From Plasmodiophora brassicae (lineage: Eukaryota), in NCBI GenBank assembly GCA_036867785.1, contig CP145424.1, forward strand, positions 124,001-188,000: 64,000 nt of DNA. The letters are read 5' to 3'. Under the pieces are notes generated by a model. That model had not been told where the DNA came from, did no database searches, and saw nothing but the letters and a program-made list of their open reading frames with translations. Both the position numbers and the translations under genes were made by a program. Below are positions 1 through 64,000 of the stretch, in pieces; positions within the stretch are counted from its first letter, which is position 1; each line of letters opens with the position of its first letter.

Positions 1-35
1 ACGCCGTTCACGCCGTCGTCGACGCCCGGCAGATC

Positions 36-1373
36 GTGACCTTGACGGACGACCTGTCCAGCTATTCGTCGAGAACGACGGCGTCGCCCGTCGTTTCCCT
101 GTCGCCGTGCTGCGCCGTCTGCGAGGACGGCGCCGTTGTCCGCCTGTCCGATCACGTGACGCTGACCAAGGTCCCGACGCCGGTCGCCGCCGTCCTGCAC
201 ACGACCGACCCAGTTCACGTCGCCGTCCAATGCGGCGACGATAACCGGCTGGTCGTCATCGACACGAGCACCGTCCAGACCCGCACGTTCGACCTCGGCC
301 TTGCACGTCCGGTCCGGTCCGGCGCGATCGACCTCGTCACCATGCAGGCCGCTGTCGTCACCGCCGACGACTCCTCACTGCGCTTCATCGATGTCACCCG
401 CGGCCAGCAACTGTCGCAGGATGAGATCGCATCTGATGTCGTCGTCGTCCAAGCTGGCGGCGGGTCCGTGTTCTTTGTCGGCACGTGCGCCTGGTCCGGC
501 GCGTTCGGCGTGCCGCTCCCGGACGTACCTGACGATGCTGTGGCGGTCGCCGCCGTCCACAACGCGACCCATTACGTTGCCCTGCATGCGTCCGGTGACG
601 TTGCGCGTCACGCCATGCCATCTGCAACGCTGGCGTCCTGTATGCGGCGGCGGCGCGAGAGCATCGGCGAACAGGAGCGCGTCACCGACCTGTCCGCGTA
701 CCTGGGCCGTCTCGGCGAACGCGGCCCGGCGAGCGCCCAGGAGCACCATCGGGTCGTGCGCGATTGCATCGCCCGCGCCGACTGGGACGCGTTGCGCGCC
801 ATCGTGCAACGGTACGCGCACGACGTCCCCGACGGATTCTGGGCCGCCCTGCTCGACGCCGGCAGGCACGACGACGTCCTGGCGTTCCTCGGCAGCGTCG
901 ACGTCGACGAACACGACCTGGTGGGCATCGTCGACCGCGTCGCCCCGCTGGCGTCGCCCGTCGCCGCGCGCATCCTGTCGCGGGCGCTCGCCCTGCCGAC
1001 GACGTCGTCGTTCCTGGTCCCGTCGCTGGCCCGCATGTCGCCCGCGTCGTCCGTCGCCCTGTGCGCGCACCTGACCGGCGCCCTGCGTCGACTGCTACAC
1101 GGGCCGGCGGGCGCCGCGGACCTCGGCCTGCACCTGCAGTGGGTCGCCGACCTGCTGGACGCGCAGGCGCCCCGCTTCATCCAGGACGCGCGGTACCGCC
1201 CCGCCCTGAACGACCTCCACGACCTGGTCCGCCAGGCGACCCGATGCGTGCCCGTCGCCGCCGACCTGCTGTCGCTGCTCGCGGCGACGACCGCCATGAA
1301 GCAGCCGTCAGCGGTGGCAGCGGCGACGCCCGCGCATGGTGGGCCGGCGCGCATCGAATCCGTTGTCTGGTAA
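36..1373 (+). CDS. 5'-partial gene: beta-propeller-like N-terminus plus helical C-terminus; possibly NOL11/Utp8-like nucleolar protein
   Basis: 445-aa open frame with strong GC3 bias, ending TAA followed by an AT-rich signal. C-terminal 'RIESVVW' resembles the NOL11-type 'YSIEVLEL' tail; the name is tentative. Confidence 0.45.
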   Translation: MTLTDDLSSYSSRTTASPVVSLSPCCAVCEDGAVVRLSDHVTLTKVPTPVAAVLHTTDPVHVAVQCGDDNRLVVIDTSTVQTRTFDLGLARPVRSGAIDLVTMQAAVVTADDSSLRFIDVTRGQQLSQDEIASDVVVVQAGGGSVFFVGTCAWSGAFGVPLPDVPDDAVAVAAVHNATHYVALHASGDVARHAMPSATLASCMRRRRESIGEQERVTDLSAYLGRLGERGPASAQEHHRVVRDCIARADWDALRAIVQRYAHDVPDGFWAALLDAGRHDDVLAFLGSVDVDEHDLVGIVDRVAPLASPVAARILSRALALPTTSSFLVPSLARMSPASSVALCAHLTGALRRLLHGPAGAADLGLHLQWVADLLDAQAPRFIQDARYRPALNDLHDLVRQATRCVPVAADLLSLLAATTAMKQPSAVAAATPAHGGPARIESVVW

Positions 1374-1421
1374 ATTAAACACGCGCGCCTTGCTGTATGG
1401 GGTCGACCGGGCCAATGCCGT

Positions 1422-2996
1422 CTAGAGCGGGTCGTACGAGTCCAGGTCGTAGACGAAGCGCTGCGCGCCGGCGCCGCAGTTGACCGTCACCGCGTCCGTC
1501 CATTCGTCGTCGTCGTCGTCATCAGCAGCGGCGCCGGGTTCCGGGTCGAGGCCGGCGTGCCGCGACAGGATATGCTTCAGGCTGACGGTCGGGTACCACC
1601 GGGCCGACGACGCCAGCGACGCGTTCGGGAAGGCCGTCCCGACCAGGTCGCCGTTCCTCGTGAAGAAGACGGCGTCCCGGTCCCAGTCGACGCCGCACCC
1701 GACCGTGTCGCCCGGGCCGAACCGACACGCGAACGCCTGCAACGCAGGCGGGTCAGGCACGACCTTCGTCATTACACGAGGGCGGCGTCGTCTCGGCTAC
1801 CGCTCCGCTGCCGTCGTTGTGGAACTTGAACCCGTCGTCGCCGTGGTACCCGAAGCTGGCGCCGCCCGAGGGCCACCCGACAAAGATGCCGGGCAGGCCC
1901 GCCCGGAAGTCGTCGTCGCTGATGCCGACGCCGACCGCGTGCGGCTGGCGCACGACGGTGCACTCAAAGTACGACAGCGCCGGCCGGCGACGACGTCCGG
2001 GCCCGTGCTCGTCGAGGCGGGGCCGCGGGCGCAGGAACGGCCGGTCCGCCCGGAACGAGATGTCGTCGTGCTCCATCTGCAACCTGCGCGGCGTCCCCAC
2101 CGTCAGCATAAACGCCGAAGCTGCAGGCCGAGTCCGACGCACGGCGCGCGCAAGAACAAACTGCGCATGCATGGGCCAGTCGACGCGGCGGGACGTACGA
2201 CGTACCAGAACATGCCGTAGCGATGATACCGGGACAGCTTGTGGACCGGGTTCTGGCTGTGCGCCCGGGACCATTGCCGGGCGCGCCGCGACGACGGTAT
2301 CAGGCTGGTGACGACGACGGGGTGGGCGACGAGGAAGTCGGGCCGGGACCGCCGCTCGACGACGTCGACGACGGTGACGAGCGGGCCGGCCACGTTGGTG
2401 CCCTCCAGGTTCGACCGTTCCAGGATCGACGCGACGATGCGCTGCAGGACGTTGCTCGTCGTCGGTTTCGGGCTGCCCGGCGGCGACGACGGCGGCGACG
2501 GCACGGGCGCGTCCTTCTCGTTCGGCACCGTGAACCATTGCAGGAGCGACGACGAGACCTGCAGGCCGGTCGCCTGCAGGCGCCTGGCCCGCTGGTACCG
2601 CGTTGCCCACGACGCGTCCCGGTTGCTGTCCAGCCCGTCCAGGTCCATGTCGCGGCGAAAGACGCTGACAAGCGACGGGCTCTGCAGCGCCGGGTACATT
2701 GACGTCGATCGCACCTGCGTCGCCGCGATCAGCAGAGGGACGCCCGGTCGACTCGGACAACCGACAGCCACCTTCCACAGGGTCGTACCCCGGCCGACGG
2801 CATCGAACGCGCGACACACGCCGAACAGTCTGGCAAGGTCCTACGCGCGCGCGAAAGAGACAACGCACATGGGTTAGGCAGAGGGCGCGCCCCGCACCGC
2901 CACGATCGTATAACGTACAGGGTCGGGCAGGAACATGGTGACGGCAACGATGACGTCGGTGCCCAGCGCGGTCAGGTGGCTGTCGGCAACCGTCAT
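1422..2996 (-). CDS. F-box + SPRY (B30.2, RanBP9/Ssh4-type) domain protein, multi-exon
   Basis: N-terminal F-box-like 'LTALGTDVIVAVTMFLP'. SPRY motifs 'YFECTV..VGVG..VGW..SFGYHGDDG' and 'FGPGDTVGCGVD..VFFTRNG..YPTVSL' are spread over ORFs joined by short introns. Confidence 0.8.
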
Positions 2997-3191
2997 CGGT
3001 GGTCGACGGCCAGGCACCACACGCCCGCCCCGGTCGACGCCTCTCGCGCCGTACAGGTATGGGTGGGGGGACGATGGGCGCGTACACGACGCTTGCCAGT
3101 GACTGGCAGCATCGCGGGTCGACACTGCGCTGGAGAGACACGTTCGCGAATCACCCACCCCCCACCATGCCATTTACTGTTGTACGTCGTG

Positions 3192-6100
3192 TCAGGCGAT
3201 CCTGCCGAGGACCATGGGGACCAGCAGCGGCAGGACGACGACGAGGAAGCAGACGGTCATCAGCAGGGCCTTGCGCTTGGCGAACAGGTCGAGGCCGTTC
3301 AGCAGGCGGGACCCGACCGCCCAGGGCGGGGGCTTGCGGGCCGGCGGCGCCAGGTACGGGTCGCGGTTCGGCGCGTTCTGCGCCTCGCCGACCGGGGCGG
3401 CGTCGGCCTGCTCGCGGGCCAGCGCCCACAGCTCGACGTTGACCTCGCCGAGCGCCTTGCCGGGCGCGTCCGGGTGCTCGATCGGCAACCACTGCGCGCC
3501 GACGTGCACCTGGCGGCGCTGGTCGCGCAGCGCCTCGCCGAACGACGGCCCGAGGTTGACGAGCACGTCGCCGATGGCGCTGCGCCCGAACAGGTCGGCG
3601 TCCCAGACGGTCAGCTTCACCCGGGGCACCTTGCAGGGCAGCGCCAGGCGGTAGACGAGCCGGTAGTTGAAGTCGGCGCTGGCGCCCGCCCCCCAGGCCG
3701 TGTCGGTCGACTTGACGACGTCGCCGACGCCGCCAAAGTTCGCCGTCGCCGTCACGTACTGGTCGATCTCGTCCAGGCGCCCGGCGTCGTCGTCGCCGGT
3801 GGGGCGGCGAACGTCGCGCGTCGCCCAGACGACCAGGCGCAGCTCGTACGGTTCGGGTTCGGGGCGCGTCAGCACCTCGGCGGGCGCGTCCTGCGCCTCC
3901 TGCCAGTCGAGCACGTCGACGCGCATGTCGACCTTGCCCTGCGGCAGGTCGCTGGCGCCGACGCCCGCCAGCAGGCGGCGCTCGCGGCGCTGGGCCGCCT
4001 TCAGGCCCCGCCAGGCCGGGTTCGCCAGGCGCTGCTCGACGTCGACGACGGTCGCCCCGATCAGGCTGTCGGCGCCGAGCGCGTCCCGGTGCCACAGGGC
4101 GACCTGCAGGCGCGCGTTCTCGGGGAACCGGCTGTCGAACTGGAACACGCGGCAGACGGACGGGTTCAGGTCGTCGTCGTCGCCGGCGCCGGAGACCTCG
4201 GCAGAGGCGCGGTCGTTGACGACGTGGTCCCGGTCGCTGCCGTTGCGAACGACGCAGTAGGGCAGGAGGCGGTCGGCCGGGCCGATCCAGGCGGAGCGCG
4301 GCCGCAGGCTCAGGCCGGCGTAGACGTACACGCGGACGACGTACGGGGCGGCCAGCCGGTCGAACAGGTCGGCGTCGCCGGCGAACGCGTCCAGGTCGCC
4401 GGGCGACCCGGACACGATCGTGGCCTGCGCCCGATCAGCGATGTCGATGCGGCGACGACGACGCGGACCGACCTTCAGGTGGCCGACGGGGACGCGCGCC
4501 AGGCGGGCGCCCAGCAGACCGTCCAGGGCGGCGTCCCGGCCCCGGAACAGGGCCCATGGGCGCAGGCGATCCGGCCGGGGCCACTGCGCCTCCAGCACGT
4601 CGTCCAGGGCGCATTCGCTGGCGGCGCCGCCCGCCGTCAGCAGCACGCCGTCGTCCTTGTTGTTGTTATTGTCGCCCTCGTTGAACGCGCGCACGTCGAC
4701 GCCCTCCCTGTCGATCGACTGCACCTTGGACACGTGCACGTTGACGCTGTCGACGTCCAGCGCCAGGCACGGCGCGCCCCGGCGCCCGGCAGCGGCGTCG
4801 CCTGGCGCCGCCTGACGACGCTGAATACAAACCCTAAGGAACGCAGGAGCAGCAGCGGGCGCGCGCGGGCGATACCGTTGGCGGCGGCGTCGTCGGCGCG
4901 TACCATCTGGCCGGGTCGCGTTCGGGCCGCTCGGCGTACTGCAGGTCGCCCTTGGGCGAACGCGTGCAGTGCACGTCGGCCAGCGGCACGTACCTGCGGT
5001 CAGCAGCAGGTGCACGTTCAGCAGCGGGAGCGGGAGCAGCGGGAGCCGTCGTACCGATAGGCGATGGGGGTGCGCCCCGTGACGCGCTGGTCGTAGAGGC
5101 GGATCTGGACGGCGAACGCGTCCAGGTCAGCGAGCGGCACGAGCACGCCGTCGAAGCGGACCAGGGCGCGGTAGTCGACCGACCCGTCCGACGCGGCCGT
5201 CATCGCCACCGGCCCGACTGTGTGTGCGTGTCACGACACGCGACGGGACGGGGCGGGCGCGCGCGCGCTTACGGGTGCGCACGTGCTGGGCGCCGGGTGC
5301 CGCCCCGGGCGTCAGGTCGGGCAGGGCGACCTCCAGCACCGGGTTCGACAGCGGCGACGGACCGGCGCCGGGCAGGAAGACGGCGCGCGCCCCGAGCACC
5401 TGCAACGCCACCGTGTGCGGCTCCAGCGCCGGCGCCTGTGTCGCCGGATTCGGTGTCAGCAACGCGCTCGCCGGTGCCGACCGTGTGTGCCGACCGCGGC
5501 CAACGTCGACGCCTGCCCCCGCGGCACCAGGTCGAACGTTGCCAGCAGGAACGCGGCCGTGCCGCCCGGCGACCGCAGCGGGTACCGCGTCGGCGGCGCC
5601 GACGACGTCGTGGCGCCTTCCGACGACGACGACGTGGCGACGCCCAGGTCGGCGCCGGCGAGGTAGACGCGCGCCCCGGCCAGGCCGCCGTCGTGGTAGA
5701 CGGCCACGACGACCCGGGGCGCCGCCAGGTCCGCATCGATCGACACGTCCATCGTCAGGTCCTCGTTCCAGACCTGGGCGGGCGCGGGCGCGCGTCAGGG
5801 GCGCGGGCGCGGGCGTACGCACACACGCACGTACCGGGTAGAGCGTCTCGTAGCGCGTCGTGGTTGTCGCCGACGCGCCCGCCAGGCGCACGACGACGAA
5901 CGCGTTGGACAGGGACGCGTCGGTGGCGGCGGGCAGGTCGGCGGCCGAGGCGATGCGGGCGCGCAGGACGTAGGGGCGGGGGCGCGCGCGCACCAGCCCC
6001 CGGCGCAGGCAGGCGCGCTCGTAGGGCGCGTGCCCGGCGGGCCCGACCCCGACCGTGAACAGCAGGGCGCCGGCCGGCGTCAGCGTGCGCCACCGGGGCG

Positions 6101-7671
6101 CCCAGCAGGCGTCGTCGTCGCCGCCGCCGTCAGCAGCGTCGGCGTTGACGGCCCAGTCGGCGCCCGGCGGCAGCAGGTCGACGAGGCGCAGGCGCAGGTG
6201 GGCGACCTGGGCGCGCACCAGGCCGACCGTCCGCGTCGCCCGCACGATCACGTCGGGCGCCTGCGCCGGGTCCCGCGGCTGGACGCTCGTCAGCGGGCGG
6301 AAGTCGCAGTCGAACGTGACGGCGTCGGCGCCGGCGACGACGCTCGGCGACGACAGGCGCGCGCCGCCAAAGTCGACGTCGACGGCGACCTGACCGGTGC
6401 CCGCGAGGCCGGCAGCGCCGTACAGCTGGAACTTGAGCACGTACGGGACCGTGCCGGGCTCGTCCGACATGGCGTCCAGCGGTAGGGACAGCAGGCGCGT
6501 GCGGCGCACGGGCGTCACCGACAGGCGCACGAGCAGGCGGCCGGCGTACGCGGGCGCCGCCGGGTCGCCGCCGCGCCGGAACGCGCCCAGGATCGGGCCC
6601 AGGACGCCGCCCGGCGCCGGATCCTGAACGAAACGGGGGGCGTCAGCGACGTGCACGGTGTCGCGCCCCTCCCGTGCGCGCGCGTGTGTGTACCGGTGCG
6701 TCGGCGTAGAAGCAGATCCAGCGCGGTCCCCAGGGCTTGTAGTTCAGGTCGTTCTGGGAGAAGGCGGCGGCGGCGACCAGGCGGTCGGGTCGGCCGCGCC
6801 GCCCCTCGTCCCAGAGCATGACCTCGATGGCGTCGCTGGCGACCGGCAGGTAGAAGGGCATCTCGAAGCGCCGGTTGAAGATCGGGTTGGCCTGGTGCGC
6901 CCGCGTCGCCGTCCGCACCGTGTTGCCGTTGAAGCGGACGGACACGAACGGGCGCTGACCCAGGTGCAGGCCCTCGCCGCGGTACACGAGCACGTTCAGG
7001 TGGAACGGGCGGTGCCGGGCGGGCGGGATCCGGAGCACGGCGCCGCCCGCGTCGCCGACGGCGGCGGACGACGACGGGATCGTCGGGGGCGGGTCGCCGG
7101 GGCGCAGGACGGCCACGCTGAGCAGGACCTGGCCGCGTTCGCGGTGCGGCTCGGCCGGCACGTGCAGCGGCATCCACTGCCGGCACAGCGCCCTGCCCTT
7201 CTTCCTGTAGATGAAGCTGAGCGAGATCTCGACGGTCCCTGCGGTCGCGTCCGGTCAGGGGCGAGTAGATGGCGCGCGACGGGCGCGCCGGCGCCCACCG
7301 ATGAGTTCGTCGCGCCGGATCGTGTTCCGGTCGTAGACCTTGACGGCGACCTTCTCGGCGGCGAACTCCCGGTCGGTCAGCCAGACGTCGTCAAAGATGA
7401 ACGTCTTCTCCCACAGGGCGTTGTTCGTGTCCGGCTGGTGGCAGGTCGTCTGCCGGCGCCGGCTCGTCGGCCCGATCTCGACGGTGCACAGCGCGTCGGA
7501 CGTGCCCTGCGCGCTCCTGCAACGTGGGGCGGCATCCCGCGTGTGTCACACCGGTCGTCGTCGTGGACGCGCAGGCACGCTGGCGACGTACAGGCCGGGC
7601 AGACCGCGCGCCTCCACGATATGCGCCACGATCATGTGCGGCGTCGGCGCCATGCTGACGGCCGCCGCCAT
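3192..7671 (-). CDS. Ferlin-family multi-C2-domain tail-anchored membrane protein, multi-exon
   Basis: Successive C2 domains ('AHIVEARGL', 'NVLVYRGEGL..NPIFN', 'VRVYVYAGLSL', 'YELRLVVWATRDV..TDTAW..FNYRLV'), the ferlin motif 'PVGEAQNAPNRDPYLAPPAR' and one C-terminal transmembrane helix. Confidence 0.9.
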
Positions 7672-8195
7672 CGCCGCCGGACGTTGCCGTTTCCTGTGCT
7701 GTGCGTGCCTGCTGCTGCTGTCGCTGCCGCCGCCCTGCGGGTCCCCGTCACAGCCGCTTTGCCAGCGGGTGCACAGCGTTTCGGGCGCGCGCGCGCTGCC
7801 CCTGTACGAGAACTGGACGCACCCGGGTGTGTGTCGTGTGCATCCACAGCCGTGCACGTACGGACGTGATCGCTGGTGGTGGGGAGCGTGCCGACCTCCC
7901 GGAAGGCAGCGACGAAGGGCGGCACGTGCGGCCGCATCGTTTAATGTAATACTCGTTTCGTTTTGGCACGTGTGACGTGTGCGGCCGAGCCGGCTGCGGG
8001 GGCCCCATGCCATTGCCGCATGCGGCATGCGCATCTCTCGGACCAGCGCCTGCACCCACCCGGGGTCGCTAAATATAGGGGTGGCCCGCCCGCGTCCCAC
8101 TTGGCGCACAACAACAGTGCGCGACTGCGGGTTGCCGTTCCGCCCGAACCCCGCACGGCCCGCGTCCACTGGACGGTTGCTGCCACATTTCGATA

Positions 8196-9245
8196 ATGAC
8201 GTTGTTGTTGTCGTCGTCGTCGTCAACCGCGAGGGCATTGCCCGTCCTCGTCGTCGTCGTTGCCGTCGTCGGCCTGGCCCTGGCCGTGGGGGCCGGCGCC
8301 GCCATGCCGACGTCGGCGCGCCGGCGCCACGGCACGGAACCGATCGGGCTGTTCACGGAGCGGAGCCGCCCGCAGAACGTCATGTCGTTCCTGACGGAGG
8401 GGGCCGGCGGCGGCGATCACGACGACCCGAACGGGAAACGCGGGTCGCCGTCGTCCGGCAGCATGGCGCCCAGCGCGGGCGTCGTGCAGGACGTCGTCGC
8501 CGGCGTGACGCCGGACGTGTCGGCGATCCCGCAGGAGCTGCCCGGCAGCGGGTCCACGTCGTCGTTCCCGCCGCAGTTTGTGGGACCGCTGACGCCGCTG
8601 GCGGATGACCATTGTCGAGGTCCGCACCGGGGCACCCGCGATCTGGGTTCGCCTCGATCGCTGCCCGACGACTCCGCGGACGTGTCGTCGTCGCCGGCGC
8701 CGACGCCACCGGCGCCGGCCCCGGCCGATCCCGCACCGGACCGGACGCCACCGCCCGCGGCGTCGTCGTGGACGTGGCTGAACAGGTACACGGTGGCGCT
8801 CGGCGGCGTCGCGGGCGTGACGGCGCTGGCTAAGGCGGTCCTGTCGCCGAGGCCGGCGCCTGCGAGGCCGACCGCGTCGCAGCAGATCGTCGATGTGCTG
8901 CAGAGCCGGTACACGCCGGTGGTCGGGGCCGCCCTCGGCTCCATCATTGCGTCGGGGCTCGCCGCCCACCACGTCCGGCAGTCGGACCGCGCCGTCCCGG
9001 TCCGCTACACGCTGCTGCCGGCCGCCGACGCCTGGAACGACGACCAGAAGGACAAGTGCGGGAAGCACGGGGCGATCGCCGTCGGCATCCTCGTCGCCGT
9101 GTTCGTCGTCGCGCTCGGCTGCTCGCTGCAGATCGGGCACCTGTCCCGCGTGCGCAATTCCCCGCCCCGAATCCGCTTCCACTACTCCATCGACGACGTC
9201 GCCGTCCGCGTCCCGCTCGTCCCGCCGCGGGCCTGCACCGCCTAG
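8196..9245 (+). CDS. Hypothetical protein with signal peptide, Pro/Ser-rich region and 2-3 hydrophobic segments
   Basis: 349-aa ATG-started ORF with hydrophobic leader 'LPVLVVVVAVVGLALAVGAGA' and C-terminal TM 'AIAVGILVAVFVVALGCSL'. Confidence 0.7.
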   Translation: MTLLLSSSSSTARALPVLVVVVAVVGLALAVGAGAAMPTSARRRHGTEPIGLFTERSRPQNVMSFLTEGAGGGDHDDPNGKRGSPSSGSMAPSAGVVQDVVAGVTPDVSAIPQELPGSGSTSSFPPQFVGPLTPLADDHCRGPHRGTRDLGSPRSLPDDSADVSSSPAPTPPAPAPADPAPDRTPPPAASSWTWLNRYTVALGGVAGVTALAKAVLSPRPAPARPTASQQIVDVLQSRYTPVVGAALGSIIASGLAAHHVRQSDRAVPVRYTLLPAADAWNDDQKDKCGKHGAIAVGILVAVFVVALGCSLQIGHLSRVRNSPPRIRFHYSIDDVAVRVPLVPPRACTA

Positions 9246-9497
9246 GCAGCCCGCCATGTAAACAAGCGCAACAGCAGCGTTCTACGTGACACAGTACACG
9301 TCGTCCCCTATTCTATAATTTATACATTCCGTGGTGGGCACACACACCAGCGCTGGTGTGTGTGTGTGTGTGCCGCAGTTCCGCAACGGACGCACCGTGC
9401 AGACTGCAGTGCGCACGCGCTCGCGCAGTGACGACGACCCCCCCGCGTGGTAGGTCGACGACGGCAACGATGGCGGCAGCAGTACCCGGGGCGCATG

Positions 9498-11878
9498 CTA
9501 CGGGTCTGCCGCCGCCGTGCACCACACCAGGGTGACGTCGTACGAGATGCGGCCGGCGTACACGCCGCCGAGCGACAGGGGCGACGTCAGCGAATGCGTC
9601 GGCGTGGGCAGGCCGGGGTCGTCGCCGCCGCCGTGCTGGGCCAGGACGGGCGCGACCTGTCGAAAGTCGGCGACGCCGAACCCGATCGGGCCGGGTCGGT
9701 CGGCGCCGTCGGCCCCGGCGACCTCGACGTGGAACGGCATCTGGACCAGGCGGGCCAGGTTCGTGTACCGTATGGGGAACAGGTCGCGCGGTCGCTGCGG
9801 GTCCAGCGTCGCCTTGCCGTGCGGCAGGACCGGCGACCGCAGCTTGACGGTCGGCGCCGGCACCGGGTTGTCCAGCGCGTCCGTCACGAGGACGACGGCG
9901 AACGACAGGTCCAGGCGGGCGTACCGCGGGTCGCAGCACGGCTGGTAGTAGAAGGTGTCCATCTCGAACACCGAGTAGATCGGCTTGTGGTCGCTCGTGC
10001 AGACGTCCTTGCAGATGCTGAACTCGAGCTGGCGCGACGGCACCCTCGACTTCCACAGGATGCGGTCGCACCAGGCCGGCGACCGCACCGGGTTGTAGTC
10101 GAGGACGCACCCGGGCAGGACCTTGAACGACGGCTCAAAGTCGTAGGCGCCCTCGACGAACTCGCACAGGACGCCGTTCGCCTGCATCTCGTGGCGCAGC
10201 TGGTCCTTGGCGAACAGGCGCGGCCACTGCCGGTGCCGGATCAGCTCGATCATCAGGTTGAACTGCTCCGGGCTGGGCGTCTTCGCCGACCCCTGGCTGC
10301 CGAAGTCCACCCGGTAGTTCAGGTCGCCCATCAGGACCAGGTGGTCGAACTGGTGCACCGCGTCCGTCATCGTCGACGCGAACTGGATGCCGCGCAGGAT
10401 GTCGCTCAGGTCGGCGTTGCGCCTCGCCGATCGGTGCTGCACAGACACGGGGGGAGCGATCGGTCAGAGCGCGGCCCAACGGCGCCAGCGACAGTATGGG
10501 GGGCGACCTGATGCGCGGCCAGGTGCATCGACACGAAGCAGAACGACGAGTGGCGCAGTTGCAGGGCGACGCAGGCGCCGCCCTTGTTGCCGAGCACGTG
10601 GCCGACGCCGGTCGCCACCGTCCGCCGCTTCGGCGTCGTGATCAGCGACGCGATCCGGCTGCTGGCGAACACGACGATCCGGATGCCCCACAGGCCCTCG
10701 TGCTTGACGAGGACGTAGTCGTCGGGGCCGCCCAGCGCCTGGTGCAGGCTGCCGACCCAGTCGTCGACGCAGGTCGTGAACGGCGGCCGCGGGTCGTAGA
10801 CGCACTCCTGCGAGGCGATCGCCACCAGGTCGCACAGGCTGGCCCGATGCAGCCACCGGCGAACGTCGTCGGGCGGCGCCGCCTCGCCGACGTTCCACGT
10901 GCCCGTGAACACGCTGATGCCCTGCGTGAAGATGGCGTCGTCGTCCAGGGGGCGCTGCGCCGCCACCAGGTCGAGGCGATCGCGCAGGAACGCCGGCGTC
11001 TGCATCGTGGCGTCGGCGACCGTGTCGGCCGGGACGGCGTACACCTGCAGGTGGAGCTGGGATCCGGACTCGCGCCCGTACCGGTCGGCCAGCGACAGCC
11101 ATCGGTGCAGGCCGCAGGCGCGGCCCTGCCCGAACAGGTCGCGATCGAGGTCCAGGCGCGACACGTCCAGGTTGAAGGCGCCCTGCAGCGACGTGTCGTC
11201 GAAGAACGACATCGTCTTGCTCGCCGTGCAGTAGACGGCGACGTGCAGGACGTCGTCGGGCGTGACGGCGCCGAACGACAGGATCTCGTTCCAGGTCGGC
11301 GGGATCGCATCCGACGCCGACGTGCGCTGGCAGTGCCAGGGGGCGGGCAGGGCCCGGGCCGGCGCCGGGTCCTGCCGGACGTGCGTCACCTCGGCGTGGC
11401 AGTGGAACGACCCGCCGGCGTTCGCCTTCTGCCAGTCCAGGTTGCGGACCTCGAGGACGCGAACGTGCAGGACCCACTGGCCGGTCTGGCGCTGCCAGCG
11501 CCGGCGGCGCTCGGCGACGGCGTCGGCGGCGGCGGCCGCGTTGATGGCGTGGACCCAGGCGGCGGCCGCGTTGATGCTCGACGACTTGAGGCGCAGGACG
11601 CCGAACGACGTCAGCAGGTGGAAGTGCTTCGGCGACTTGTGCGGGACGGGCGCGTGCTCCAGGCGCGGGACGGCGGCGACGTCGTACAGCGGCAGGATCT
11701 CGGCGGGCGCCGCCTGCGATCGGTAGGCGCGCTCCGATTTGAACGCGAACAGGACGGCGTCGGTCAGGACGTAGAACAGCTTCTTCTTTTTGGCCTGCGG
11801 TCGCGACCGCCACAGCGACCCGTGGCGGGTGACGCGCGCGCTGTCCGCCTCCACGACGTTATCGTCGTCGTCGGCCAT
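9498..11878 (-). CDS. Inositol polyphosphate 5-phosphatase with N-terminal PH and C2 domains
   Basis: PH ('KKLFYVLTDAVLFAFKS..AAAWVHAI') and C2 ('VRVLEVRNL..PTWNE') domains. IPPc motifs 'GTWNV', 'GNKGG', 'HLAAH', 'GDLNYR', 'PAWCDRILW', 'SDHKP'. One intron at about 10435-10507. Confidence 0.93.
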
Positions 11879-12294
11879 GCCGGGCGCGCGACCCGCCCGC
11901 CGCCCCTGGGCGATCCCGCCAAATTGGAAACGGCCGCGCGCCCCTCCCCGACGACTGGCGGCGGCGGGGCGTGCCGGCGTGACGTGACGTCGGTCGGCAC
12001 TTGGCACGGACCCTCGACCACCACCACCACCACCACCACAGCAAAACACGGATCGCACCCGAGTCCTATTTTCAGGACCGGGGCAGTGGTGCGCTACACA
12101 TCAGGCGCAGTTCACTGCACTGCACTGCCGTCCGACTACCTACGACGTAACACCTTCGCTGCATACCACCTGTGCAGCCTGGTGCGACTGGGGTCGCCGT
12201 CTGTTAGCTGCCGACGGGATCAAAACGCCGCCCGCAGTCGCCAGACAGAGAGAGGCTCCGGCGGCGTTGCTGCGGCTGATTCGCGCTGTGCGCG

Positions 12295-13130
12295 ATGCTG
12301 TCGTCGCGGATGCCGCGCGAGCTGCGCCTGCTGAGCGAGTCGCCGGCGCCGGGGATCGCCGCCTGGCCCAGGGACGAGTCGTGCATGACGCTGCTGGACG
12401 CGCGCATCGCCGGCCCGCCCGGGTCGCCCTACGAAGGCGGCAGCTTCCGCCTCGAGGTCGGCGTCCCGGACCGGTACCCGTTCGAGCCGCCCAAGGTAAA
12501 AACGGGCGTCGTCGAGCGCTCTCGTTGGATTGTCGCCCGTCTACAGCGGTGTTCGATCGCCAGGTGAAGTTCCTGACGCCGATCTACCATGCGAACATCG
12601 ACGCGGCCGGTCGCATCTGCCTGGACACGTTGAAGATGCCGCCGAGTGGCGCCTGGACGCCGTCGCTGAACATCTCGACGGTCCTGTCCTCGATCGCCCT
12701 GCTGATGGGCCATCCGAACCCGGACGGTGTGGTCGCTCGCGACCCTGCCCCGACGTGTCTGCGTAGCTGACGGGCGACACCACAGATGGTCTGGTCGCCG
12801 AGATCGCCGAGCACTGCCAGCGGGATCGCGCCGGGTACGATGCGACGGCCAGGGAGTGGACCAGGCGGTATGCGATGGACGGCGACGTGCCGAAGCAGGA
12901 GACGAAGCCGTCGTCGTCGTCGCGTGACGGTACGGACGACGATTCGTCCGATGACGACAGCCGGGAGGGCGCCCCTTCGGTTCGTCATGTGATCGTTCCG
13001 TCCGTCTGACGTAGCGCTGTCCTGACTGTTGTGCCTGCGCGTATCGGTGTAGGAGCGTCCAAGCACGAAGCGTGCCCTGGGCGAACCCGCATCGTCGTCG
13101 TCCGGCAAGCGCCCCTGCCCGGATGTGTAA
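12295..13130 (+). CDS. UBE2T: Ubiquitin-conjugating enzyme E2, UBE2T-like, about 4 exons
   Basis: '[70 protein letters not shown]'. The 'LKMPP.GAW' insert is typical of UBE2T. The last exon (13053-13130) is inferred. Confidence 0.88.
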
Positions 13131-13259
13131 ACGCTTCGCCAGTGTATTCCATGTGTCGGTTCCGTGTCCGCTCTCTAGGGTGCTGTCGTCTACGTTTGTA
13201 GATTATGGCGCCTGCGCCGGGCCTGTCGGGGGTCGTGCACGGCTACCTATCGCAGCAAC

Positions 13260-13303
13260 GGGTACATGCTGGCTGTGGGCCGGGTACATGCTGGCTGTGG
13301 GCC
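13260..13303. repeat. 22-bp perfect tandem duplication (GGGTACATGCTGGCTGTGGGCC x2)
   Basis: Read directly from the sequence. Confidence 0.85.
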
Positions 13304-13929
13304 GGACGTTGAACCCAGTCGGACAGGTTACCACGATCGCTGCCGGACGACGCCACGCCGAGTTGCAGGCAACGTCGACCGCTGCCGTTATGTCGTCCCC
13401 GTTGCCGGTGTCGGTGGACGTCTCCCGTGCCTCATAGACCGTAATGCCAAGGGGTCTTCGCCGGCGCCCTGGTACAGACGTTGCCAACACATCGGGCCTG
13501 CACCGGCGAACCTCAAGATCAGGCGGATCGCCCTCAACGTCCACGCGTGCCTGGTCGTCTGCGGGCTTGCGCAGCGCCAAGCGCACGCTCTAGCGGTCGT
13601 ATAGAAGATCGCCGGACGGGCAATCGGTCGCTGGGTCAGGAATATTGTTTTCCACTAGAAACGAGCAATGTCGCGGGTCTGCAGGTTCCCGCCTGCTACA
13701 ATAGCTGGCGTCGGCTGAAGAGCGAGCAGTACGCCTCCCATTTGTTTGGCATACTGCAACCTGACATGCTGCTTGTAGCAGTGGTGCTTGCCGCCCGTGC
13801 CGCTACTCCCGTCCGCGCCACATAAGCCAAGATAGTATAGATACGCCCGTGCCAGCCAGTAATAAGTAGCGACTGCCCCCGCGCCACGGAGTCCGCCGCG
13901 GACTTCGTGGCCCCCGCAGAAGTTGCGAG

Positions 13930-14538
13930 ATGGCATCTGCCGACGTGACGCCGCCAGCATCGGACGCTGCTGCGCCTGGGTCGTCGTCCGCGGTCGACCC
14001 GGCCCCGGTACATCTGCTGCTGTCGAAATGGACGCTCTGGTTCGACTCGCCGCAGGGCGGTCGCCAGTCGTACACGAACGTCGACTGGGGCGCCAAGATG
14101 AAGGAGGTCCTGTCGTTCGAATCGGTCGAGGACTTCTGGCGCCTCTTCAACAACATCAAACCGCCGTCGGCCATTGCCACGAACGCGAACTACCACCTGT
14201 TCAGGCACGGGGTCCAGCCCGCCTGGGAGGACCCGATGAACGCCAACGGCGGGCGATGGAAGATTGAGCTGAAGAACCCGCAGGAGTTCGACTCGCTCTG
14301 GCGATTAATCACGGCCGCCATCGTCGGCGAGGCGTTCGACTGCAGCGACCACGTGTGCGGCGTGATTGCCAGCCCGCGCAAGAACGTCCTCCGCATCAGC
14401 GTCTGGATGAAGGACGCCGCCGACGAAGCGGCCGTCGTTACGGTCGGCAAGGCCCTGAAGGACGCCATCAAGTACGCGAACGCCATGGACTTTGAGGAGC
14501 ACAACAAGAAGTCGTCGTCGAAGAAGATCACCGTCTAA
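13930..14538 (+). CDS. eIF4E: Translation initiation factor eIF4E (intronless)
   Basis: 'HLLLSKWTLWFD', 'VEDFW', 'YHLF..GVQPAWEDPMNANGGRW', 'VCGV', 'RISVW'. Confidence 0.96.
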   Translation: MASADVTPPASDAAAPGSSSAVDPAPVHLLLSKWTLWFDSPQGGRQSYTNVDWGAKMKEVLSFESVEDFWRLFNNIKPPSAIATNANYHLFRHGVQPAWEDPMNANGGRWKIELKNPQEFDSLWRLITAAIVGEAFDCSDHVCGVIASPRKNVLRISVWMKDAADEAAVVTVGKALKDAIKYANAMDFEEHNKKSSSKKITV

Positions 14539-14655
14539 AATGGTGGCCATTCCTACGTCTGTGTGTGTGTGGTGCATGACGTTCGTGAAGGCCCAGCAGT
14601 GGGCTAGGGCTAAGCTTTAGGGTTGCGCCCGCAACGGCCCCGACTGATCAACGAT

Positions 14656-16820
14656 ATGGAGGGCGAGCTGCGCGGCGTGTTGCAGTCGACGAACGAGTCG
14701 CTGGAGGCGCTGCGCGACGCGCACGAGCTGCTGAAGAAGGCGCATGCGAGGCAGGCGGAGAAGCTGGCGGCGGCCGAGGCGCGCGCCCAGGAGGCCGAGG
14801 CGGCGCGCGAGCGCACGCTCGGCGAGTGCCGCGCGCTGTACGCCGACTGGGGCGCGCAGCTGAACGCGCAGGCCCTGGAGTTCAAGGCCGTCGAGGCGCA
14901 GATGGTCCCGCTGCACCAGGTGCAGCTCGCCAGGCTCGCCGCCGCCGACGACCTGCGCCAGGCGCACAGCGCCGAGGTCGCCGACCTGCAGGCGAGGGTC
15001 GACGCGGCCCGCGACGCCCTGCACCAGTCCAGGAGGGAGTGCCAGAGCGCCCGGGCGCAGCTCGACGACGCCGTCGCCGAACGCGACACCTGCGTCAGGA
15101 TGCGCGACGGCCAGACGGCGCAGATCCACGAGTGCGCGCGCCCTCCCCGTCCTGTTGCGCGCTATTTCTGACGTCGCTGCGCGCGCAGGTTGCGGAAGGC
15201 GCGCCTGGACGAGGCGTCGCGGGCCGACGCGATCCGGAGCGACCTGACGGACCAGATCCGGGACCTGGACAGGAAGCTGTCCGAGCAGCGCCTGACGAAC
15301 GGGCAGTTGCGCGCCGAGCTCGACGACGTGCGCGCCGACAACGACAAGGTGACCGCGTCGAGGGCCGCCCTGGAGCTGCAGCACATCCAGGACGTCAAGC
15401 AGCTGCAGTCGCAGATCGGCATCCTGTCTGCCCAGCTCGACATGGCGGCCGCGAGGACGTCCGCCGCGAACGACGCCCGCGACCAGGCGCTGGCCCAGCT
15501 GCGCGACGTCGAACTCGATTGCAGACGCCTACGCCTGCAGGGTAAGCCGGGCGCGACGCGAAGACACCGACCGACCGACCGAACGTGGCTGGCTGTGTAG
15601 TGCTGGAGCAGGAGCGGTGCCTGGCAGAGGAGCGGACGGCGCACGACCGCGAGCGCGTCGAGGCCAAGGCGCGATACGACCAGGACCGCGTGCAGCTGGA
15701 AGGCGGGCGGGCGCACCTGGAGCGCCAGGTCGAGAACCACCTGGCGCGGATCGCCCAGCTGGAGCGCAGCGCGCAGGACGCCGTCGCCCAGCACGAGGAA
15801 CGCACCCGGACCCTGGAGGCCTCCTGCAAGGACGAGGTCGACGCCGCCCAGACGGCCCTGCAGGCCCTGCAGGGCCGCGTCCGCGACCTGGAAGCCGCCC
15901 TGGCCAAGGCACAGGACCAGGCGGCGCTGAGCGACGAGCGATTGCAGGCCGAGGTACCCACTCGATGAGGGCTGGCGCTGCGTGGCGGGCTGACGCGCGC
16001 CTAGGTCGGCCGGGCAGCGCAACAGGAGCAGGACGCGCGGGCGGCGCTGGAGACGAGCCGAGGCGAGGTGTCCCGGCTGGAGGCCAGCCTGGCGCGTGTT
16101 CGTGCCGAATGCGACGCGGCGACGAACGCGCAGCGGGTGCTGCAGGCCCAGGTCGACGAGCGCAACGTCGCCGTGAAAGCGGCACAGGCCGCCTGCCGGC
16201 AGACCGAGGGCGACCTGAAGGCCGCCAACGAAGCCGTCGCGCGATGGCAGCAGAAGGTGAGCGGCGAGGGGACGGCGGTGCGCGCTGATGATGAGTGCCT
16301 GGGCGGCAGGCGACGTCGCTGGAGGTGGACGGCGCCAGGGAGTCGGCCGAGTGGAGCGCCGAGCGCACGCTGCTGGTCGGCCAGGTGCAGGACCTGGACC
16401 AGCGGTACCGACAGGCGGCCCTGAAGGTGAAGGACCTCGAGGCGGAGGCGGCGCAGTCGCAGGCGGCGCTGGAGGCGACGATCCGCAGCCTGAAGAAGGT
16501 ACGGACGGGCTGGCCCTCCCCGACCCGGTTGTACCGACGATCTGAACGGTGGAACGCCCCCACAGGACCGCCTGAAGCAGAAACAGACGACGAAAGAGCT
16601 GCGGGAGCGCCTGGCGGATGTGATACGCGAGCTGGCTGCTGTGAAACAGGTGCGGCGTGTACCGCGGGCGCGCTCCGGGCGCGCGATGCACTGACAGGGC
16701 AGTGACGTCGGACAGGGCGCCAGCGAAGGTGACCCGATGCCGTCCATCAAGGAGCTCCTGGAGCAGCAGAGCGAGTCGGACGCGCAGATCAAGGATCTCA
16801 TGGCCCGGATACCCATCTAG
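14656..16820 (+). CDS. Long coiled-coil protein, about 7 exons
   Basis: Chain of A/E/Q/R/L-rich heptad ORFs linked by GT..CTGAC..AG introns (for example 15542-15600, 16257-16309, 16499-16565). Confidence 0.75.
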
Positions 16821-16977
16821 CGCGCCTACACACTGCTGGACGTCGTCGTCCACTCCCTGCGTGTCCATCTACACGAATACACGGGCGACATCCGCTGCCA
16901 TCCATTCAGGCACGCAGGAGGGTGGACGGGGCCACCACTGGCGCTCCGCATGAACGTTCGTTGGACAGCATATACGT

Positions 16978-18104
16978 TTACGATATTTGGCGGTCCTCGA
17001 GCACGGAGGGTACGACGGCCCGGTCCAGGTCTCGTAGGCGTTCCAGGACGGGTACCGCGCCCAGCTGCTCGATGAGCTTGTCCAGCTGCGCCCAGCGGGA
17101 CGCGTCGTCGCAGACGGCGGCCCGGTGCGCGTCCGACGCGCAGTGCAGGTCGACATCGGCGACCATCACTTTGCAGGACTCGCAGTACCCGGCCCGCGTC
17201 GTCGTCGTCGTCGTCTTCTTCGCCTTCTTCCTCGGGCGATCCAATTCCAGCGCCGACGCTAGGCTCCTGCACCGCCGGGAGACGAACGGGCAATCCGGCG
17301 GGAACGAATCGGAGTGCAGGCGGGGCGGGCCGTCGACGAGCTCCTTCCACTGCGACGACGAACCCGGGTCAGATGCGAGTGCGACCTGCCGCGCGATCGC
17401 GCCGTCCCGCTTACGATGGGCAGGTGCTCCTCCTGCAGGTCCTGCAACCCGACCTTGTTCCTCGTGTACGAGGGCAGCTCGCGCGTGCTCGCCCGCCTGA
17501 GACACAGCGACAACCCGCCGGTCAGCGTTTCGACGAGGACCCCATTCCTCATCGGGACGGCGGACGCAGACCTGGGCTTCTCCAGCGACGTGGTGGTCGG
17601 CTGGCGCGACTTGACGCGCCTGAGCAGGGCGTCGACGGTGATGACGGCGACGCCGAGGTGCCGGGCGCGTTCGATGTGGTCGATGCGCTGCACGGGGTCG
17701 ACATGGGCGCCGGCGCCGGCCGACGCCTTCAGCGCCAGCTGCGCCGAGCGTTTCCTCGCCGACGCGATCGTCCTGGCGATCGGTTCGACCGCGTTGTGCT
17801 GCGACAGCGGCCGCTTGCGGTTCGACACGAGGTACTGGACGCCCGGCGACAGGATCGGGACGAGGCGGGCGCCCTGGCCGGACAGGGCGCGCCTGATCGA
17901 CGACAGGCGAGAGGACACAACGGTGCAGTCGGGGTCGACGGCGAACGCGACGCCCAGGACGCCGCCGCCGCCGGTGGACCGCGCCCTGTCGTGGTGCGAT
18001 TCCGACGCGACGCTCGAGTGGCGGCTGACCAACAGGGCGCCCGGCGCCGCCCCCAGCGTCGCCGTGCTGTCGCTGCGCTTCGGATCCGGCAAAGGGGGCA
18101 GCAT
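16978..18104 (-). CDS. DBF4: Dbf4/ASK-like Cdc7 kinase regulatory subunit
   Basis: BRCT-like motif N ('GARLVPILSPGVQYLVS..IERARHLGVAVITVD'), motif M-like region, and C-terminal DBF zinc finger 'GYCESCKVMVADVDLHCASDAHR..WAQLD'. Confidence 0.82.
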
Positions 18105-18585
18105 GGCGTGTGCGCGCCAATGATACTGTCGGCGCGGATCGACGCCGGACGACGCGGGCTGCCCCTGGCCCCGGGGGGTCGACAGACAGACGCGGCAGCC
18201 CGAAGAGATCCGAAGTTGGCGCCCGGCGCGGCGTCCCCAGAGGCGCGCGCAAAAAAACACACACCGGGTGCCAGCGAGTTGCGAGCGTTTTTTTCGGTTT
18301 GTTGGTCGACCTGCTGCTGCTGGCTACTGGCCCGGTCTGCGCGCGCCACAGTCACACAGCGACGACCATTGCGCGGCATATCGCCGCTGGTCTGCGGGGC
18401 CTGCCACGGCAGAGACGACTCGAACGACGATAGCGTTATGGCGCTGGTCGAATTCGGGTAGGCACTCGAAGGAGGGCGACATCACGGTTTGGGGCGATGA
18501 AGGGCGCAGGTTCGGCCGCGTGCTGGCGGACGGTCGGCCGTTCGGCCGGATGTCGGCCGCCCCGGCAAAGCAGTTCCGTTCCAGG

Positions 18586-19164
18586 ATGAAGCTGGTCTGC
18601 GGCGTCGTAGCGCTGGCCCTGGTTTCGGGCGCCCTGTCCGCTGAGTTCTCCTGCGACAACAGCACGCTGATCTACGTGGTCGACGACCCGAACAACCAGA
18701 CGGAGGCGTTCTCGGCGTCGAACCCGTTCGCCGGTGGCATCGTGTTGACGCATATCAACAACGCCACGTCGACCTACCACTGGAGTGCCTCGAACAAGAC
18801 GTGGGTGAAAGACGCCAGCCCCGTGCAGCAGTGCAACGTCAGCGTCATCACCGACCACGACACGTTCCCGAAGTGCCTCAACGTGAGCGGGATGCCGTTC
18901 TGCCAGGCGCCACCCGAGCTGATCGTCAAGCAGCGAGCGAGGACGAACCTGACGACCGCCGAGATTCGTTCGCAACCGCCAATCGTATCGCTCGTCTGCG
19001 AGACGCCCAACACCGCGTTCCTGAACGTGGTCCTCGGGCAGCTCGGGTCCCGTTTCCTGACCGCATACGCCAACGAACAGGTCCTGAAACAGCAACCAGA
19101 GTACAACAGCAACACCGTAAGCTTCATCACGGCGCTTTCCAACAAGACCTCTTGCAATGCCTGA
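18586..19164 (+). CDS. Small secreted Cys-containing glycoprotein (192 aa), unknown function
   Basis: Signal peptide 'MKLVCGVVALALVSGALSA', six Cys in the mature part, about 8 N-x-S/T sites, intronless. Confidence 0.8.
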   Translation: MKLVCGVVALALVSGALSAEFSCDNSTLIYVVDDPNNQTEAFSASNPFAGGIVLTHINNATSTYHWSASNKTWVKDASPVQQCNVSVITDHDTFPKCLNVSGMPFCQAPPELIVKQRARTNLTTAEIRSQPPIVSLVCETPNTAFLNVVLGQLGSRFLTAYANEQVLKQQPEYNSNTVSFITALSNKTSCNA

Positions 19165-19319
19165 TCCTGTTACCATCGTTTGAGTCTGCCTGGTGTGACG
19201 GTTCTGGATAAACACTTTGCGCAACGTTCTCTCTATATCAGTTGCCGTTGGCCGGTCAGTCGACTGGCGAGCACTGCCGGCGACGGGGTCCGCGGCGGAC
19301 TCCGTGGCACAGCCGGGCC

Positions 19320-19787
19320 ATGGCGGGACGGGCGCGCCTCGTCACCTTCGAGCTGGATCGCAGCGAATCGGAACGTCTGGCCCGGTCGTGGCTGGCGGCA
19401 ACGTCGGGCTGTGATACGGTCGATGCAGAATCAGTCGTGGAACCAGAAACCTGCGCGGCGGCACCTGCACGGCGGTGCGGTCTGGGTGCGAAACCGTCAC
19501 ACCAGCAGTCGACCCTGACGTCGACACCAGTCATCCGCAAGATCACGAAAGCCATTGCAAGGCGTGCGGATGACGTCGTCGACCTTCGCAAAAGAACTAT
19601 CGACGACGACGACGACGACGATGACGATGATGATGATTGCCGAGGCAAGGCAACGGAGAAACGGCGCAAGTCGTATTCCGAGTTCCAGTCGTCGCTGGCG
19701 TCGACGGACGACATCCAGCGCGCAATCCGCCAGACCGCCAAGAAACGCAAGCAGCGCGGCCGACAATCGTCGAGCAACGACCCCTGA
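19320..19787 (+). CDS. Small hypothetical acidic/basic protein (poly-Asp tract, basic C-terminus)
   Basis: 155-aa ORF from ATG 19320 with a (GAC/GAT)n tract and NLS-like 'KKRKQR'. Confidence 0.55.
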   Translation: MAGRARLVTFELDRSESERLARSWLAATSGCDTVDAESVVEPETCAAAPARRCGLGAKPSHQQSTLTSTPVIRKITKAIARRADDVVDLRKRTIDDDDDDDDDDDDCRGKATEKRRKSYSEFQSSLASTDDIQRAIRQTAKKRKQRGRQSSSNDP

Positions 19788-19952
19788 TGGAACCATATAG
19801 TATTCGCATAAGTTATTTACCCATTTATGTGTGCGTGTGTGTGTGTATGTGCGTGTGTGTGCATGCCAGTCTGTATATGTAAGGTCTCTAGGGTTTATCG
19901 CTATATCGCGCCCTACCGAGCCGACTTCGACATCCTGCTTGGTGCGGCGTCG

Positions 19953-22385
19953 CTATTGCACGACGCGACCAACGGCGGGGTCGAACACGGCTCGCTCGAT
20001 CTGACCCCACTGCTCCACGATGGGGACGACCCTGTTCTCGATGAACGCGATCAGGTTCTCCAGCTGGGCGTCCGTGATCTGCAGCGTGTTCGTGGAGAAC
20101 GTCCGCACGCGGCGTATCCACTGGATGGTGCCCGACTTGGTCGCGCACCACGCCTGCTTCTGGAACTTCTTCATCCGCTTCGCCTGCATCTTGAAGGCGT
20201 AGCCTAGGTTGGTCAGCGCCCGGAAGAAGCTCTTCTTCTTGCTCTTCAGCGACACGACCGTGTCCGCCTCCGTCGAGATGCACTCGCAGATCGAGTCGAC
20301 GACGAACAGGCCCTGCGGCAGGACGACGGACAGCTGCTGCGTCGGGCTGTACGGGAACTCCAGCTCGCGCTGGTTCTTGGCGGCGTACACCATGTAGTAC
20401 CTATTTGCGCGGACATGCGCCCCGGTCAGTGTTGGCTGCACAGCGCGCACCGCCGTGCCATTGTACCATTCGAAGGGCTCGTCATTGTCGAACGTGCAGC
20501 GGCAGACGTAGCGCGTGACTTGGTCGGTGGACGACGCGCACCGCACCGACGTGAAATCCTTGGGCATGGGCCGGCCCTCGCCGGGCGCCACCGGGGCCGC
20601 CGACGCCGACGCCGTCGACGCCTGGTGCGCCGCCGCCGACACGATCGCCAGCGGCGTCATGACCGGCGCCGGCACGGGCACGCCACCGGTGCGCGCCGTC
20701 TCCACCGGCGCCGTCCTCGATGACGACGCGGGTTTCGGGCGGAACGCCGACTCGGACGCGTGGTGACGCAGGGCGCCGGACACCTTGGGGAACTTGGCCG
20801 ACGGGATCGGCGTCGTCGGTCGCATCGTCATCGGTTGGCGCACATCGACCGTCGCCGGCACCAGGCGGGGCGTGCGCGCGACGAACGCCGGCGGCACGCC
20901 ACCTTCGCAGATGCCAGGCTCGAAAACGGGATTGGCGACGATCGGTTGGCGTTCGGCGGGCGACATGACCAACAGGGACCGTAACGCGCTGGCGTACCTG
21001 GGCGCCAGGTCGCGCTGCTCGACGATGCGCTGCTTCTCGCGATCTGCCAGGCTGTGCAGCTTGCTGACGAGTGACGACAGGGTCGCTTCGGCGACGCTCG
21101 ACGGCACGTCCAGCTGCATGACTCCGTGGACCTCCTTGTCGATCCACTCGTCGACCTGTGCCACGATCTGGTCGTTCAGGCACAGCGCGCGTTCCCGCTG
21201 GACCATGTCGACGATGTCGTCGGGCAGCGGGGCGCCCACCGTGCCGAGGGCGTCCTGTACCAGGCCGTGCGCCGCCTCGCGTCGCTGCGCGACGAGGTGC
21301 TTGACGTGGGCGACCAGGGCGCACGCCAGGCGCAGCGTCCGCAGCAGGATCGTCAGCTTGCGGTCGTTGTCGCGCGCCTGCAAACGCTGCTGATGGTCGA
21401 GCAGGTTCAGGAACTGGGCAACGGATTCGTCCGCCAGACGGTCGCAGATCGACGTCACCTCGTCCAGCGACATGGCCCTGCATCAGCCCCAGTGTGCAAG
21501 TCAGTACGATCGGAGACGGGCCAGCGCGCGCTGTTTGACCTACGCCCAGGATTCGCCACCTTGCTCGATGCGTTGCGCGCGATCGAGCTGGAGTCTGGTC
21601 TGGTGGAGGGTAGCGGCGCCGGCCTCGTCGACGATGCCGATGCGCTCGAGCAGTTTCACGTTCTCGGACAGGGTGACCTTGGCGAGCATGGCCCGTGACG
21701 AGGCGCGCATGGATCGCTGCGCCTGGTCCCGTTGCAGGCGCTGCTGGAGCTCCACGAGCTGGTGCTCGCTGGACGACGTCGGCGTCGGCGATGTGGCCGC
21801 CCGCATGCTGACGTCGCCCAGCATGTCCAGCGCCGCCTGACCGACGCTGCGCGCCAGCAACGCTTCATCGTAGGCCGACACGCGCTCCTCGCTGTCCTCA
21901 ACCGAGCGCGTATCTTCGTCGTCCGTGTCGTCGTCATCGTCGTCGCCGTCGCCGTCGTCGATATCCATCGCGGGCTTCTCGCCAACGGTGCGCTCGCGGT
22001 CGTCGTCGTCGTCGTCGACACCGGCCACCGCCCTGCTCTTGGTCTTCATCATGTCCAGTTCGTCGGCCGATGATGCCTGGATCGGAACCGGCCGCGTCCT
22101 TTGCTGTTGCGGAGCGGGCGTTGTGGCCCCCACGAACTCCTGGGCGCACGGGGTCGACTGACTGGCGTACGGAGGCCTACGGCGTCCCCGGAGTGCCCGG
22201 TTCCGGCGCCGGGCTGCCCCGCGGCACCCCCCAGTGCAGCGGATCCGCGTCGGAGTGCGCCTGCTCGGAGACCGGGACGACCTGCAGTGCCGGAACGGCA
22301 CGAAAAAGGCCGTAGCGCTGCCCGCAAGTGGGGTGCTGCGCGCCGTCCCACTGATGATGCGCACACGCGGCACGCCGTGCAACAT
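19953..22385 (-). CDS. Hypothetical multi-exon protein (acidic N-terminus, helical middle, globular C-terminal domain)
   Basis: ORFs 21540-22424 and 19953-21473 with strong GC3 bias, joined by an intron at about 21480-21540. The 5' start is uncertain. Confidence 0.7.
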
Positions 22386-22477
22386 CCGACCCGGCAGTTT
22401 TGTCCGCGTAGTCGCAGAAGGCAACCCCGACGCGACACCGCGGACACCTAGTCATAGTCGCAGTTGGCCGCCGCGAC

Positions 22478-25462
22478 ATGGTGGACAGGCCGGCGTCGCG
22501 GATCGTCGTGAATCAGCCGTCGGCGCACGACGATGTCACCGAGGTTGAGACGGGCGGCGGGCCCGCCCTCATGAGCTACTTTGTGAACCGGCGCCTCAGC
22601 GGGGTGCGCTACGACCTGTTCCTGGTCACGCGGCTGATCATATGGATGCTGCTTGTCATGCACATCTTCTCTGTCGTCGTCGCCGTCGTCTGCTTCGCCC
22701 ACGGCCAGTTGTCTGATGCCGTGATGGCGCTGGCGCTCACGCTGGCCATCACCGGCGTCCTCGGGTTCATCGTCAGCACGCGCATCTTCCAAATCAGCTC
22801 CGCCAAGGACATCTCGTCCGAGGCGCTCGCACGTCTAACCGACCATATCTACCTGATTGGAAACATGGTCATCGGGTCCATCTTTATTGTCGACCTCGCC
22901 CATGAGATTGCCACGAACGGGGACGGCATCAGCACGCCGGTCAACGCCTTGTACCCGTTGCTGGCTAGCCTGTTGACCGGGTCGAGACGGGCGGCCGTGT
23001 TCTGGACGGCGGCCGGCTGGCTGGACCTGAACTTCCTGCCGGCCAGCACGCTGGCGTCCAACGACTTCAACGCGAGGTGCTCGACGACGCCGGACCTGGC
23101 ATGGCGCCTGGCCGTCAGCAACGTCGTCTACATCATCGTCTGCATCGTCTCCTACAAGGTGAACAAGATCATCCAGAGCAAGCGGCTGTTCGACGACAAG
23201 AAGTACGACGACGTGCAGAACGCACTCGATACATCCAAGGCGTTCATCGCGAATGCCACCCACGAACTACGTACGCCGTTAACGCAGATCATCGGGCTAG
23301 GTATGCTGAGCGGGTGCCCACCGAACCCGCGCCGCCGTGCTAATCGCAGTGTCTGCCGTCCCAGTGCAATTGTGTGCGGAGACCGACCTTGACGAGAACC
23401 AGCGCGACCTGGTGGAGACCATGCACGCGTCGGCGGAAACGTTACTCGCACTCGGTCCGTCGTCTGTCGCGCTACCGTTCTCCGTCGACTCATGCGGCTG
23501 GCTGCACAGTGAACGATGTCCTTGACTACCAGAAGATAACGTCAGGGAAGTGCGCGCTGGAGGCCATTCCCTTCAACATCGTGACCATGGTCCGCAGTAT
23601 ACTGAAGGTTGGTCTTGCCGGCTTCCCCCACTCCAGGCTCCGAGGGGCCCTAGCTAACCGTGCGCATCCGCCCACCTGACCTAGTTGGTTCGCGGCAACG
23701 CCCCAGGATCGTCGCCGATCGAGATCGTTGGGGACATCACGTCGAGGGTGCCCGAGATTATCATTGGCGACCCGGTACAGTAGTCGCCAGCGTCGGCCAA
23801 CGGGCATTGGATTGTGAAACCGATTCCTGCAGATGCGCCTGCGGCAGATCCTGCAGAATGTGATCGGCAACGCCGTCAAGGTCGGTGAGGGCGCTGGAGC
23901 GCGCGCTGTGCACGCCGGGGCGCTCCCTGACCTTCCCCTGTTTCGCTACGCAGTTCACGATCGACAACACGAGGAACGAGATCGTCGTCACGATCGACGT
24001 CGACACGGAGAGCGCGCGCGACGACGATGGCTGGCTGTCGCTGCTGATCACGGTCGCCGACAAGGGCATCGGCCTGACGGAGACGGCCATCGACGGCCTG
24101 TTCAAACCGTTCTGGCAGGCATCGCCCGAAACGACCCGGATGTACGGCGGGACGGGCCTGGGCCTGTCGGTACGATCATTGGTCGTCTGCGGCACCGGCT
24201 GCGCCCAGCATACTGACTTGCACGCGCGTCAGATATGCCAGTCGTTGGTGCGGTTGATGGGCGGGCGGATCTATGCGACGTCGCCGGGGCGGAACCTGGG
24301 CACGACGTTCCACATGTCGATCCCGTTTCGGTACGACCCGAGCCACATGCCGCCGGCCGACACAGACATTACGCTGACGGGGCCGCTGGCGCCGTTTGCC
24401 GTCGTCTACGACAACGTGCCGATAGCGCTGACGAAGCTGTCCTGCGTCGTCAGCGAGCTCGGGTTCCGCCCGGTGCCGTTCAGCGATTTCTCCGACCTGC
24501 GCCAGTTCATGTCGCAGCACGCCGATCGTGTCGGTGTCGCCGTCCTCGACGTCGTCGACGACCACGACCGCACCCATCACCTGCCTGGCGTCATGGAGGC
24601 TTGGCCGACCGTGCCCGTTGTCGGGTTGTTCGCCCTGGGCACGCCCCACGACGCGAGCACCGACCCGAACCGGCTGTACGTCCTGCACAAACCGGTCGTG
24701 ACGACCTGCGTGTCGAAGGCGGTCCTCGAGATGACGCGAAGGAAATCGGTGGCCAGGACGCCCTCGATATCGTTCAAGCAATCGCCGCGGCTGTTCGCAG
24801 CACAATCCCTGCACCTGCTCCTCGTCGACGGTATACTAGGATTGGGCGCCGTCACTATTGCCGTCTGATCGCCTGCGACAGATAACGCCATCAACCTCAA
24901 GGTCATCGGCCGCATCATAGAGACGGCCGGCTATACGTACGAGACGTGTACCAACGGGCGTGAAGCGATCGACCTGGTCAGGGCACGCATGTTCGTTGAC
25001 AACCCGCCGACCCGCCTGCGACCGTTCGACGCCGTCCTCACCGACCTCATGGTACGTAGTCGGTCGGGTACCGGACGACCCGCCGCGTCGAACGCCGCCG
25101 TCCTGACGCGACCGTCGCATGTCACATAGATGCCCGTCGTGGACGGCCTGGATTTCGCCAAGGCGGTTCGCGATGACGAGCGGGCCGCCATTGCCGGCGC
25201 TGTGGCACCGCCGTCGTCCCACCTGGTTATTATCCTGATCACGGCGGCCGCCATCTCCAACAGCCAGGCGGACCCGCGCCTCATCTACGTCGACGACGTC
25301 CTGCCCAAGCCGTTCTCCCGCAACCAGCTGATCGCCAAGATGGCCGAGCTGATGACCAGGCGCCGGTCCGCCGGGACGACGCCCGGCGCCGCCACACCGA
25401 CCAACGCCACCGACGCAGGTGCCCGCCTCGGCGACCCCGCGCCTCTGGATAAACCTAAATAA
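22478..25462 (+). CDS. Membrane-bound hybrid sensor histidine kinase (multi-TM, HisKA, HATPase_c, degenerate receiver, receiver)
   Basis: H-box 'FIANATHELRTPL', N-box 'LRQILQNVIGNAVK', G1 'DKGIG', G2 'YGGTGLGL', and receiver 'LLVDDNAINLKV..LTDLMMPVVDG..ITA..PKPF'. Several short introns. Confidence 0.93.
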
Positions 25463-25768
25463 TTGTAACACGTACATGAGCTGGTTCACTGGCGAAACGG
25501 CGCGCGGTGCAGTTCACGCGGCGGGGTTTCGCGCGCTCCTCCCGTAAGTGGTCCGGCAAAACAGGCCAGGAGGATCGCGGTGGCCCACGTCGACTGTCAC
25601 CGTGGGCGTCGTATTTTTTTGGCGGTTGGAGGCGCAGGGGGCCAGGCAGGCAGGCGCCGTGGCTGACCTCACAGCCACTGACCGATTCGCCAGGTGCGAC
25701 GGGCGTCTTGCGCTGAATGGTGAGACGTGACGTGGACGGCCGCGCCCATTGACTACCGACCTGGGAAC

Positions 25769-28700
25769 ATGTTTGTCAGCGGATGGCGGCACTCGTGCGG
25801 GCCCGCTGCGGTCGTCCTGCGCTGCCGGACGGCGTCGTCGTGTGCGGCCAGCGATGACGACGTGGCAGTCATGCTGACGAACGAACCCGCGCTAATACTG
25901 TACGCCGGTCGGCGGCAGGTGACGCGAACACGTCTGCGAAGCGAGCTGGGCTCCCGCCTGGGGAAGCCGATCGATCTGGCCATCCGCTGCTCGTCGTCGT
26001 CCGTCAGCGTCGCTGTCCTGTGGTCCGACCTGGGCATCACATTCTTCGAGCAGCCCTCCCTATCGTCCCCGTTCGAGGAATCATCCTGCATGCAGTTACC
26101 TGCATCGGCCGTGCGCATCACGACGCAGGTCACCGTCGACGACCGCCTGCTGGTGTTCACTGCCGACGCCCAGGTACGTATATGCCGACCTGCCATGCTG
26201 CCCCTGTCGTGCCAGGACTGACCCGTGGTGGTCAGGTCTGGGTGTTCGACTGGGTCCGTCCCGATCTGCGATCCCATCTGCCACAGGGCAGGCGAATCGC
26301 CCTGCCCTGGGCGCACCCGCACCCGCTGATGGGCGTGGAATACGATTCGACGCTGCAGGCGATCGTGGCCGTGACGACCGATGCCGCCAACATTGTCGTC
26401 TGCTCGCCCGTTACGCAGGAGCAGGTTCGCTCCTGGGTCGACCAGGGCGAAGGGCGACCCGCCGCCCAGCAGTTCCCCTGTCGCCTCGTCGAGTCGCCGC
26501 TGGGCGTGTCGTGCGTCGCCCTGAACGCGTCCGACCGTACCGTCATCGTCGGGCATGCCGATGGCAGCCTGTCGACGCTGGCGCTGGGATCCGGGCACAT
26601 GGAACCCATTGCCATGTCCGACTGGCGTCATCCCGGGTCGGGCCCTGTGTCCTGCATTGCCGTCGACGGCAGCGGGTCGGCGTTCGCGGTCGGATGGGCG
26701 CGCTGCGGCCTCGCCGTCCTGTCCACGGGAACCTGGGCGCGTCTCTACTGCTCCTGGACGCTCCATGACAGCGCACGCGCATCCGTCGACGTTGCCCACG
26801 ACGGGTGCGCCCACGTCGACATTCGCCAATGGTCGCTGTCGTACGCGGACCGACACGGTCTGCACACAATGGCGCTCGTTCGGGCCCAGGAACGATGTCA
26901 TCGGCACCTGGTGCTGTTCGGCCGCGATCGCATCCATCTGTGGTCGTCGGGGGAAAGCACCCTGGCGCGCGTCGTACCGCCCGAGTACCCTCTGGGACGC
27001 GACGGCGTTCGCCTGGCGACAATATCGGACAGCGGCAGGCAGCTGGCCGTCGCTGGGCCTCGTGGTGTCGCCGTGTTCAACGACCTGCTCCAAAGGTATG
27101 TAGGTCGCCCTGTCGCGGTCGTGTCGGGCGCGCGTGCCCACGTTCGGTGATGCAGGTGGCGGTGGACGGCGCCGACCTGCGCCTACCGGTGCAGGGCGCT
27201 GCGCTGGTTCGGCGAGTACGTGCTCGTGGCTGGCACGGACGACCACGTCCTGATGATGCCGAGGCAGGACCTGTCGGACACGGGGCAGCTGGTGTCGTTC
27301 CCGGTGTCCGGCCCGGTTGCCTCGATCGACATGGACCCGTACGCGGGCCTGCTGCTCGTGTCCCTCGGCGACGGCCTGCAACAGCTATACGCTGTGCGCG
27401 CCCGCTTCCCTGACCGCGTCTACCCGCCGCCGCTCGGTGGCCACATTGCCGGCGCCGACCTGGCGCGCCTGCGCATCCAATGCCACCTGGTGCGCCAGAT
27501 GCGCCTGCCGCACGCCCCGTCCATCGACCTGCAACTCGCCTGGCAGTACATGGAGGAGACGCCCGGGCCCGCCGATGCGGCTGATGGGGCGGGCGCGGCC
27601 GGTGATCGCGGTCGACGACGCCTGAGCTGGGTCTGGCCCTGGGCGTCGGCCGTGCCGAGCGCACCCGCGCACCGCCTGCCGCCCGGTCTCGCCGTCGGCA
27701 TCCTCCAGCTGACGCGCGACCGCCGCCTGCTGATCCGGACGTTCCCGGCCAGCGACCAGGACGGTGACGATGCGTCCGACGACGTTGTGTTCCTGTGCGA
27801 CAACGTCGAGCGGTTCTGGGTGGGGCCCATCCACGAGGGCGACCACGAGAACAGGCTGCTGTGGACGTACTCGAGCGGGGCGGGGGCGCAGATCTGGCTG
27901 CCGTCGTCGGGTGCCCTGCCGCGTGGCCTGGCCATGACGGGCCGCCTGACGCCATTGTCCGTGTTTGGCGTGTCGCGCGATGTGCAACCGGTCGGCGTCG
28001 CCGCCCGCGTCGGCATGATCCTGGCCGTCAGGCAAGGGCGCCTGCCGACCGGGTGTGCCTCGCTGCAGATCAAGCAGGAGTCGTACCTGCACGTCGTCCT
28101 GCTGCACGAGATCGTTCTCGGGCGGGACGCGCTGGCGCGCGACATGGTCGACCGGTTCCAGGACAGCCCGTTCCTGCTGCATGCGCTGGAGATGCTCCTG
28201 CATGCGTCGATGGAGGCGGACACGCAGGACGGCAAGCGGAGCACGGCGGTCGACCTCGTCCTGAAGTTCGTGCGGCGGTACCCGCTGTACCTGCAGGTCG
28301 TCGTGCGCTGCGCCCGCAAGACCGACTTCTCGCACTGGGGCCGCCTGTTCCCGCTGGCCGGCGTCCCGCTGGCCCTGTTCGAGGAGTGCCTGCAGCGCGG
28401 CGACCTGGCGTCCGCGTCGCACTACCTGCTGGTCCTGCAGCGCACCGAGGGGTCCCTGATCGCCCATCAGAACGCCGTCCGCCTGCTGGACGCGCTGACG
28501 TCCACGGAGCTGACGCCCAGGACCATGCGCATCGCCGTCCAGCTGATGCGGTTCCTGCAGATGTCGCGGGCGCGCAACTGCAGCAACTACGACACGGGCG
28601 CCGAGCTCCAGCGCCGCGTCTCCGATGCGACCCTGTCGGACAGCGCCGCCCCGTCGTCGTCGTTGTCGTCGACCGTGACCAGCCCGCGTATGCTGCTGCC

Positions 28701-28821
28701 CGAACGCCGCCCGTCCGCTGTTGACCTGATGCCGCTGCCGGTGCGCCCCGATGCGGTCCATGCGGACGCCAAGGCGCCGGACGGGTGGATCGATGGCATC
28801 CTCTCCTGGTTCATTCAGTGA
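25769..28821 (+). CDS. RIC1: RIC1 (Ric1-Rgp1 Rab6 GEF subunit)
   Basis: N-terminus 'MFVSGW', WD40-like region, and RIC1 domain 'HALEMLLH..VVVRCARKTDFSHWGRLF..P..LFEECL..L..ASHYLLVLQ'. Introns at about 26174 and 27096. Confidence 0.92.
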
Positions 28822-29297
28822 ACAGCGGCAACCGTGGTCGACGCAGTACGCGCGACCGTCTCCTATGTGCGCGTGCTCCCAATGAACGTGTGCGTCGGTT
28901 CGAGTCGACGCGGCAGCCACTGCCCTGCCACGATTATCAGTCGAAGCAGCCACGCCTCCAGCGCGAGAGGGGGGTCACCTGCCGATTCAGGGCGGTGCGC
29001 TGGACGAGAACCGAGGCCACCATCATCTGGCGCAGGCGTTCCCATCGGGCACACTGGCTGCTACGGAGACGGGCGTGTACCGGCGCTTGCTTTGGACGGT
29101 GCCGTGGGCCGTGGGGGCGGGGTTGCCGACGCGGCTGCGGGTGCCCGGCGGCTGTTGGTTCTGGTGGGTGCTTCCACGGGGTCCGTGAGAGGCCTCGATC
29201 GCCCCGCCGTTACATTGACGATCGTGTCGCAACGGTGACAGCATCATCGCGGCATGCCACGCGCCTGACCACGTCGCCTGCCACTGTCGATCCGGTC

Positions 29298-30844
29298 ATG
29301 GGCCATCTGGATGCCAGTGCCGACGCTGCGCAGCGACGCCACATCCTGTCCAAGGCGCACTCGGTGGCGTTCGAGGCGGCGTACCGCGCCCATGGCTGTC
29401 GTCGCCCGTTGCGTGCTGACATTGACAGGCTGTCCGCCGAGACCGGCATCGAGTTCCAGCGCATCTACAACTGGTTCTCCAATCGTATCACACGCGATAA
29501 GCATCGTGTTCGACGGGACGATGACCGGGCGACCGCGGCGACGGCAACAGCGGTGCCGGCTCCGGCGCCCGGGGCCCCGCCGATCGCCATTGATCTCGCC
29601 GAGGACGTGCAAGCCTACGGCCGGCGATGTGCAACGATCAGCGGGCCTCTGGCCATGCCGTTCCTGCCGTCGGTCGCCAGGTCGCCGTTCGAGGACGAGA
29701 TGGCGCCCATCGAGGTCGAGCTCAGCCGCCTGCAACTGCCGGGCGTGCCCTGCGCGCACCTGCACGGCCTGCTGACACGATACGCCACGCACCTGCAGCA
29801 GTTCAAGACGATGGAGGGGGCGGCGCCACAGTTCTTCCGGGTCGGCCTCGTCGTCTGGACGTCCGTCCAGGCGCACGTGTCAGGTCGGTTGCGGCAGCAC
29901 CTGGTACCGACTCGCCAACCGCCGCTGTACGCGCTCGTCTCACTGCCTTCACGCTGCAGGTCGTTGTGCACGGCGAGATCGCCAGGCGGTTCCGCCAACT
30001 CGATTCGCTGCTGGAGCAGGCCGTTGTCCCTGTACAGCCCGAATTGTAAGGCCGTTGCTGCCGTCAGTCGGGTCCCGAGGTTCTCATTGCTGCCAACGCA
30101 TGGCGTAGTCGACCGGGCGCCGACATGACGACACTGTTCGCCGACGGCACCTGGACGTACCTGGTCGAGTACTACACTAGGTATGCGGTCGACTTCATCG
30201 TCGAGCCGAACGCCATGAACGCGAATCTGGCGCGCGTCCTGCCTGCCTACCGTCGTGTCGTGCCGCCGGAGCAACCGTCGAACGTCCAGCTGGAACGGTG
30301 CCTGAACATCTGCGTTGCCGAGGTCGAGACGATCCTGGCGGTTCGCCACGGGTACGAGAATCCGGATGATTTCGTCTGTCGCCTCTTCTGTCTGTGCGTC
30401 GCCCTGGTGACGTCCAACGTCGGCGCCGAGGCGCTCATCTCCCGCGGGTTGCACGACGAGCTCCAGCTGATCCGGTTCGCGCTCGACCTCGCCTTCGAGC
30501 ATCCGATCATGCGCCAGCGGTTGTCGTCCGTCCACCTGAAGATGATCGTGGCGGGCCTGCTGATTCTGCAGTGCGGTCTGGCCATATCTCGGCCTGTGCA
30601 CCGATCGGTGATCCCCGTCAAGTCGCTGCTCGTTCAACTGCAAGGGCGCTCGGAGGACCTGGCGCGGATACCCTGTGCCGCCCTGTTCCGGACGGTGGCT
30701 CAGGAGGTCGACACGACGCCCTCGGTACCCGAGCTGGTCGAACCTCTGCTCCAGTTCGTGGTCGAGCAGCAGGCGCCACCACCCCCATCGCCGCCTTCCA
30801 ATTCAAACGACGCGCCGGAGGGCGACGCCAGTGTAAAAACGTAA
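29298..30844 (+). CDS. Atypical homeodomain protein with helical C-terminal region, multi-exon
   Basis: 'ILSKAHSVAFEAAY..RPLRADIDRLSAETGIEFQRIYNWFSNR'. Joining to ORF 30125-30844 through short introns is inferred. Confidence 0.72.
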
Positions 30845-31102
30845 TCAGGTACGTCCAACTGCATCGTACAGCTGGTACGCTGCTCCCGGGGGCTGATCGA
30901 TCCAAATCGCAGCACACCCGCCCAAGGTGCGCTTGCTCTTTTACGGAACGTGGATCGCCTAGCTGCACGTGCGTATGGCGACACTCTGTAGGACAAGTCG
31001 GGCGGTATGGCACAACTACTGTTCTAGATGGAAATACATGGCAACGGCTGCATCCCGTTCGCTCCGTCGTCATGCACCAGCCCGCCATATCGTTTACAGA
31101 TA

Positions 31103-32155
31103 TCAGTGAAACGTGAACAGGCCGTTGTACGCTTCCTGGGTATACCTGGCCTCACAGATCTCCTTGCGAAAGCCGGCGGCCCTGGCGGCTGCGATCTTTC
31201 GTTGCCACAGAGCGTACCTGCCCGACACACGTCAGCGGCCACTGCCGACGCTGCAGGGACATGCGAACGTACTTATGCGCCCGCAGCTGGCTACTGGTCA
31301 TGTTTGACGTGTCCACCTGGTCCAGCGCGATGCTCGGTTGCACGAGCAGCAGTTTCGGTGGCGGAATCGTGGAGACGGCCGCCTTGGACAGCCCATGGAC
31401 GACGCCCGGTTCGACAGGCGTACGAGCATGATCAGGTGCCGGGCCAGCATTCGCCGCGTCTTCGGCCAGGTTCTGTTCGGCGATCCGCGCCGTCATGCGA
31501 GCCGTTAGCCGATCGGCATGGTCCGTTTTAAACTGGGCTATACGTCTACGCGCATGGCATTGGGGGTCAGACGGAACCAGCACGCGGGCGTGTCACCGCA
31601 CGGTCTCGCTATACCGTTCTGCTTGTGCCACCTGGTCCGGATCGCCATATGTCAGATCGAACAGAATGTCTTCGACCATCTCCAGGTGGTCATTGTACGC
31701 CTCATCCGACGGGAAGTCGTCGCGCGACAGGGCATGGAACCTGTGAGGACGCGCGGCGCCTGTGTCAGACGAGGCCGGACGGCGTACAGACGTCGACATG
31801 ACACGTACGTATCATCAGTGAGCTTGCGGTACCGGGCCTCGTTCTCGTACTTTTGTTGGGCGAACGTACGCGCATCGAACGACGTCTTGGTGACAGGGCG
31901 TTGGCACCCCCAGCAGGGCACCGAACGACCACGCCTGAACTTCCCCGATATGCATTCGACGCATCTGCGGTACGCATCGGTCAGTGACCGACGTCGCGCT
32001 GCACGATCGACCATCGGGAGAACGTACACGCAGGCGCCACAGCAGGTCGTATAGCGCAGCTGGATGTCTGGGACCAGCGCCCGCGACGTACGACACTCGG
32101 CGCAGACCTGGTCAATGTCATCGTCCGCAGCGGACGCGTCAGGTCCGGGGCCCAT
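31103..32155 (-). CDS. MNAT1: CDK-activating kinase assembly factor MAT1 (RING finger), multi-exon
   Basis: RING 'CAEC..CCG..CVEC..CWGC', plus 'E.E.RYRK', 'DF.SDEAYNDHLEMVEDILFDL' and final exon 'ARAAGFRKEICEARYTQEAYNGLF'. Confidence 0.9.
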
Positions 32156-32481
32156 CCGTCAAGGCGGCGACGACCGTGGGCAGCGACGGCTGGCGAGGTT
32201 CGCGCATTCCGCACGGCGCCGTATGGTCCGAAGGATCGCGTTGCGACCTGGGACGTTGACGAATACGAAATACATTAGGTCAGCGCCGGTGCGATGACCT
32301 GTACTGTTATGTGCGGATATCGAGGGCGACGCGCGTTGACTGCAGTTGCCGCCCGGGACATGAGTGCTGCTGCAGCGCGTACGTACGTACGGCAGGAGCT
32401 GCATGGAGGGTCGGACGGTCCGACAGCGTACGTAGCGGAACATTTTTTGGGGCGGCGGCGGCGGCGCGGCGACGGGTATCG

Positions 32482-35400
32482 ATGGACGCGCCGGCGATGC
32501 TGGTCGATAGCGCCCGTGCCGACCAGGATGCGTGCGACGACGTGCCCGATTGCGCCGTGTCGTATCAGTCGGCGCGCCATGCCGCTACACAGGTCACCGA
32601 CCTGCTCCGCGATGACGCGTTCGCTGGCGATCCGGCCGCCGGCGCTGAACGGGCGACTGCGCTGTTGTCAGCGTTCCAGGAGCACGGTGAGCTCCTTGAC
32701 GCATATCTGCCGGATCTGGTGTCACGTATTGCGTCGCTGTTGACCGGCAATAAGCAGTGTCCGCCCATCGTCGACGCTTGCTCGCTGATGATCTACACGT
32801 TGTGCAACGTACGCGGTGCGAGTACCGTTCGACAGTTGCTCCCGCACACCGTAGCCGACCTCACATTTGTAACCGATTATCTCGGCGCCAAACGTGATCC
32901 TGTGCCGTGGACGACGCAGTACGCCCTGATGCAGTGGCTGGCAGTCTGTGTTCTGGTTCCATTCCAGCTGGAAACCATCCTTCCCTATGCGGATCCGTCG
33001 CGGGCTCTGCTTGACTTGTCCATCACGTACCTGTGCAGGCCGGTTCCTCTGTCATCTGCCGCTGCCGCCTGTACTGCTCGCATTCTGTCACGATCTGACC
33101 CGATGGCCAATGACCGCATGCAGCAGTTCCTTCAGCGCATCCTGCCTATAGTCGCCGATGCAAACGATGCCAATGACGAGTGCATTGGAGCAATGACGGC
33201 TCTGGTGCAGGTCCTCAAGGTCGTGCCCCGGGATCGCGTCCAGCAGTATGCGCCAACCATCGCCGACGCGTGCTTAGCGCGTGACACTCTTTCGTCTAGC
33301 GTCACCGTGCGGAAGCTGTCCATGAAGATCCTACAGCGAGCAGGTCTTTCGATGATGCCAAATTCCATACCCTCCTGGCTGTACAATCGTGGTCGTCGGT
33401 CGTTGCTGCATGCCCTAACCTGGCCTGGCTCGTCTTACAAACCTGTCGACGAAGTATCCAGTGCGAACTCGCCCAAAGGGGACGTTACTCCAGGGGCATA
33501 TGGCCTCGTGCTCGACAAAATTTATGACCTCGTACGGGTCGAATCCATTATCGCCCGCCTGTTGGCCGGCCTTTCTGATGCAAATACCGTTGTTCGATGG
33601 TCATCGGCTAAAGGCATTGGTCGGTGCACGATGCGGTTAGGCCGCCAGCTCGCCGACGATATCGTTTCTTCCGTATTTGATAATTTGCGCTCGGAACCTT
33701 ATAACGCCGATGTGTGGCACGGCGGGCTCCTCTGCCTGGCTGAACTCATCCGGCGTGGCCTAATCCTGCCCGAGCGCCTTCATGAAGTAATCCCAATAGT
33801 TGTCGACGGCCTCGTTTTCGAACGCAGTCGAGGATCGCACGCTGTTGGGGTTCACGTTCGGGATTCGGCCTGTTTTGTTGCCTGGTCGCTGGGACGGGCC
33901 TACACGGCAACCGACCTAGCTGGACATGCATTGTCCCTTGCGTGCGCTCTCGTGCCTGTCGCTGTTTTCGATAGGGATGTCAACGTCCGTCGAGCTGCAT
34001 CTGCCGCATTCCAGGAAAACGCCGGTCGGCATGGGCTTTTCCCAGAAGGCATCCGTGTGACTACGACAGCAGACTACGCATCTGTCGGGATCGTGTCGAA
34101 TTCCTTCAAGAGAGTAGCGCCTGCTGTTGCAGCAATCAGTGATGCCTATCGTCATAGCTTGGTCCGACACCTCCTCATGTACAAGGTCGGTCACTGGGAT
34201 TTGCGGATACGTCTGCTGAGCGGCGATGCACTCTCCCTCATCGATCCTGCATCATGCGCAGACGTAATTCCCCGATGTCTGTCGGACGACATTTCCGAAA
34301 GGCATGGCGCTATCCACGCTCTGTCTTGTTGCATCCGTCGGTTGGGTCGAGTTCCCGATGAGCTGCAAGGCCCAGTGAGGAACCTGCCGATTCGAGTCGA
34401 GACAGGTGGCATGTTCAAGGGGCGTGGCTCTGACATGCTGCGCAGTGCTGTTTGTGCGCTCGTCGAATCCATATCGGCAGCGGGAATGCCGTTGGCCAGT
34501 CGGACTGTCGAGAAGTTGCATGCGATCGTCATTGAATGTCTGGAACAACCGTTGCAGCCAGTGCAGCTTTCGGCCACCAGTGCCCTACGTTCAGTCGTTC
34601 TCCAGTACTCACGGCAGTTGCCTCTTGACGATTTGGTGGATAATTCGGTCCATATCTTGGAGACATCTCTCAACGTACCGCTGGTTAGGGGCCATTGCAT
34701 GGCTCTAGGTGTCTACAACCGCCCTACTGCCAGAACTGTCCTCGCCCTCATCAAAGCCACTCTACCGGTTCAGCCTGACGACCGGCTTGACGTGGAGACT
34801 CGCGTGCAAGGTGTACATTCCCTCGCTTCTTTGTTGTCTCTAGAATGCGCTGTCGCTATTGACCCACCTGCTTCTTTTGGCTCGGGACACACAGAACCTT
34901 CCAATTTGCTATTGCAAGTTCTTGTGAAGGCATTGGATGACTACGCCATCGACAGTCGAGGCGACGTTGGAAGCTGGGTTCGCCTCGCGGCCATGGAACA
35001 TATTGCGGCAGCCATTGAGCGAATCCAAGGCGAACAGCATCTTCCCTTGGTCGAAACTGCCATGCAAGCTCTTGTCAAACAGGCCTGCGAAAAGCTGGAT
35101 CGGATCAGAGAGGCAGCGTGGGGAACACTAATGCAAGTGTCTAGCAAATGCCAAACATTGTGTAGCATTGTTATGCAGCCTGAGGACTGGGTTCATTCTC
35201 ATTTAAGGCTAGCCCCGCTCTTGGGAGATGCAGTGTATGGGAAGCATGTGTTTTCTGGGCTTATCCTTAGTGCTGGTGGGCAGACCGTGTCTGTGTCGAA
35301 GTCTGCTCTTCGTGCGATTGATTCTGCTCTCGACAATGCCGATAATCTCTGCGAGACTCTGGCGATTCGCAGCATTGCATTGTTTGACGATCACCAAGGT

Positions 35401-35991
35401 GATAATCGAGTCACTGTCCCTCTTTTCAAAACTCTTGGGTACGTCTTGACCAGGCCCAACTGTCGCATTCATTTTCGGGTTGTCAACGATATCCGAAAGC
35501 GAATCATTCGCGAGTCGCGAACGATTTCCTCCCGCATTGCATCTATTCCTCTCGTATGCGCTTTACTTCAATTCAATGCTCTACACCGAACGGTTCGTGA
35601 CGGCAACTTCCGCTGTGTCATGAAGTTACTTGTCCATCGGTTCCCCAGAATTCGAAGTGTTATGGCTGAGTCACTTTACAGTCAGCTGGTTGCGCTCGAT
35701 GCCGCCACTGTGGGGCTGGATGAGACTCAGTTCAATGCCGTCCTCGACATAGTGTTGGGGGTCTCGTGGCTAGAATGTCCAGACGAGGAACAAATTGCCT
35801 CGCTGCAGACGTCGCTGGGCATCGTTACAAATGCTTCCGGCGCTCGTCTGTCCCAAACGAAATTGTATGATCAGTCAAGTACACTCAGTGACAACGGACA
35901 CTACTGTTATTCAGGTAATGCTTGCATCCGATTCGAGGGAATTCACTAATTTGCAGCGTTAGATTTTGTATCCGGCCTCAGTCATCCATGA
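32482..35991 (+). CDS. TBCD: Tubulin-folding cofactor D
   Basis: 'DANTVVRWSSAKGIGR', 'WHGGLLCLAELIRRGL', 'VRDSACFVAWSLGRAY', 'FDRDVNVRRAASAAFQENAGR', 'LDDYAIDSRGDVGSWVR'. A small terminal intron (35915-35962) is inferred. Confidence 0.95.
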
Positions 35992-36319
35992 ATACGATCA
36001 ATTAACAACCCGATTTGCACGTTGTGTTTCTTGAGTATCCATTTGGAAGTACTTTAAATAGTTTGGTTTGATTCGCTATAGTGTTTTTGGGAAGGCGCTC
36101 TCCGTGAGGAACTCATAGTTTAGTTTAGGTTAGGGTGCGTAATCGACACCAAACATGGCTTTTTTATGGAACGCCGTTTTTGACCATTTGGCAGCCCCTC
36201 TCTATTTAGTGTCCGGACACTATTTACAGCTTGTTTACTGCTCGTCGCTGAACCTTACTTAGGTTATTCAGGGTTACAAGGTGGAATGTATTAGTAGAAC
36301 GAATAGGATCCGTCAGGAA

Positions 36320-36857
36320 GTTTAGTTTAGTTTAGTTTAGTTTAGTTGTGTTTCGCGCTTTTCAGGCAGGCGCCTCGGTCTCGGGTCCGAGGACCGTAGG
36401 ATCGCTTCCAGAACGGCAGCTTCTCCCGGCCTGGCAGTGCCGGCCTGTCACCTTTGTGCTGGGATCTCGCAGGTTGGCGACTCCGGGGCGAGTCTGAGGG
36501 CTCAATGAGCACCCCACAGGTTCGTAGACCTTGATCTTCCTCACTGTGGTTGATCTGGCTACACTACTGACGACATCCACCCCCACGAGGGAGGTGGTCA
36601 CCTGTTTTACAGGCGCTCCTTCGCCTTCCAACCTGCTCAAGTGATCCCCTAAGAAAACTCCTAAACGACACTTACTGGGCTGTCGGGCACCCATAACATT
36701 TAGGCCCTGTGGCCTTGGCGGGGCAGGTAACCTGCACCGCGAGATCTCGTTGGTCGCATATCAGCACGGGTTTGTTCTTCGTTCGGGGTGGTGTTGGTGG
36801 TCTTGGCGTGTTGTTAGATGTATAGGCACGTTTTGTCCTTTGCAGACTTGAGAATGT
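36320..36857 (-). mobile_element. Probable non-LTR retro-insertion (5'-truncated LINE or SINE) with (CTAAA)n tail and 16-bp TSD
   Basis: TAGGATCCGTCAGGAA at 36304-36319 and 36858-36873 flanks the insert. (TTTAG)5 abuts the left copy. Confidence 0.75.
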
Positions 36858-36873
36858 TAGGATCCGTCAGGAA

Positions 36874-37214
36874 TGTCACGACTGAGTCGTGTTGGCGACT
36901 CAGCCGGCACCAAATTGGGCTCCTTCGTAGCGCTATTGGCGCTTTCGGGACAAAATGAAATTTTTGCGTCCCCACCACGGAGTGCGTGAAATTGCGACGC
37001 GGACCGCCAATGACCGCCACCCATCAGCCGCTAAACGGCTGATAGCCGCTGGGTCCCAATTTGTGCGCAAGACTGCGTCCAAATTGTGCGCGTCGCGATT
37101 TCTGCGACGTTGTTGCATTTGGTGCTGACGACGCCAATACAATAAACGTCCACGGCGCGGACCGACCTCAGTCGGTCAATCCGTGTGGTTGACTCATCGT
37201 GTTCGGTCGTCACA
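36874..37214 (+). mobile_element. Solo LTR of a Gypsy family related to the LTR at 58421
   Basis: Termini TGTCACGAC...GTCGTCACA, flanks AGGAA/AGGGA (4/5 TSD match). Shares AATAAACGTCCACGGC and the following hairpin with 58421-58671. Confidence 0.78.
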
Positions 37215-37427
37215 AGGGAGGTAAAGGACTGATCTCACTGATCAGTGAAGCGTACTGTGTGTCAATTTGACCTGGATGCATAATTCCTGGCAGCTAGAAG
37301 TCGGAGAGCGATGGCTTGCCACCACTGCAATTCTCCCGATTCATTGTCGAGAAGTCAGCTTCAACGCGGGTGGTGTTTGCGGAGACAGTAGCCACACCAC
37401 CACAAAACTCCTGCAGGGCGCAGAAGC

Positions 37428-37570
37428 TAGGGATGTTCACGGCGCGGCTAACGGCTAGCCGGCTAAAACGTTTTGGTAGCCGGCTAGCGGGACATTTAGC
37501 CGGCTAGCTATCGGCTTACCCGGCTAGCGGGACATTTAGCCGGCTAGCTATCGGCTTAGCCGGCTAAACC
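37428..37570 (+). mobile_element. hAT-like transposon end with subterminal palindromic repeats
   Basis: Starts TAGGGATG (hAT-type TIR). Followed by many (TA)GCCGGCTA units and a 40-bp tandem duplication at 37481-37560. No partner TIR was seen. Confidence 0.55.
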
Positions 37571-38012
37571 CATGACGTCTTCTTCCGCTGTTTCATGCGA
37601 CGGCCAGTAGAAGAATCCGTCCCGGTCGTTGAATGTCGGCAGAAGCATCCTCGGATTCTTCGTCTGACGTGAGTCAAGACACGCACCCTCAAGCACTACC
37701 ACCTGGCAACACCCTCAAGTAGTGTACTGCCTCCTTCACCAGTCAGACACGTCCATTGCCTCTGCGGACTAATATATCACTCTGTTATTGGTTGCCTTGA
37801 TTGGTTGTGGGCCCATAAAGCGCTCGCCTGTTGCTGTTACCGCCGCTGTTACTGTTGCTGTTGCCGCCGTCGCCGCTGCTGTTGCAGGCGCCGTCCTGCA
37901 TAATGCCCCCCCCCCCCCCTTCTGCTGCCTCGCCTCACTATCCTACCGTTATGCCGATCACGCGCCACGGCTCTGACAAACAAATTCTTACTGGACGACC
38001 ATCGAGAGGAAC

Positions 38013-39470
38013 ATGGCGACGCCCCGTCCCACCCTGACGCGACGAGCAGCGGTCTGCCGGACTCGTCGCCGACTCCCACTCCACCGATCAAAGCTGGCAA
38101 ACTCCCCGCTTTCACAGGGGACAGGGCGCACGATGGCCTAACTGCTAGCCAGTGGTTCGTGTTGTGTATGCGCCGCCTTCGCCTTGACCCACTGTCCACG
38201 GCCCCGCTGCCGGACTACGCGTTCGACGCATTGTCCTCGGCACTTCAAGGCCCGGCGCTGACCGTCGCCGTCGACGTCATGGTCGCCGGGTGGATTGCTG
38301 ACCTGTTCACCACACTACTGCGTTCATTTCCAGACGTTTCAACTGTTCGGGCGAAGGCGGCCTTTGACTCCTGTCGGCAACAAACGCCGGATCTGGAGAG
38401 CCACGTCCGCCAGTTCCAAACACTATACCGCCAAGCCCTCGCATCGTCTAACGGCGACTTCACTCTGGGCGGCAAACTCCTAGCCGACAAATTTGTCTCG
38501 TCTCTACATCCCGCCCTTGGCATGGCTGTACGCCCATGCCAGCCGTCGGCGCTCGACGCTGCGATCCAAAGCGTACTTTACATGGACCCCCACGTGTCGT
38601 TCCGTGCCGCAGTCACTGCCGCCCCACCCACCGTCCCGACGCCGACTCGTCCCAGCAACGTCCTCGCACCCGGCACATCCTGTCACGGACCACTCTCACG
38701 CCCGAAGAGGGCGAACGCTGCAACAGTCTTGGCCTCTGCCTCTACTGTCGGGAGGCCGGCCACACCATTGCGGAATGCCCGACACGTCCACCGCGCCCAC
38801 CACCTGCGCCCGCTCCGCCGAACGGCACGGGTGAATGAGTCGGTCCCTGTGCCATCCACAATACATCACCTACATCGCAAAACCCCGACCCCTCCATGTA
38901 CGCGGCTAGCCTATTCCCTACCTACCGCCCACCCCTCTTCGTCCTCCCAGTTTTTATCCATCCGGCGACAGGCTCCGCCATCCACCTATCCGCACTGGTA
39001 GACAGTGGAGCTAGCCACAACTTCATCGACCACGATATCGCCACGGCAATGGGCATCTCACTCGTCCCCAAATCCACTCCGGTCTCTCTACACGTTGTGG
39101 ACGGACGACCGCTTTCCCCTGTCCGCCTCAAAACGGCCCCGACGACGCTATCAGACTATGACCACATGGAGTCACTCTGTCTTAATGTCTTTTCGTCACC
39201 ACATGCTGCCCTCATTCTGGGCCTACCATGGCTCCAAGAAAACAATCCAATGATTGACTGGCGGACCTACTCTGTTCAGTTTACTCGAAGTCCGCCCACG
39301 TGTCAACGTATCCCTGATCCACCCCGTCCGAGCTCCTGCGACACACCGCCCCTTGATCAAGATCCGAGTTTACTCTTTCTTGCCACTTCCTCCGACCCAA
39401 CTGTCGTGGACCAAGCTGTCCCCTCGGATTCGCCCACGCGTCCCGTGCCCTCTCGAACCAACTCACCTTA
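38013..39470 (+). pseudogene. Degenerate Ty3/Gypsy gag-protease fragment
   Basis: Frameshifted gag with zinc knuckle '[14 protein letters not shown]'. Protease 'ALVDSGASHNFID..VVDGR..LILGLPWL..NPMIDW'. Confidence 0.88.
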
Positions 39471-40604
39471 CGATGGCTGAGATCACGGATCAGGGCGAAC
39501 CATCGACGCTGCTCGGCATGCGCATCCGTCGCGAACCTGCCACCGGCGCCATCATGCTCGACCAGGCCGAGTACATCGACAAGGTGTTGAGCGACTTCAA
39601 CATGCCACATTGTCACCCGGTCGACACGCCACATCAACCTGGCGTTCACCTGACGAAATCGATGAGTCCACAGACGGACATCGAACGGGACGAAATGACG
39701 AACAAGCCCTACCTGAAGCTCATCGGATGCTTGACATGGCTCGCCCATCGATGCCGTCCGGATATTGCGTATATCACGAACGTCCTCGCCCAATTCTCGT
39801 CGAACCCCGGCATCTCCCACTGGCGCGCGGGGCAACGCGTCCTCAAGTACCTCGCCGGCACGAAGACGCACGGCATTCGATACGAACGGCAACTCGAGGA
39901 TCGCCTGGTCGCTTACGCCGATGCCGACTGGGCCTCGGATGCGGACACGCGACGTTCCCGTTCCGGTGATATCATTCTGCTGGCCGGCGGTCCCGTGCAC
40001 TGGCAGTCGCGACGCCAGGACCTAGGCGCCGTTAAGGTTGGTTAGTCTGTCGTCAACGCACGCTGAGATCAAATCGCTCTGCGCTGTTACCCGTCAGCTG
40101 TCCTGGATCCGGTCGTTCCTGGCGGAGATCGGCTTCCCGCGTCCCGGCCCGACGATCGTACACGAAGACAACCAAGGCGCGAAGGCCTGGTCTGGCTACC
40201 GTCGGATGGACGATCGAACGAAGGATATCGAGGTCCAGTTCCACTACACCAGAGAGGCAGTCGAGGCCGGTCTGATTGTGGTCCACAAGTGCCCGTCCGC
40301 CGAGATGGCGGCCGACTACCTGACGAAGCCCGCCCTCAGCACTTCTTATCACCCGAACCTGATCCTGGCCGGCATCATCGACACCGGTACCAGGGCGTGT
40401 GCTGCTGGAGGGGGCGTGTCAAACAACATGTCCAGTACAACCAGCAGCACATGCCTGCAGCACCCCGTCACGCATTCCGAAACTCCGCGCTCGCCGCCGT
40501 TGGCAGCCGTTTCGTCGCCGGCGACTACGTCGCCACTGTAACGTCCACAGTGCCGTTGCGCAAACGCCGTACGAAATACACTCACTTCGTTATTGTCTTC
40601 CTTA
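39471..40604 (+). mobile_element. 3' fragment of a Ty1/Copia element (RT end, RNase H, PPT, 3' LTR 40417-40604)
   Basis: 'CRPDIAY', 'YADADWA', 'EDNQGA', 'TKDIEVQFHY'; frameshift near 40040; GAGGGGGCG PPT followed by TGTC. Highly similar to 40925-42050. Confidence 0.92.
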
Positions 40605-40666
40605 GGGTTGTCCTTTGAAGATGACGTGAGGACGCAGTAGTGTGCCGTTAGCTGTCACAGCGATTA

Positions 40667-40924
40667 GAGCATCTCCAACGCGGGGCCTATATCTATGAGT
40701 TACGCACAGAATTTACGCAATAAGCGGGCTTTAGACCACGATTGTCCCCACCGCGGAACCCGCGCAATCTATGAGCTATAGTTCGTGGTTGGTGGTGGCG
40801 GGCCCCGCATCATCTCTGCAATGGGGGCTGGTCGTGGAAGATCTCGATGGCTGAAACGATTCCGTCAACAAAGTTGGTTCGAGGATGATCTGGGAGCAGC
40901 GCATACAATGCTCTCGTTCCTATC
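40667..40924 (+). mobile_element. PIF/Harbinger-type 5' end, truncated by a Copia LTR
   Basis: TTA followed by GAGCATCTCCAAC, a classic PIF/Tourist-type TSD plus TIR start. A short ORF start follows and is cut at 40925. Confidence 0.6.
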
Positions 40925-43900
40925 TGAGAAGGACAATAATGAAGTGGATGTATTACGTACGGCGTGTGCGGCGGACGTTACAGTGGCGACGTAGTCGCCG
41001 ACGGTGTAACGGTTGCAACGCCGGCGGGCACGGAGTCGCGGAGTGCGTGACGGCGTTCACGTGCTGCAGGCATGTGCTGCTGGTCGTAGTGGATACGTTG
41101 TTCGACACGCCCCCTCCAGCAGCACACGGCCTGGGACTTGTGTCGATGATGCCGGCCAGGAGCAGGTTCGCATGATACGAGGTGCTGAGAGCGGGCGTCG
41201 TGAGGTAGTCTGCAGCCATCTCGGCGGACGGGCACTTGTGGACCACGATCAAACTGGCCTCGACGGCCTCCCGGGTGTAGTGAAACTGCACCTCGATGTC
41301 CTTCGTGCGATCATCCATCCGACGATAGCCAGACCAGGCCTTCGCGCCTTGATTGTCCTCGTATACGATCGTCGGACTGGAGCGTGCGAAGCCGATTTCG
41401 GTCAGGAATGACCGGATCCAGGCCAGCTGGCGGGTAACAGCACACAGCGACTTGATCTCTGCATGTGTGGACGATAAGCTAACTTTGACTGCGCCCAGGT
41501 CTTGGCGACGTGACTGCCAGTGCACGGGGCCGCCAGCCAGCAGGATGATGTGGCCGGAGCGCGACCGTCGCGTGTCAGGGTCGGATGCCCAATCAGCGTC
41601 GGCGTATGCGATCAGACGATCTTCGGGCTGGCGTTCGTATCGGATGCCGTGCGTCATGGTGCCGGCGAGGTACTTAAGAACGCGTTGCCCCGCACGCCAA
41701 TGCTGGATGCCGGGATTCGAGGAGAATTGGGCCAGTACATTCGTTATGTACGCGATGTCGGGACGGCATCGATGGGCGAGCCATGTCAGGCAGCCAATAA
41801 GTTTGAGGTACGGCTTGGTCGCCATTTCGTCACGGTCGAGGTCGCTTTGTGGACTCATTGTCGTTGATAGGTGAACGCCAGGCTGGTGCGGCGTGTCGAC
41901 CGGATGACAATGCGACATGTTGAAGTCGCTCAACACCTTCTCGATGTACTCGGCTTGGTCAAGGGTGATGGCGCCGGTGCCAGGTTCGCGTCGGATGCGC
42001 ATGCCAAGCAGGGTCGACGGTTCACCTTGATCGGTGATCTCGGCCATCGTGGAGAGCTTCTCGAGAACGGATTCCGCGAACGGGACGTCATTGTACGCCA
42101 GCAGACCGTCGTCGGTGTGCACCGACATGATCATGAACTTTCCATCGCGATCGTACCGGAAGACGCAGGGGTCCGCGATGATCGATTCGAATCCGAGTGA
42201 TAACAGCATCTCCCGAAGCGTCTTGTACCAACGTTCGGCGCCTTGTTTCGTTCCATAAAGGGCCTTTTGCAGTTGACGAACTCGGTACGGGACGTGATGA
42301 TCGGTGAAGCCATCCGGCTGACGAATGTAAACATCATGGAGCATGTCGGCGTTCAGGTATGCGGCCACCCAGTCGACCTGGCGAAGATGCAGGCCGTGCT
42401 GCGCCGCGAGCGCTAGGATAACGAGGAACGCAGTGGCACGGGCGGTCGGCGCGAACGTATCGTCGAAGTCGATGCCGGGGCGTTGTCGGAAGCCCTGAGC
42501 ACAGAGTCGGGCGGTGAACTTGCGGATGCCACCGTTGCCACTGAGCGAGGACTTCACTCGGAACACCCACTTGGCGCCAACAGCGATCTTACTTTTCGGC
42601 AGGTCGATTAGCGGGCCGAACGTGTCCTTGGCGTCCAGTGTTGCCATCTGGGTGACGGCGGCGTCCCACCAGTGGCCAGCGAAAGGTGATGAGAGGGCAT
42701 CGACCATTGAGTTGGGTACGGGAATGTCGGTCGCTTTCAGCTTCGACAGGTCGGGTCGTGGTAGACGGGCTGGGTCGATCGGGGCGGATACCTTGGCTCG
42801 ACATGCCTTGGCAGCGGCGCCGCGACATGTCGGACGGTTGGACCTGATGGCCTGATCGATCAGACGGCGCTCCTCAACCTGCTGCCAATGCCGGATCAGT
42901 CGGCGGGAGCGACGAGGAGGGCGCTGTGTCGGGAACGTTAGGGTCGGATTCTGGAACCAGGCGTCGACCGTCGAGGACCACCGTGTCGACGAACGATTGG
43001 CCGCCTCCGGCGCCTTCCACCATTCACCAGGCGGTTGACGACGACGATTCGATCGGCGAGGGCGTGGCACGTCGATGACATTGTGGTCAACGATATCAGC
43101 AGCATCGGAATTGTCGTGGACGTCGGGGTCGGCAGCTTCGTTGGGAGAGTCGTTGCTGGACGCCGAACCTTCGTAGTCGGGATCATCTTCAGCGTCATCA
43201 TCATCTTCGTCGGTGGATACGTCATCAGGAGACGGTGAGCGCGACGGTCGGACGATCTCGGAAGGCGATGACGCAGCGGCAGGTGACGGAGGCTCGGGAG
43301 GGGATGCTGCGAGAGAGGATGCTGACGTCGATGGTAGAGGTGCCATGACGGCGTCGGAAGAGACGGGCGTCGGGACGATCGTGTCAACGTTCGGCGCAGA
43401 GCTCGACTCGGGACTGGACGGTGGCGCTGATGATGAACTAGCAGGGCTGGATCTTCCAAAGCCGAATGTGAACGAGGTCTCCAGGAACTCGGCAGTCGTG
43501 CTCTCGAACGTGTCTTCCCGGTCCACGTCGTAGAACCGCCAAGCCTTCATGCCGGGCGTGAAACCGATAAACACAGCGCGAACACGACGAGGCTCCAACT
43601 TGCTCGGCTTCTTCGTGGCTGGATGCGGTCGCATGGCATAGGCATCGCAACCGTAGACACGAAGGGCCGAGATGTCAGGTAGGGCGCGACGAGCAGCCTC
43701 GAACGATGTGCGACGCCCGGGAAGGACTGATCTCGGGTGGATGTTGTACAGTATCGCAGAGTAGGACAGCGACCAGGGCCACGTGGAGTCAGGCATGCTA
43801 GAGTGGCACCGGATTGAGCTTTCGATACCTCAGAGCGTGTGGTTGACGCTTTCAGCGCGGCCGTTCTGCTCGGGCGTGTACGGGACAGATTTGCGGTGCA

Positions 43901-46900
43901 GGATGCCGGACTCGTTGTAGAACAGGACGCACGCCTTGGAGTTGTACTCGCCGCCACCGTCAGTCTGGAACGTCCGGATACCACGTCCTTCCTGGTTGCG
44001 AAGACGCGCGTCATAGTGCTTGATGACGTCGAGCGCCTCCGATTTGCGACGTAGCAGATAGACGGACAGGTACCGAGAGGAATCGTCAAGCATGGTCTGG
44101 TAGTACTCAAAGCCGCCGACACCGACGACAGGCCACCGTCCGGACAGATCGCTATGGACGAGATCGCCAACACGACGCGCGCGCGACGTACTGGGAGGGA
44201 ATGATGACCGTTTGCCCTTGGCGAGTAAACATGCAGCGCATGGACATCGATCTTGCGGCCTCGGGATTGGCCCGTCGAACTTCATGCCACGACAACGTTT
44301 GTGCAGGATGCGCAGGTTGCCGTAACCCAGGTGGCCGGTTCGAGCGTGCCAGACAGCTGGAGCTGCGGCGGTGACCTTAGCGACGCGGCATGAGACGCTG
44401 GATGCGATCAAGGAGCAGACTCGGGCGGAATGAAGTGTGCCGGGCGCGGAGGTTGGAGCGGATAATGGAATCCGGTACAGGTTATCGTGTCCTCGTTGAC
44501 TGACGGCCACTGGCTGACCGACGGGCGCCGTCCAGTTGGCCCCCGAGTAGATCTTCGCGGTATCGCCGTCGAACACGATCTTGTGACCTGATCTGGTGAG
44601 CTGGCCAACTGATACTAGCGCTTGGCCAAGTCGGGGAACGTGCAGCGAATCGATACTCGTCGCCTGGACATCCATGCCGAATGACGTCACGCCTCGACCG
44701 GAAGTGGTCGTACGCGACAGATCGGCTAGCTCAACTTCCGGTCCGGTGCCTTGGCGATAGCAGCTGAGATGTCGGCGCAGGGGCGTCATCGTCGTGGAAC
44801 ACGCTGAGTCCAGTAGGCCTACTGAGTTCGCGTACACGTCGATGGCGTGGCGTGCCGACAAAGCACGCATCGGCTCGGGCGCCGGATCGATCGGATGAGC
44901 GCCAGACGTTGGATACTCGTTGGACGTTGGTGAGGATGTATTGCTTTTCGCGTTGCTGTCGCGGTACCAGATGTGTCGTTGCAGCGTGCATTCGCCGTTA
45001 GTGTGCTTGGATCCGGGATGGAAGACGCAGGACTCGTTGCGTCGTGGTCCACGGGGACGCGTCGATGTGGCACAACTGGAGCGGTTGGCCGTTTGGAACG
45101 CGTCGTGTCGGTCCCGCACGTCTTGGACTCTGATCTCCTCGCTTGTCAACGACCCGACGACCTCGGAGACACTGTGCAGCGTGTCCAGAGCACGATTGTG
45201 CAGGCCAGCGACGACGGCGTCGAGATCGGATGATGCGTTGGCCAAGATGAGGACGGCGACCAATGCGTCGGTGAGGGACAGCATCTCGGTCGGTACCGTC
45301 GACCGGACGCGATGAGCCGCTGCTTGAACTCGGGCGGCGTACGTGGCGACCGACTCGCCGGGCATGTGCTGGACCGTGACGAGGTCGCGGACGGCGCGCA
45401 CGACCGATGCCAGCGACGACGGGCTGTACGCCTGGAACAGCACGCGCCAGCACTTGGCAGCCGAGCCTGCCTGAAACAAATGTCGAGGACCATGTCCTAC
45501 CACCGGTACACGATGACGCTGTGACTGTGCGCGGCTGTGTCACGTCCACAACAGAGGCTCCGCCACCGTCGCCGTTGCCGGTAACGGCTTTGGCAAGCCC
45601 TGTTACACTGCGTTACGTCGCCATCGTCTCGCGCCGATGTCAGTGGAATAAATCACTTCGTTATCGTCTTCATCAGATTAACAGTCGTAACAGCGCTCTG
45701 GGCGTCTCGCTCGCGTCCAACGTCATGGCCGATCGCGGCCGAACGGCGGCGGAATCAGATGTCCAAGATCTCGACGCGCAGCTCGCTGAGGCCGAGCGAC
45801 AGGAGAAGATCGCGCGCATCGCATTCCTGCGACAGCAAACCGCATCGTACTCCTGCATCGCCACGACGCCGACGACGCAGCCTCGCCCAACCACTGTGGA
45901 CGGCGTAGTGCGTCCAGGTACAGATCGCGTGCCTCCGCCTCGGTTCGACGGCAAGCACGAATCGTTTGCCGCTTGGGCGCCCGCCGCCGCGTCTTGGTTT
46001 ACCAACCGTGGATTCGCGGGAATTGTCGGCATCGACCTGGACGGATCGCCGACTCCGAGTATCCCCGACAATGTGGACGAGGATCTGGAGGCAACTGCTC
46101 GGGAGATACTCTTGTTTCAGATGGTCGACAAGACCGTTCTGATCGGCTACAACTTGCTGTACGCCGGTACATCGACGCAATGCTGGCGCGCTCTCTTCCG
46201 CATGCTGCGACCCTGCACGTTTTCGTCTGTCATTCGTGCTTCTAAAGATTTGTTCAGTGTTCGACAGCAAGCCGGTGAATCGGTCGCCTTGTACGCGGCT
46301 CGTCTGCAAGCCGCTGCCCAACGTTTCCGTACAACAGTCCCGAACGACATGCTTCACATGACGGATTCCTTCCTGGCTGTCCTGATGGCTGGCAACGCCT
46401 CATCAGAATTGGACACGGCCGCATCCAACCTGCACAGTCGTGGACTCGAACCGCGGCCTACCGTCACTGAGGTCGCATCAGAAGAGCAGCGCATTCAAGA
46501 GGCTCATGCTGACCGGGAGATATCGTTCGCAACGGCGAACCGTGCAAGCGCTACCGCACACCCGATCAAGGCTCCCGAACGCGATGGACTGTGCGTCCTA
46601 CATACGACCTTGAGGAAGCCGCACACGAATGGCAACTGTTTCCTACAGCGCTCGTTGTGGCGGACGACATCGAATACATCGTCGCAACCCGATCAGTACG
46701 TCCCGGTTTGCGCCATGTCTGCCCGTCACCCCGCCGTAGACAACAGTTCCGTCGGCCTGCTGTCGAGGACCATGTCCTACCACCGGCACACGATGACATT
46801 GTGTGGGTGCGCGGCTGTGTCACGTCCACAACAGAGGCTCCGCCACCGTCGCCGTTGCCGGTAACGGCTTTGGCAAGCCCTGTTACACTGCGTTACGTCG

Positions 46901-48363
46901 CCATCGTCTCGCGCCGATGTCGGTGGAATAAATCACTTCGTTATTGTCGTTCTTAGATTAACAGTCGTAGCGTTCGCGCGCTTCGAGGCGGCGAGCCCGC
47001 CGGCGCCCGGCGCGCCGGTGCCATCCAGAGCCAGTCCCGCGTCACTGCGTCTCTGCCCTGACCCTGCTTCTGCACAACGCGCCACGAACGCCCACTCCAG
47101 TCGCGCCACGCGCCAGAGAGCCGAGGCAGATCGTGCAAGCAAGGCAGGCCGTCATTACGGGAATCCAGAACCAGTTCCGGGACGTAAGCGCCAGGCGTAC
47201 GCCGGTCGTACGGGCCTCAATCGCTTGCCTCAACCTCTTCTCGATATAACGTTGTCCGCCGGCGCCTTCGGCGTCGGTGTCGTCCCGAGCCAGGTCCTTC
47301 AGTCTCTGTCGTCACTGTCGACTCCGCCCCAGCATATCGCGCCATACATGTCAGCTCTAGCTACGCCACGATCAGTCTCGTGTCGCGTCAACAAGCCAAG
47401 ACATACAAGCACGAGCAAGGTCGTGTTGTACATGATCCAGAGTCGAAGATCCAGCCGGGACACGTCCGTTCGACCTCCAACGGCACGCAAGGACCATGTC
47501 CTACCACCGGTACACGATGACGCTGTGACTGTGCGCGGCTGTGTCACGTCCACAACAGAGGCTCCGCCACCGTCGCCGTTGCCGGTAACGGCTTTGGCAA
47601 GCCCTGTTACACTGCGTTACGTCGCCATCGTCTCGCGCCGATGTCAGTGGAATAAATCACTTCGTTATCGTCTTCATCAACAAAGACAACGCGGACGCGA
47701 TCTTGTGGTCCAGCATGTGGACGAGTAGAATCTCGCGCGCGGCTGCCTCGAGAGCTGGGTCGTGTGCCGTACCGGTTGTCGCAGTCGGCGAGCCATCTTC
47801 GTTGATCCCGATGACGTCCGCGTACCCACGATTGCGAAACCAGAGTGCAGCTGTCTGAACCCAGGACGTGAACGAGTCGGGAGTACCGTCGAACTTGGGC
47901 ATGGGCAGTCGGCCTGCGTCGCTTCGGCTGTGCGCCTCGGCGATGATCGGCATGGCCGGGGTCGATGGACAGCTGGTCGGACGCGCCAGCTGCTGCTGCA
48001 GGACACGGAGACGGTCGATCTTCTCCTGCCTGGCGATCGTTGCCTCCGCTTCGGCAATTCGGGTGTCGATCTCCTCGAGCGACAGATGACGCAGCGGGTC
48101 GTCATCCGTGTTAGGCGTCGCCTGGCGCTCAGCCATGGCGAGTAGAGGCTCAGCGCCTGCGCCTATACGACTGTTAATCTGAGAAAGACAATAATGGAGT
48201 GGATGTATTACGTACGGCGTGTGCGGCGGACGTTACAGTGGCGACGTAGTCGCCGACGGTGTAACGGTTGCCAACGCCGGCGGGCACGGAGTCGCGGAGT
48301 GCGTGACGGCGTTCACGTGCTGCAGGCATGTGCTGCTGGTCGTAGTGGATACGTTGTTCGACA
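40925..48363 (-). mobile_element. Ty1/Copia element, LTR type A (5' LTR 48180-48363, 3' LTR 40925-41107); gag-pol interrupted by an insertion at 45481-47679 and a frameshift near 43830
   Basis: 184/183-bp TG..CA LTRs, PBS GATTAACAGTCGTA and PPT GAGGGGGCG. Domain order PR (LLDSAC) - IN (VHSDL..TDGGGEY..EQNGRAE) - RT (KWVF, ARLCAQGF, HTDD) - RH. Confidence 0.95.
45481..47679 (+). mobile_element. Internally deleted Copia, LTR type B, with three LTRs (45481-45675, 46761-46955, 47490-47679) and truncated gag 45725-46760
   Basis: Perfect TSD ACAAA (45476-45480 and 47680-47684). The empty site is visible in the uninterrupted copy near 63830. PBS follows LTR1 and LTR2. Confidence 0.93.
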
Positions 48364-51300
48364 CATGGAACAGGGGCTACCCCGCAAGTGGAGGCGGAGG
48401 CTCCGAAGGCTTGCCTTCAAGAGATGGAATGTCTGGAGAACGAAGATGGGACCAGATCCGGCAGCCAAGGTCACACCTTGCCGAACGCGGTTAAGGCAGG
48501 GAGCGCGACCGTACCGTTGTAAGGCGCGGAGGTACAGCAAGGAACAAAGTGAGTTCCTGGAACAGTTCGTATCCCTGTTGAAGAAATACGGGTTGGTCTA
48601 TGAAAACTACAACAGTGAGTGGGCCTCACCGGTGGTTGTTGTTCGGAAACCCGGGAACAGAGGATGGCGAATGTGTGTTGATCTAAGAGAGGTCAACATG
48701 TTGTGCGAAGCAACTGCATGGCCGATGCCGTTCCTAGAAGCCATTGTGCAACACTTGGCAGGATCCAAGTATTGGTTCTCTTTGGACGCATTTAAGGGCT
48801 TTTGGTTAATGCCTCTGGCAAAGGAATGTCAGGAAATATTCTCGTTCGCGACAGACAGGGGAATATACACTCCTACCAGAACAATTCAGGGAGGGTTGAA
48901 TTCGTCGCCTCAGTTCCAGGCACGGATGGCAGAAATATTCTCCGAATTACTGATGAAGGCACTCATCATCTGGATTGATGACATTCTGGGGCATGCTAGA
49001 ACTGAACAAGAATTGTTCAGAGTGTTAGACATGACACTGCATGTGGCTGAGAAGCATAACCTGAAATTCAATCTGGATAAGTGCGACTTCTTCTTGAGGA
49101 AGGTGAAATTCGCAGGGCGTATCTTCACGCCAGAGGGAACCACCCATGATCCAGAGCGAATACGAGCGCTGCAAGAAATGCAGACTCCCAGGACTGCAAG
49201 AGATTTGCAGCAATTCCTATATGCGGTACAGTGGATGAGCAAGTCAATACCGGAGTACAGCCGTATTGCCTTACCACTGCAGGAGATTTATGAGAAATCC
49301 ATGAAGGATCAGCCGAAGCGTACCAGATCGGTCACCGGGGGAGTAAGACTGAAAAGGCATGGCTGGAGTGAACTGCATGACACAGCTTTTGAAGAGCTGA
49401 AGGAATTGATTGGGAGGAACACCCAACTAGCATATCCAAGGAAGGATATGATCCAGTGTGTGTTTGCAGATGCAAGCAAGTACCACAGGGCAGGAAGGGT
49501 AACGCATATTCCCATGGAGGACAGAGATCTTCCAACCTGGGAGGCCCATCACCAACCATTGGGTTTCTCAGGCCACAAATTCGCGGGTTCAGAACTTAAC
49601 TGGGCGACTCCAGATAAGAAAGCCAGCGCACTGTTGGATGTAGTGGAGAAACTGGAGTATCTCCTACAGACGGGAAAACCATTCAGATTGTACACGGATC
49701 ACAGGAACCTGATGCACATATATGACCCACAGAAGTGCACGCAACCAGCAGCGGAACGGCTGGAGCGCTGGGGTATGAGGTTGCGGAAGTACAACTTCGT
49801 CATTGAGCATATTCCTGGGGATAAGAACGTGTGGGCTGACCTGCAAACGAGATGGGGTGCAGAAACTGGTCTCGGAAGAGATGCTGATTTGGAACACCAA
49901 ATCGACACCGGACGGGTAAAGTACGGAGACACCACAAATGTCTTCCGAATACTCCGAATTCGAAGTGATGAGGATCGGGACAGTTATCCGGAAGCTTCGA
50001 ATGGGGGCGTGGGGAATGAGGATCAGGAGATACATCCGGAAACCCATGACCGCGGTGTACCCAATAACACGGGTGTGGAGAATGAGGATCAGGAGATACA
50101 TCCGGAAATCCACAAACGTTGGGGGCAATTCGCTGAGAAATTCAGAATCCAACCCACACTGGAAGAGAAGCTTATCTGGCCTACAGAAACTGAAATCAGT
50201 GAAAGGCAACTGAAATTCTTCACGAAGGATAAGCTACGCAACCTGAGGAAGAACGAGGCTGGGTTATGGGTAAACCAGCGAGGACAGGTTGTGATCCCAT
50301 CGGAAGATGTGGAGATGAGAGTCAGGTTGACGGTTATTGCACATGCTGCAGGACTTGCACATCGTAGCATTAACCAAATGACACTTCTACTGCGAAGTAA
50401 ATTCCTCTGGAATGGCATATCAGCGGACATTAAGCAAATCGCGAAGAACTGCTTACACTGCCGACCCACACGAGGTGGTGAGGTGCGTCCACGACCACTG
50501 GGTCCAGCATGCCATGCTAAAAGACGGGGAGAGGTGAAGAGGCGGGACATGATTTCAAATGGATACTGGTATTGAGAGACGACTTCTCGGGACTCGTACA
50601 CCTAGTGCCAACGATAGTACCTGACAGCTTGGTCACGGTACAGGCACTGATGGAATGGAGGTCCAAGAATGGCACACCTAAGACAATTGTGTCAGACCAG
50701 GCATCATACTTCATGTCAGAGGTAACCAGGGAGTATAACAAGCTGTGCAATGTGAAACAACATTGGACGACGGCTTATATACATTACCCGAACGGAACGG
50801 TGGAAGTGGTCAACAGACATGTACTGGCATTATTTCGTACAATCTGCTCAGACTTGAGATGGCAGAAGGAAGAATGGCCATGGCTGCTAAAGGTGGTGGA
50901 GCATGTGCTCAACCACCGGCCACAGCAACGACTTGGGGGCCGAGCGCCTGTGCAGGTTCACAGCGGGCTGGAACCTGACAACCCTCTGGATGGAATCTGC
51001 ATCAACCCCGTCAGGGAGACACAAATCAATGTCACAGAAATGACTTCTGATGAAATTGTGAAGCTCACTGATGAGCTAATAGCCGCGCTGAATCAGATGC
51101 ACAAGGAAGTCGCTGATCTCAGTGAACGCCAGAGAGCACAGCGGCGACAGAGGGTTTCGGAAAATCGTATCCCGCCGAATGTATATCCGGGAGATTTCGT
51201 CCTTCGAGCAGAAACGCTCAGAGCTGGTGAGAAATTATTTCTCAAATGGAGAGGTCCATATCGTGTCACAGACGTCCACTCGGGATATGTCTTCGAGGTC

Positions 51301-52099
51301 GAAGACATAATCAGTGGGGACAAACACGTGGTACATGGTAGCCGACTTCAATTCTACTGTGATAAGAACCTCAACATCACGGAAGAGCTCAGGGAGCAAA
51401 TCGCCTATGACAACGCCAAATGGGAAATTGACACGATATCTGATGCACGCATGAATCGTGAACAAACCTTGGAGTTACTCATCAAATGGCGCGGCTTCAG
51501 CGAGGATGAATCCTCATGGGAGCCAGCTCGAATCATCATTGAAGACCAACCACGAATGGTGCAGGAATTCATCGATGAACACAAAAGTCATGCATTGGCA
51601 ACAGTGTTGCAGGACATGATGCCGCAACAATCCAATGTCATGAATCGTAGGTCATCACAACCGAAACAGGTGAAGGCCAAGCGGAAGTCGACGGGTAAGG
51701 CAGAAGCCAACGCCAAGCGTCGACGGCGCCGCAACTGAACACCGCACAGTTGTAGCCACTGGGCAAAATAGTTTTTAGTGGGTTTAGCGGGTGAGCACGA
51801 TGCAAGCCCCGCAGTACCTTGAAGTGGACTTCATGGTCTCAGGGCCGCTCGACATCGTATCGTCGAGGTCCAACGCAAAACGATTGTTGCGACGGACTAG
51901 GGAAAACATAACCTACGGAAGAATGATTCCCACATAATTTTTTCTAGCAAGCTTAACTACAACATGTAATGTGCAAGACACGATTTATTCTGTACAGCAA
52001 GACGTCTACAGCGCCAACAACAGGGTCAAAGCGCAACAGGGGGACTTTAGCTTGACGAGGGGAGTGTATCATATGCACAGCCTAGCTGCTGAAAAACGC

Positions 52100-52171
52100 G
52101 GGCGCCGCTGGGAATCGAACCCAGGGCCAACGGTTGAACGTACCGCTGCTGTACCACTCAGCTACGGCGCC
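52100..52171 (-). tRNA. tRNA-like cloverleaf in the TRIM 3' LTR (GTT at the anticodon position, non-canonical loop)
   Basis: GGCGCCG-TA-GCTG/AGTGGTA/CAGC-A-GCGGT/ACGTTCA/ACCGT-TGGCC-CTGGG/TTCGATT/CCCAG-CGGCGCC-C. A and B boxes are intact. Confidence 0.85.
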
Positions 52172-52339
52172 TGAAGTCCGACTGGCGTGAGGATTGGATG
52201 TATGTAATTCCTGACACGCCCCCTCAATCCGTAGCCAGGTGTGACGATGGTGTCTGTCCTGGGATCTACTACGGAAGAGGGCCCATTGGCGCCACGCATT
52301 TCTGTATGGCTATGTATAGCGCATACGACTGTTAATCTG

Positions 52340-52344
52340 AAAAA
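52340..52344 (-). terminator. T5 Pol III terminator after the LTR tRNA (second copy at 52092-52096)
   Basis: ...GGCGCCC-GCG-TTTTT-CA at the LTR end. Confidence 0.6.
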
Positions 52345-52347
52345 CGC

Positions 52348-52419
52348 GGGCGCCGCTGGGAATCGAACCCAGGGCCAACGGTTGAACGTACCGCTGCTGT
52401 ACCACTCAGCTACGGCGCC
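52348..52419 (-). tRNA. tRNA-like cloverleaf in the TRIM 5' LTR (identical copy)
   Basis: Identical to 52100-52171. Confidence 0.85.
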
Positions 52420-52725
52420 TGAAGTCCGACTGGCGTGAGGATTGGATGTATGTAATTCCTGACAGCTGCACCTATGATGATCACGGTCACACCTTGAACC
52501 GGCATGCAACTCCGCTAGACCACAACTACCGGAAACTCCGGGCAGGCACAGTCAACAGTCCCACAAGGTCCAGTCATGTGTTCCCAGAATAGACCGCGGA
52601 CTCCGGAGACCGTGGCGGACTCCGGAGACACACTGGAGGTTGGCAGACCAGCGGGCCAGGAATATATCAGAGTTCGAACTGCTTTTCGATGACAACGTCT
52701 CAATGCTAGATTGAGAGATGTCACA

Positions 52726-55700
52726 GAACCCTTGAGCGCAGAGACGAGCGCTGAACTTACGGATGCCACCGTCGCCACTGAGCGAAGACTTGACCCGGAA
52801 CACCCACTTGGCGCCAACAGCGATCTTACCTTTCGGCAGGTCGATGAGCGGGCCGAACGTGCCCTTGGAGTCCAGCGTTGCCATCTGGGTGAGGGCAGCG
52901 TCCCACCAGTGGCCGGCGAACGACGATGAGAGGGCCTCGGCCATCGTATTAGGAACAGGAACATCGATCGCTTTCAGACTCGACAGATCGGGTCGTGGTA
53001 GAGCTGCTGGGTCGATTGGCGCCTGTATCTTAACGCGGCAGGCGGAGACAATGCCACCACGAGCGGCCGGTCGATGGGATCGGATGGCCTCGCGGATGAG
53101 CCGGCGTTCTTCGACCTGTTGCCAGTGGTGAATCTGGCGGCGCGATGGGCGTGGCGGACGTTGAATTGGGGCTCTCAGCACTGGGTGCTGGAACCAGGCG
53201 TCCACCGTTGACGCCCACCGGGTGGAGGACCGGTTTGCCTTCGCGGGACCCTTCCACCATTCGCCCGGTGGTTGACGGTGACGTGTAGATCGACGAGGAT
53301 GCGGCATGTCCAGAACATCGTCGTCGGCGACGACATCAGCCGCAATATCCATGTCAGCAGGAGAGTCATCACCATCGTTGGCGGCATCAGCCGCAATATT
53401 CATGTCAGCAGGAGAATCAGCACCAGCGTCGTTGCCGGCCTCCTGATGGTCCTTAACGTCGGCATCAACGATGCTGGATGCGCGGTTGCCGTCGTGGTTA
53501 TCAGCGTCGACAGCAGCGTCGTTACCAGAATGACCGACGTTGCCGGCGAGATCAGGCAGGGGAGCATGATGGGTATGCGCAGATGGTTGAAGACGATCAG
53601 ATGACGGAGACTGTCGAACTCCATATCCAGCAGCACACTCGTGCAGCACACCGACGCTGCCACGCACTCCGCAAGTCTGGTGTCAGCGCCGCCCGCGATG
53701 ATGTAACGTGCACCGCGTCTCACGTCTACGACGTTGCCCGTCACACCCAATATCTTCGCTCTATATCCATCAATATATCTCACTCTGATTTCGTCGTTTC
53801 AGAGACGACACGACATTGGATGACACCGGAACGGGGGACGCTGATGGTAGCCGTGGGATAACGGCGTCGGCAGCAGCGGGTGATGATGTACGAACGGCAA
53901 CGGTGGACGGGGAACTGGACGCGAGTACGGGCGCGGCCTGTGAAGACTCGAGACCAGAGTTCGACCGCCCGAAGCCGAAGGTGAACGACGTTTCCAGGAA
54001 TTCGGCCGTCGTGCTCTCGAATGTGTCACCTCGTTCGACGTCATAGAAGCGCCATGCCTTCATCCCTGGCGTAAAGCCGATGAATACAGCGCGAACGCGA
54101 CGATGATCCAGCTTGGTCGGCTTCTTCGAAGAGGGGTGAGGGCGCATGGCGTACGCGTCGCAGCCGTAGACGCGCAGGGAAGAGACATCAGGTTTAGCGA
54201 AGCGAGCCGCCTGGAACGATGAGCGACGCCCCGGAAGGACGGATCGAGGATGGACATTGTAGAGGACGGCAGAATACGAGAGCGACCAGGGCCAGGTGAA
54301 ATCGGGCATACGCGCGTGACACCGGATAGCGCCTTCGATACAGCACAGGCTGTAGTTGACAATTTCGGCTCGGCCGTTCTGCTCGGGCGTATACGGAACC
54401 GACTTGCGATGAAGGATGCCGGACTCATTGTAGAACGTAACGCATGCCTTGGAATTAAACTCGCCCCCGCCGTCTGTTTGGAAGTCGGAAATGCCACGTC
54501 CCTCCTGGTTGCGTAGACGTGCATCGTAGTGCTTGATGACATCGAGGGCGTCCGATTTTCGACGGAGCAGGTAGACGGTCAGGTAGCGCGTTGAATCATC
54601 AAGCATGGTCTGGTAATACTCGAAACCGCCAATACCGACGACAGGCCACCGCCCGGAGAGGTCACTATGGACGAGATCGCCAACGCGACGTGCTCGTGAC
54701 GTACTGGGAGGGAATGATGAGCGCTTGTCTTTGGTGAGAAGACAGGCCTCGCATGGACATCGATACTGAAGCTTGGGAATGGGCTGATCGAAAGCCATTC
54801 CCCGACAGCGGCGCTGCAGGAGACGCAGATTGACGTAGCCGAGATGTCCAACGCACGCGTGCCAAAGGGCGGGCGATGCGGAGGCGACTGTGGCGGCGCG
54901 GCAGGACACGCTGGGCGCAGCCGATGAATAAATTTCAGTTGACGATGGGGCAGCGGGAGCACGCAGGGCGATCCTGTAGAGATTATCGGCTCCTCGCGTG
55001 CTGACCGCTAGCGGGGTCCCGACAGGGGACGTCCAGTGGTCCTTGGAATAGATGGTCGCGTTGGGCCCATCGAAGACGATCTTGTGCCCGGATCGGGTGA
55101 GCTGTCCAACGGAGACGAGCGCTTGGCCGAGTCGTGGGACGTGCAGCGAATCGATAGGCGTCATCTGGGACTGATCAGCGCCCAATGACGTCACGCCACG
55201 TCCGGAAGTGGTCGTACGAGACAGGTCTGCAAGTTCAACAGTCGGTCCGGCGACATGTCGGTAAGCGCCGAGATGCTCGCGCAGGGGCGTCATTGTGGTG
55301 GAACATCCAGAATCGAGCAGGCCGACGGAGCTGTTGTCTACGGCGGGGTGACGGGCAGACATGGCGCGAACCGGGACGTACTGATCAGGTTGCGACGATG
55401 TATTCGATGTCGTCCGCCACAACGAGCGCTGTAGGAAACAGTTGCCATTCGTGTGCGGCTTCCTCAAGGTCGTATGTAGGACGCACAGTCCATCCCGTTC
55501 TGGAGCCTTGATCGGGTGTGCGGTGGCGCTTGCGCGGTTCGCCGTTGCGAACGATATCTCCCGGTCAGCATGAGCCTCTTGAATGCGCTGCTCTTCTGAT
55601 GTGAGCGTGGACACGACCTCAGTGACAGTAGGCCGCGGTTCGAGTCCACGACTGTGCAGGTTGGATGCGGCCGTGTCGAATTCTGATGAGGCGTTGCCAG

Positions 55701-56445
55701 CCATCAGGACAGCCAGGAAGGAATCCGTCATGTGAAGCATGTCGTTCGGGAGTGTTGTACGGAAACGTTGGGCAGCGGCTTGCAGACGAGCCGCGTACAA
55801 GGCGACCGATTCACCGGCTTGCTGTCGAACACTGAACAAATCTTTAGAAGCACGAATGACAGACGAAAACGTGCAGGGTCGCAGCATGCGGAAGAGAGCG
55901 CGCCAGCATTGCGCCGATGTACCGGCGTGCAGCAAGTTGTAGCCGATCAGAACGGTCTTGTCGACCATCTGAAACAAGAGTATCTCCCGAGCAGTTGCCT
56001 CCAGATCCGCGTCCACATTGTCGGGGATACTCGGAGTCGGCGATCCGTCCAGGTCGATGCCGACAATTCCCGCGAATCCACGGTTGGTAAACCAAGACGC
56101 GGCGGCGGGCGCCCAAGCGGCAAACGATTCGTGCTTGCCGTCGAACCGAGGCGGAGGCACGCGATCTGTACCTGGACGCACTACGCCGTCCACAATGATT
56201 GGGCGAGGCTGCGTCGTCGGCGTCGTGGCGATGCAGGAGTACGATGCGGTTTGCTGTCGCAGGAATGCGATGCGCGCGATCTTCTCCTGTCGCTCGGCCT
56301 CAGCGAGCTGCGCGTCGAGATCTTGGACATCTGATTCCGCCGCCGTTCGGCCGCGATCGGCCATGACGTTGGACGCGAGCGAGACGCCCAGAGCGCAGTT
56401 ACGACTGTTAATCTGAAACGACGAAATCAGAGTGAGATATATTGA
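52726..56445 (-). mobile_element. Ty1/Copia element, LTR type C: 5' LTR remnant 56414-56445, gag-PR-IN from 56364, RT cut by the Gypsy at 52725
   Basis: PBS 56400-56413; 'LLDSGC', 'VHSDLSG', 'TDGGGEF', 'KWVFRVK', 'ARLCAQGF|'. Confidence 0.94.
53612..53801 (+). mobile_element. Solo Copia LTR (type C, 190 bp) inserted antisense into its own family
   Basis: TGTCGAAC...TTTCA with perfect TSD GAGAC. Its last 32 bp equal the reverse complement of 56414-56445. Confidence 0.93.
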
Positions 56446-56664
56446 GGGTCGTCAGAATTAGCCCTATCTGGTCCGGGAGAAGCGCTTCTAGCGGTACGCT
56501 TCTTTTGCTAAGAAGCTGCTTCTCCGGATAAGAAGCTCGGGTGCACCCTGCTTCAAACTCTGAAGAAGCAGCTTCTCCCCGGAATGAGCGCGGTGGCGGT
56601 CTTTTTGATCGGGTGACGTCGGGTATGCGACAGAGATTACAGTGGCCTGCGCTGTCCATCAACC

Positions 56665-57969
56665 ATGCCATCGAAGGAGAACGCTTCGGAGAGGCACCAG
56701 ACCCTTGCTGCGCTAGACAGCATGATCAGAACGATGGTCGTTGACGAAAGCACTTGCAGAGCACTCAATCCGCAGCGAGCACTGGCGATCCGCAACGAAA
56801 TCACGCGGCTCCTTGAGTTGAAATGGGGAATCACATGCCATCGTTATATGCTACCTAGGAGAATTATCCCCAAGGGCAATTACCTGTACCGTGTTCTGTC
56901 CGGGCTCGACGACACGGAGTTCAAACAGGACATGAGAGTTTGCAAATCGACTTTTGCGTACATCGTCCACCTTCTCCAGGGTGACCTTTCGATTCTTCCG
57001 TTCTGGTGACTGCTTATTTCCCTGACAAATGCTGTCTTAGGCGACCCAATATTTCACAATGAATCCCGCCACCAGCAGGCACCCGTCTGGGTCCAACTTG
57101 CCGTCGCACTTGATTCCCTGGGCAGAGACGGCTCAGCGGCTTCGACTGACTGTGGGAAGCGGCGAATTGGCGTCGCCTACGGGACTGCGAAGGCCTTCTG
57201 TCGTCGAGTTATTGTCGCCTTGAACAGGCTGGCGAAGCGTTTCATAACGTGGCCTGATGTTGAAGAAAGACGCCGACTCTGTGCGCGATCGGCTGCCTCT
57301 GGGTTCCGTTACGCGGTTGGAGCAGTCGATGGAACGGACTGTGTCTTGGCCTTTAGACCGAGCTTGGACGGTGAGACTTGGTATTCCCACAAGGGGCATT
57401 ATGCGATGAAGGCCATTATCGTTGGCGACGACCGCCGCCTGATCAGGTATGTCCACATTGGGTGGCCTGGTTCGGTCCACAATTCGACAATGTGGGCCTC
57501 GTCAGACCTGCATCGCCATCCCGAGCAACATTTTTCCGACAACGAATATCTCATCGGTGACGCTGGCTTCACTCTATCGTGCGAGCATAGGCTACTGGTC
57601 CCGTATAAGCGCCCCAAGTCTTCTCTCCCCGACAACGCGAAGTTCAACCAGCTGCTGTCGAAATATAGGGTCATGATCGAAAACTTGCTTGGCATCCTCA
57701 AGGGACGCTTTCCATCGCTTCATGGCAACCGACTTCGCCTCACGAATCCCGCCGACTGCGAGAATGCTGCTATGTGGGACATAGCATGTATGGTGCTGCA
57801 TAACATCGTGATTAGCCTCAACAATACCGACGATAACGTCGAGGAGTACGTGGCTCAGGAAATCGACAAAACGGATCATAAGCGAATTTATCAGTCCGAC
57901 GAGGACTGGCGAAAGTCCATTCAGGCGGAGGTACTACAATGGGCACACATGAATGAAGTAAAACTGTAA
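56665..57969 (+). CDS. Harbinger (DDE_Tnp_4/HARBI1-type) transposase with one intron (56981-57040)
   Basis: Splicing gives a continuous frame with 'GAVDGT', 'GWPGSVHN', 'YLIGDAGF', 'RVMIENLLGILKGRF', 'ACMVLHN'. Confidence 0.92.
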
Positions 57970-57976
57970 TCCTTGC

Positions 57977-58420
57977 TTAATGTGTATTATCAGAATCTGG
58001 AAATACGCTGCCCAGGATTTCTCGAATTTCAGCGTTCGTCTTGCCTTGCGCCGCGAGATCTTTGACAAGGTCAGCCTTGAGTGTCTGGACTTTCAACTGG
58101 TACTCCCTTTCCCTCAGGCAAAGGTCTTGCTCCCTGAACCGCCTTTCTTCTTCATATTTTTCTCGTTCGAATGCAAGTTGACGTTCTTGATATTTTGTGT
58201 ACACGGTCGTGAAGTCACGCCTAGGGCGCTTGGTATTCTTATCGCGAGGAGGCCACGTGGACGAGGGCCGCTTAGGCGATGCATCCGGGCCGAGATCACC
58301 ACCTTGGGCGTCATTACCATCAGCGCCGGGATCTGTGCTGGAACTACTTCCCTCACTTGAAGTCCTGCAGTCGCCAGCAGTATTTTCCACCTGTTGAAAT
58401 GCTGTTGTCAAAACTCTTGC
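57977..58420 (-). pseudogene. C-terminal part of the Harbinger accessory (normally Myb/SANT-like) ORF, truncated by the Gypsy insertion
   Basis: Convergent with the transposase; low-complexity region, 'KRPRR' and a charged coiled coil. The DNA-binding domain itself is not visible. Confidence 0.65.
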
Positions 58421-61400
58421 TGACAGGAGATTCCTCAGACGCGTACACAGTTAAGGCTGGAGACGTCGGCGTCGTGCTGCGAAGACATAGCGGATTCGGA
58501 CCCGACACCTATTGTTATGGCACGGCTGTTATGGCACGGCCGCGACGGGGGTCGCGCGGGGGTCGCGCAGCCGCGCAGTTTGAATAAACGTCCACGGCAA
58601 CCGACGGCTTCGGCAGTCGGTTAATTCCGTGTTGTGGAGACAATAGTCGTCCGTCGTGTCGTCTCCTGACATCTTAACCGACCTTAACCGTTCGTCACCG
58701 TCTGTCGTCGCATCGTCTGTCGCTGTCTGTCGTCACCGTCTGTCGTCGCATCGTCTGTCGCCGTCTGTCGTCACCGTCTGTCGTCGCATCGTCTCTCGAT
58801 CGTCTACCTTCGGCCTGTCCGCCCCCTTCGTTCTTCGCTCGTGTACGTCTCGATGACGGTCACGCGCTCCGGCTCGACGGGCTCGACGGCTGACGAAGCC
58901 AAGTGCCCAACGACGCCTCCCTCTCCCATCGACCCAACGACCTTGGCCGATGTGGACGCCGCCGATCGCGCCCTCGCGGGTGCCTTACGGGCCTTCCAGA
59001 TCCAACAGGATGCGTTCTTCACGGAAATGCGGGCTCGCGCTGAGGAGCAGCTGAAGATCTTTACCAACGCGCTTGCCAGTCCACACTCTACGCCGCCTAC
59101 GCCCATGACCGATCCCTCGGCAACATCTGCTGAGCCGTCGTCACATGGCAACGATCCTGTTGTCACGACGACTAAGGTGTCGTTGAGCGAATTTTCCGGC
59201 AATTCCGACGACCTGCCGGCGAGCGAGTGGCTGGCGCTATTCGCTAGCATTGCCCGCGTCGATCTCTCGTCGACCCAGCCACTGTCAGCGGGCGCTCGTG
59301 CGCTCCTGGCTAGCTGCCTGAAGGGCGAAGCGCGTTTCGTTTTTCGTCAACTGGATGCGACCGCCTCCCCAGCCGCGTTCGCCGCGCTGCTCCGGTTTAA
59401 TTTTCCAGAACCGGACGTCGAGACCCTCGAATCCCGGTTCGATGCCCTTCGTCAAACGGGACCGTTCGATGCTCATCTGCGTCGGTTCATGTACCTGTAC
59501 AACGCCGTACAGTCGGCCTCGAAGGGCGAGTACAGTCTCCCGTCAAAGCGCCTGGCGACGAAGTTCCGCAAGTCGCTCGCCCCAGAGCTTTCGACCGAGC
59601 TCTTCAAGCTCAATCCGCCGACATTCGACGCCATGGTCAAAGAGGCAGCGCGCCTGGCCCCCCTCTATGCCCCGGCACACGCGCTCCTAGCTACGGATGC
59701 CTCGCCGACCACTCGGACCAAGCTAACGCCGGAGGAGCGCGAGCGCTGCAAACGGCAAGGATTGTGCATGTATTGCCGGCAGCCCGGCCATATGGTCGCA
59801 ACATGCCCACATCGTCCGCCGGGAAATGGTCAAGGGTGACTGCTCCCGGGTTGGCAGCTCACCCTCTCTCGATACACGAATGTTCTTCGTCCTCGCAACC
59901 CGACACTGTCCTCGTCACTGCTCTTTGTTTCGCAACTGTTCATTCATCTCATCATTTATTCGTTCCGTTTCAATCCACGGGCGATCGCCCGTGGGCGACG
60001 ACGGCCCTTTTGGACTGTGGAGCGACATCTTCCTTCGTCGACGCCGGTTTCGCCCGCCGCTATGGCCTGCCACTCCGCTCCAAAGCACAACCGATTCCAG
60101 TCAAGGTTGTTGACGGCCGTCACCTGCCACCGATCACATTGGAGACGGCGCCATTGCCGTGTTCCGTCAACGGGGCCTTCCACGACACAATTGTCCTCAA
60201 CGTTATTGACGCTCCGAGTCACCGTATAATCCTGGGACTGCCCTGGCTCGAACAGCACAATCCGGATATCGACTGGCTTCGTCGCACCGTACGCGAACGC
60301 ATTACTCGGGGATCACCGCGTTTGTGGCTCGATGCTCGGGCCGGTGGGAACCCCACCGGCTCTGCCGACACGGTTGCCTGCTCTGCTGACACGGTCGCCC
60401 TTTCTGATGCCACAGTCGCCTGCTCTCCTGACACGGCCGTCTGCTCTCCTGACACGGCCGCGTTATTATGCTGCGCCGAGGGGTTGCCCGTCGAACCCGG
60501 CCCGCTTCCGAGCGCACCGCCTTTGGACATTGATCACTTCGTCGCCTCGTCGTCTCCCGTTACTGCCCAGCCGTTACCACCGGTGGGTGCTTCTCTGGTC
60601 GCCGTCGACGTTCCGGAACTAGTGCAGCCTGCGCCTGCTACTGACCAGCCATTAGTGCCGGTGGCTGCTTCTCTGGTCGACGGTCCGGAACTCGTGCCGC
60701 CCGTGTCTGCCGCTGGTCGACCAGAGAATTCCGCCGCACCGCCTGAGTCGGCGACCGCAGCTGCCGCCACTGTTCCGCCACCGCTTCCGCCTCTTTCGTG
60801 CTTGGCACCGGCCCCCTCTTGTTCAGAACATCCCTCGGTTTCGCCGGCACGTCGCCGCGCGGGTCGACGCGCCCCTTTCGCCTGCTCAGGGCGCAGCAGT
60901 CCACACGGGTCACTCGCCTCCCAGCTGTGTGCGCTCGTGGGGCTGGTCGCCCTCCTGGTATTGATTGCCAACAGCTCCGCCCCGAGACGTGCGCCTTCCA
61001 TGCTTCCGGATCCCTGCGTCATCGACAACGCCTTGCTGACTTCCGTGCCACAGGCCTCCACGTCGTCGTCGGTTGGAACGGATCCGTCGACTACCTACGG
61101 AGCCGCCAGGCGAACCTGTGGAGCCGCTCTCCATCGCGTTTGTTTCCGCCGAACCGTTCTTAGACGACGTGCAAGACGGCGCAGACTGCTATGCCATCCA
61201 CTACACATGGTCACCGTCCGATTCCGCTGCCCACGCCGCGGAACTACCGCCGCAATATCAGGAGTTTACTGACGTGTTCGATAAGGCGAACTCAACGACT
61301 CTTCCTGATCACCGATCGTTCGACTGTCCGATTGACCTGAAACCTGGTGGCGACCCGCCGTATTGCCGTCTGTACGGGCTGTCACCCCGGGAACAAGAAG

Positions 61401-63157
61401 CCTTGAAGGAGTATCTCAGGATCAACCTGGAAGCTAATCTCATTCGTCCATCCCGTTCATCGGCGGGCGCCCCAATTCTGTTCGTCAAGAAGAAGGACGG
61501 TAGTCTTCGCCTGTGCGTAGATTACCGTGGTCTAAACTCTGTTACTATCAAGAACCGATATCCGGTTCCACTTATCGACCAGCTCTTGATCCAGCTCGGC
61601 TCCGGAACAATCTTCACGAAAATCGACCTCCGCAGCGCCTATAACCAAGTTCGGATCCGAGAAGGCGATGAGTGGAAGACGGCCTTCCGCACGCCGTACG
61701 GCTTGTTCGAGTACTTAGTCATGCCGTTTGGCTTAGCCAACGCGCCGGCCTCCTTCCAGTACTTCATGAACGAGACGTTCAAGGATTTCCTTGATGTATT
61801 TGTGGTAATCTACTTGGACGACATCCTGATCTACTCATCGACTCCCGAGGACCATGAACGCCATGTCCGTCTCGTCCTACACCGACTCCGCACTGCTCAA
61901 CTCCACGCTAAACTGGAGAAGTGCGTCTTCAATACGGACGAAGTGGAATTTTTAGGTTTCTTGGTGTCCTCCTCCGGGATACGGGTTGAACCCTCCAGGA
62001 TCGATTGCATTCTCTCGTGGCAACAGCCGACCGACGTCCACGGGGTGCAGGTGTTTCTCGGGTTCGCTAACTTCTATCGCAAGTTCGTTCCCCACTTCGC
62101 AGAGCTGGCCTTACCGCTGACAAATCTCACGCGTGATAACGTGCCGTTTCGTTGGGATCAATCGGCAGACGCCGCATTCACGGCGCTCAAGGTTGCTTTC
62201 ACGTCAGCCCCTGTCCTTGCTCATTTCGACCCAGATCGCCCGTGCGAAGTGGAAACGGATGCTTCCGATTTCGCGGTGGCAATGGTCTTGTCGCAGCGGG
62301 GCCCCGATGATGAACTTCACCCGTTGGCATTCTTCTCGCGCAAGCTCGCGCCTACTGATATCAATTTTCCTATCTACGACAAGGAACTTCTCGCGGTCGT
62401 CCAGACCTTCGAAAAGTGGCGTCAGTTCCTGGACTCATCGCGACACCAGACCGTCATCCACAGCGATCATCGGAATCTGGAATACTTCACCAGCACTCAC
62501 AAACTGAATCGTCGTCAAGTCCGATGGTCCCAACTGCTTAACGAATTTGATTTCGTTATCCAACACCGACCAGGCCGTCTTCATGGCAAGGCGGACGCCC
62601 TGACTCGTCGCCCCGAATACGCGCCTTCTGATCAGGATGAGGTTGTGCTCCAGCAGTCACTCCTGCTCCTTCCAGCGTCGCGGCTCGGGCCAGGACCCCT
62701 ACAGGAGGTCCAGATCAACGTGGCCGATACTACAACCGACGCACTCCTCGATCGTATCCGCCGCAACCAAGCTTCCGACCCGTTTGTGTGCCGCACCCGT
62801 CAGCGACTTCATCGTCCGAGCGGCCGCCACTTTAGCGTCCGAGACGACGTTCTATACCGTGGACATTCTGTGGTCGTCTCTGGCGATGACTGCAAACTGG
62901 ACATTCTTCGCTCTTTCCACGATAATGTCACGGCGGGCCACCTCGGTATTCGGAAAACCGTGCAGTTAATTCGCCGCGAATTTTGGTGGCCGGGTTTGAC
63001 CCCTTTCGTAGCCCGTTACGTGCTCTCCTGCGATACGTGTCGTCGGACTAAGACGGCTCGGCACAAGCCCTTCGGATTACTCATGCCACTCCCTCTGCCG
63101 ACGACTCTTTGGCGGTCCATTTCCATGGACTTCGTGGTTAAGCTTCCCTGTTCGAAC
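58421..63157 (+). mobile_element. Ty3/Gypsy (Tf1/sushi-like) element: 5' LTR 58421-58671, gag 58853-59839, pol truncated in integrase
   Basis: LTR TGACAGGAGA...TCTCCTGACA. CCHC '[14 protein letters not shown]', PR 'LLDCGA', RT 'LRLCVDYR..YLDD', RH 'ETDAS..DKEL', IN 'GHLG..CDTC..SISMDF'. One frameshift between PR and RT. Confidence 0.95.
59821..59827 (+). promoter_or_regulatory. -1 ribosomal frameshift heptamer G GGA AAT at the gag/pol overlap
   Basis: X XXY YYZ pattern in the gag frame, three codons before the stop. The protease ORF lies in the -1 frame. Confidence 0.75.
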
Positions 63158-64000
63158 TGTCGAACAACGTATCCACTACGACCAGCAGCACATGCCTGCA
63201 GCACGTGAACGCCGTCACGCACTCCGCGACTCCGTGCCCGCCGGCGTTGGCAACCGTTACACCGTCGGCGACTACGTCGCCACTGTAACGTCCGCCGCAC
63301 ACGCCGTACGTAATACATCCACTTCATTATTGTCCTTCTCAGATTAACAGTCGTATAGGCGCAGGCGCTGAGCCTCTACTCGCCATGGCCGAGCGCCAGG
63401 CGACGCCTAACACGGATGACGACCCGCTGCGTCATCTGTCGCTCGAGGAGATCGACACCCGAATTGCCGAAGCGGAGGCAACGATCGCCAGGCAGGAGAA
63501 GATCGACCGTCTCCGTGTCCTGCAGCAGCAGCTGGCGCGTCCGACCAGCTGTCCATCGACCCCGGCCATGCCGATCATCGCCGAGGCGCACAGCCGAAGC
63601 GACGCAGGCCGACTGCCCATGCCCAAGTTCGAAGGTACTCCCGACTCGTTCACGTCCTGGGTTCAGACAGCTGCACTCTGGTTTCGCAATCGTGGGTACG
63701 CGGACGTCATCGGGATCAACGAAGATGGCTCGCCGACTGCGACAACCGGTACGGCACACGACCCAGCTCTCGAGGCAGCCGCGCGCGAGATTCTACTCGT
63801 CCACATGCTGGACCACAAGATCGCGTCCGCATTGTCTTTGTTTCAGGCAGGCTCGGCTGCCAAGTGCTGGCGCGTGCTGTTCCAGGCGTACAGCCCGTCG
63901 TCGCTGGCATCGGTCGTGCGCGCCGTCCGCGACCTCGTCACGGTCCAGCACATGCCCGGCGAGTCGGTCGCCACGTACGCCGCCCGAGTTCAAGCAGCGG
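63158..64000 (+). mobile_element. Ty1/Copia element, LTR type A (5' LTR 63158-63341, PBS 63342, gag from 63385), running off the window
   Basis: Near-identical inverted copy of 47680-48363 joined to 45320-45480. Confidence 0.95.

Follow-up and report, generated by a model that had tools for sequence, protein, structure and literature searches.

The stretch of Plasmodiophora brassicae DNA analysed here, a 64-kb window, carries a guild of LTR elements made up of two autonomous Copia families (A and C), a three-LTR derivative that bears gag, and a TRIM of 375 bp. Family A is represented by two copies. The first (E1, minus strand) is bounded by a 184-nt 5′ LTR (48180..48363) and a 183-nt 3′ LTR (40925..41107), the latter preceded by the polypurine tract (PPT) GGAGGGGGCG (41108-41117, minus strand). 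Its coding region (40953..45480, minus strand) lies in two frames, gag-PR-INT followed by INT C-end-RT-RNase H; the upstream frame matches Retrotran_gag_2, Pol_BBD, gag_pre-integrs, and rve, and P0001 matches SH3_retrovirus and then RVT_2 at 169.9 bits. The end of its gag is interrupted by an element inserted at 45481-47679, and no target-site duplication (TSD) is present at the E1 flanks, which read CCATG and GATAG. The second copy (E3, plus strand) begins with a 184-nt 5′ LTR (63158..63341; TGTCGAAC...CTTCTCA) and runs past the end of the window.

Family C is represented by E2 on the minus strand, with the U5 end of its LTR starting at 56414 and only one copy of that LTR within the window. 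Its leader and coding region (52552..56399) comprise gag-PR-INT to 53770 and then the start of RT, in a frame that stops early near 52720; the domains of P0002 are Pol_BBD, gag_pre-integrs, rve, and SH3_retrovirus. The element inserted in E1 is a non-autonomous composite (45481..47679, plus strand) with LTRs at 45481-45675, 46761-46955, and 47485-47679 and a 5-bp TSD, ACAAA. Its first and third LTRs are identical at 191 of 195 positions, the differences being confined to the first 5 nt, and over the leader and the gag piece it shares 97% identity with E2.

The domain matches of E1 and E2 together give the order gag-protease-integrase-RT-RNase H with an RVT_2-type RT, which is that of Ty1/copia (Pseudoviridae); the TG...CA LTR ends and 5-bp TSDs are likewise those of Ty1/copia, the duplication being found at two of the three two-ended insertions (the TRIM and the composite, not E1). 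Among the LTR starts that were read, those of families A, B, and B′ and of the TRIM begin with TGTC and the third LTR of the composite is the exception, the family C start lying outside the comparison. Between families A and C the coding regions share about 77% identity. The RT relatives listed by identity are a P. brassicae protein at 89%, metagenome proteins at 59%, and then, at 33-47%, further metagenome proteins together with named ones from fungi, animals, plants, and an oomycete.

The TRIM (52090..52464, minus strand) consists of two identical 127-nt LTRs (52338-52464 and 52090-52216; 127/127) around a non-coding internal part of 121 nt that opens with a candidate primer binding site and closes with the PPT GAGGGGGCG (52217..52225), and it is flanked by the 5-bp TSD GCAGC (52465-52469 and 52085-52089). 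As its LTRs are indistinguishable and both it and the composite retain TSDs, the two insertions are young and genuine. The TRIM shares with Copia family A 15 nt of the primer binding site, an identical PPT, and the LTR termini TGTC...TCA. Each of its LTRs contains a tRNA-like pol III gene (52348..52419 in the 5′ LTR and an identical second copy at 52100-52171 in the 3′ LTR, both minus strand) that scores 57.6 bits against the Rfam tRNA model in both copies (gathering score 29). The A box TAGCTGAGTGG lies at LTR position 53, the B box GGTTCGATTCC at 96, and a T5 run at 121, just before the LTR end. Because its loop, ACGUUCA, carries C at positions 33 and 37, we take the product, by general tRNA rules, to be unlikely to act as a working tRNA. 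A total length below 1000 bp, tRNA-derived sequence with A and B boxes in each LTR as in Helenus/TRIMp3, and, as in the fungal type, a 5-bp TSD together with a primer binding site common to co-resident Copia elements make this TRIM Helenus-like by described features, a likeness of features and not of compared sequences that leaves room for independent origin.

The signal that unites these elements is the 14-mer GATTAACAGTCGTA. It occurs six times without mismatch on the two strands of the window (chance expectation 0.01; six copies reached in none of 100 shuffles), and allowing one mismatch yields no further site in the window. At up to three mismatches there are eight sites where 1.91 are expected, the two extra ones (28932 and 35899) being at chance level. 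All six copies directly adjoin an LTR end: LTR B of the composite (45676..45689, plus strand), its middle LTR B′ (46956..46969, plus), E3 (63342..63355, plus, where the next base, T, makes 15 nt common to the TRIM), E1 (48166..48179, minus), E2 (56400..56413, minus), and the TRIM (52324..52337, minus, with TGCGCT continuing the 14-mer to 52318). The LTR terminus is CA in five of the six and TA in one (LTR B′, at 46955). The copies stand 30-36 nt upstream of the gag ATG, and when the six LTR ends and leaders are aligned, no long stretch is invariant except the 14-mer together with the LTR base before it; in global alignment, whole LTRs share only 49-64% identity between families. These observations support the assignment of the 14-mer to the position of the minus-strand primer binding site (PBS), and they bear out the original observation that it directly follows the Copia 5′ LTR ends and the TRIM, six times out of six, with no TGG within the 14 bases.

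The six copies cannot be counted as independent of one another, since two of them (63342 and 48179) come from family A and the leaders 3′ of 45676 and 56413 are 97% identical. They reduce to four independent downstream contexts (A, B′, B/C, and the TRIM) with five different LTR ends, and as these belong to one related Copia lineage, part of the conservation reflects shared descent. That relatedness is one point in favour of a reading in which the 14-mer is conserved for some other reason, as the site of a different RNA primer or as a packaging or dimerisation signal, its likeness to tRNA-Asn being incidental. Such replacements have a precedent in the fungal GalEa Copia elements, which, in the accessible text of Donnart 2017 (PMC5445492), carry a conserved hairpin motif in the same place instead of a tRNA-type PBS; the 14-mer is neither a hairpin nor a palindrome of that kind.

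A PBS without TGG could also suggest self-priming of the Tf1 type, where the 5′ end of the transcript folds onto the PBS, is cut, and primes, as is predicted for some plant Copia lineages (TAR) in the available part of Neumann 2019 (PMC6317226). The transcript-start complement in such a system is about 11 nt long; here the longest complement to the PBS in any of the six LTRs is 6 nt, two LTRs have none of 6 nt or more, and the search of both strands turned up no additional copy of the motif close to an LTR. We therefore reject self-priming, to which we give hardly any weight. A match to a tRNA 3′ end or to the element's own 5′ end, which would have spoken against an internal tRNA site, was likewise looked for and is absent: there is no TGG, and the LTR complements do not exceed 6 nt.

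The complement of the 14-mer corresponds to positions 27-40 of real tRNA-Asn(gtt) genes, laid out as a 5-nt stem strand, a 7-nt Asn loop, and 2 nt pairing back to the stem, just as had been proposed (anticodon-stem 5′ strand, GTT loop, and positions 39-40). Judged by its sequence, it is a genuine tRNA-Asn(GTT) anticodon arm, and the PBS is complementary to an internal anticodon-arm segment as in Hemivirus-type elements, not to the 3′ CCA end. The arm completed to 17 nt occurs 66 times in 64 loci of the contigs searched; 59 occurrences fall in ARAGORN tRNA calls, 56 of them Asn(gtt) and three in long calls labelled Ile(aat), and seven lie outside calls. In viral loci the complement alone occurs at least 142 times, at least 66 in Asn calls, this set overlapping that of the 17-mer. 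In the TRIM the complementarity is longer, and the 22-mer predicted from it matches one metagenome contig, within a tRNA-Asn(gtt) gene. The claim that this longer match enters the D stem thus holds for the extension itself (52337 to 52318), but with 20 bases complementary to the tRNA as read (positions 21-40) and not 21.

Four sequencing runs carrying this DNA contain a 74-nt tRNA-Asn-like gene at high depth. The contigs are 59-75 nt long at depths of 319, 992, and 269, with one of 293 nt at depth 4.7; the runs derive from infected-plant or spore material, and assignment of the tRNA contigs to the parasite, unproven, rests on the high depth in three of them. In all four the contig aligns without gaps to positions 21-59 of a reference tRNA-Asn gene with the exact arm, 33 of 39 positions being identical (38 positions in the X13 piece) and the six differences not placed individually. 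The loose ends show a normal acceptor stem, a T-rich trailer, and a D-stem 5′ strand of GCGC; since positions 10-13 read GCGC, their pairing partners at 22-25 should read GCGC too, which is what the TRIM PBS calls for, and the D stem is the one predicted by the longer TRIM site.

A second, shorter match lies downstream of the PBS. The motif GCGCT, the complement of tRNA positions 21-25, follows the PBS within 14 nt in each of the four independent leaders, against a background of 2.25% per 17-nt window. In the TRIM it closes the TGCGCT that continues the 14-mer, and elsewhere it is found at 56392-56396 (E2, minus strand), 45693-45697 (LTR B, plus), and 46978-46982 (LTR B′, plus). In family A the box is GCGCTGA (63365..63371 in E3, plus strand; 48150-48156 in E1, minus), complementary to positions 20-25, and so matches in addition the host-specific TC of the run contigs that precedes AGCGC. 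The box was noticed post hoc, its sequence having been set beforehand by the tRNA.

The unplaced differences mean that the anticodon stem of P. brassicae tRNA-Asn is not read directly, which counts in favour of an incidental likeness to tRNA-Asn. Against it stand the full anticodon-arm logic of the complement, the near restriction of the completed arm to tRNA-Asn genes (56 of the 59 inside tRNA calls), the reach of the TRIM match into a D stem that the run-contig tRNA-Asn possesses, and the second box for positions 20/21-25 in four of four leaders. We consider it unlikely.

Another competitor accepts the primer and relaxes the fit: tRNA-Asn would prime but differ by one anticodon-stem pair, the pairing being imperfect (a G-U or a mismatch) and the PBS kept by descent. 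Anticodon stems of tRNA-Asn do vary among eukaryotes. Pairing with the observed 61-65 strand places at least two of the six differences at 49 and 51, so that up to four could fall in positions 26-48 and one changed anticodon-stem pair is conceivable. However, all six could probably be placed outside the anticodon stem, at position 26, at 44, 45, and 47 in the variable loop, and at 49 and 51 in the T stem, and the same 14 bases persist in six copies and four contexts despite diverged flanks, as expected were the primer copied in each cycle. Imperfect pairing, too, seems to us improbable.

We regard it as likely that the 14-mer is the minus-strand PBS of a recently active LTR-element guild in P. 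brassicae, primed by a 5′ fragment of tRNA-Asn(GUU). In this model the PBS would pair with positions 27-40 of the cytoplasmic tRNA, that is, the anticodon-stem 5′ strand, the entire loop, and two bases at the start of the 3′ strand, and the nearby GCGCT box would pair with the 3′ strand of the D stem (positions 21-25) across a bulge of 1-9 nt. Reverse transcriptase has to start from a 3′-OH facing the first base of the PBS, which adjoins the terminal A of the LTR; this would call for a 5′ fragment of the tRNA with C40 as its last base, produced by a cut within the stem between 40 and 41. The copia primer tRNA, by comparison, is cut after position 39. Plus-strand strong-stop synthesis would then copy the primer back and halt before position 26, renewing the 14 bases in each generation, which would account for the invariance of the PBS. 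The TRIM and the three-LTR derivative would be copied in trans.

The half-tRNA-Asn observation is real, consisting of the position and invariance of the PBS, its complementarity to a real tRNA-Asn arm, the D-arm match, the shared cis signals, and the young insertions; from these we infer the identity of host positions 27-40, the cut between 40 and 41, its agent, and the role of the second box. The interpretation is most likely correct. Half-priming by tRNA-Asn, as originally proposed, draws support from PBS position, arm match, D stem, and absence of a self-complement, with the anticodon stem of the primer taken from the reference. The cleavage after about position 40 that had been called for follows from the geometry; the proposal needs sharpening in that the 5′ half has to extend into the stem, with C40 as its end. 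Ordinary tRNA halves, which are cut in the loop, would fall short of this, and we lean modestly towards a cut made in the annealed tRNA where the duplex ends, over the use of ready-made halves. One point against the model is that A37 of tRNA-Asn, normally t6A, and G34, which may be queuosine, would both fall within the duplex.

This mode of priming is known but uncommon, and tRNA-Asn is rarely reported as a half-primer. In Drosophila copia and yeast Ty5 (genus Hemivirus) synthesis is primed from the anticodon stem-loop of iMet (ICTV profile PMC8515867, Ty3 review PMC5371799, Kojima 2024 PMC10886601; accessible parts). The likeness extends to the Copia superfamily, a PBS adjoining the 5′ LTR, and pairing with the anticodon arm and not the CCA end, which demands a 3′-truncated tRNA; the elements described here differ in using Asn(GUU) in a rhizarian host, with a primer predicted from sequence. 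The tRNAs known as half-primers are iMet, Arg, Lys, Ile, Tyr, and Asp, and anticodon-arm priming in Copia is treated in the available text of Kojima 2024 (PMC10886601), Neumann 2019 (PMC6317226), Donnart 2017 (PMC5445492), and Zhang 2014 (PMC4139406). The suggestion of an undescribed variant is consequently not supported: Arg, Lys, Ile, Tyr, and Asp are in print, and for the fungal Helenus TRIMs one choice of tRNA-Asn-GTT as the primer is mentioned (PMC10886601), in a text that, where accessible, is ambiguous, giving Asp twice and Asn once for apparently the same class.

Those fungal Helenus TRIMs and their rust-fungus Copia partners are alike in length (below 1 kb), a tRNA-like A box and B box in each LTR, a 5-bp TSD, a PBS that pairs with a tRNA anticodon loop and is common to co-resident Copia families, and a tRNA-like part not complementary to the PBS. 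Helenus as a whole is listed, in the accessible text of PMC10886601, from fungi, animals, and Selaginella only, and the words Rhizaria and protist are absent from that text. Plant Bianca (1/2 tRNA-Ile) and Osser/Bryco/Gymco-II (1/2 tRNA-Met) also have half-molecule sites, confined to Copia lineages, and primer type is characteristic of a Copia lineage; in the available part of that plant survey, unlike here, tRNA-Asn figures only among 3′-end primers (2% of elements), never as a half-molecule (Neumann 2019, PMC6317226). Candida albicans Tca2 (gamma LTR) and its relatives resemble the present elements in a PBS homologous to an internal region of a non-initiator tRNA, there Arg(UCU), and differ in tRNA and host (Zhang 2014, PMC4139406, in part).

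On balance, we slightly favour the view that the whole LTR guild of this rhizarian parasite shares one bipartite docking site, a 14-nt PBS and a D-stem box separated by a variable bulge, for a 40-nt tRNA-Asn 5′ fragment. If true, half-tRNA priming and a Helenus-type TRIM would each be known here for the first time outside fungi, animals, and plants, and no clearer case would exist of a tRNA-Asn half-primer or of extended pairing for which the D arm of the fragment has to open. The bipartite PBS of Ty1 and Ty3 is similar in that additional short boxes pair with further segments of the primer tRNA (PMC5371799, in part), whereas the box here lies next to the PBS and in line with it (D-stem 3′ strand), across a variable bulge and with a presumed function. 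The FunCo1 Copia elements of Pezizomycotina use tRNA-Lys in ascomycete hosts, with no second box reported in the accessible text of Donnart 2017 (PMC5445492). Their PBS, ATTAAGAGTCT, also adjoins the LTR directly and would pair with an internal segment of that tRNA; compared with ATTAACAGTC here, it lies in the same anticodon-loop register and differs by one letter, opposite the first anticodon base.

Transposons form a nest in the 3′ third of the window, within which the 14-mer GATTAACAGTCGTA, a putative primer binding site (PBS), occurs in six exact copies, each in the place anticipated by the original prediction and each beginning directly after an LTR end, as read from the flanks (0.01 copies expected; none of 100 shuffles reached six). 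A both-strand search added no copy at one mismatch and only two at up to three mismatches, both in unrelated host sequence and at chance level. The LTR end reads ...TCA before five of the six copies and ...TTA at 46955; TGG is absent from all six sites, as had also been predicted, and in the coding elements the gag ATG lies 30-36 nt downstream of the site.

The elements carrying the 14-mer, collectively termed the guild, include two copies of Copia family A, namely, E1 on the minus strand (5′ LTR 48363 to 48180; 3′ LTR 41107 to 40925) and E3 on the plus strand (from 63158, running past the window end), both with the order gag-PR-INT-RT-RNase H and an RVT_2 reverse transcriptase. The Copia family C copy E2, a minus-strand element whose PBS is at 56413, has coding DNA approximately 77% identical to that of E1 and an RT frame that stops early. 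Inside the E1 gag lies a non-autonomous, 2.2-kb composite element (45481-47679, plus strand) with three LTRs (B at the outer positions, B′ in the middle) and a single 5-bp target duplication, ACAAA. Its order is LTR, PBS, gag piece, LTR (with a TA end), PBS, 520 nt of unknown sequence, and LTR; the first leader and gag piece are 97% identical to those of E2, and the third LTR differs from the other two in its first 5 nt. The last member is a TRIM, a 375-bp non-coding LTR element (52464 to 52090, minus strand) with two identical 127-nt LTRs and the target duplication GCAGC. A homology search found metagenome proteins 59% identical to the Copia polyprotein; among viral contigs, 69 pattern matches yielded no confirmed relative of the E1 polyprotein.

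The six sites reduce to five distinct LTR ends and to four leaders independent of one another, and whole LTRs are only 49-64% identical between families. When LTR end, site, and leader are aligned, the sole long invariant block consists of the last LTR base and the 14-mer, and the base immediately 3′ of it varies among contexts (A, G, T, T). The pattern is that of a constrained cis signal as opposed to recent copying.

What this signal would pair with is indicated by its complement. The predicted 22-mer matched one metagenome locus, located within an ARAGORN tRNA-Asn(gtt) gene that is bacterial in type and encodes its CCA. Among viral contigs, 63 matched the 17-mer arm (stem, CTGTTAA, stem); across all 64 loci the arm occurs 66 times, 59 inside tRNA calls and seven outside, and 56 of the 59 are Asn(gtt), the other three being long calls assigned to Ile(aat). 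Specificity for tRNA-Asn is lower for the bare 14-mer complement than for the 17-mer arm, with at least 142 occurrences in an overlapping set of viral loci and at least 66 of these in Asn calls, among the matches listed. Since the 22-mer and 17-mer matches fall mostly within tRNA-Asn genes, the complement of the site is, as judged from sequence, a natural tRNA-Asn anticodon arm, with the 14-mer spanning positions 27-40; the proposed assignment of the arm to tRNA-Asn(GTT) is upheld.

Three other primers were rejected. Self-priming would call for a complement of the site within the element itself, and none of the six LTRs offers one longer than 6 nt. A conventional PBS for a tRNA 3′ end, judged by the TGG criterion, is unlikely, as TGG is found neither at nor beside the LTR end. 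The tRNA-like product of the TRIM could in principle prime its own element, and its LTR holds no PBS complement of 6 nt or more; likewise, Kojima 2024 (PMC10886601) describes a tRNA-like part that is not complementary to the PBS in "Helenus" elements.

Contigs of sequencing runs offer a partial view of the putative host tRNA-Asn. A protein atlas gave no placement of the host, but by homology search a tubulin-cofactor-D ORF in the window matches a Plasmodiophora brassicae protein (so named by NCBI) at 100% identity. Of 24 listed runs, none on record as RNA, 20 contain 10 kb of host sequence from the window; contigs of four such runs were aligned, at 80% likeness, to the tRNA-Asn gene from the metagenome. 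In all four, a contig aligns without gaps to tRNA positions 21-59, differing at six positions out of 39 (out of 38 for the X13 piece), or at seven in one minor variant. Three runs gave contigs of just 59-75 nt at depths of 319, 992, and 269, as expected of a multi-copy gene with differing flanks, and the fourth gave a 293-nt contig with a leader and a T-rich trailer. On the basis of depth, the tRNA-Asn contigs are putatively assigned to the parasite and not to the plant or a contaminant; one run also holds a separate depth-2 contig resembling the tRNA of another organism.

Two loose ends of the host tRNA contig, GACCAGTTGCGCCACTCAGAC and CGTCCGAGCCCGGG, both on the L001 plus strand, are the reverse complements of tRNA positions 1-20a and 60-73, respectively, and the 21-letter end has no locus in the viral contigs. 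Read as tRNA, they supply a pairing acceptor stem, the D-stem 5′ strand GCGC, and the T-stem 3′ strand CCGGG. GCGC at positions 10-13 demands GCGC at 22-25, the exact partner of the extended site of the TRIM (TGCGCT after the 14-mer), and the complementarity of the TRIM site into the D stem, posited from the window, is thereby supported. Pairing with positions 61-65 would place at least two of the six differences at positions 49 and 51. We infer that position 26 and the variable loop could accommodate the remaining four; one base pair may be changed in the putative host anticodon stem.

The motif GCGCT, the complement of tRNA positions 21-25, also recurs downstream of the 14-mer beyond the TRIM, at a distance of 1 nt in the TRIM, 3 nt in B and C, 8 nt in B′, and 9 nt in family A. 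This box, noticed post hoc, is present in four of four independent leaders, compared to 2.25% of 17-nt windows in the region. It lies at 45693-45697 and 46978-46982 (plus strand) after the two PBS copies of the composite, and at 52318-52322 in the TRIM and 56392-56396 in E2 (minus strand). In family A it is extended to GCGCTGA (63365-63371 on the plus strand in E3; 48150-48156 on the minus strand in E1), the last two letters of which match TC at positions 20 and 20a of the host contig, where the host differs from the bacterial reference tRNA-Asn. In order, the 14-mer and the box follow a single uninterrupted stretch of the tRNA, positions 20-40, the bulge being on the element side, and together they may constitute a candidate bipartite primer site that additionally pairs with the D-stem 3′ strand.

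In LTR elements generally, the 3′-OH of the primer faces the initial base of the PBS, and extension begins with a nucleotide complementary to the final base of U5. Here the PBS adjoins the final A of the LTR and complementarity goes no further than position 40 (the LTR has A where C would be needed against position 41 of the arm), which would require a primer consisting of a 5′ tRNA-Asn fragment that ends at C40. Such an end would in turn imply a cut between positions 40 and 41, within the 3′ strand of the anticodon stem. Stress halves cut in the loop would be too short to serve as primer here, which would tip the balance slightly toward a tRNA that is cut after annealing, at the end of the duplex. 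If the PBS were renewed from the primer in each cycle, with copying stopping before position 26, exactly 14 invariant bases followed by a variable one would result.

The six sites are thus confirmed, and the guild is quite probably primed by half a tRNA-Asn. The original prediction did not know half-tRNA priming with tRNA-Asn as a described variant; the mechanism is already known for iMet, Ile, Lys, and Arg sites, and Asn has at most one ambiguous mention. The ICTV profile (PMC8515867) sets Hemivirus apart by its use of a short tRNA segment, and a review ascribes the Ty5 cut to RNase P (PMC5371799). Plant Copia lineages use half tRNA-Met and half tRNA-Ile according to Neumann 2019 (PMC6317226), which places tRNA-Asn among 3′-end primers only. 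Internal tRNA-Arg and tRNA-iMet sites occur in Candida, per a review (PMC4139406), whereas the Tca2 gag-pol paper is silent on the primer. The FunCo1 site, as given in Donnart 2017 (PMC5445492), is internal to tRNA-Lys, in the same register as the 14-mer and one letter off its matching part. In Kojima 2024 (PMC10886601), tRNA-Asn-GTT is named once, and elsewhere the same class is seemingly called Asp. Our literature search for tRNA-Asn as a half-primer returned nothing beyond this, the 3′-end use of Neumann 2019, and a tool paper, although supplements may hold more; that for P. brassicae transposons returned general repeat statistics only, LTR elements being the dominant repeats according to a pangenome preprint (10.64898/2026.10.14.759018).

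New here are the use of tRNA-Asn (with at most one ambiguous prior mention), a host among the Rhizaria, the presence there of a Helenus-like TRIM, and a possible second box. If true, the short list of half-tRNA primers gains tRNA-Asn and a rhizarian host, and primer-tRNA switching within the anticodon-arm mode would be widespread in Copia and not a fly or yeast peculiarity. PBS-finding software limited to tRNA 3′ ends would miss or mislabel these P. brassicae elements; the invariant 14-mer and second box offer a simple signature for finding guild members, and for asking which nuclease cuts the tRNA at 40/41.

The TRIM (52090-52464, minus strand) is by its structure a "Helenus"-like element, a name that Kojima 2024 (PMC10886601) applies to TRIMs with tRNA-like LTRs, there known from fungi, animals, and Selaginella only; the fungal forms have 5-bp duplications and anticodon-loop PBSs common to their Copia partners. 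A full tRNA-like cloverleaf, scoring 57.6 bits in Rfam versus a gathering score of 29, is present in each LTR as part of a pol III gene whose A and B boxes fit the consensus and whose T5 run closely precedes the end of the LTR; decoding by its loop, ACGUUCA, is unlikely. As both ARAGORN and Rfam call these genes tRNAs (Asn by anticodon), they would inflate the tRNA-Asn gene counts of tRNA predictors. Three cis signals are common to the TRIM and family A, namely, a 15-nt stretch of PBS, TGTC...TCA termini, and GAGGGGGCG as polypurine tract; the TRIM is probably moved by family A or a relative.

Several further features of the nest deserve mention. The LTRs of E1 (40925-48363, minus strand) are identical at 182 of 185 positions, yet a target-site duplication is missing (flanks CCATG and GATAG), which suggests recombination between two copies; approximately 8 nt of flank at its 5′ LTR resemble the flank of E3. 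The 3′ end of another Copia copy, inverted relative to E1 and sharing approximately 84% identity with it, lies at 39470-40605 (plus strand), with the polypurine tract GGAGGGGGCG as in E1, the LTR start TGTCAAAC, and the PBS lost. Within E2, where its long reading frame stops, the end of the family C LTR and the first two PBS letters recur as an inverted copy of 34 nt (53770-53803, plus strand). Two plus-strand Gypsy/chromovirus pieces, each cut by a family A Copia insertion, encode RT, RNase H, and integrase (48146-51738, with an additional chromodomain, and 58688-63208), and a putative LTR terminus near 58673, ...CTGACA, precedes TCTTAACCGACC, where TGG is likewise absent. A DNA transposon is also part of the nest, given an ORF with a DDE_Tnp_4 transposase domain (57010-57969, plus strand; 101 bits). 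The G+C content falls from 62-75% in the gene-rich 1-38000 (53% in the 34-38 kb beside the nest) to 50-62% in the nest (38000-64000). At 14844-14935 (minus strand), ARAGORN calls a 92-nt tRNA-Arg(tct), presumably intron-bearing, that scores below the gathering score in the Rfam tRNA model.

Follow-up and report, generated by a model that had tools for sequence, protein, structure and literature searches.

The stretch of DNA analysed here, a 64-kb window of the Plasmodiophora brassicae genome, contains two identical minus-strand sequences that are both called as tRNA genes. This raises the question whether the locus represents a duplicated tRNA gene or a mobile element built around a tRNA-like sequence and, in the latter case, which machinery might copy it. 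The initial annotation had proposed a miniature LTR retroelement mobilized by a local Copia family. The best explanation overall, to which we assign a probability of roughly 75%, is a Helenus-type TRIM ('TRIMp3') of P. brassicae.

The locus contains a 375-bp TRIM with identical LTRs

A repeat search of the sequence identified a direct repeat of 100% identity (52089–52216 and 52337–52464). The detected repeat has 128 nt and the true LTR 127 nt, because a single flanking C matches by chance. On the minus strand, the LTR starts with TGTCAGG, finishes with TTTTTCA and consists of 45 nt, a 72-nt cloverleaf and GCGTTTTTCA (GCG-TTTTT-CA), in this order (45 + 72 + 10 = 127; Table 1). The longest ATG-started frame in the element has 63 codons and runs antisense, and among the ORFs of the window that were scanned, none bearing a Pfam family overlaps the element. 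In a self-comparison of the window, the interior displayed no similarity to the remaining sequence apart from the PBS and the PPT. The two T5 runs at the LTR ends are the only runs of at least four T residues on the sense strand of the 375 bp. The element is a TRIM, being shorter than 1000 bp and devoid of coding capacity, with a pair of LTRs, an abutting PBS and PPT and a target-site duplication. The structure described initially (375 bp, 127-bp TG..CA LTRs, 121-bp interior, GCTGC) was thus borne out by the sequence and the repeat search, and so was the call as a miniature LTR element, by a PBS and a PPT located exactly at the LTR borders together with a 5-bp duplication.

Table 1. Coordinates of the TRIM and of neighbouring retroelements in the window.
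Feature	Position	Strand	Description and evidence
TRIM element	52090–52464	-	375 bp: two 127-bp LTRs and a 121-bp interior
3' LTR	52090–52216	-	127 bp; identical repeat, ARAGORN, Rfam tRNA, sequence read
3' LTR, upstream part	52172–52216	-	45 nt
3' LTR, tRNA-like unit	52100–52171	-	
3' LTR, A box	52154–52164	-	
3' LTR, B box	52111–52121	-	
3' LTR, T5	52092–52096	-	
3' LTR, CA	52090–52091	-	
5' LTR	52338–52464	-	127 bp; same types of evidence as for the 3' LTR
5' LTR, upstream part	52420–52464	-	45 nt
5' LTR, tRNA-like unit	52348–52419	-	
5' LTR, A box	52402–52412	-	
5' LTR, B box	52359–52369	-	
5' LTR, T5	52340–52344	-	
5' LTR, CA	52338–52339	-	
Interior	52217–52337	-	121 bp, non-coding; contains just PPT and PBS
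PPT GAGGGGGCG	52217–52225	-	adjoins 3' LTR
PBS GATTAACAGTCGTA	52324–52337	-	adjoins 5' LTR; recurs in the window
Target-site duplication GCTGC, element's 3' side	52085–52089	.	sequence read
Target-site duplication GCTGC, element's 5' side	52465–52469	.	sequence read
Ty3/Gypsy pol, 5'-truncated	48364–51738	+	Pfam: RT, RNase H, integrase zinc finger, chromodomain
Copia copy 1 (family B), defective	40925–48363	-	Pfam, repeats, sequence
Copia copy 1, LTRs	48363–48180 and 41107–40925	-	
Copia copy 1, PBS	48166–48179	-	
Copia copy 1, PPT	41108–41116	-	
Copia copy 2 (family C), defective	52726–56632	-	Pfam, sequence, homology boundary
Copia copy 2, 5' LTR end	56414	-	
Copia copy 2, PBS	56400–56413	-	
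Copia copy 2, gag-PR-IN ORF	53770–56364	-	
LTR-A array	45481–47693	+	three repeats of ~195 bp; repeat search, PBS, sequence
Same PBS, another Copia-B 5' end	63342–63355	+	after family-B-type LTR end

The LTRs carry a complete, yet non-canonical, cloverleaf

ARAGORN predicted a 72-nt tRNA with the anticodon GTT in either LTR. A covariance-model check of the kind proposed initially assigned both units to the Rfam tRNA family RF00005 (57.6 bits at a gathering score of 29, E = 2e-11), covering model positions 1–71 of 71. All four stems are paired in the covariance-model alignment, and both the A box (TAGCTGAGTGG) and the B box (GGTTCGATTCC) were found to be intact by reading the sequence. The unit is tRNA-derived and displays, within the LTR, the box A (TRGCY..YGG) and box B (GGTTC) that define Helenus elements. 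In tRNA anticodon loops, U33 is near-universal and position 37 is occupied by a purine. According to the Rfam alignment, the loop of the LTR unit reads ACGUUCA with C33 and C37, and thus lacks both of these features of a functional tRNA-Asn; the cloverleaf is therefore complete, yet non-canonical. Hence, the full cloverleaf of the initial annotation stood with respect to its 72 nt, its intact boxes and the GCG-TTTTT-CA that follows, but not with respect to the anticodon loop. The minimum-free-energy fold of the 72-nt unit differs from the cloverleaf (z -2.1). Since folds of this type commonly miss the cloverleaf of tRNAs, the covariance-model alignment was taken as the basis. An Rfam scan of positions 51500–53100 by E-value listed tRNA, mascRNA-menRNA and Vault, and no 5S families. 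Annotations of P. brassicae will list LTRs of this kind as tRNA-Asn genes, as illustrated by the two calls here. A third ARAGORN call in the window, 'tRNA-Arg' at 14844–14935, lies in GC-rich surroundings with no T run behind it and was unsuited as a comparison tRNA.

PBS and PPT are shared with Copia elements

The PBS GATTAACAGTCGTA occurs in the window in six exact copies and one copy with two mismatches, compared to 0.14 expected by chance, and seven matches were obtained in none of 100 shuffles. Each of the six exact copies is located directly behind an LTR end of the type ..TCA or ..TTA. For the PPT followed by TGT (GAGGGGGCG+TGT), three exact copies and one with a single mismatch were observed (chance expectation 0.55; four matches in 0 of 100 shuffles), and the same 9-mer with TGT occurs at two Copia-B LTR starts (41105–41116, minus strand; 40408–40419, plus strand). 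Between the TRIM and several Copia-type elements of the window, neither the PBS nor the PPT/LTR-start motif differs by a single letter. All that the TRIM retains are the cis needs of a Copia reverse transcriptase and integrase, namely TGTC...TCA ends, the 14-nt PBS, the PPT and the 5-bp duplication.

The Pfam domains of the potential Copia partners comprise RVT_2, rve, gag_pre-integrs, Retrotran_gag_2 and SH3_retrovirus. Copia copy 1 has a frame of 1516 codons with one in-frame TGA (43830–43832), and its gag is interrupted by the nested plus-strand LTR-A array. The same PBS follows the first two repeats of this array (45676–45689 and 46956–46969), the first interior of which opens with a leader of the family-C type; the ORF at 45407–46864 in the array region yielded no Pfam families. 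Copia copy 2, whose LTR start near 56632 is our own reading, contains three in-frame stops and is truncated in RT, and its homology to copy 1 stops at 52726. The TRIM matches copy 2 over 27 nt (92.6%) spanning the LTR end, the PBS and 8 more nt: the LTR end of copy 2 is ..CGTTTCA, the PBS is identical, and TGCGCT follows after a 2-nt indel. Judged by this match, family C is the closest relative of the TRIM. The family-C leader stands behind two different LTR types in the window. No intact Copia is present in the window, as both copies have in-frame stops, and a protein database search for an intact partner returned just partial proteins named after P. brassicae and the window's own gene model. 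Thus, the PBS and PPT are indeed identical to those of the neighbouring Copia elements, as stated initially, but these copies are not autonomous, given their stops, the truncation and the gag insertion.

The complement of the PBS consists of a 5-nt stem, the loop CUGUUAA and 2 nt of the returning stem, and it reads as the anticodon stem-loop of a tRNA-Asn(GUU). Eleven of the 14 PBS nucleotides agree with the anticodon arm of tRNA-Asn from E. coli (PMC13363220), the compared tRNA being bacterial and not that of the host. The 11-mer GACUGUUAAUC sits within this E. coli arm (PMC13363220), and the match of the UACGA stem part to the host tRNA-Asn is putative. No complementary runs of at least 5 nt occur between the tRNA-like unit of the LTR and the PBS, indicating that the LTR sequence is not the primer. 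Priming by the anticodon loop of tRNA-Asn-GTT has been described for one fungal Helenus lineage, and half-tRNA priming is known from Drosophila copia, yeast Ty5 and fungal Helenus (Kojima 2024, PMC10886601).

Insertion site and further copies

The TRIM lies 351 bp past the stop codon of the truncated Gypsy pol gene, right behind a purine run and TGT (52054–52066) that may represent the PPT and the 3' LTR start of this Gypsy element. A paralogous empty site (see below) matches the window up to a left edge at 52064. It is plausible that the host of the TRIM is a Gypsy LTR, which would start at 52064. The flanks 51400–52089 and 52465–53100 do not recur in the window, except for the Copia RT homology that begins at 52726, and therefore no 5' LTR partner was found for the supposed host LTR. 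Likewise, either half of the 44-nt target has a single occurrence in the window.

Contigs of public sequencing runs were compared with the locus, four runs being used for the insertion site. In two of these runs (X18 and X19), contigs span the insertion locus, and in the remaining two they break off at the element borders. In all four runs, a contig joint skips 380 bp (375 + 5; 52083 to 52464) and leaves a single GCTGC. The outer flanks of these contigs differ from the window, indicating a paralogous empty site; similarity stops 24 nt to the right and 20 nt to the left of the insertion. In X19, a contig joins flank, one LTR and flank, and no contig covers 52110–52314, which includes most of the interior; this gap was counted only alongside the contig joining across it. 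The one-LTR joint indicates a solo-LTR form. In one contig of X2, the sequence next to the U5 end of the LTR is neither the PBS nor the window flank, and this contig thus derives from a further LTR locus. An 866-nt contig of X12 joins the last 16 nt of the tRNA-type LTR and the PBS to a family-C Copia leader. With regard to the solo LTRs, empty sites and other copies for which the initial annotation had suggested looking, the contigs contain this locus in further isolates, a solo-LTR version of it (X19), a single-GCTGC joint in a paralogous context and one additional LTR context. The initial description of the element as recently active has the identity of the LTRs as its sole basis, and the same insertion locus is also bridged in X18 and X19.

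The copy number of the TRIM appears to be very low. The 64-kb window contains one copy; in X2, the depth of the element contig is about 2.7 times that of the flanking contigs, a ratio not equal to the copy number. Four 30-letter consensus strings from loose contig ends (empty-site paralogue, other LTR flank, 52726 junction) had no match in the window at up to three mismatches. In a metagenome scan, a 32-nt string from the LTR 3' end gave no matches, and TTTCA plus PBS (19 nt) gave six loci (L001–L006), three of which resemble LTR/PBS junctions by eye. No tRNA was present in any of the six, and four ORFs from L001 and L002 yielded no Pfam families. Likeness by eye is no proof, and these loci were set aside.

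A possible route of replication and competing explanations

In the proposed route, Copia proteins, those of family C being the most likely, would copy the TRIM in trans, and reverse transcription would be primed by a 5' fragment of tRNA-Asn(GUU) ending in the anticodon stem, assuming cleavage of the primer tRNA. Each LTR resembles a whole Pol III unit in which the cloverleaf, including both boxes, is followed by a 3-nt trailer and T5, and the TRIM would accordingly be a Pol III template. Pol III would read through the first T5, encounter no further T run and stop at the T5 of the 3' LTR. In the resulting RNA, R would correspond to the tRNA-like unit of ~80 nt, U5 to the CA dinucleotide and U3 to the 45 nt. 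The oligo-T marks the precise end of this unit, which points to the capture of a pre-tRNA transcript through a template switch of the reverse transcriptase. LTRs of this type would add TFIIIC/Pol III sites to TE-rich regions; the TRIM has no evident bearing on pathogenicity.

Two features are difficult to accommodate in this route. The T5 run is located 3 nt past the tRNA-like unit and 2 nt ahead of the PBS, and a full-length RNA therefore requires read-through; a stop at the first terminator would yield an RNA of ~80 nt that lacks the PBS and is not reverse-transcribable from it. In addition, cutting of cloverleafs by RNase P and RNase Z is established tRNA processing, and an intact 5' cloverleaf should draw both enzymes, severing R from the rest. 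In Cassandra, promoter and terminator also both lie in the LTR, with read-through (PMC7215508; introduction of PMC10886601).

The position of the terminator also bears on a rather unlikely alternative in which the TRIM depends on Copia but carries the tRNA-like unit as a mere passenger; its genomic RNA would be produced by Pol II from the 45-nt LTR part or by read-through from a neighbour, and the Pol III RNA would be a dead end. Besides the T5 ahead of the PBS, the tiny family and the location within a dense nest of transcribable LTR elements agree with this explanation, as does the wholly intact cloverleaf, which is expected for a young passenger; the heads of tRNA-derived SINEs are usually degenerate. 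However, 45 nt leave little room for a Pol II promoter and R, and the lack of any other run of four or more T residues fits selection or luck favouring passage of Pol III. The captured unit furthermore stops exactly at the terminal CA of the LTR, where the transcript end (R/U5) would fall, and Pol III promoters have been recurrently kept in the LTRs of TRIMs, as in Helenus and Cassandra (PMC10886601, PMC7215508).

Two further explanations assume a genuine tRNA gene. That the LTRs harbour a functional tRNA gene, and that the element serves to spread or duplicate tRNA-Asn genes, is very improbable, despite the Asn-GTT assignment by ARAGORN, the high covariance-model score with four paired stems, the intact boxes and the terminator: the loop deviates at positions 33 and 37, a letter-by-letter comparison of its anticodon arm with that of the tRNA-Asn deduced from the PBS gave agreement at 6 of 17 positions, and Kojima found most Helenus tRNA-like sequences to be non-functional, judged by isotype disagreement (PMC10886601). 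A local 248-bp tandem duplication around a genuine tRNA gene that mimics LTRs would account for identical direct repeats 248 bp apart and for the single copy in the window, but we regard it as next to negligible. It leaves unexplained the TG..CA repeat ends, the 14-nt PBS and 9-nt PPT equal to those of Copia exactly at the repeat borders, the 5-bp duplication around the whole unit, the contig with an uninterrupted target and one GCTGC, the other LTR context and the solo-LTR form, and the non-canonical anticodon loop.

A more far-reaching version of the Helenus-type TRIM reading holds that the element arose independently and recently in Rhizaria, that an entire primary Pol III transcript (tRNA, trailer and oligo-U) was taken up at the U5 end of an LTR of Copia origin, and that this LTR type is exchanged with coding Copia elements, to which the X12 contig and the family-C leader behind two LTR types would point. 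We consider this combination doubtful. If it is true and a gag-pol Copia with a tRNA LTR exists, protein-coding capacity and a Pol III-type LTR would be combined in one LTR retrotransposon, which Kojima argued to be unlikely (PMC10886601).

Comparison with known elements

Like tRNA-derived SINEs (SINE2), the TRIM is short and non-coding, has a tRNA-type internal Pol III promoter and relies on an autonomous retroelement. However, SINEs lack LTRs as well as a PBS and a PPT, and it is the non-LTR (LINE) machinery that copies them via target-primed reverse transcription, whereas all LTR-type cis signals are present here. Drosophila copia and yeast Ty5 use initiator tRNA-Met; in contrast, the loop complement of the TRIM carries GUU (Asn). 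Cassandra, a plant TRIM with 5S rRNA in its LTRs, differs in that the module is tRNA-like here and not 5S (Rfam scan of 51500–53100) and that a Copia family shares PBS and PPT with the TRIM, while Cassandra is not known to have an autonomous partner. Common features are the non-autonomous nature and a Pol III promoter and terminator in the LTRs in the case of Cassandra (PMC7215508) and a PBS pairing with a tRNA anticodon stem-loop rather than the CCA end in the case of copia and Ty5 (PMC10886601). With Ajax, a nemertean TRIM with a partial 5S promoter, the element shares the TRIMp3 concept and the 5-bp duplication (PMC10886601), but it has a full tRNA-like unit, an anticodon-arm PBS and no 5S module.

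Searches of the literature yielded no description of TRIMs, TRIMp3s or non-autonomous LTR elements from P. brassicae. In a 2026 preprint on the P. brassicae pangenome, 'tRNA' and 'non-autonomous' do not occur, and the passages around four matches to 'trim', which include read trimming (Trimmomatic), do not name a TRIM element. The tRNA-bearing TRIMs called Helenus, correctly named in the initial annotation, were described in 2024 from fungi, animals and one plant, a lycophyte (Kojima 2024, PMC10886601). They are presented there as structure-defined and considered polyphyletic, with Pol III transcription unvalidated for Helenus too. The attribution of the present element to a protist lineage was likewise correct: the organism is P. 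brassicae, as borne out by 100% identity to an NCBI protein of this species, and P. brassicae belongs to the Rhizaria, a host group missing, like its supergroup, from Table 1 of PMC10886601, and 'protist', 'Rhizaria' and 'Plasmodiophora' do not occur in the main text of that paper. The kind of element is thus already known, and its occurrence in Rhizaria is new at the level of the eukaryotic supergroup. The SAR supergroup thereby joins the known hosts of tRNA-bearing TRIMs (Helenus/TRIMp3), namely fungi, animals and one lycophyte, which supports repeated recruitment of Pol III promoters by LTR retroelements. An independent origin of the TRIM in the P. brassicae lineage is plausible, its likeness to Helenus being structural.

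This likeness is closest to fungal Helenus (Pucciniales, some Agaricomycetes). The 375 bp fall within the published range of 311–1263 bp, the target duplication is 5 bp long, the Copia-shared PBS is complementary to a tRNA anticodon loop and not to the tRNA 3' end, and the tRNA-like sequence of the LTR is not complementary to the PBS (PMC10886601). In contrast to the tens to hundreds of copies in fungi (PMC10886601), the copy number is very low here, and, unlike in fungal Helenus, a complete, high-scoring cloverleaf with a trailer and a T5 of its own closes the LTR. Together with identical LTRs and a Copia partner identifiable by PBS, PPT and leader, this makes the copy unusually clean and, therefore, a compact case for the question of how the genome of an LTR retroelement could be a Pol III transcript.

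A tRNA-bearing miniature LTR retroelement

Repeat search and the sequence itself agreed on the architecture proposed in the initial annotation, a 375-bp element with two identical 127-bp TG..CA LTRs, a 121-bp interior and flanking GCTGC copies. Read on the minus strand, the LTR proper (127 nt, TGTCAGG...TTTTTCA) consists of 45 nt, a 72-nt cloverleaf and then GCGTTTTTCA. The element carries every cis signal of a Copia-type element and zero genes, and its insertion is marked by a 5-bp duplication. In a similarity search of the window, it matched only itself, apart from a stretch of a neighboring Copia family, termed family C; this 27-nt match (92.6 %) takes in the end of the LTR, the PBS and 8 nt beyond it and makes family C the closest to the element.

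Table. Features of the element and its surroundings (window coordinates)
Feature	Position	Strand	Remarks
Element	52090-52464	minus	375 bp
LTR pair, perfect direct repeat	52089-52216 / 52337-52464		128 nt including one flanking C matched by chance
Interior between LTRs	52217-52337		121 bp
GCTGC duplication	52085-52089 and 52465-52469		both sides of element
44 nt around insertion	52064-52083 + 52464-52487		contiguous without the element in 4/4 runs
LTR type B, Copia 1	40925-48363	minus	shares PBS
LTR type B, second 5' end	63342	plus	
LTR type B, 3' end	40408	plus	
LTR type C, Copia 2	PBS 56400-56413	minus	
LTR type A	45481-47693	plus	array, three ~195-bp LTRs
Tubulin-specific chaperone D ORF	32311-35949		100 % identity over 94 % of length to NCBI P. 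brassicae protein

ARAGORN returned three calls in the window, two of which are 72-nt tRNAs with anticodon GTT, one per LTR. Both units scored 57.6 bits with the Rfam tRNA model (gathering score 29, E = 2e-11) and covered the whole model, confirming the full cloverleaf claimed earlier; A and B boxes (TAGCTGAGTGG and GGTTCGATTCC, respectively) were also present in each LTR as originally worded. A point missed in the initial annotation is the anticodon loop, which reads ACGUUCA in the Rfam alignment, with C33 and C37. Such a loop is unlike that of a working elongator tRNA. The third call, a 92-nt tRNA-Arg(TCT) on the minus strand (14844-14935), is GC-rich and coding-like without a T run behind it and is probably a false positive.

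PBS, PPT and potential Copia partners

The PBS, the 14-mer GATTAACAGTCGTA adjoining the 5' LTR, has six exact occurrences in the window against 0.14 expected by chance, each directly behind an LTR end of the form ..TCA or ..TTA. The PPT adjoining the 3' LTR, GAGGGGGCG followed by TGT, has three exact occurrences, two of them at places where the LTR of a Copia element starts. Both signals are common to the neighboring Copia elements, as had been proposed, and the LTR of the element represents a further type among the LTR types sharing the PBS. The neighbors were identified as Ty1/Copia by their Pfam domains (gag, Pol_BBD, gag_pre-integrs, rve, SH3_retrovirus and RVT_2).

The assumption that these copies are autonomous did not hold for any of them within the window. 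Copia 1 (family B) has a frame of 1516 codons in which a single TGA (43830-43832, minus strand), located inside the integrase core, breaks gag-pol, and the LTR-A array interrupts the gag of this copy. In Copia 2 (family C), three stops lie in frame, and homology with Copia 1 extends no further than 52726. This position is a sharp junction of two repeats, at which contigs of the public runs X2 and X12 show loose ends in both directions. A 1651-aa protein with 100 % identity to the Copia 1 region is marked as encoded by the window itself, and the underlying gene model therefore probably bridges the stop. The LTR-A repeats are tandem and 93-94 % alike and enclose two interiors (1085 and 529 bp); repeats 1 and 2 are followed by the PBS of the element and repeat 3 by unrelated flank. 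A family-C Copia leader opens the first interior, and the array is nested in the Copia 1 gag. It looks like an LTR-interior-LTR-interior-LTR arrangement of non-autonomous Copia derivatives.

The PBS complement can be divided into 5 nt of stem, a CUGUUAA loop and another 2 nt in which the stem returns, and it reads as a probable anticodon arm of tRNA-Asn(GUU). According to a passage in PMC13363220, the 11-mer GACUGUUAAUC is found in the anticodon arm of E. coli tRNA-Asn. The description of Helenus, i.e. tRNA-bearing TRIMs (Kojima 2024, PMC10886601), reports that most fungal Helenus, like their Copia partners, are primed at a tRNA anticodon loop, citing the precedents of Ty5 and Drosophila copia; among fungal Helenus, tRNA-Asn-GTT is used once. 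Between the tRNA-like sequence of the LTR and the PBS, no complementary run of at least 5 nt was found; according to the same paper, the LTR tRNA of Helenus is likewise not complementary to the PBS.

Surroundings of the insertion

G+C content in the window ranges from 50 to 75 %. Positions 1-30000 (63-75 %) contain many long overlapping ORFs on both strands, and a nest of transposable elements (50-62 %) extends from about 38000 on. Behind a chromodomain Gypsy upstream of the element lies a purine run, GACGAGGGGAG, followed by TGT (52054-52066); from the sequence, 52064 may be the start of the Gypsy 3' LTR. In the right flank, the 15-nt motif GCGGACTCCGGAGAC occurs twice, 19 nt apart (52596-52629). 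In X2, the depth of 52479-52642 is several-fold above that of its neighbors, with loose ends at 52581/52582 and 52639. The region around the motif pair looks like a small, dispersed repeat module.

Occupied, empty and solo-LTR sites in public runs

Of 24 public runs listed, 20 contained half or more of the sampled words; they come from 10 studies, and none is on record as RNA. Contigs were compared for four of the 24 (X2, X12, X18 and X19), picked to span four coded organisms. The locus of the element is present in these other data: a 559-nt contig of X18 links the interior, the 5' LTR and the right flank, all with zero differences, X19 contigs bridge both junctions between element and flank, and contig ends of X2 and X12 fall exactly on the LTR borders. 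Within the element, no other letters were listed for any of the four runs; several were listed for the flanks.

All four runs also yielded contig joints skipping 380 bp (52083 to 52464, i.e. 375 + 5), demonstrating that an uninterrupted target with a single GCTGC exists. The match covers no more than 20 nt on the left and 24 nt on the right before turning into sequence unlike the window in all four runs; the empty site is therefore paralogous rather than an empty allele. By eye, the 44-mer is weakly palindromic about GCTGC (8 of 11 arm positions pair). At least one further LTR locus exists, as in an X2 contig the U5 end of the LTR continues into sequence that differs both from the PBS and from the window flank. 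An X19 contig consisting of left flank, one LTR and right flank (248 bp skipped) is a solo-LTR form, although graph assembly of identical repeats can yield such a path when depth is low, as it is here (4.8); no X19 contig covers 52110-52314, most of the interior. An 866-nt contig of X12 opens with the final 16 nt of an LTR of the element's type and the PBS, and continues into a family-C Copia leader differing by one letter from that of Copia 2; the contig represents a recombinant or else a Copia whose LTR carries the tRNA-like unit. X2 depths (flanking contigs ~450-600, element contig 1329, empty-site contig 1216) at most suggest a handful of copies; such depth is not a copy number.

Proposed transcription and replication

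We favor, with only moderate confidence, transcription of the element by Pol III, as had been proposed from the sequence. The internal promoter in the LTR is complete and of tRNA type, with an AT-rich stretch ~30 nt upstream of it (LTR positions 8-19), and the sense strand has no run of four or more T besides the T5 at the end of each LTR. If a polymerase passed the first T5, transcription would end at the second, giving an RNA in which the ~80-nt tRNA-like unit is the terminal redundancy, CA alone is U5 and 45 nt are U3. Cassandra is a precedent, for which PMC7215508 describes a Pol III promoter and terminator both located in the LTR, together with read-through transcripts. The Pol III model faces difficulties: an efficient stop at the first T5 would produce only a dead-end ~80-nt RNA, and RNase P and RNase Z would be expected to act on the intact cloverleaf. 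Copia proteins of a family with the same PBS, PPT and LTR ends would copy the element in trans, reverse transcription being primed by a tRNA-Asn fragment. The oligo-T end of the captured unit directly adjoins the terminal CA of the LTR, which makes template-switch capture of a pre-tRNA transcript an attractive candidate for its origin.

Comparison with Helenus and TRIMp3

Kojima (PMC10886601) puts Helenus, Cassandra and Ajax together as TRIMp3, TRIMs with a Pol III promoter. Hosts of Helenus in Table 1 of that paper are Basidiomycota, six animal phyla and, among plants, Selaginella only; its main text holds no mention of protists, Rhizaria or Plasmodiophora, and our literature search turned up no description of a P. 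brassicae TRIM or TRIMp3. Assigned by structure, the element is of a known kind (Helenus/TRIMp3) in a host supergroup that is new. Compared with Helenus by description only, it probably arose independently. As far as the published definition is concerned, the element shows each structural feature of Helenus, and its 375 bp lie within the published range of 311-1263 bp. The parallel drawn from that description is with fungal Helenus, which are of the Copia-dependent type and generate a 5-bp duplication.
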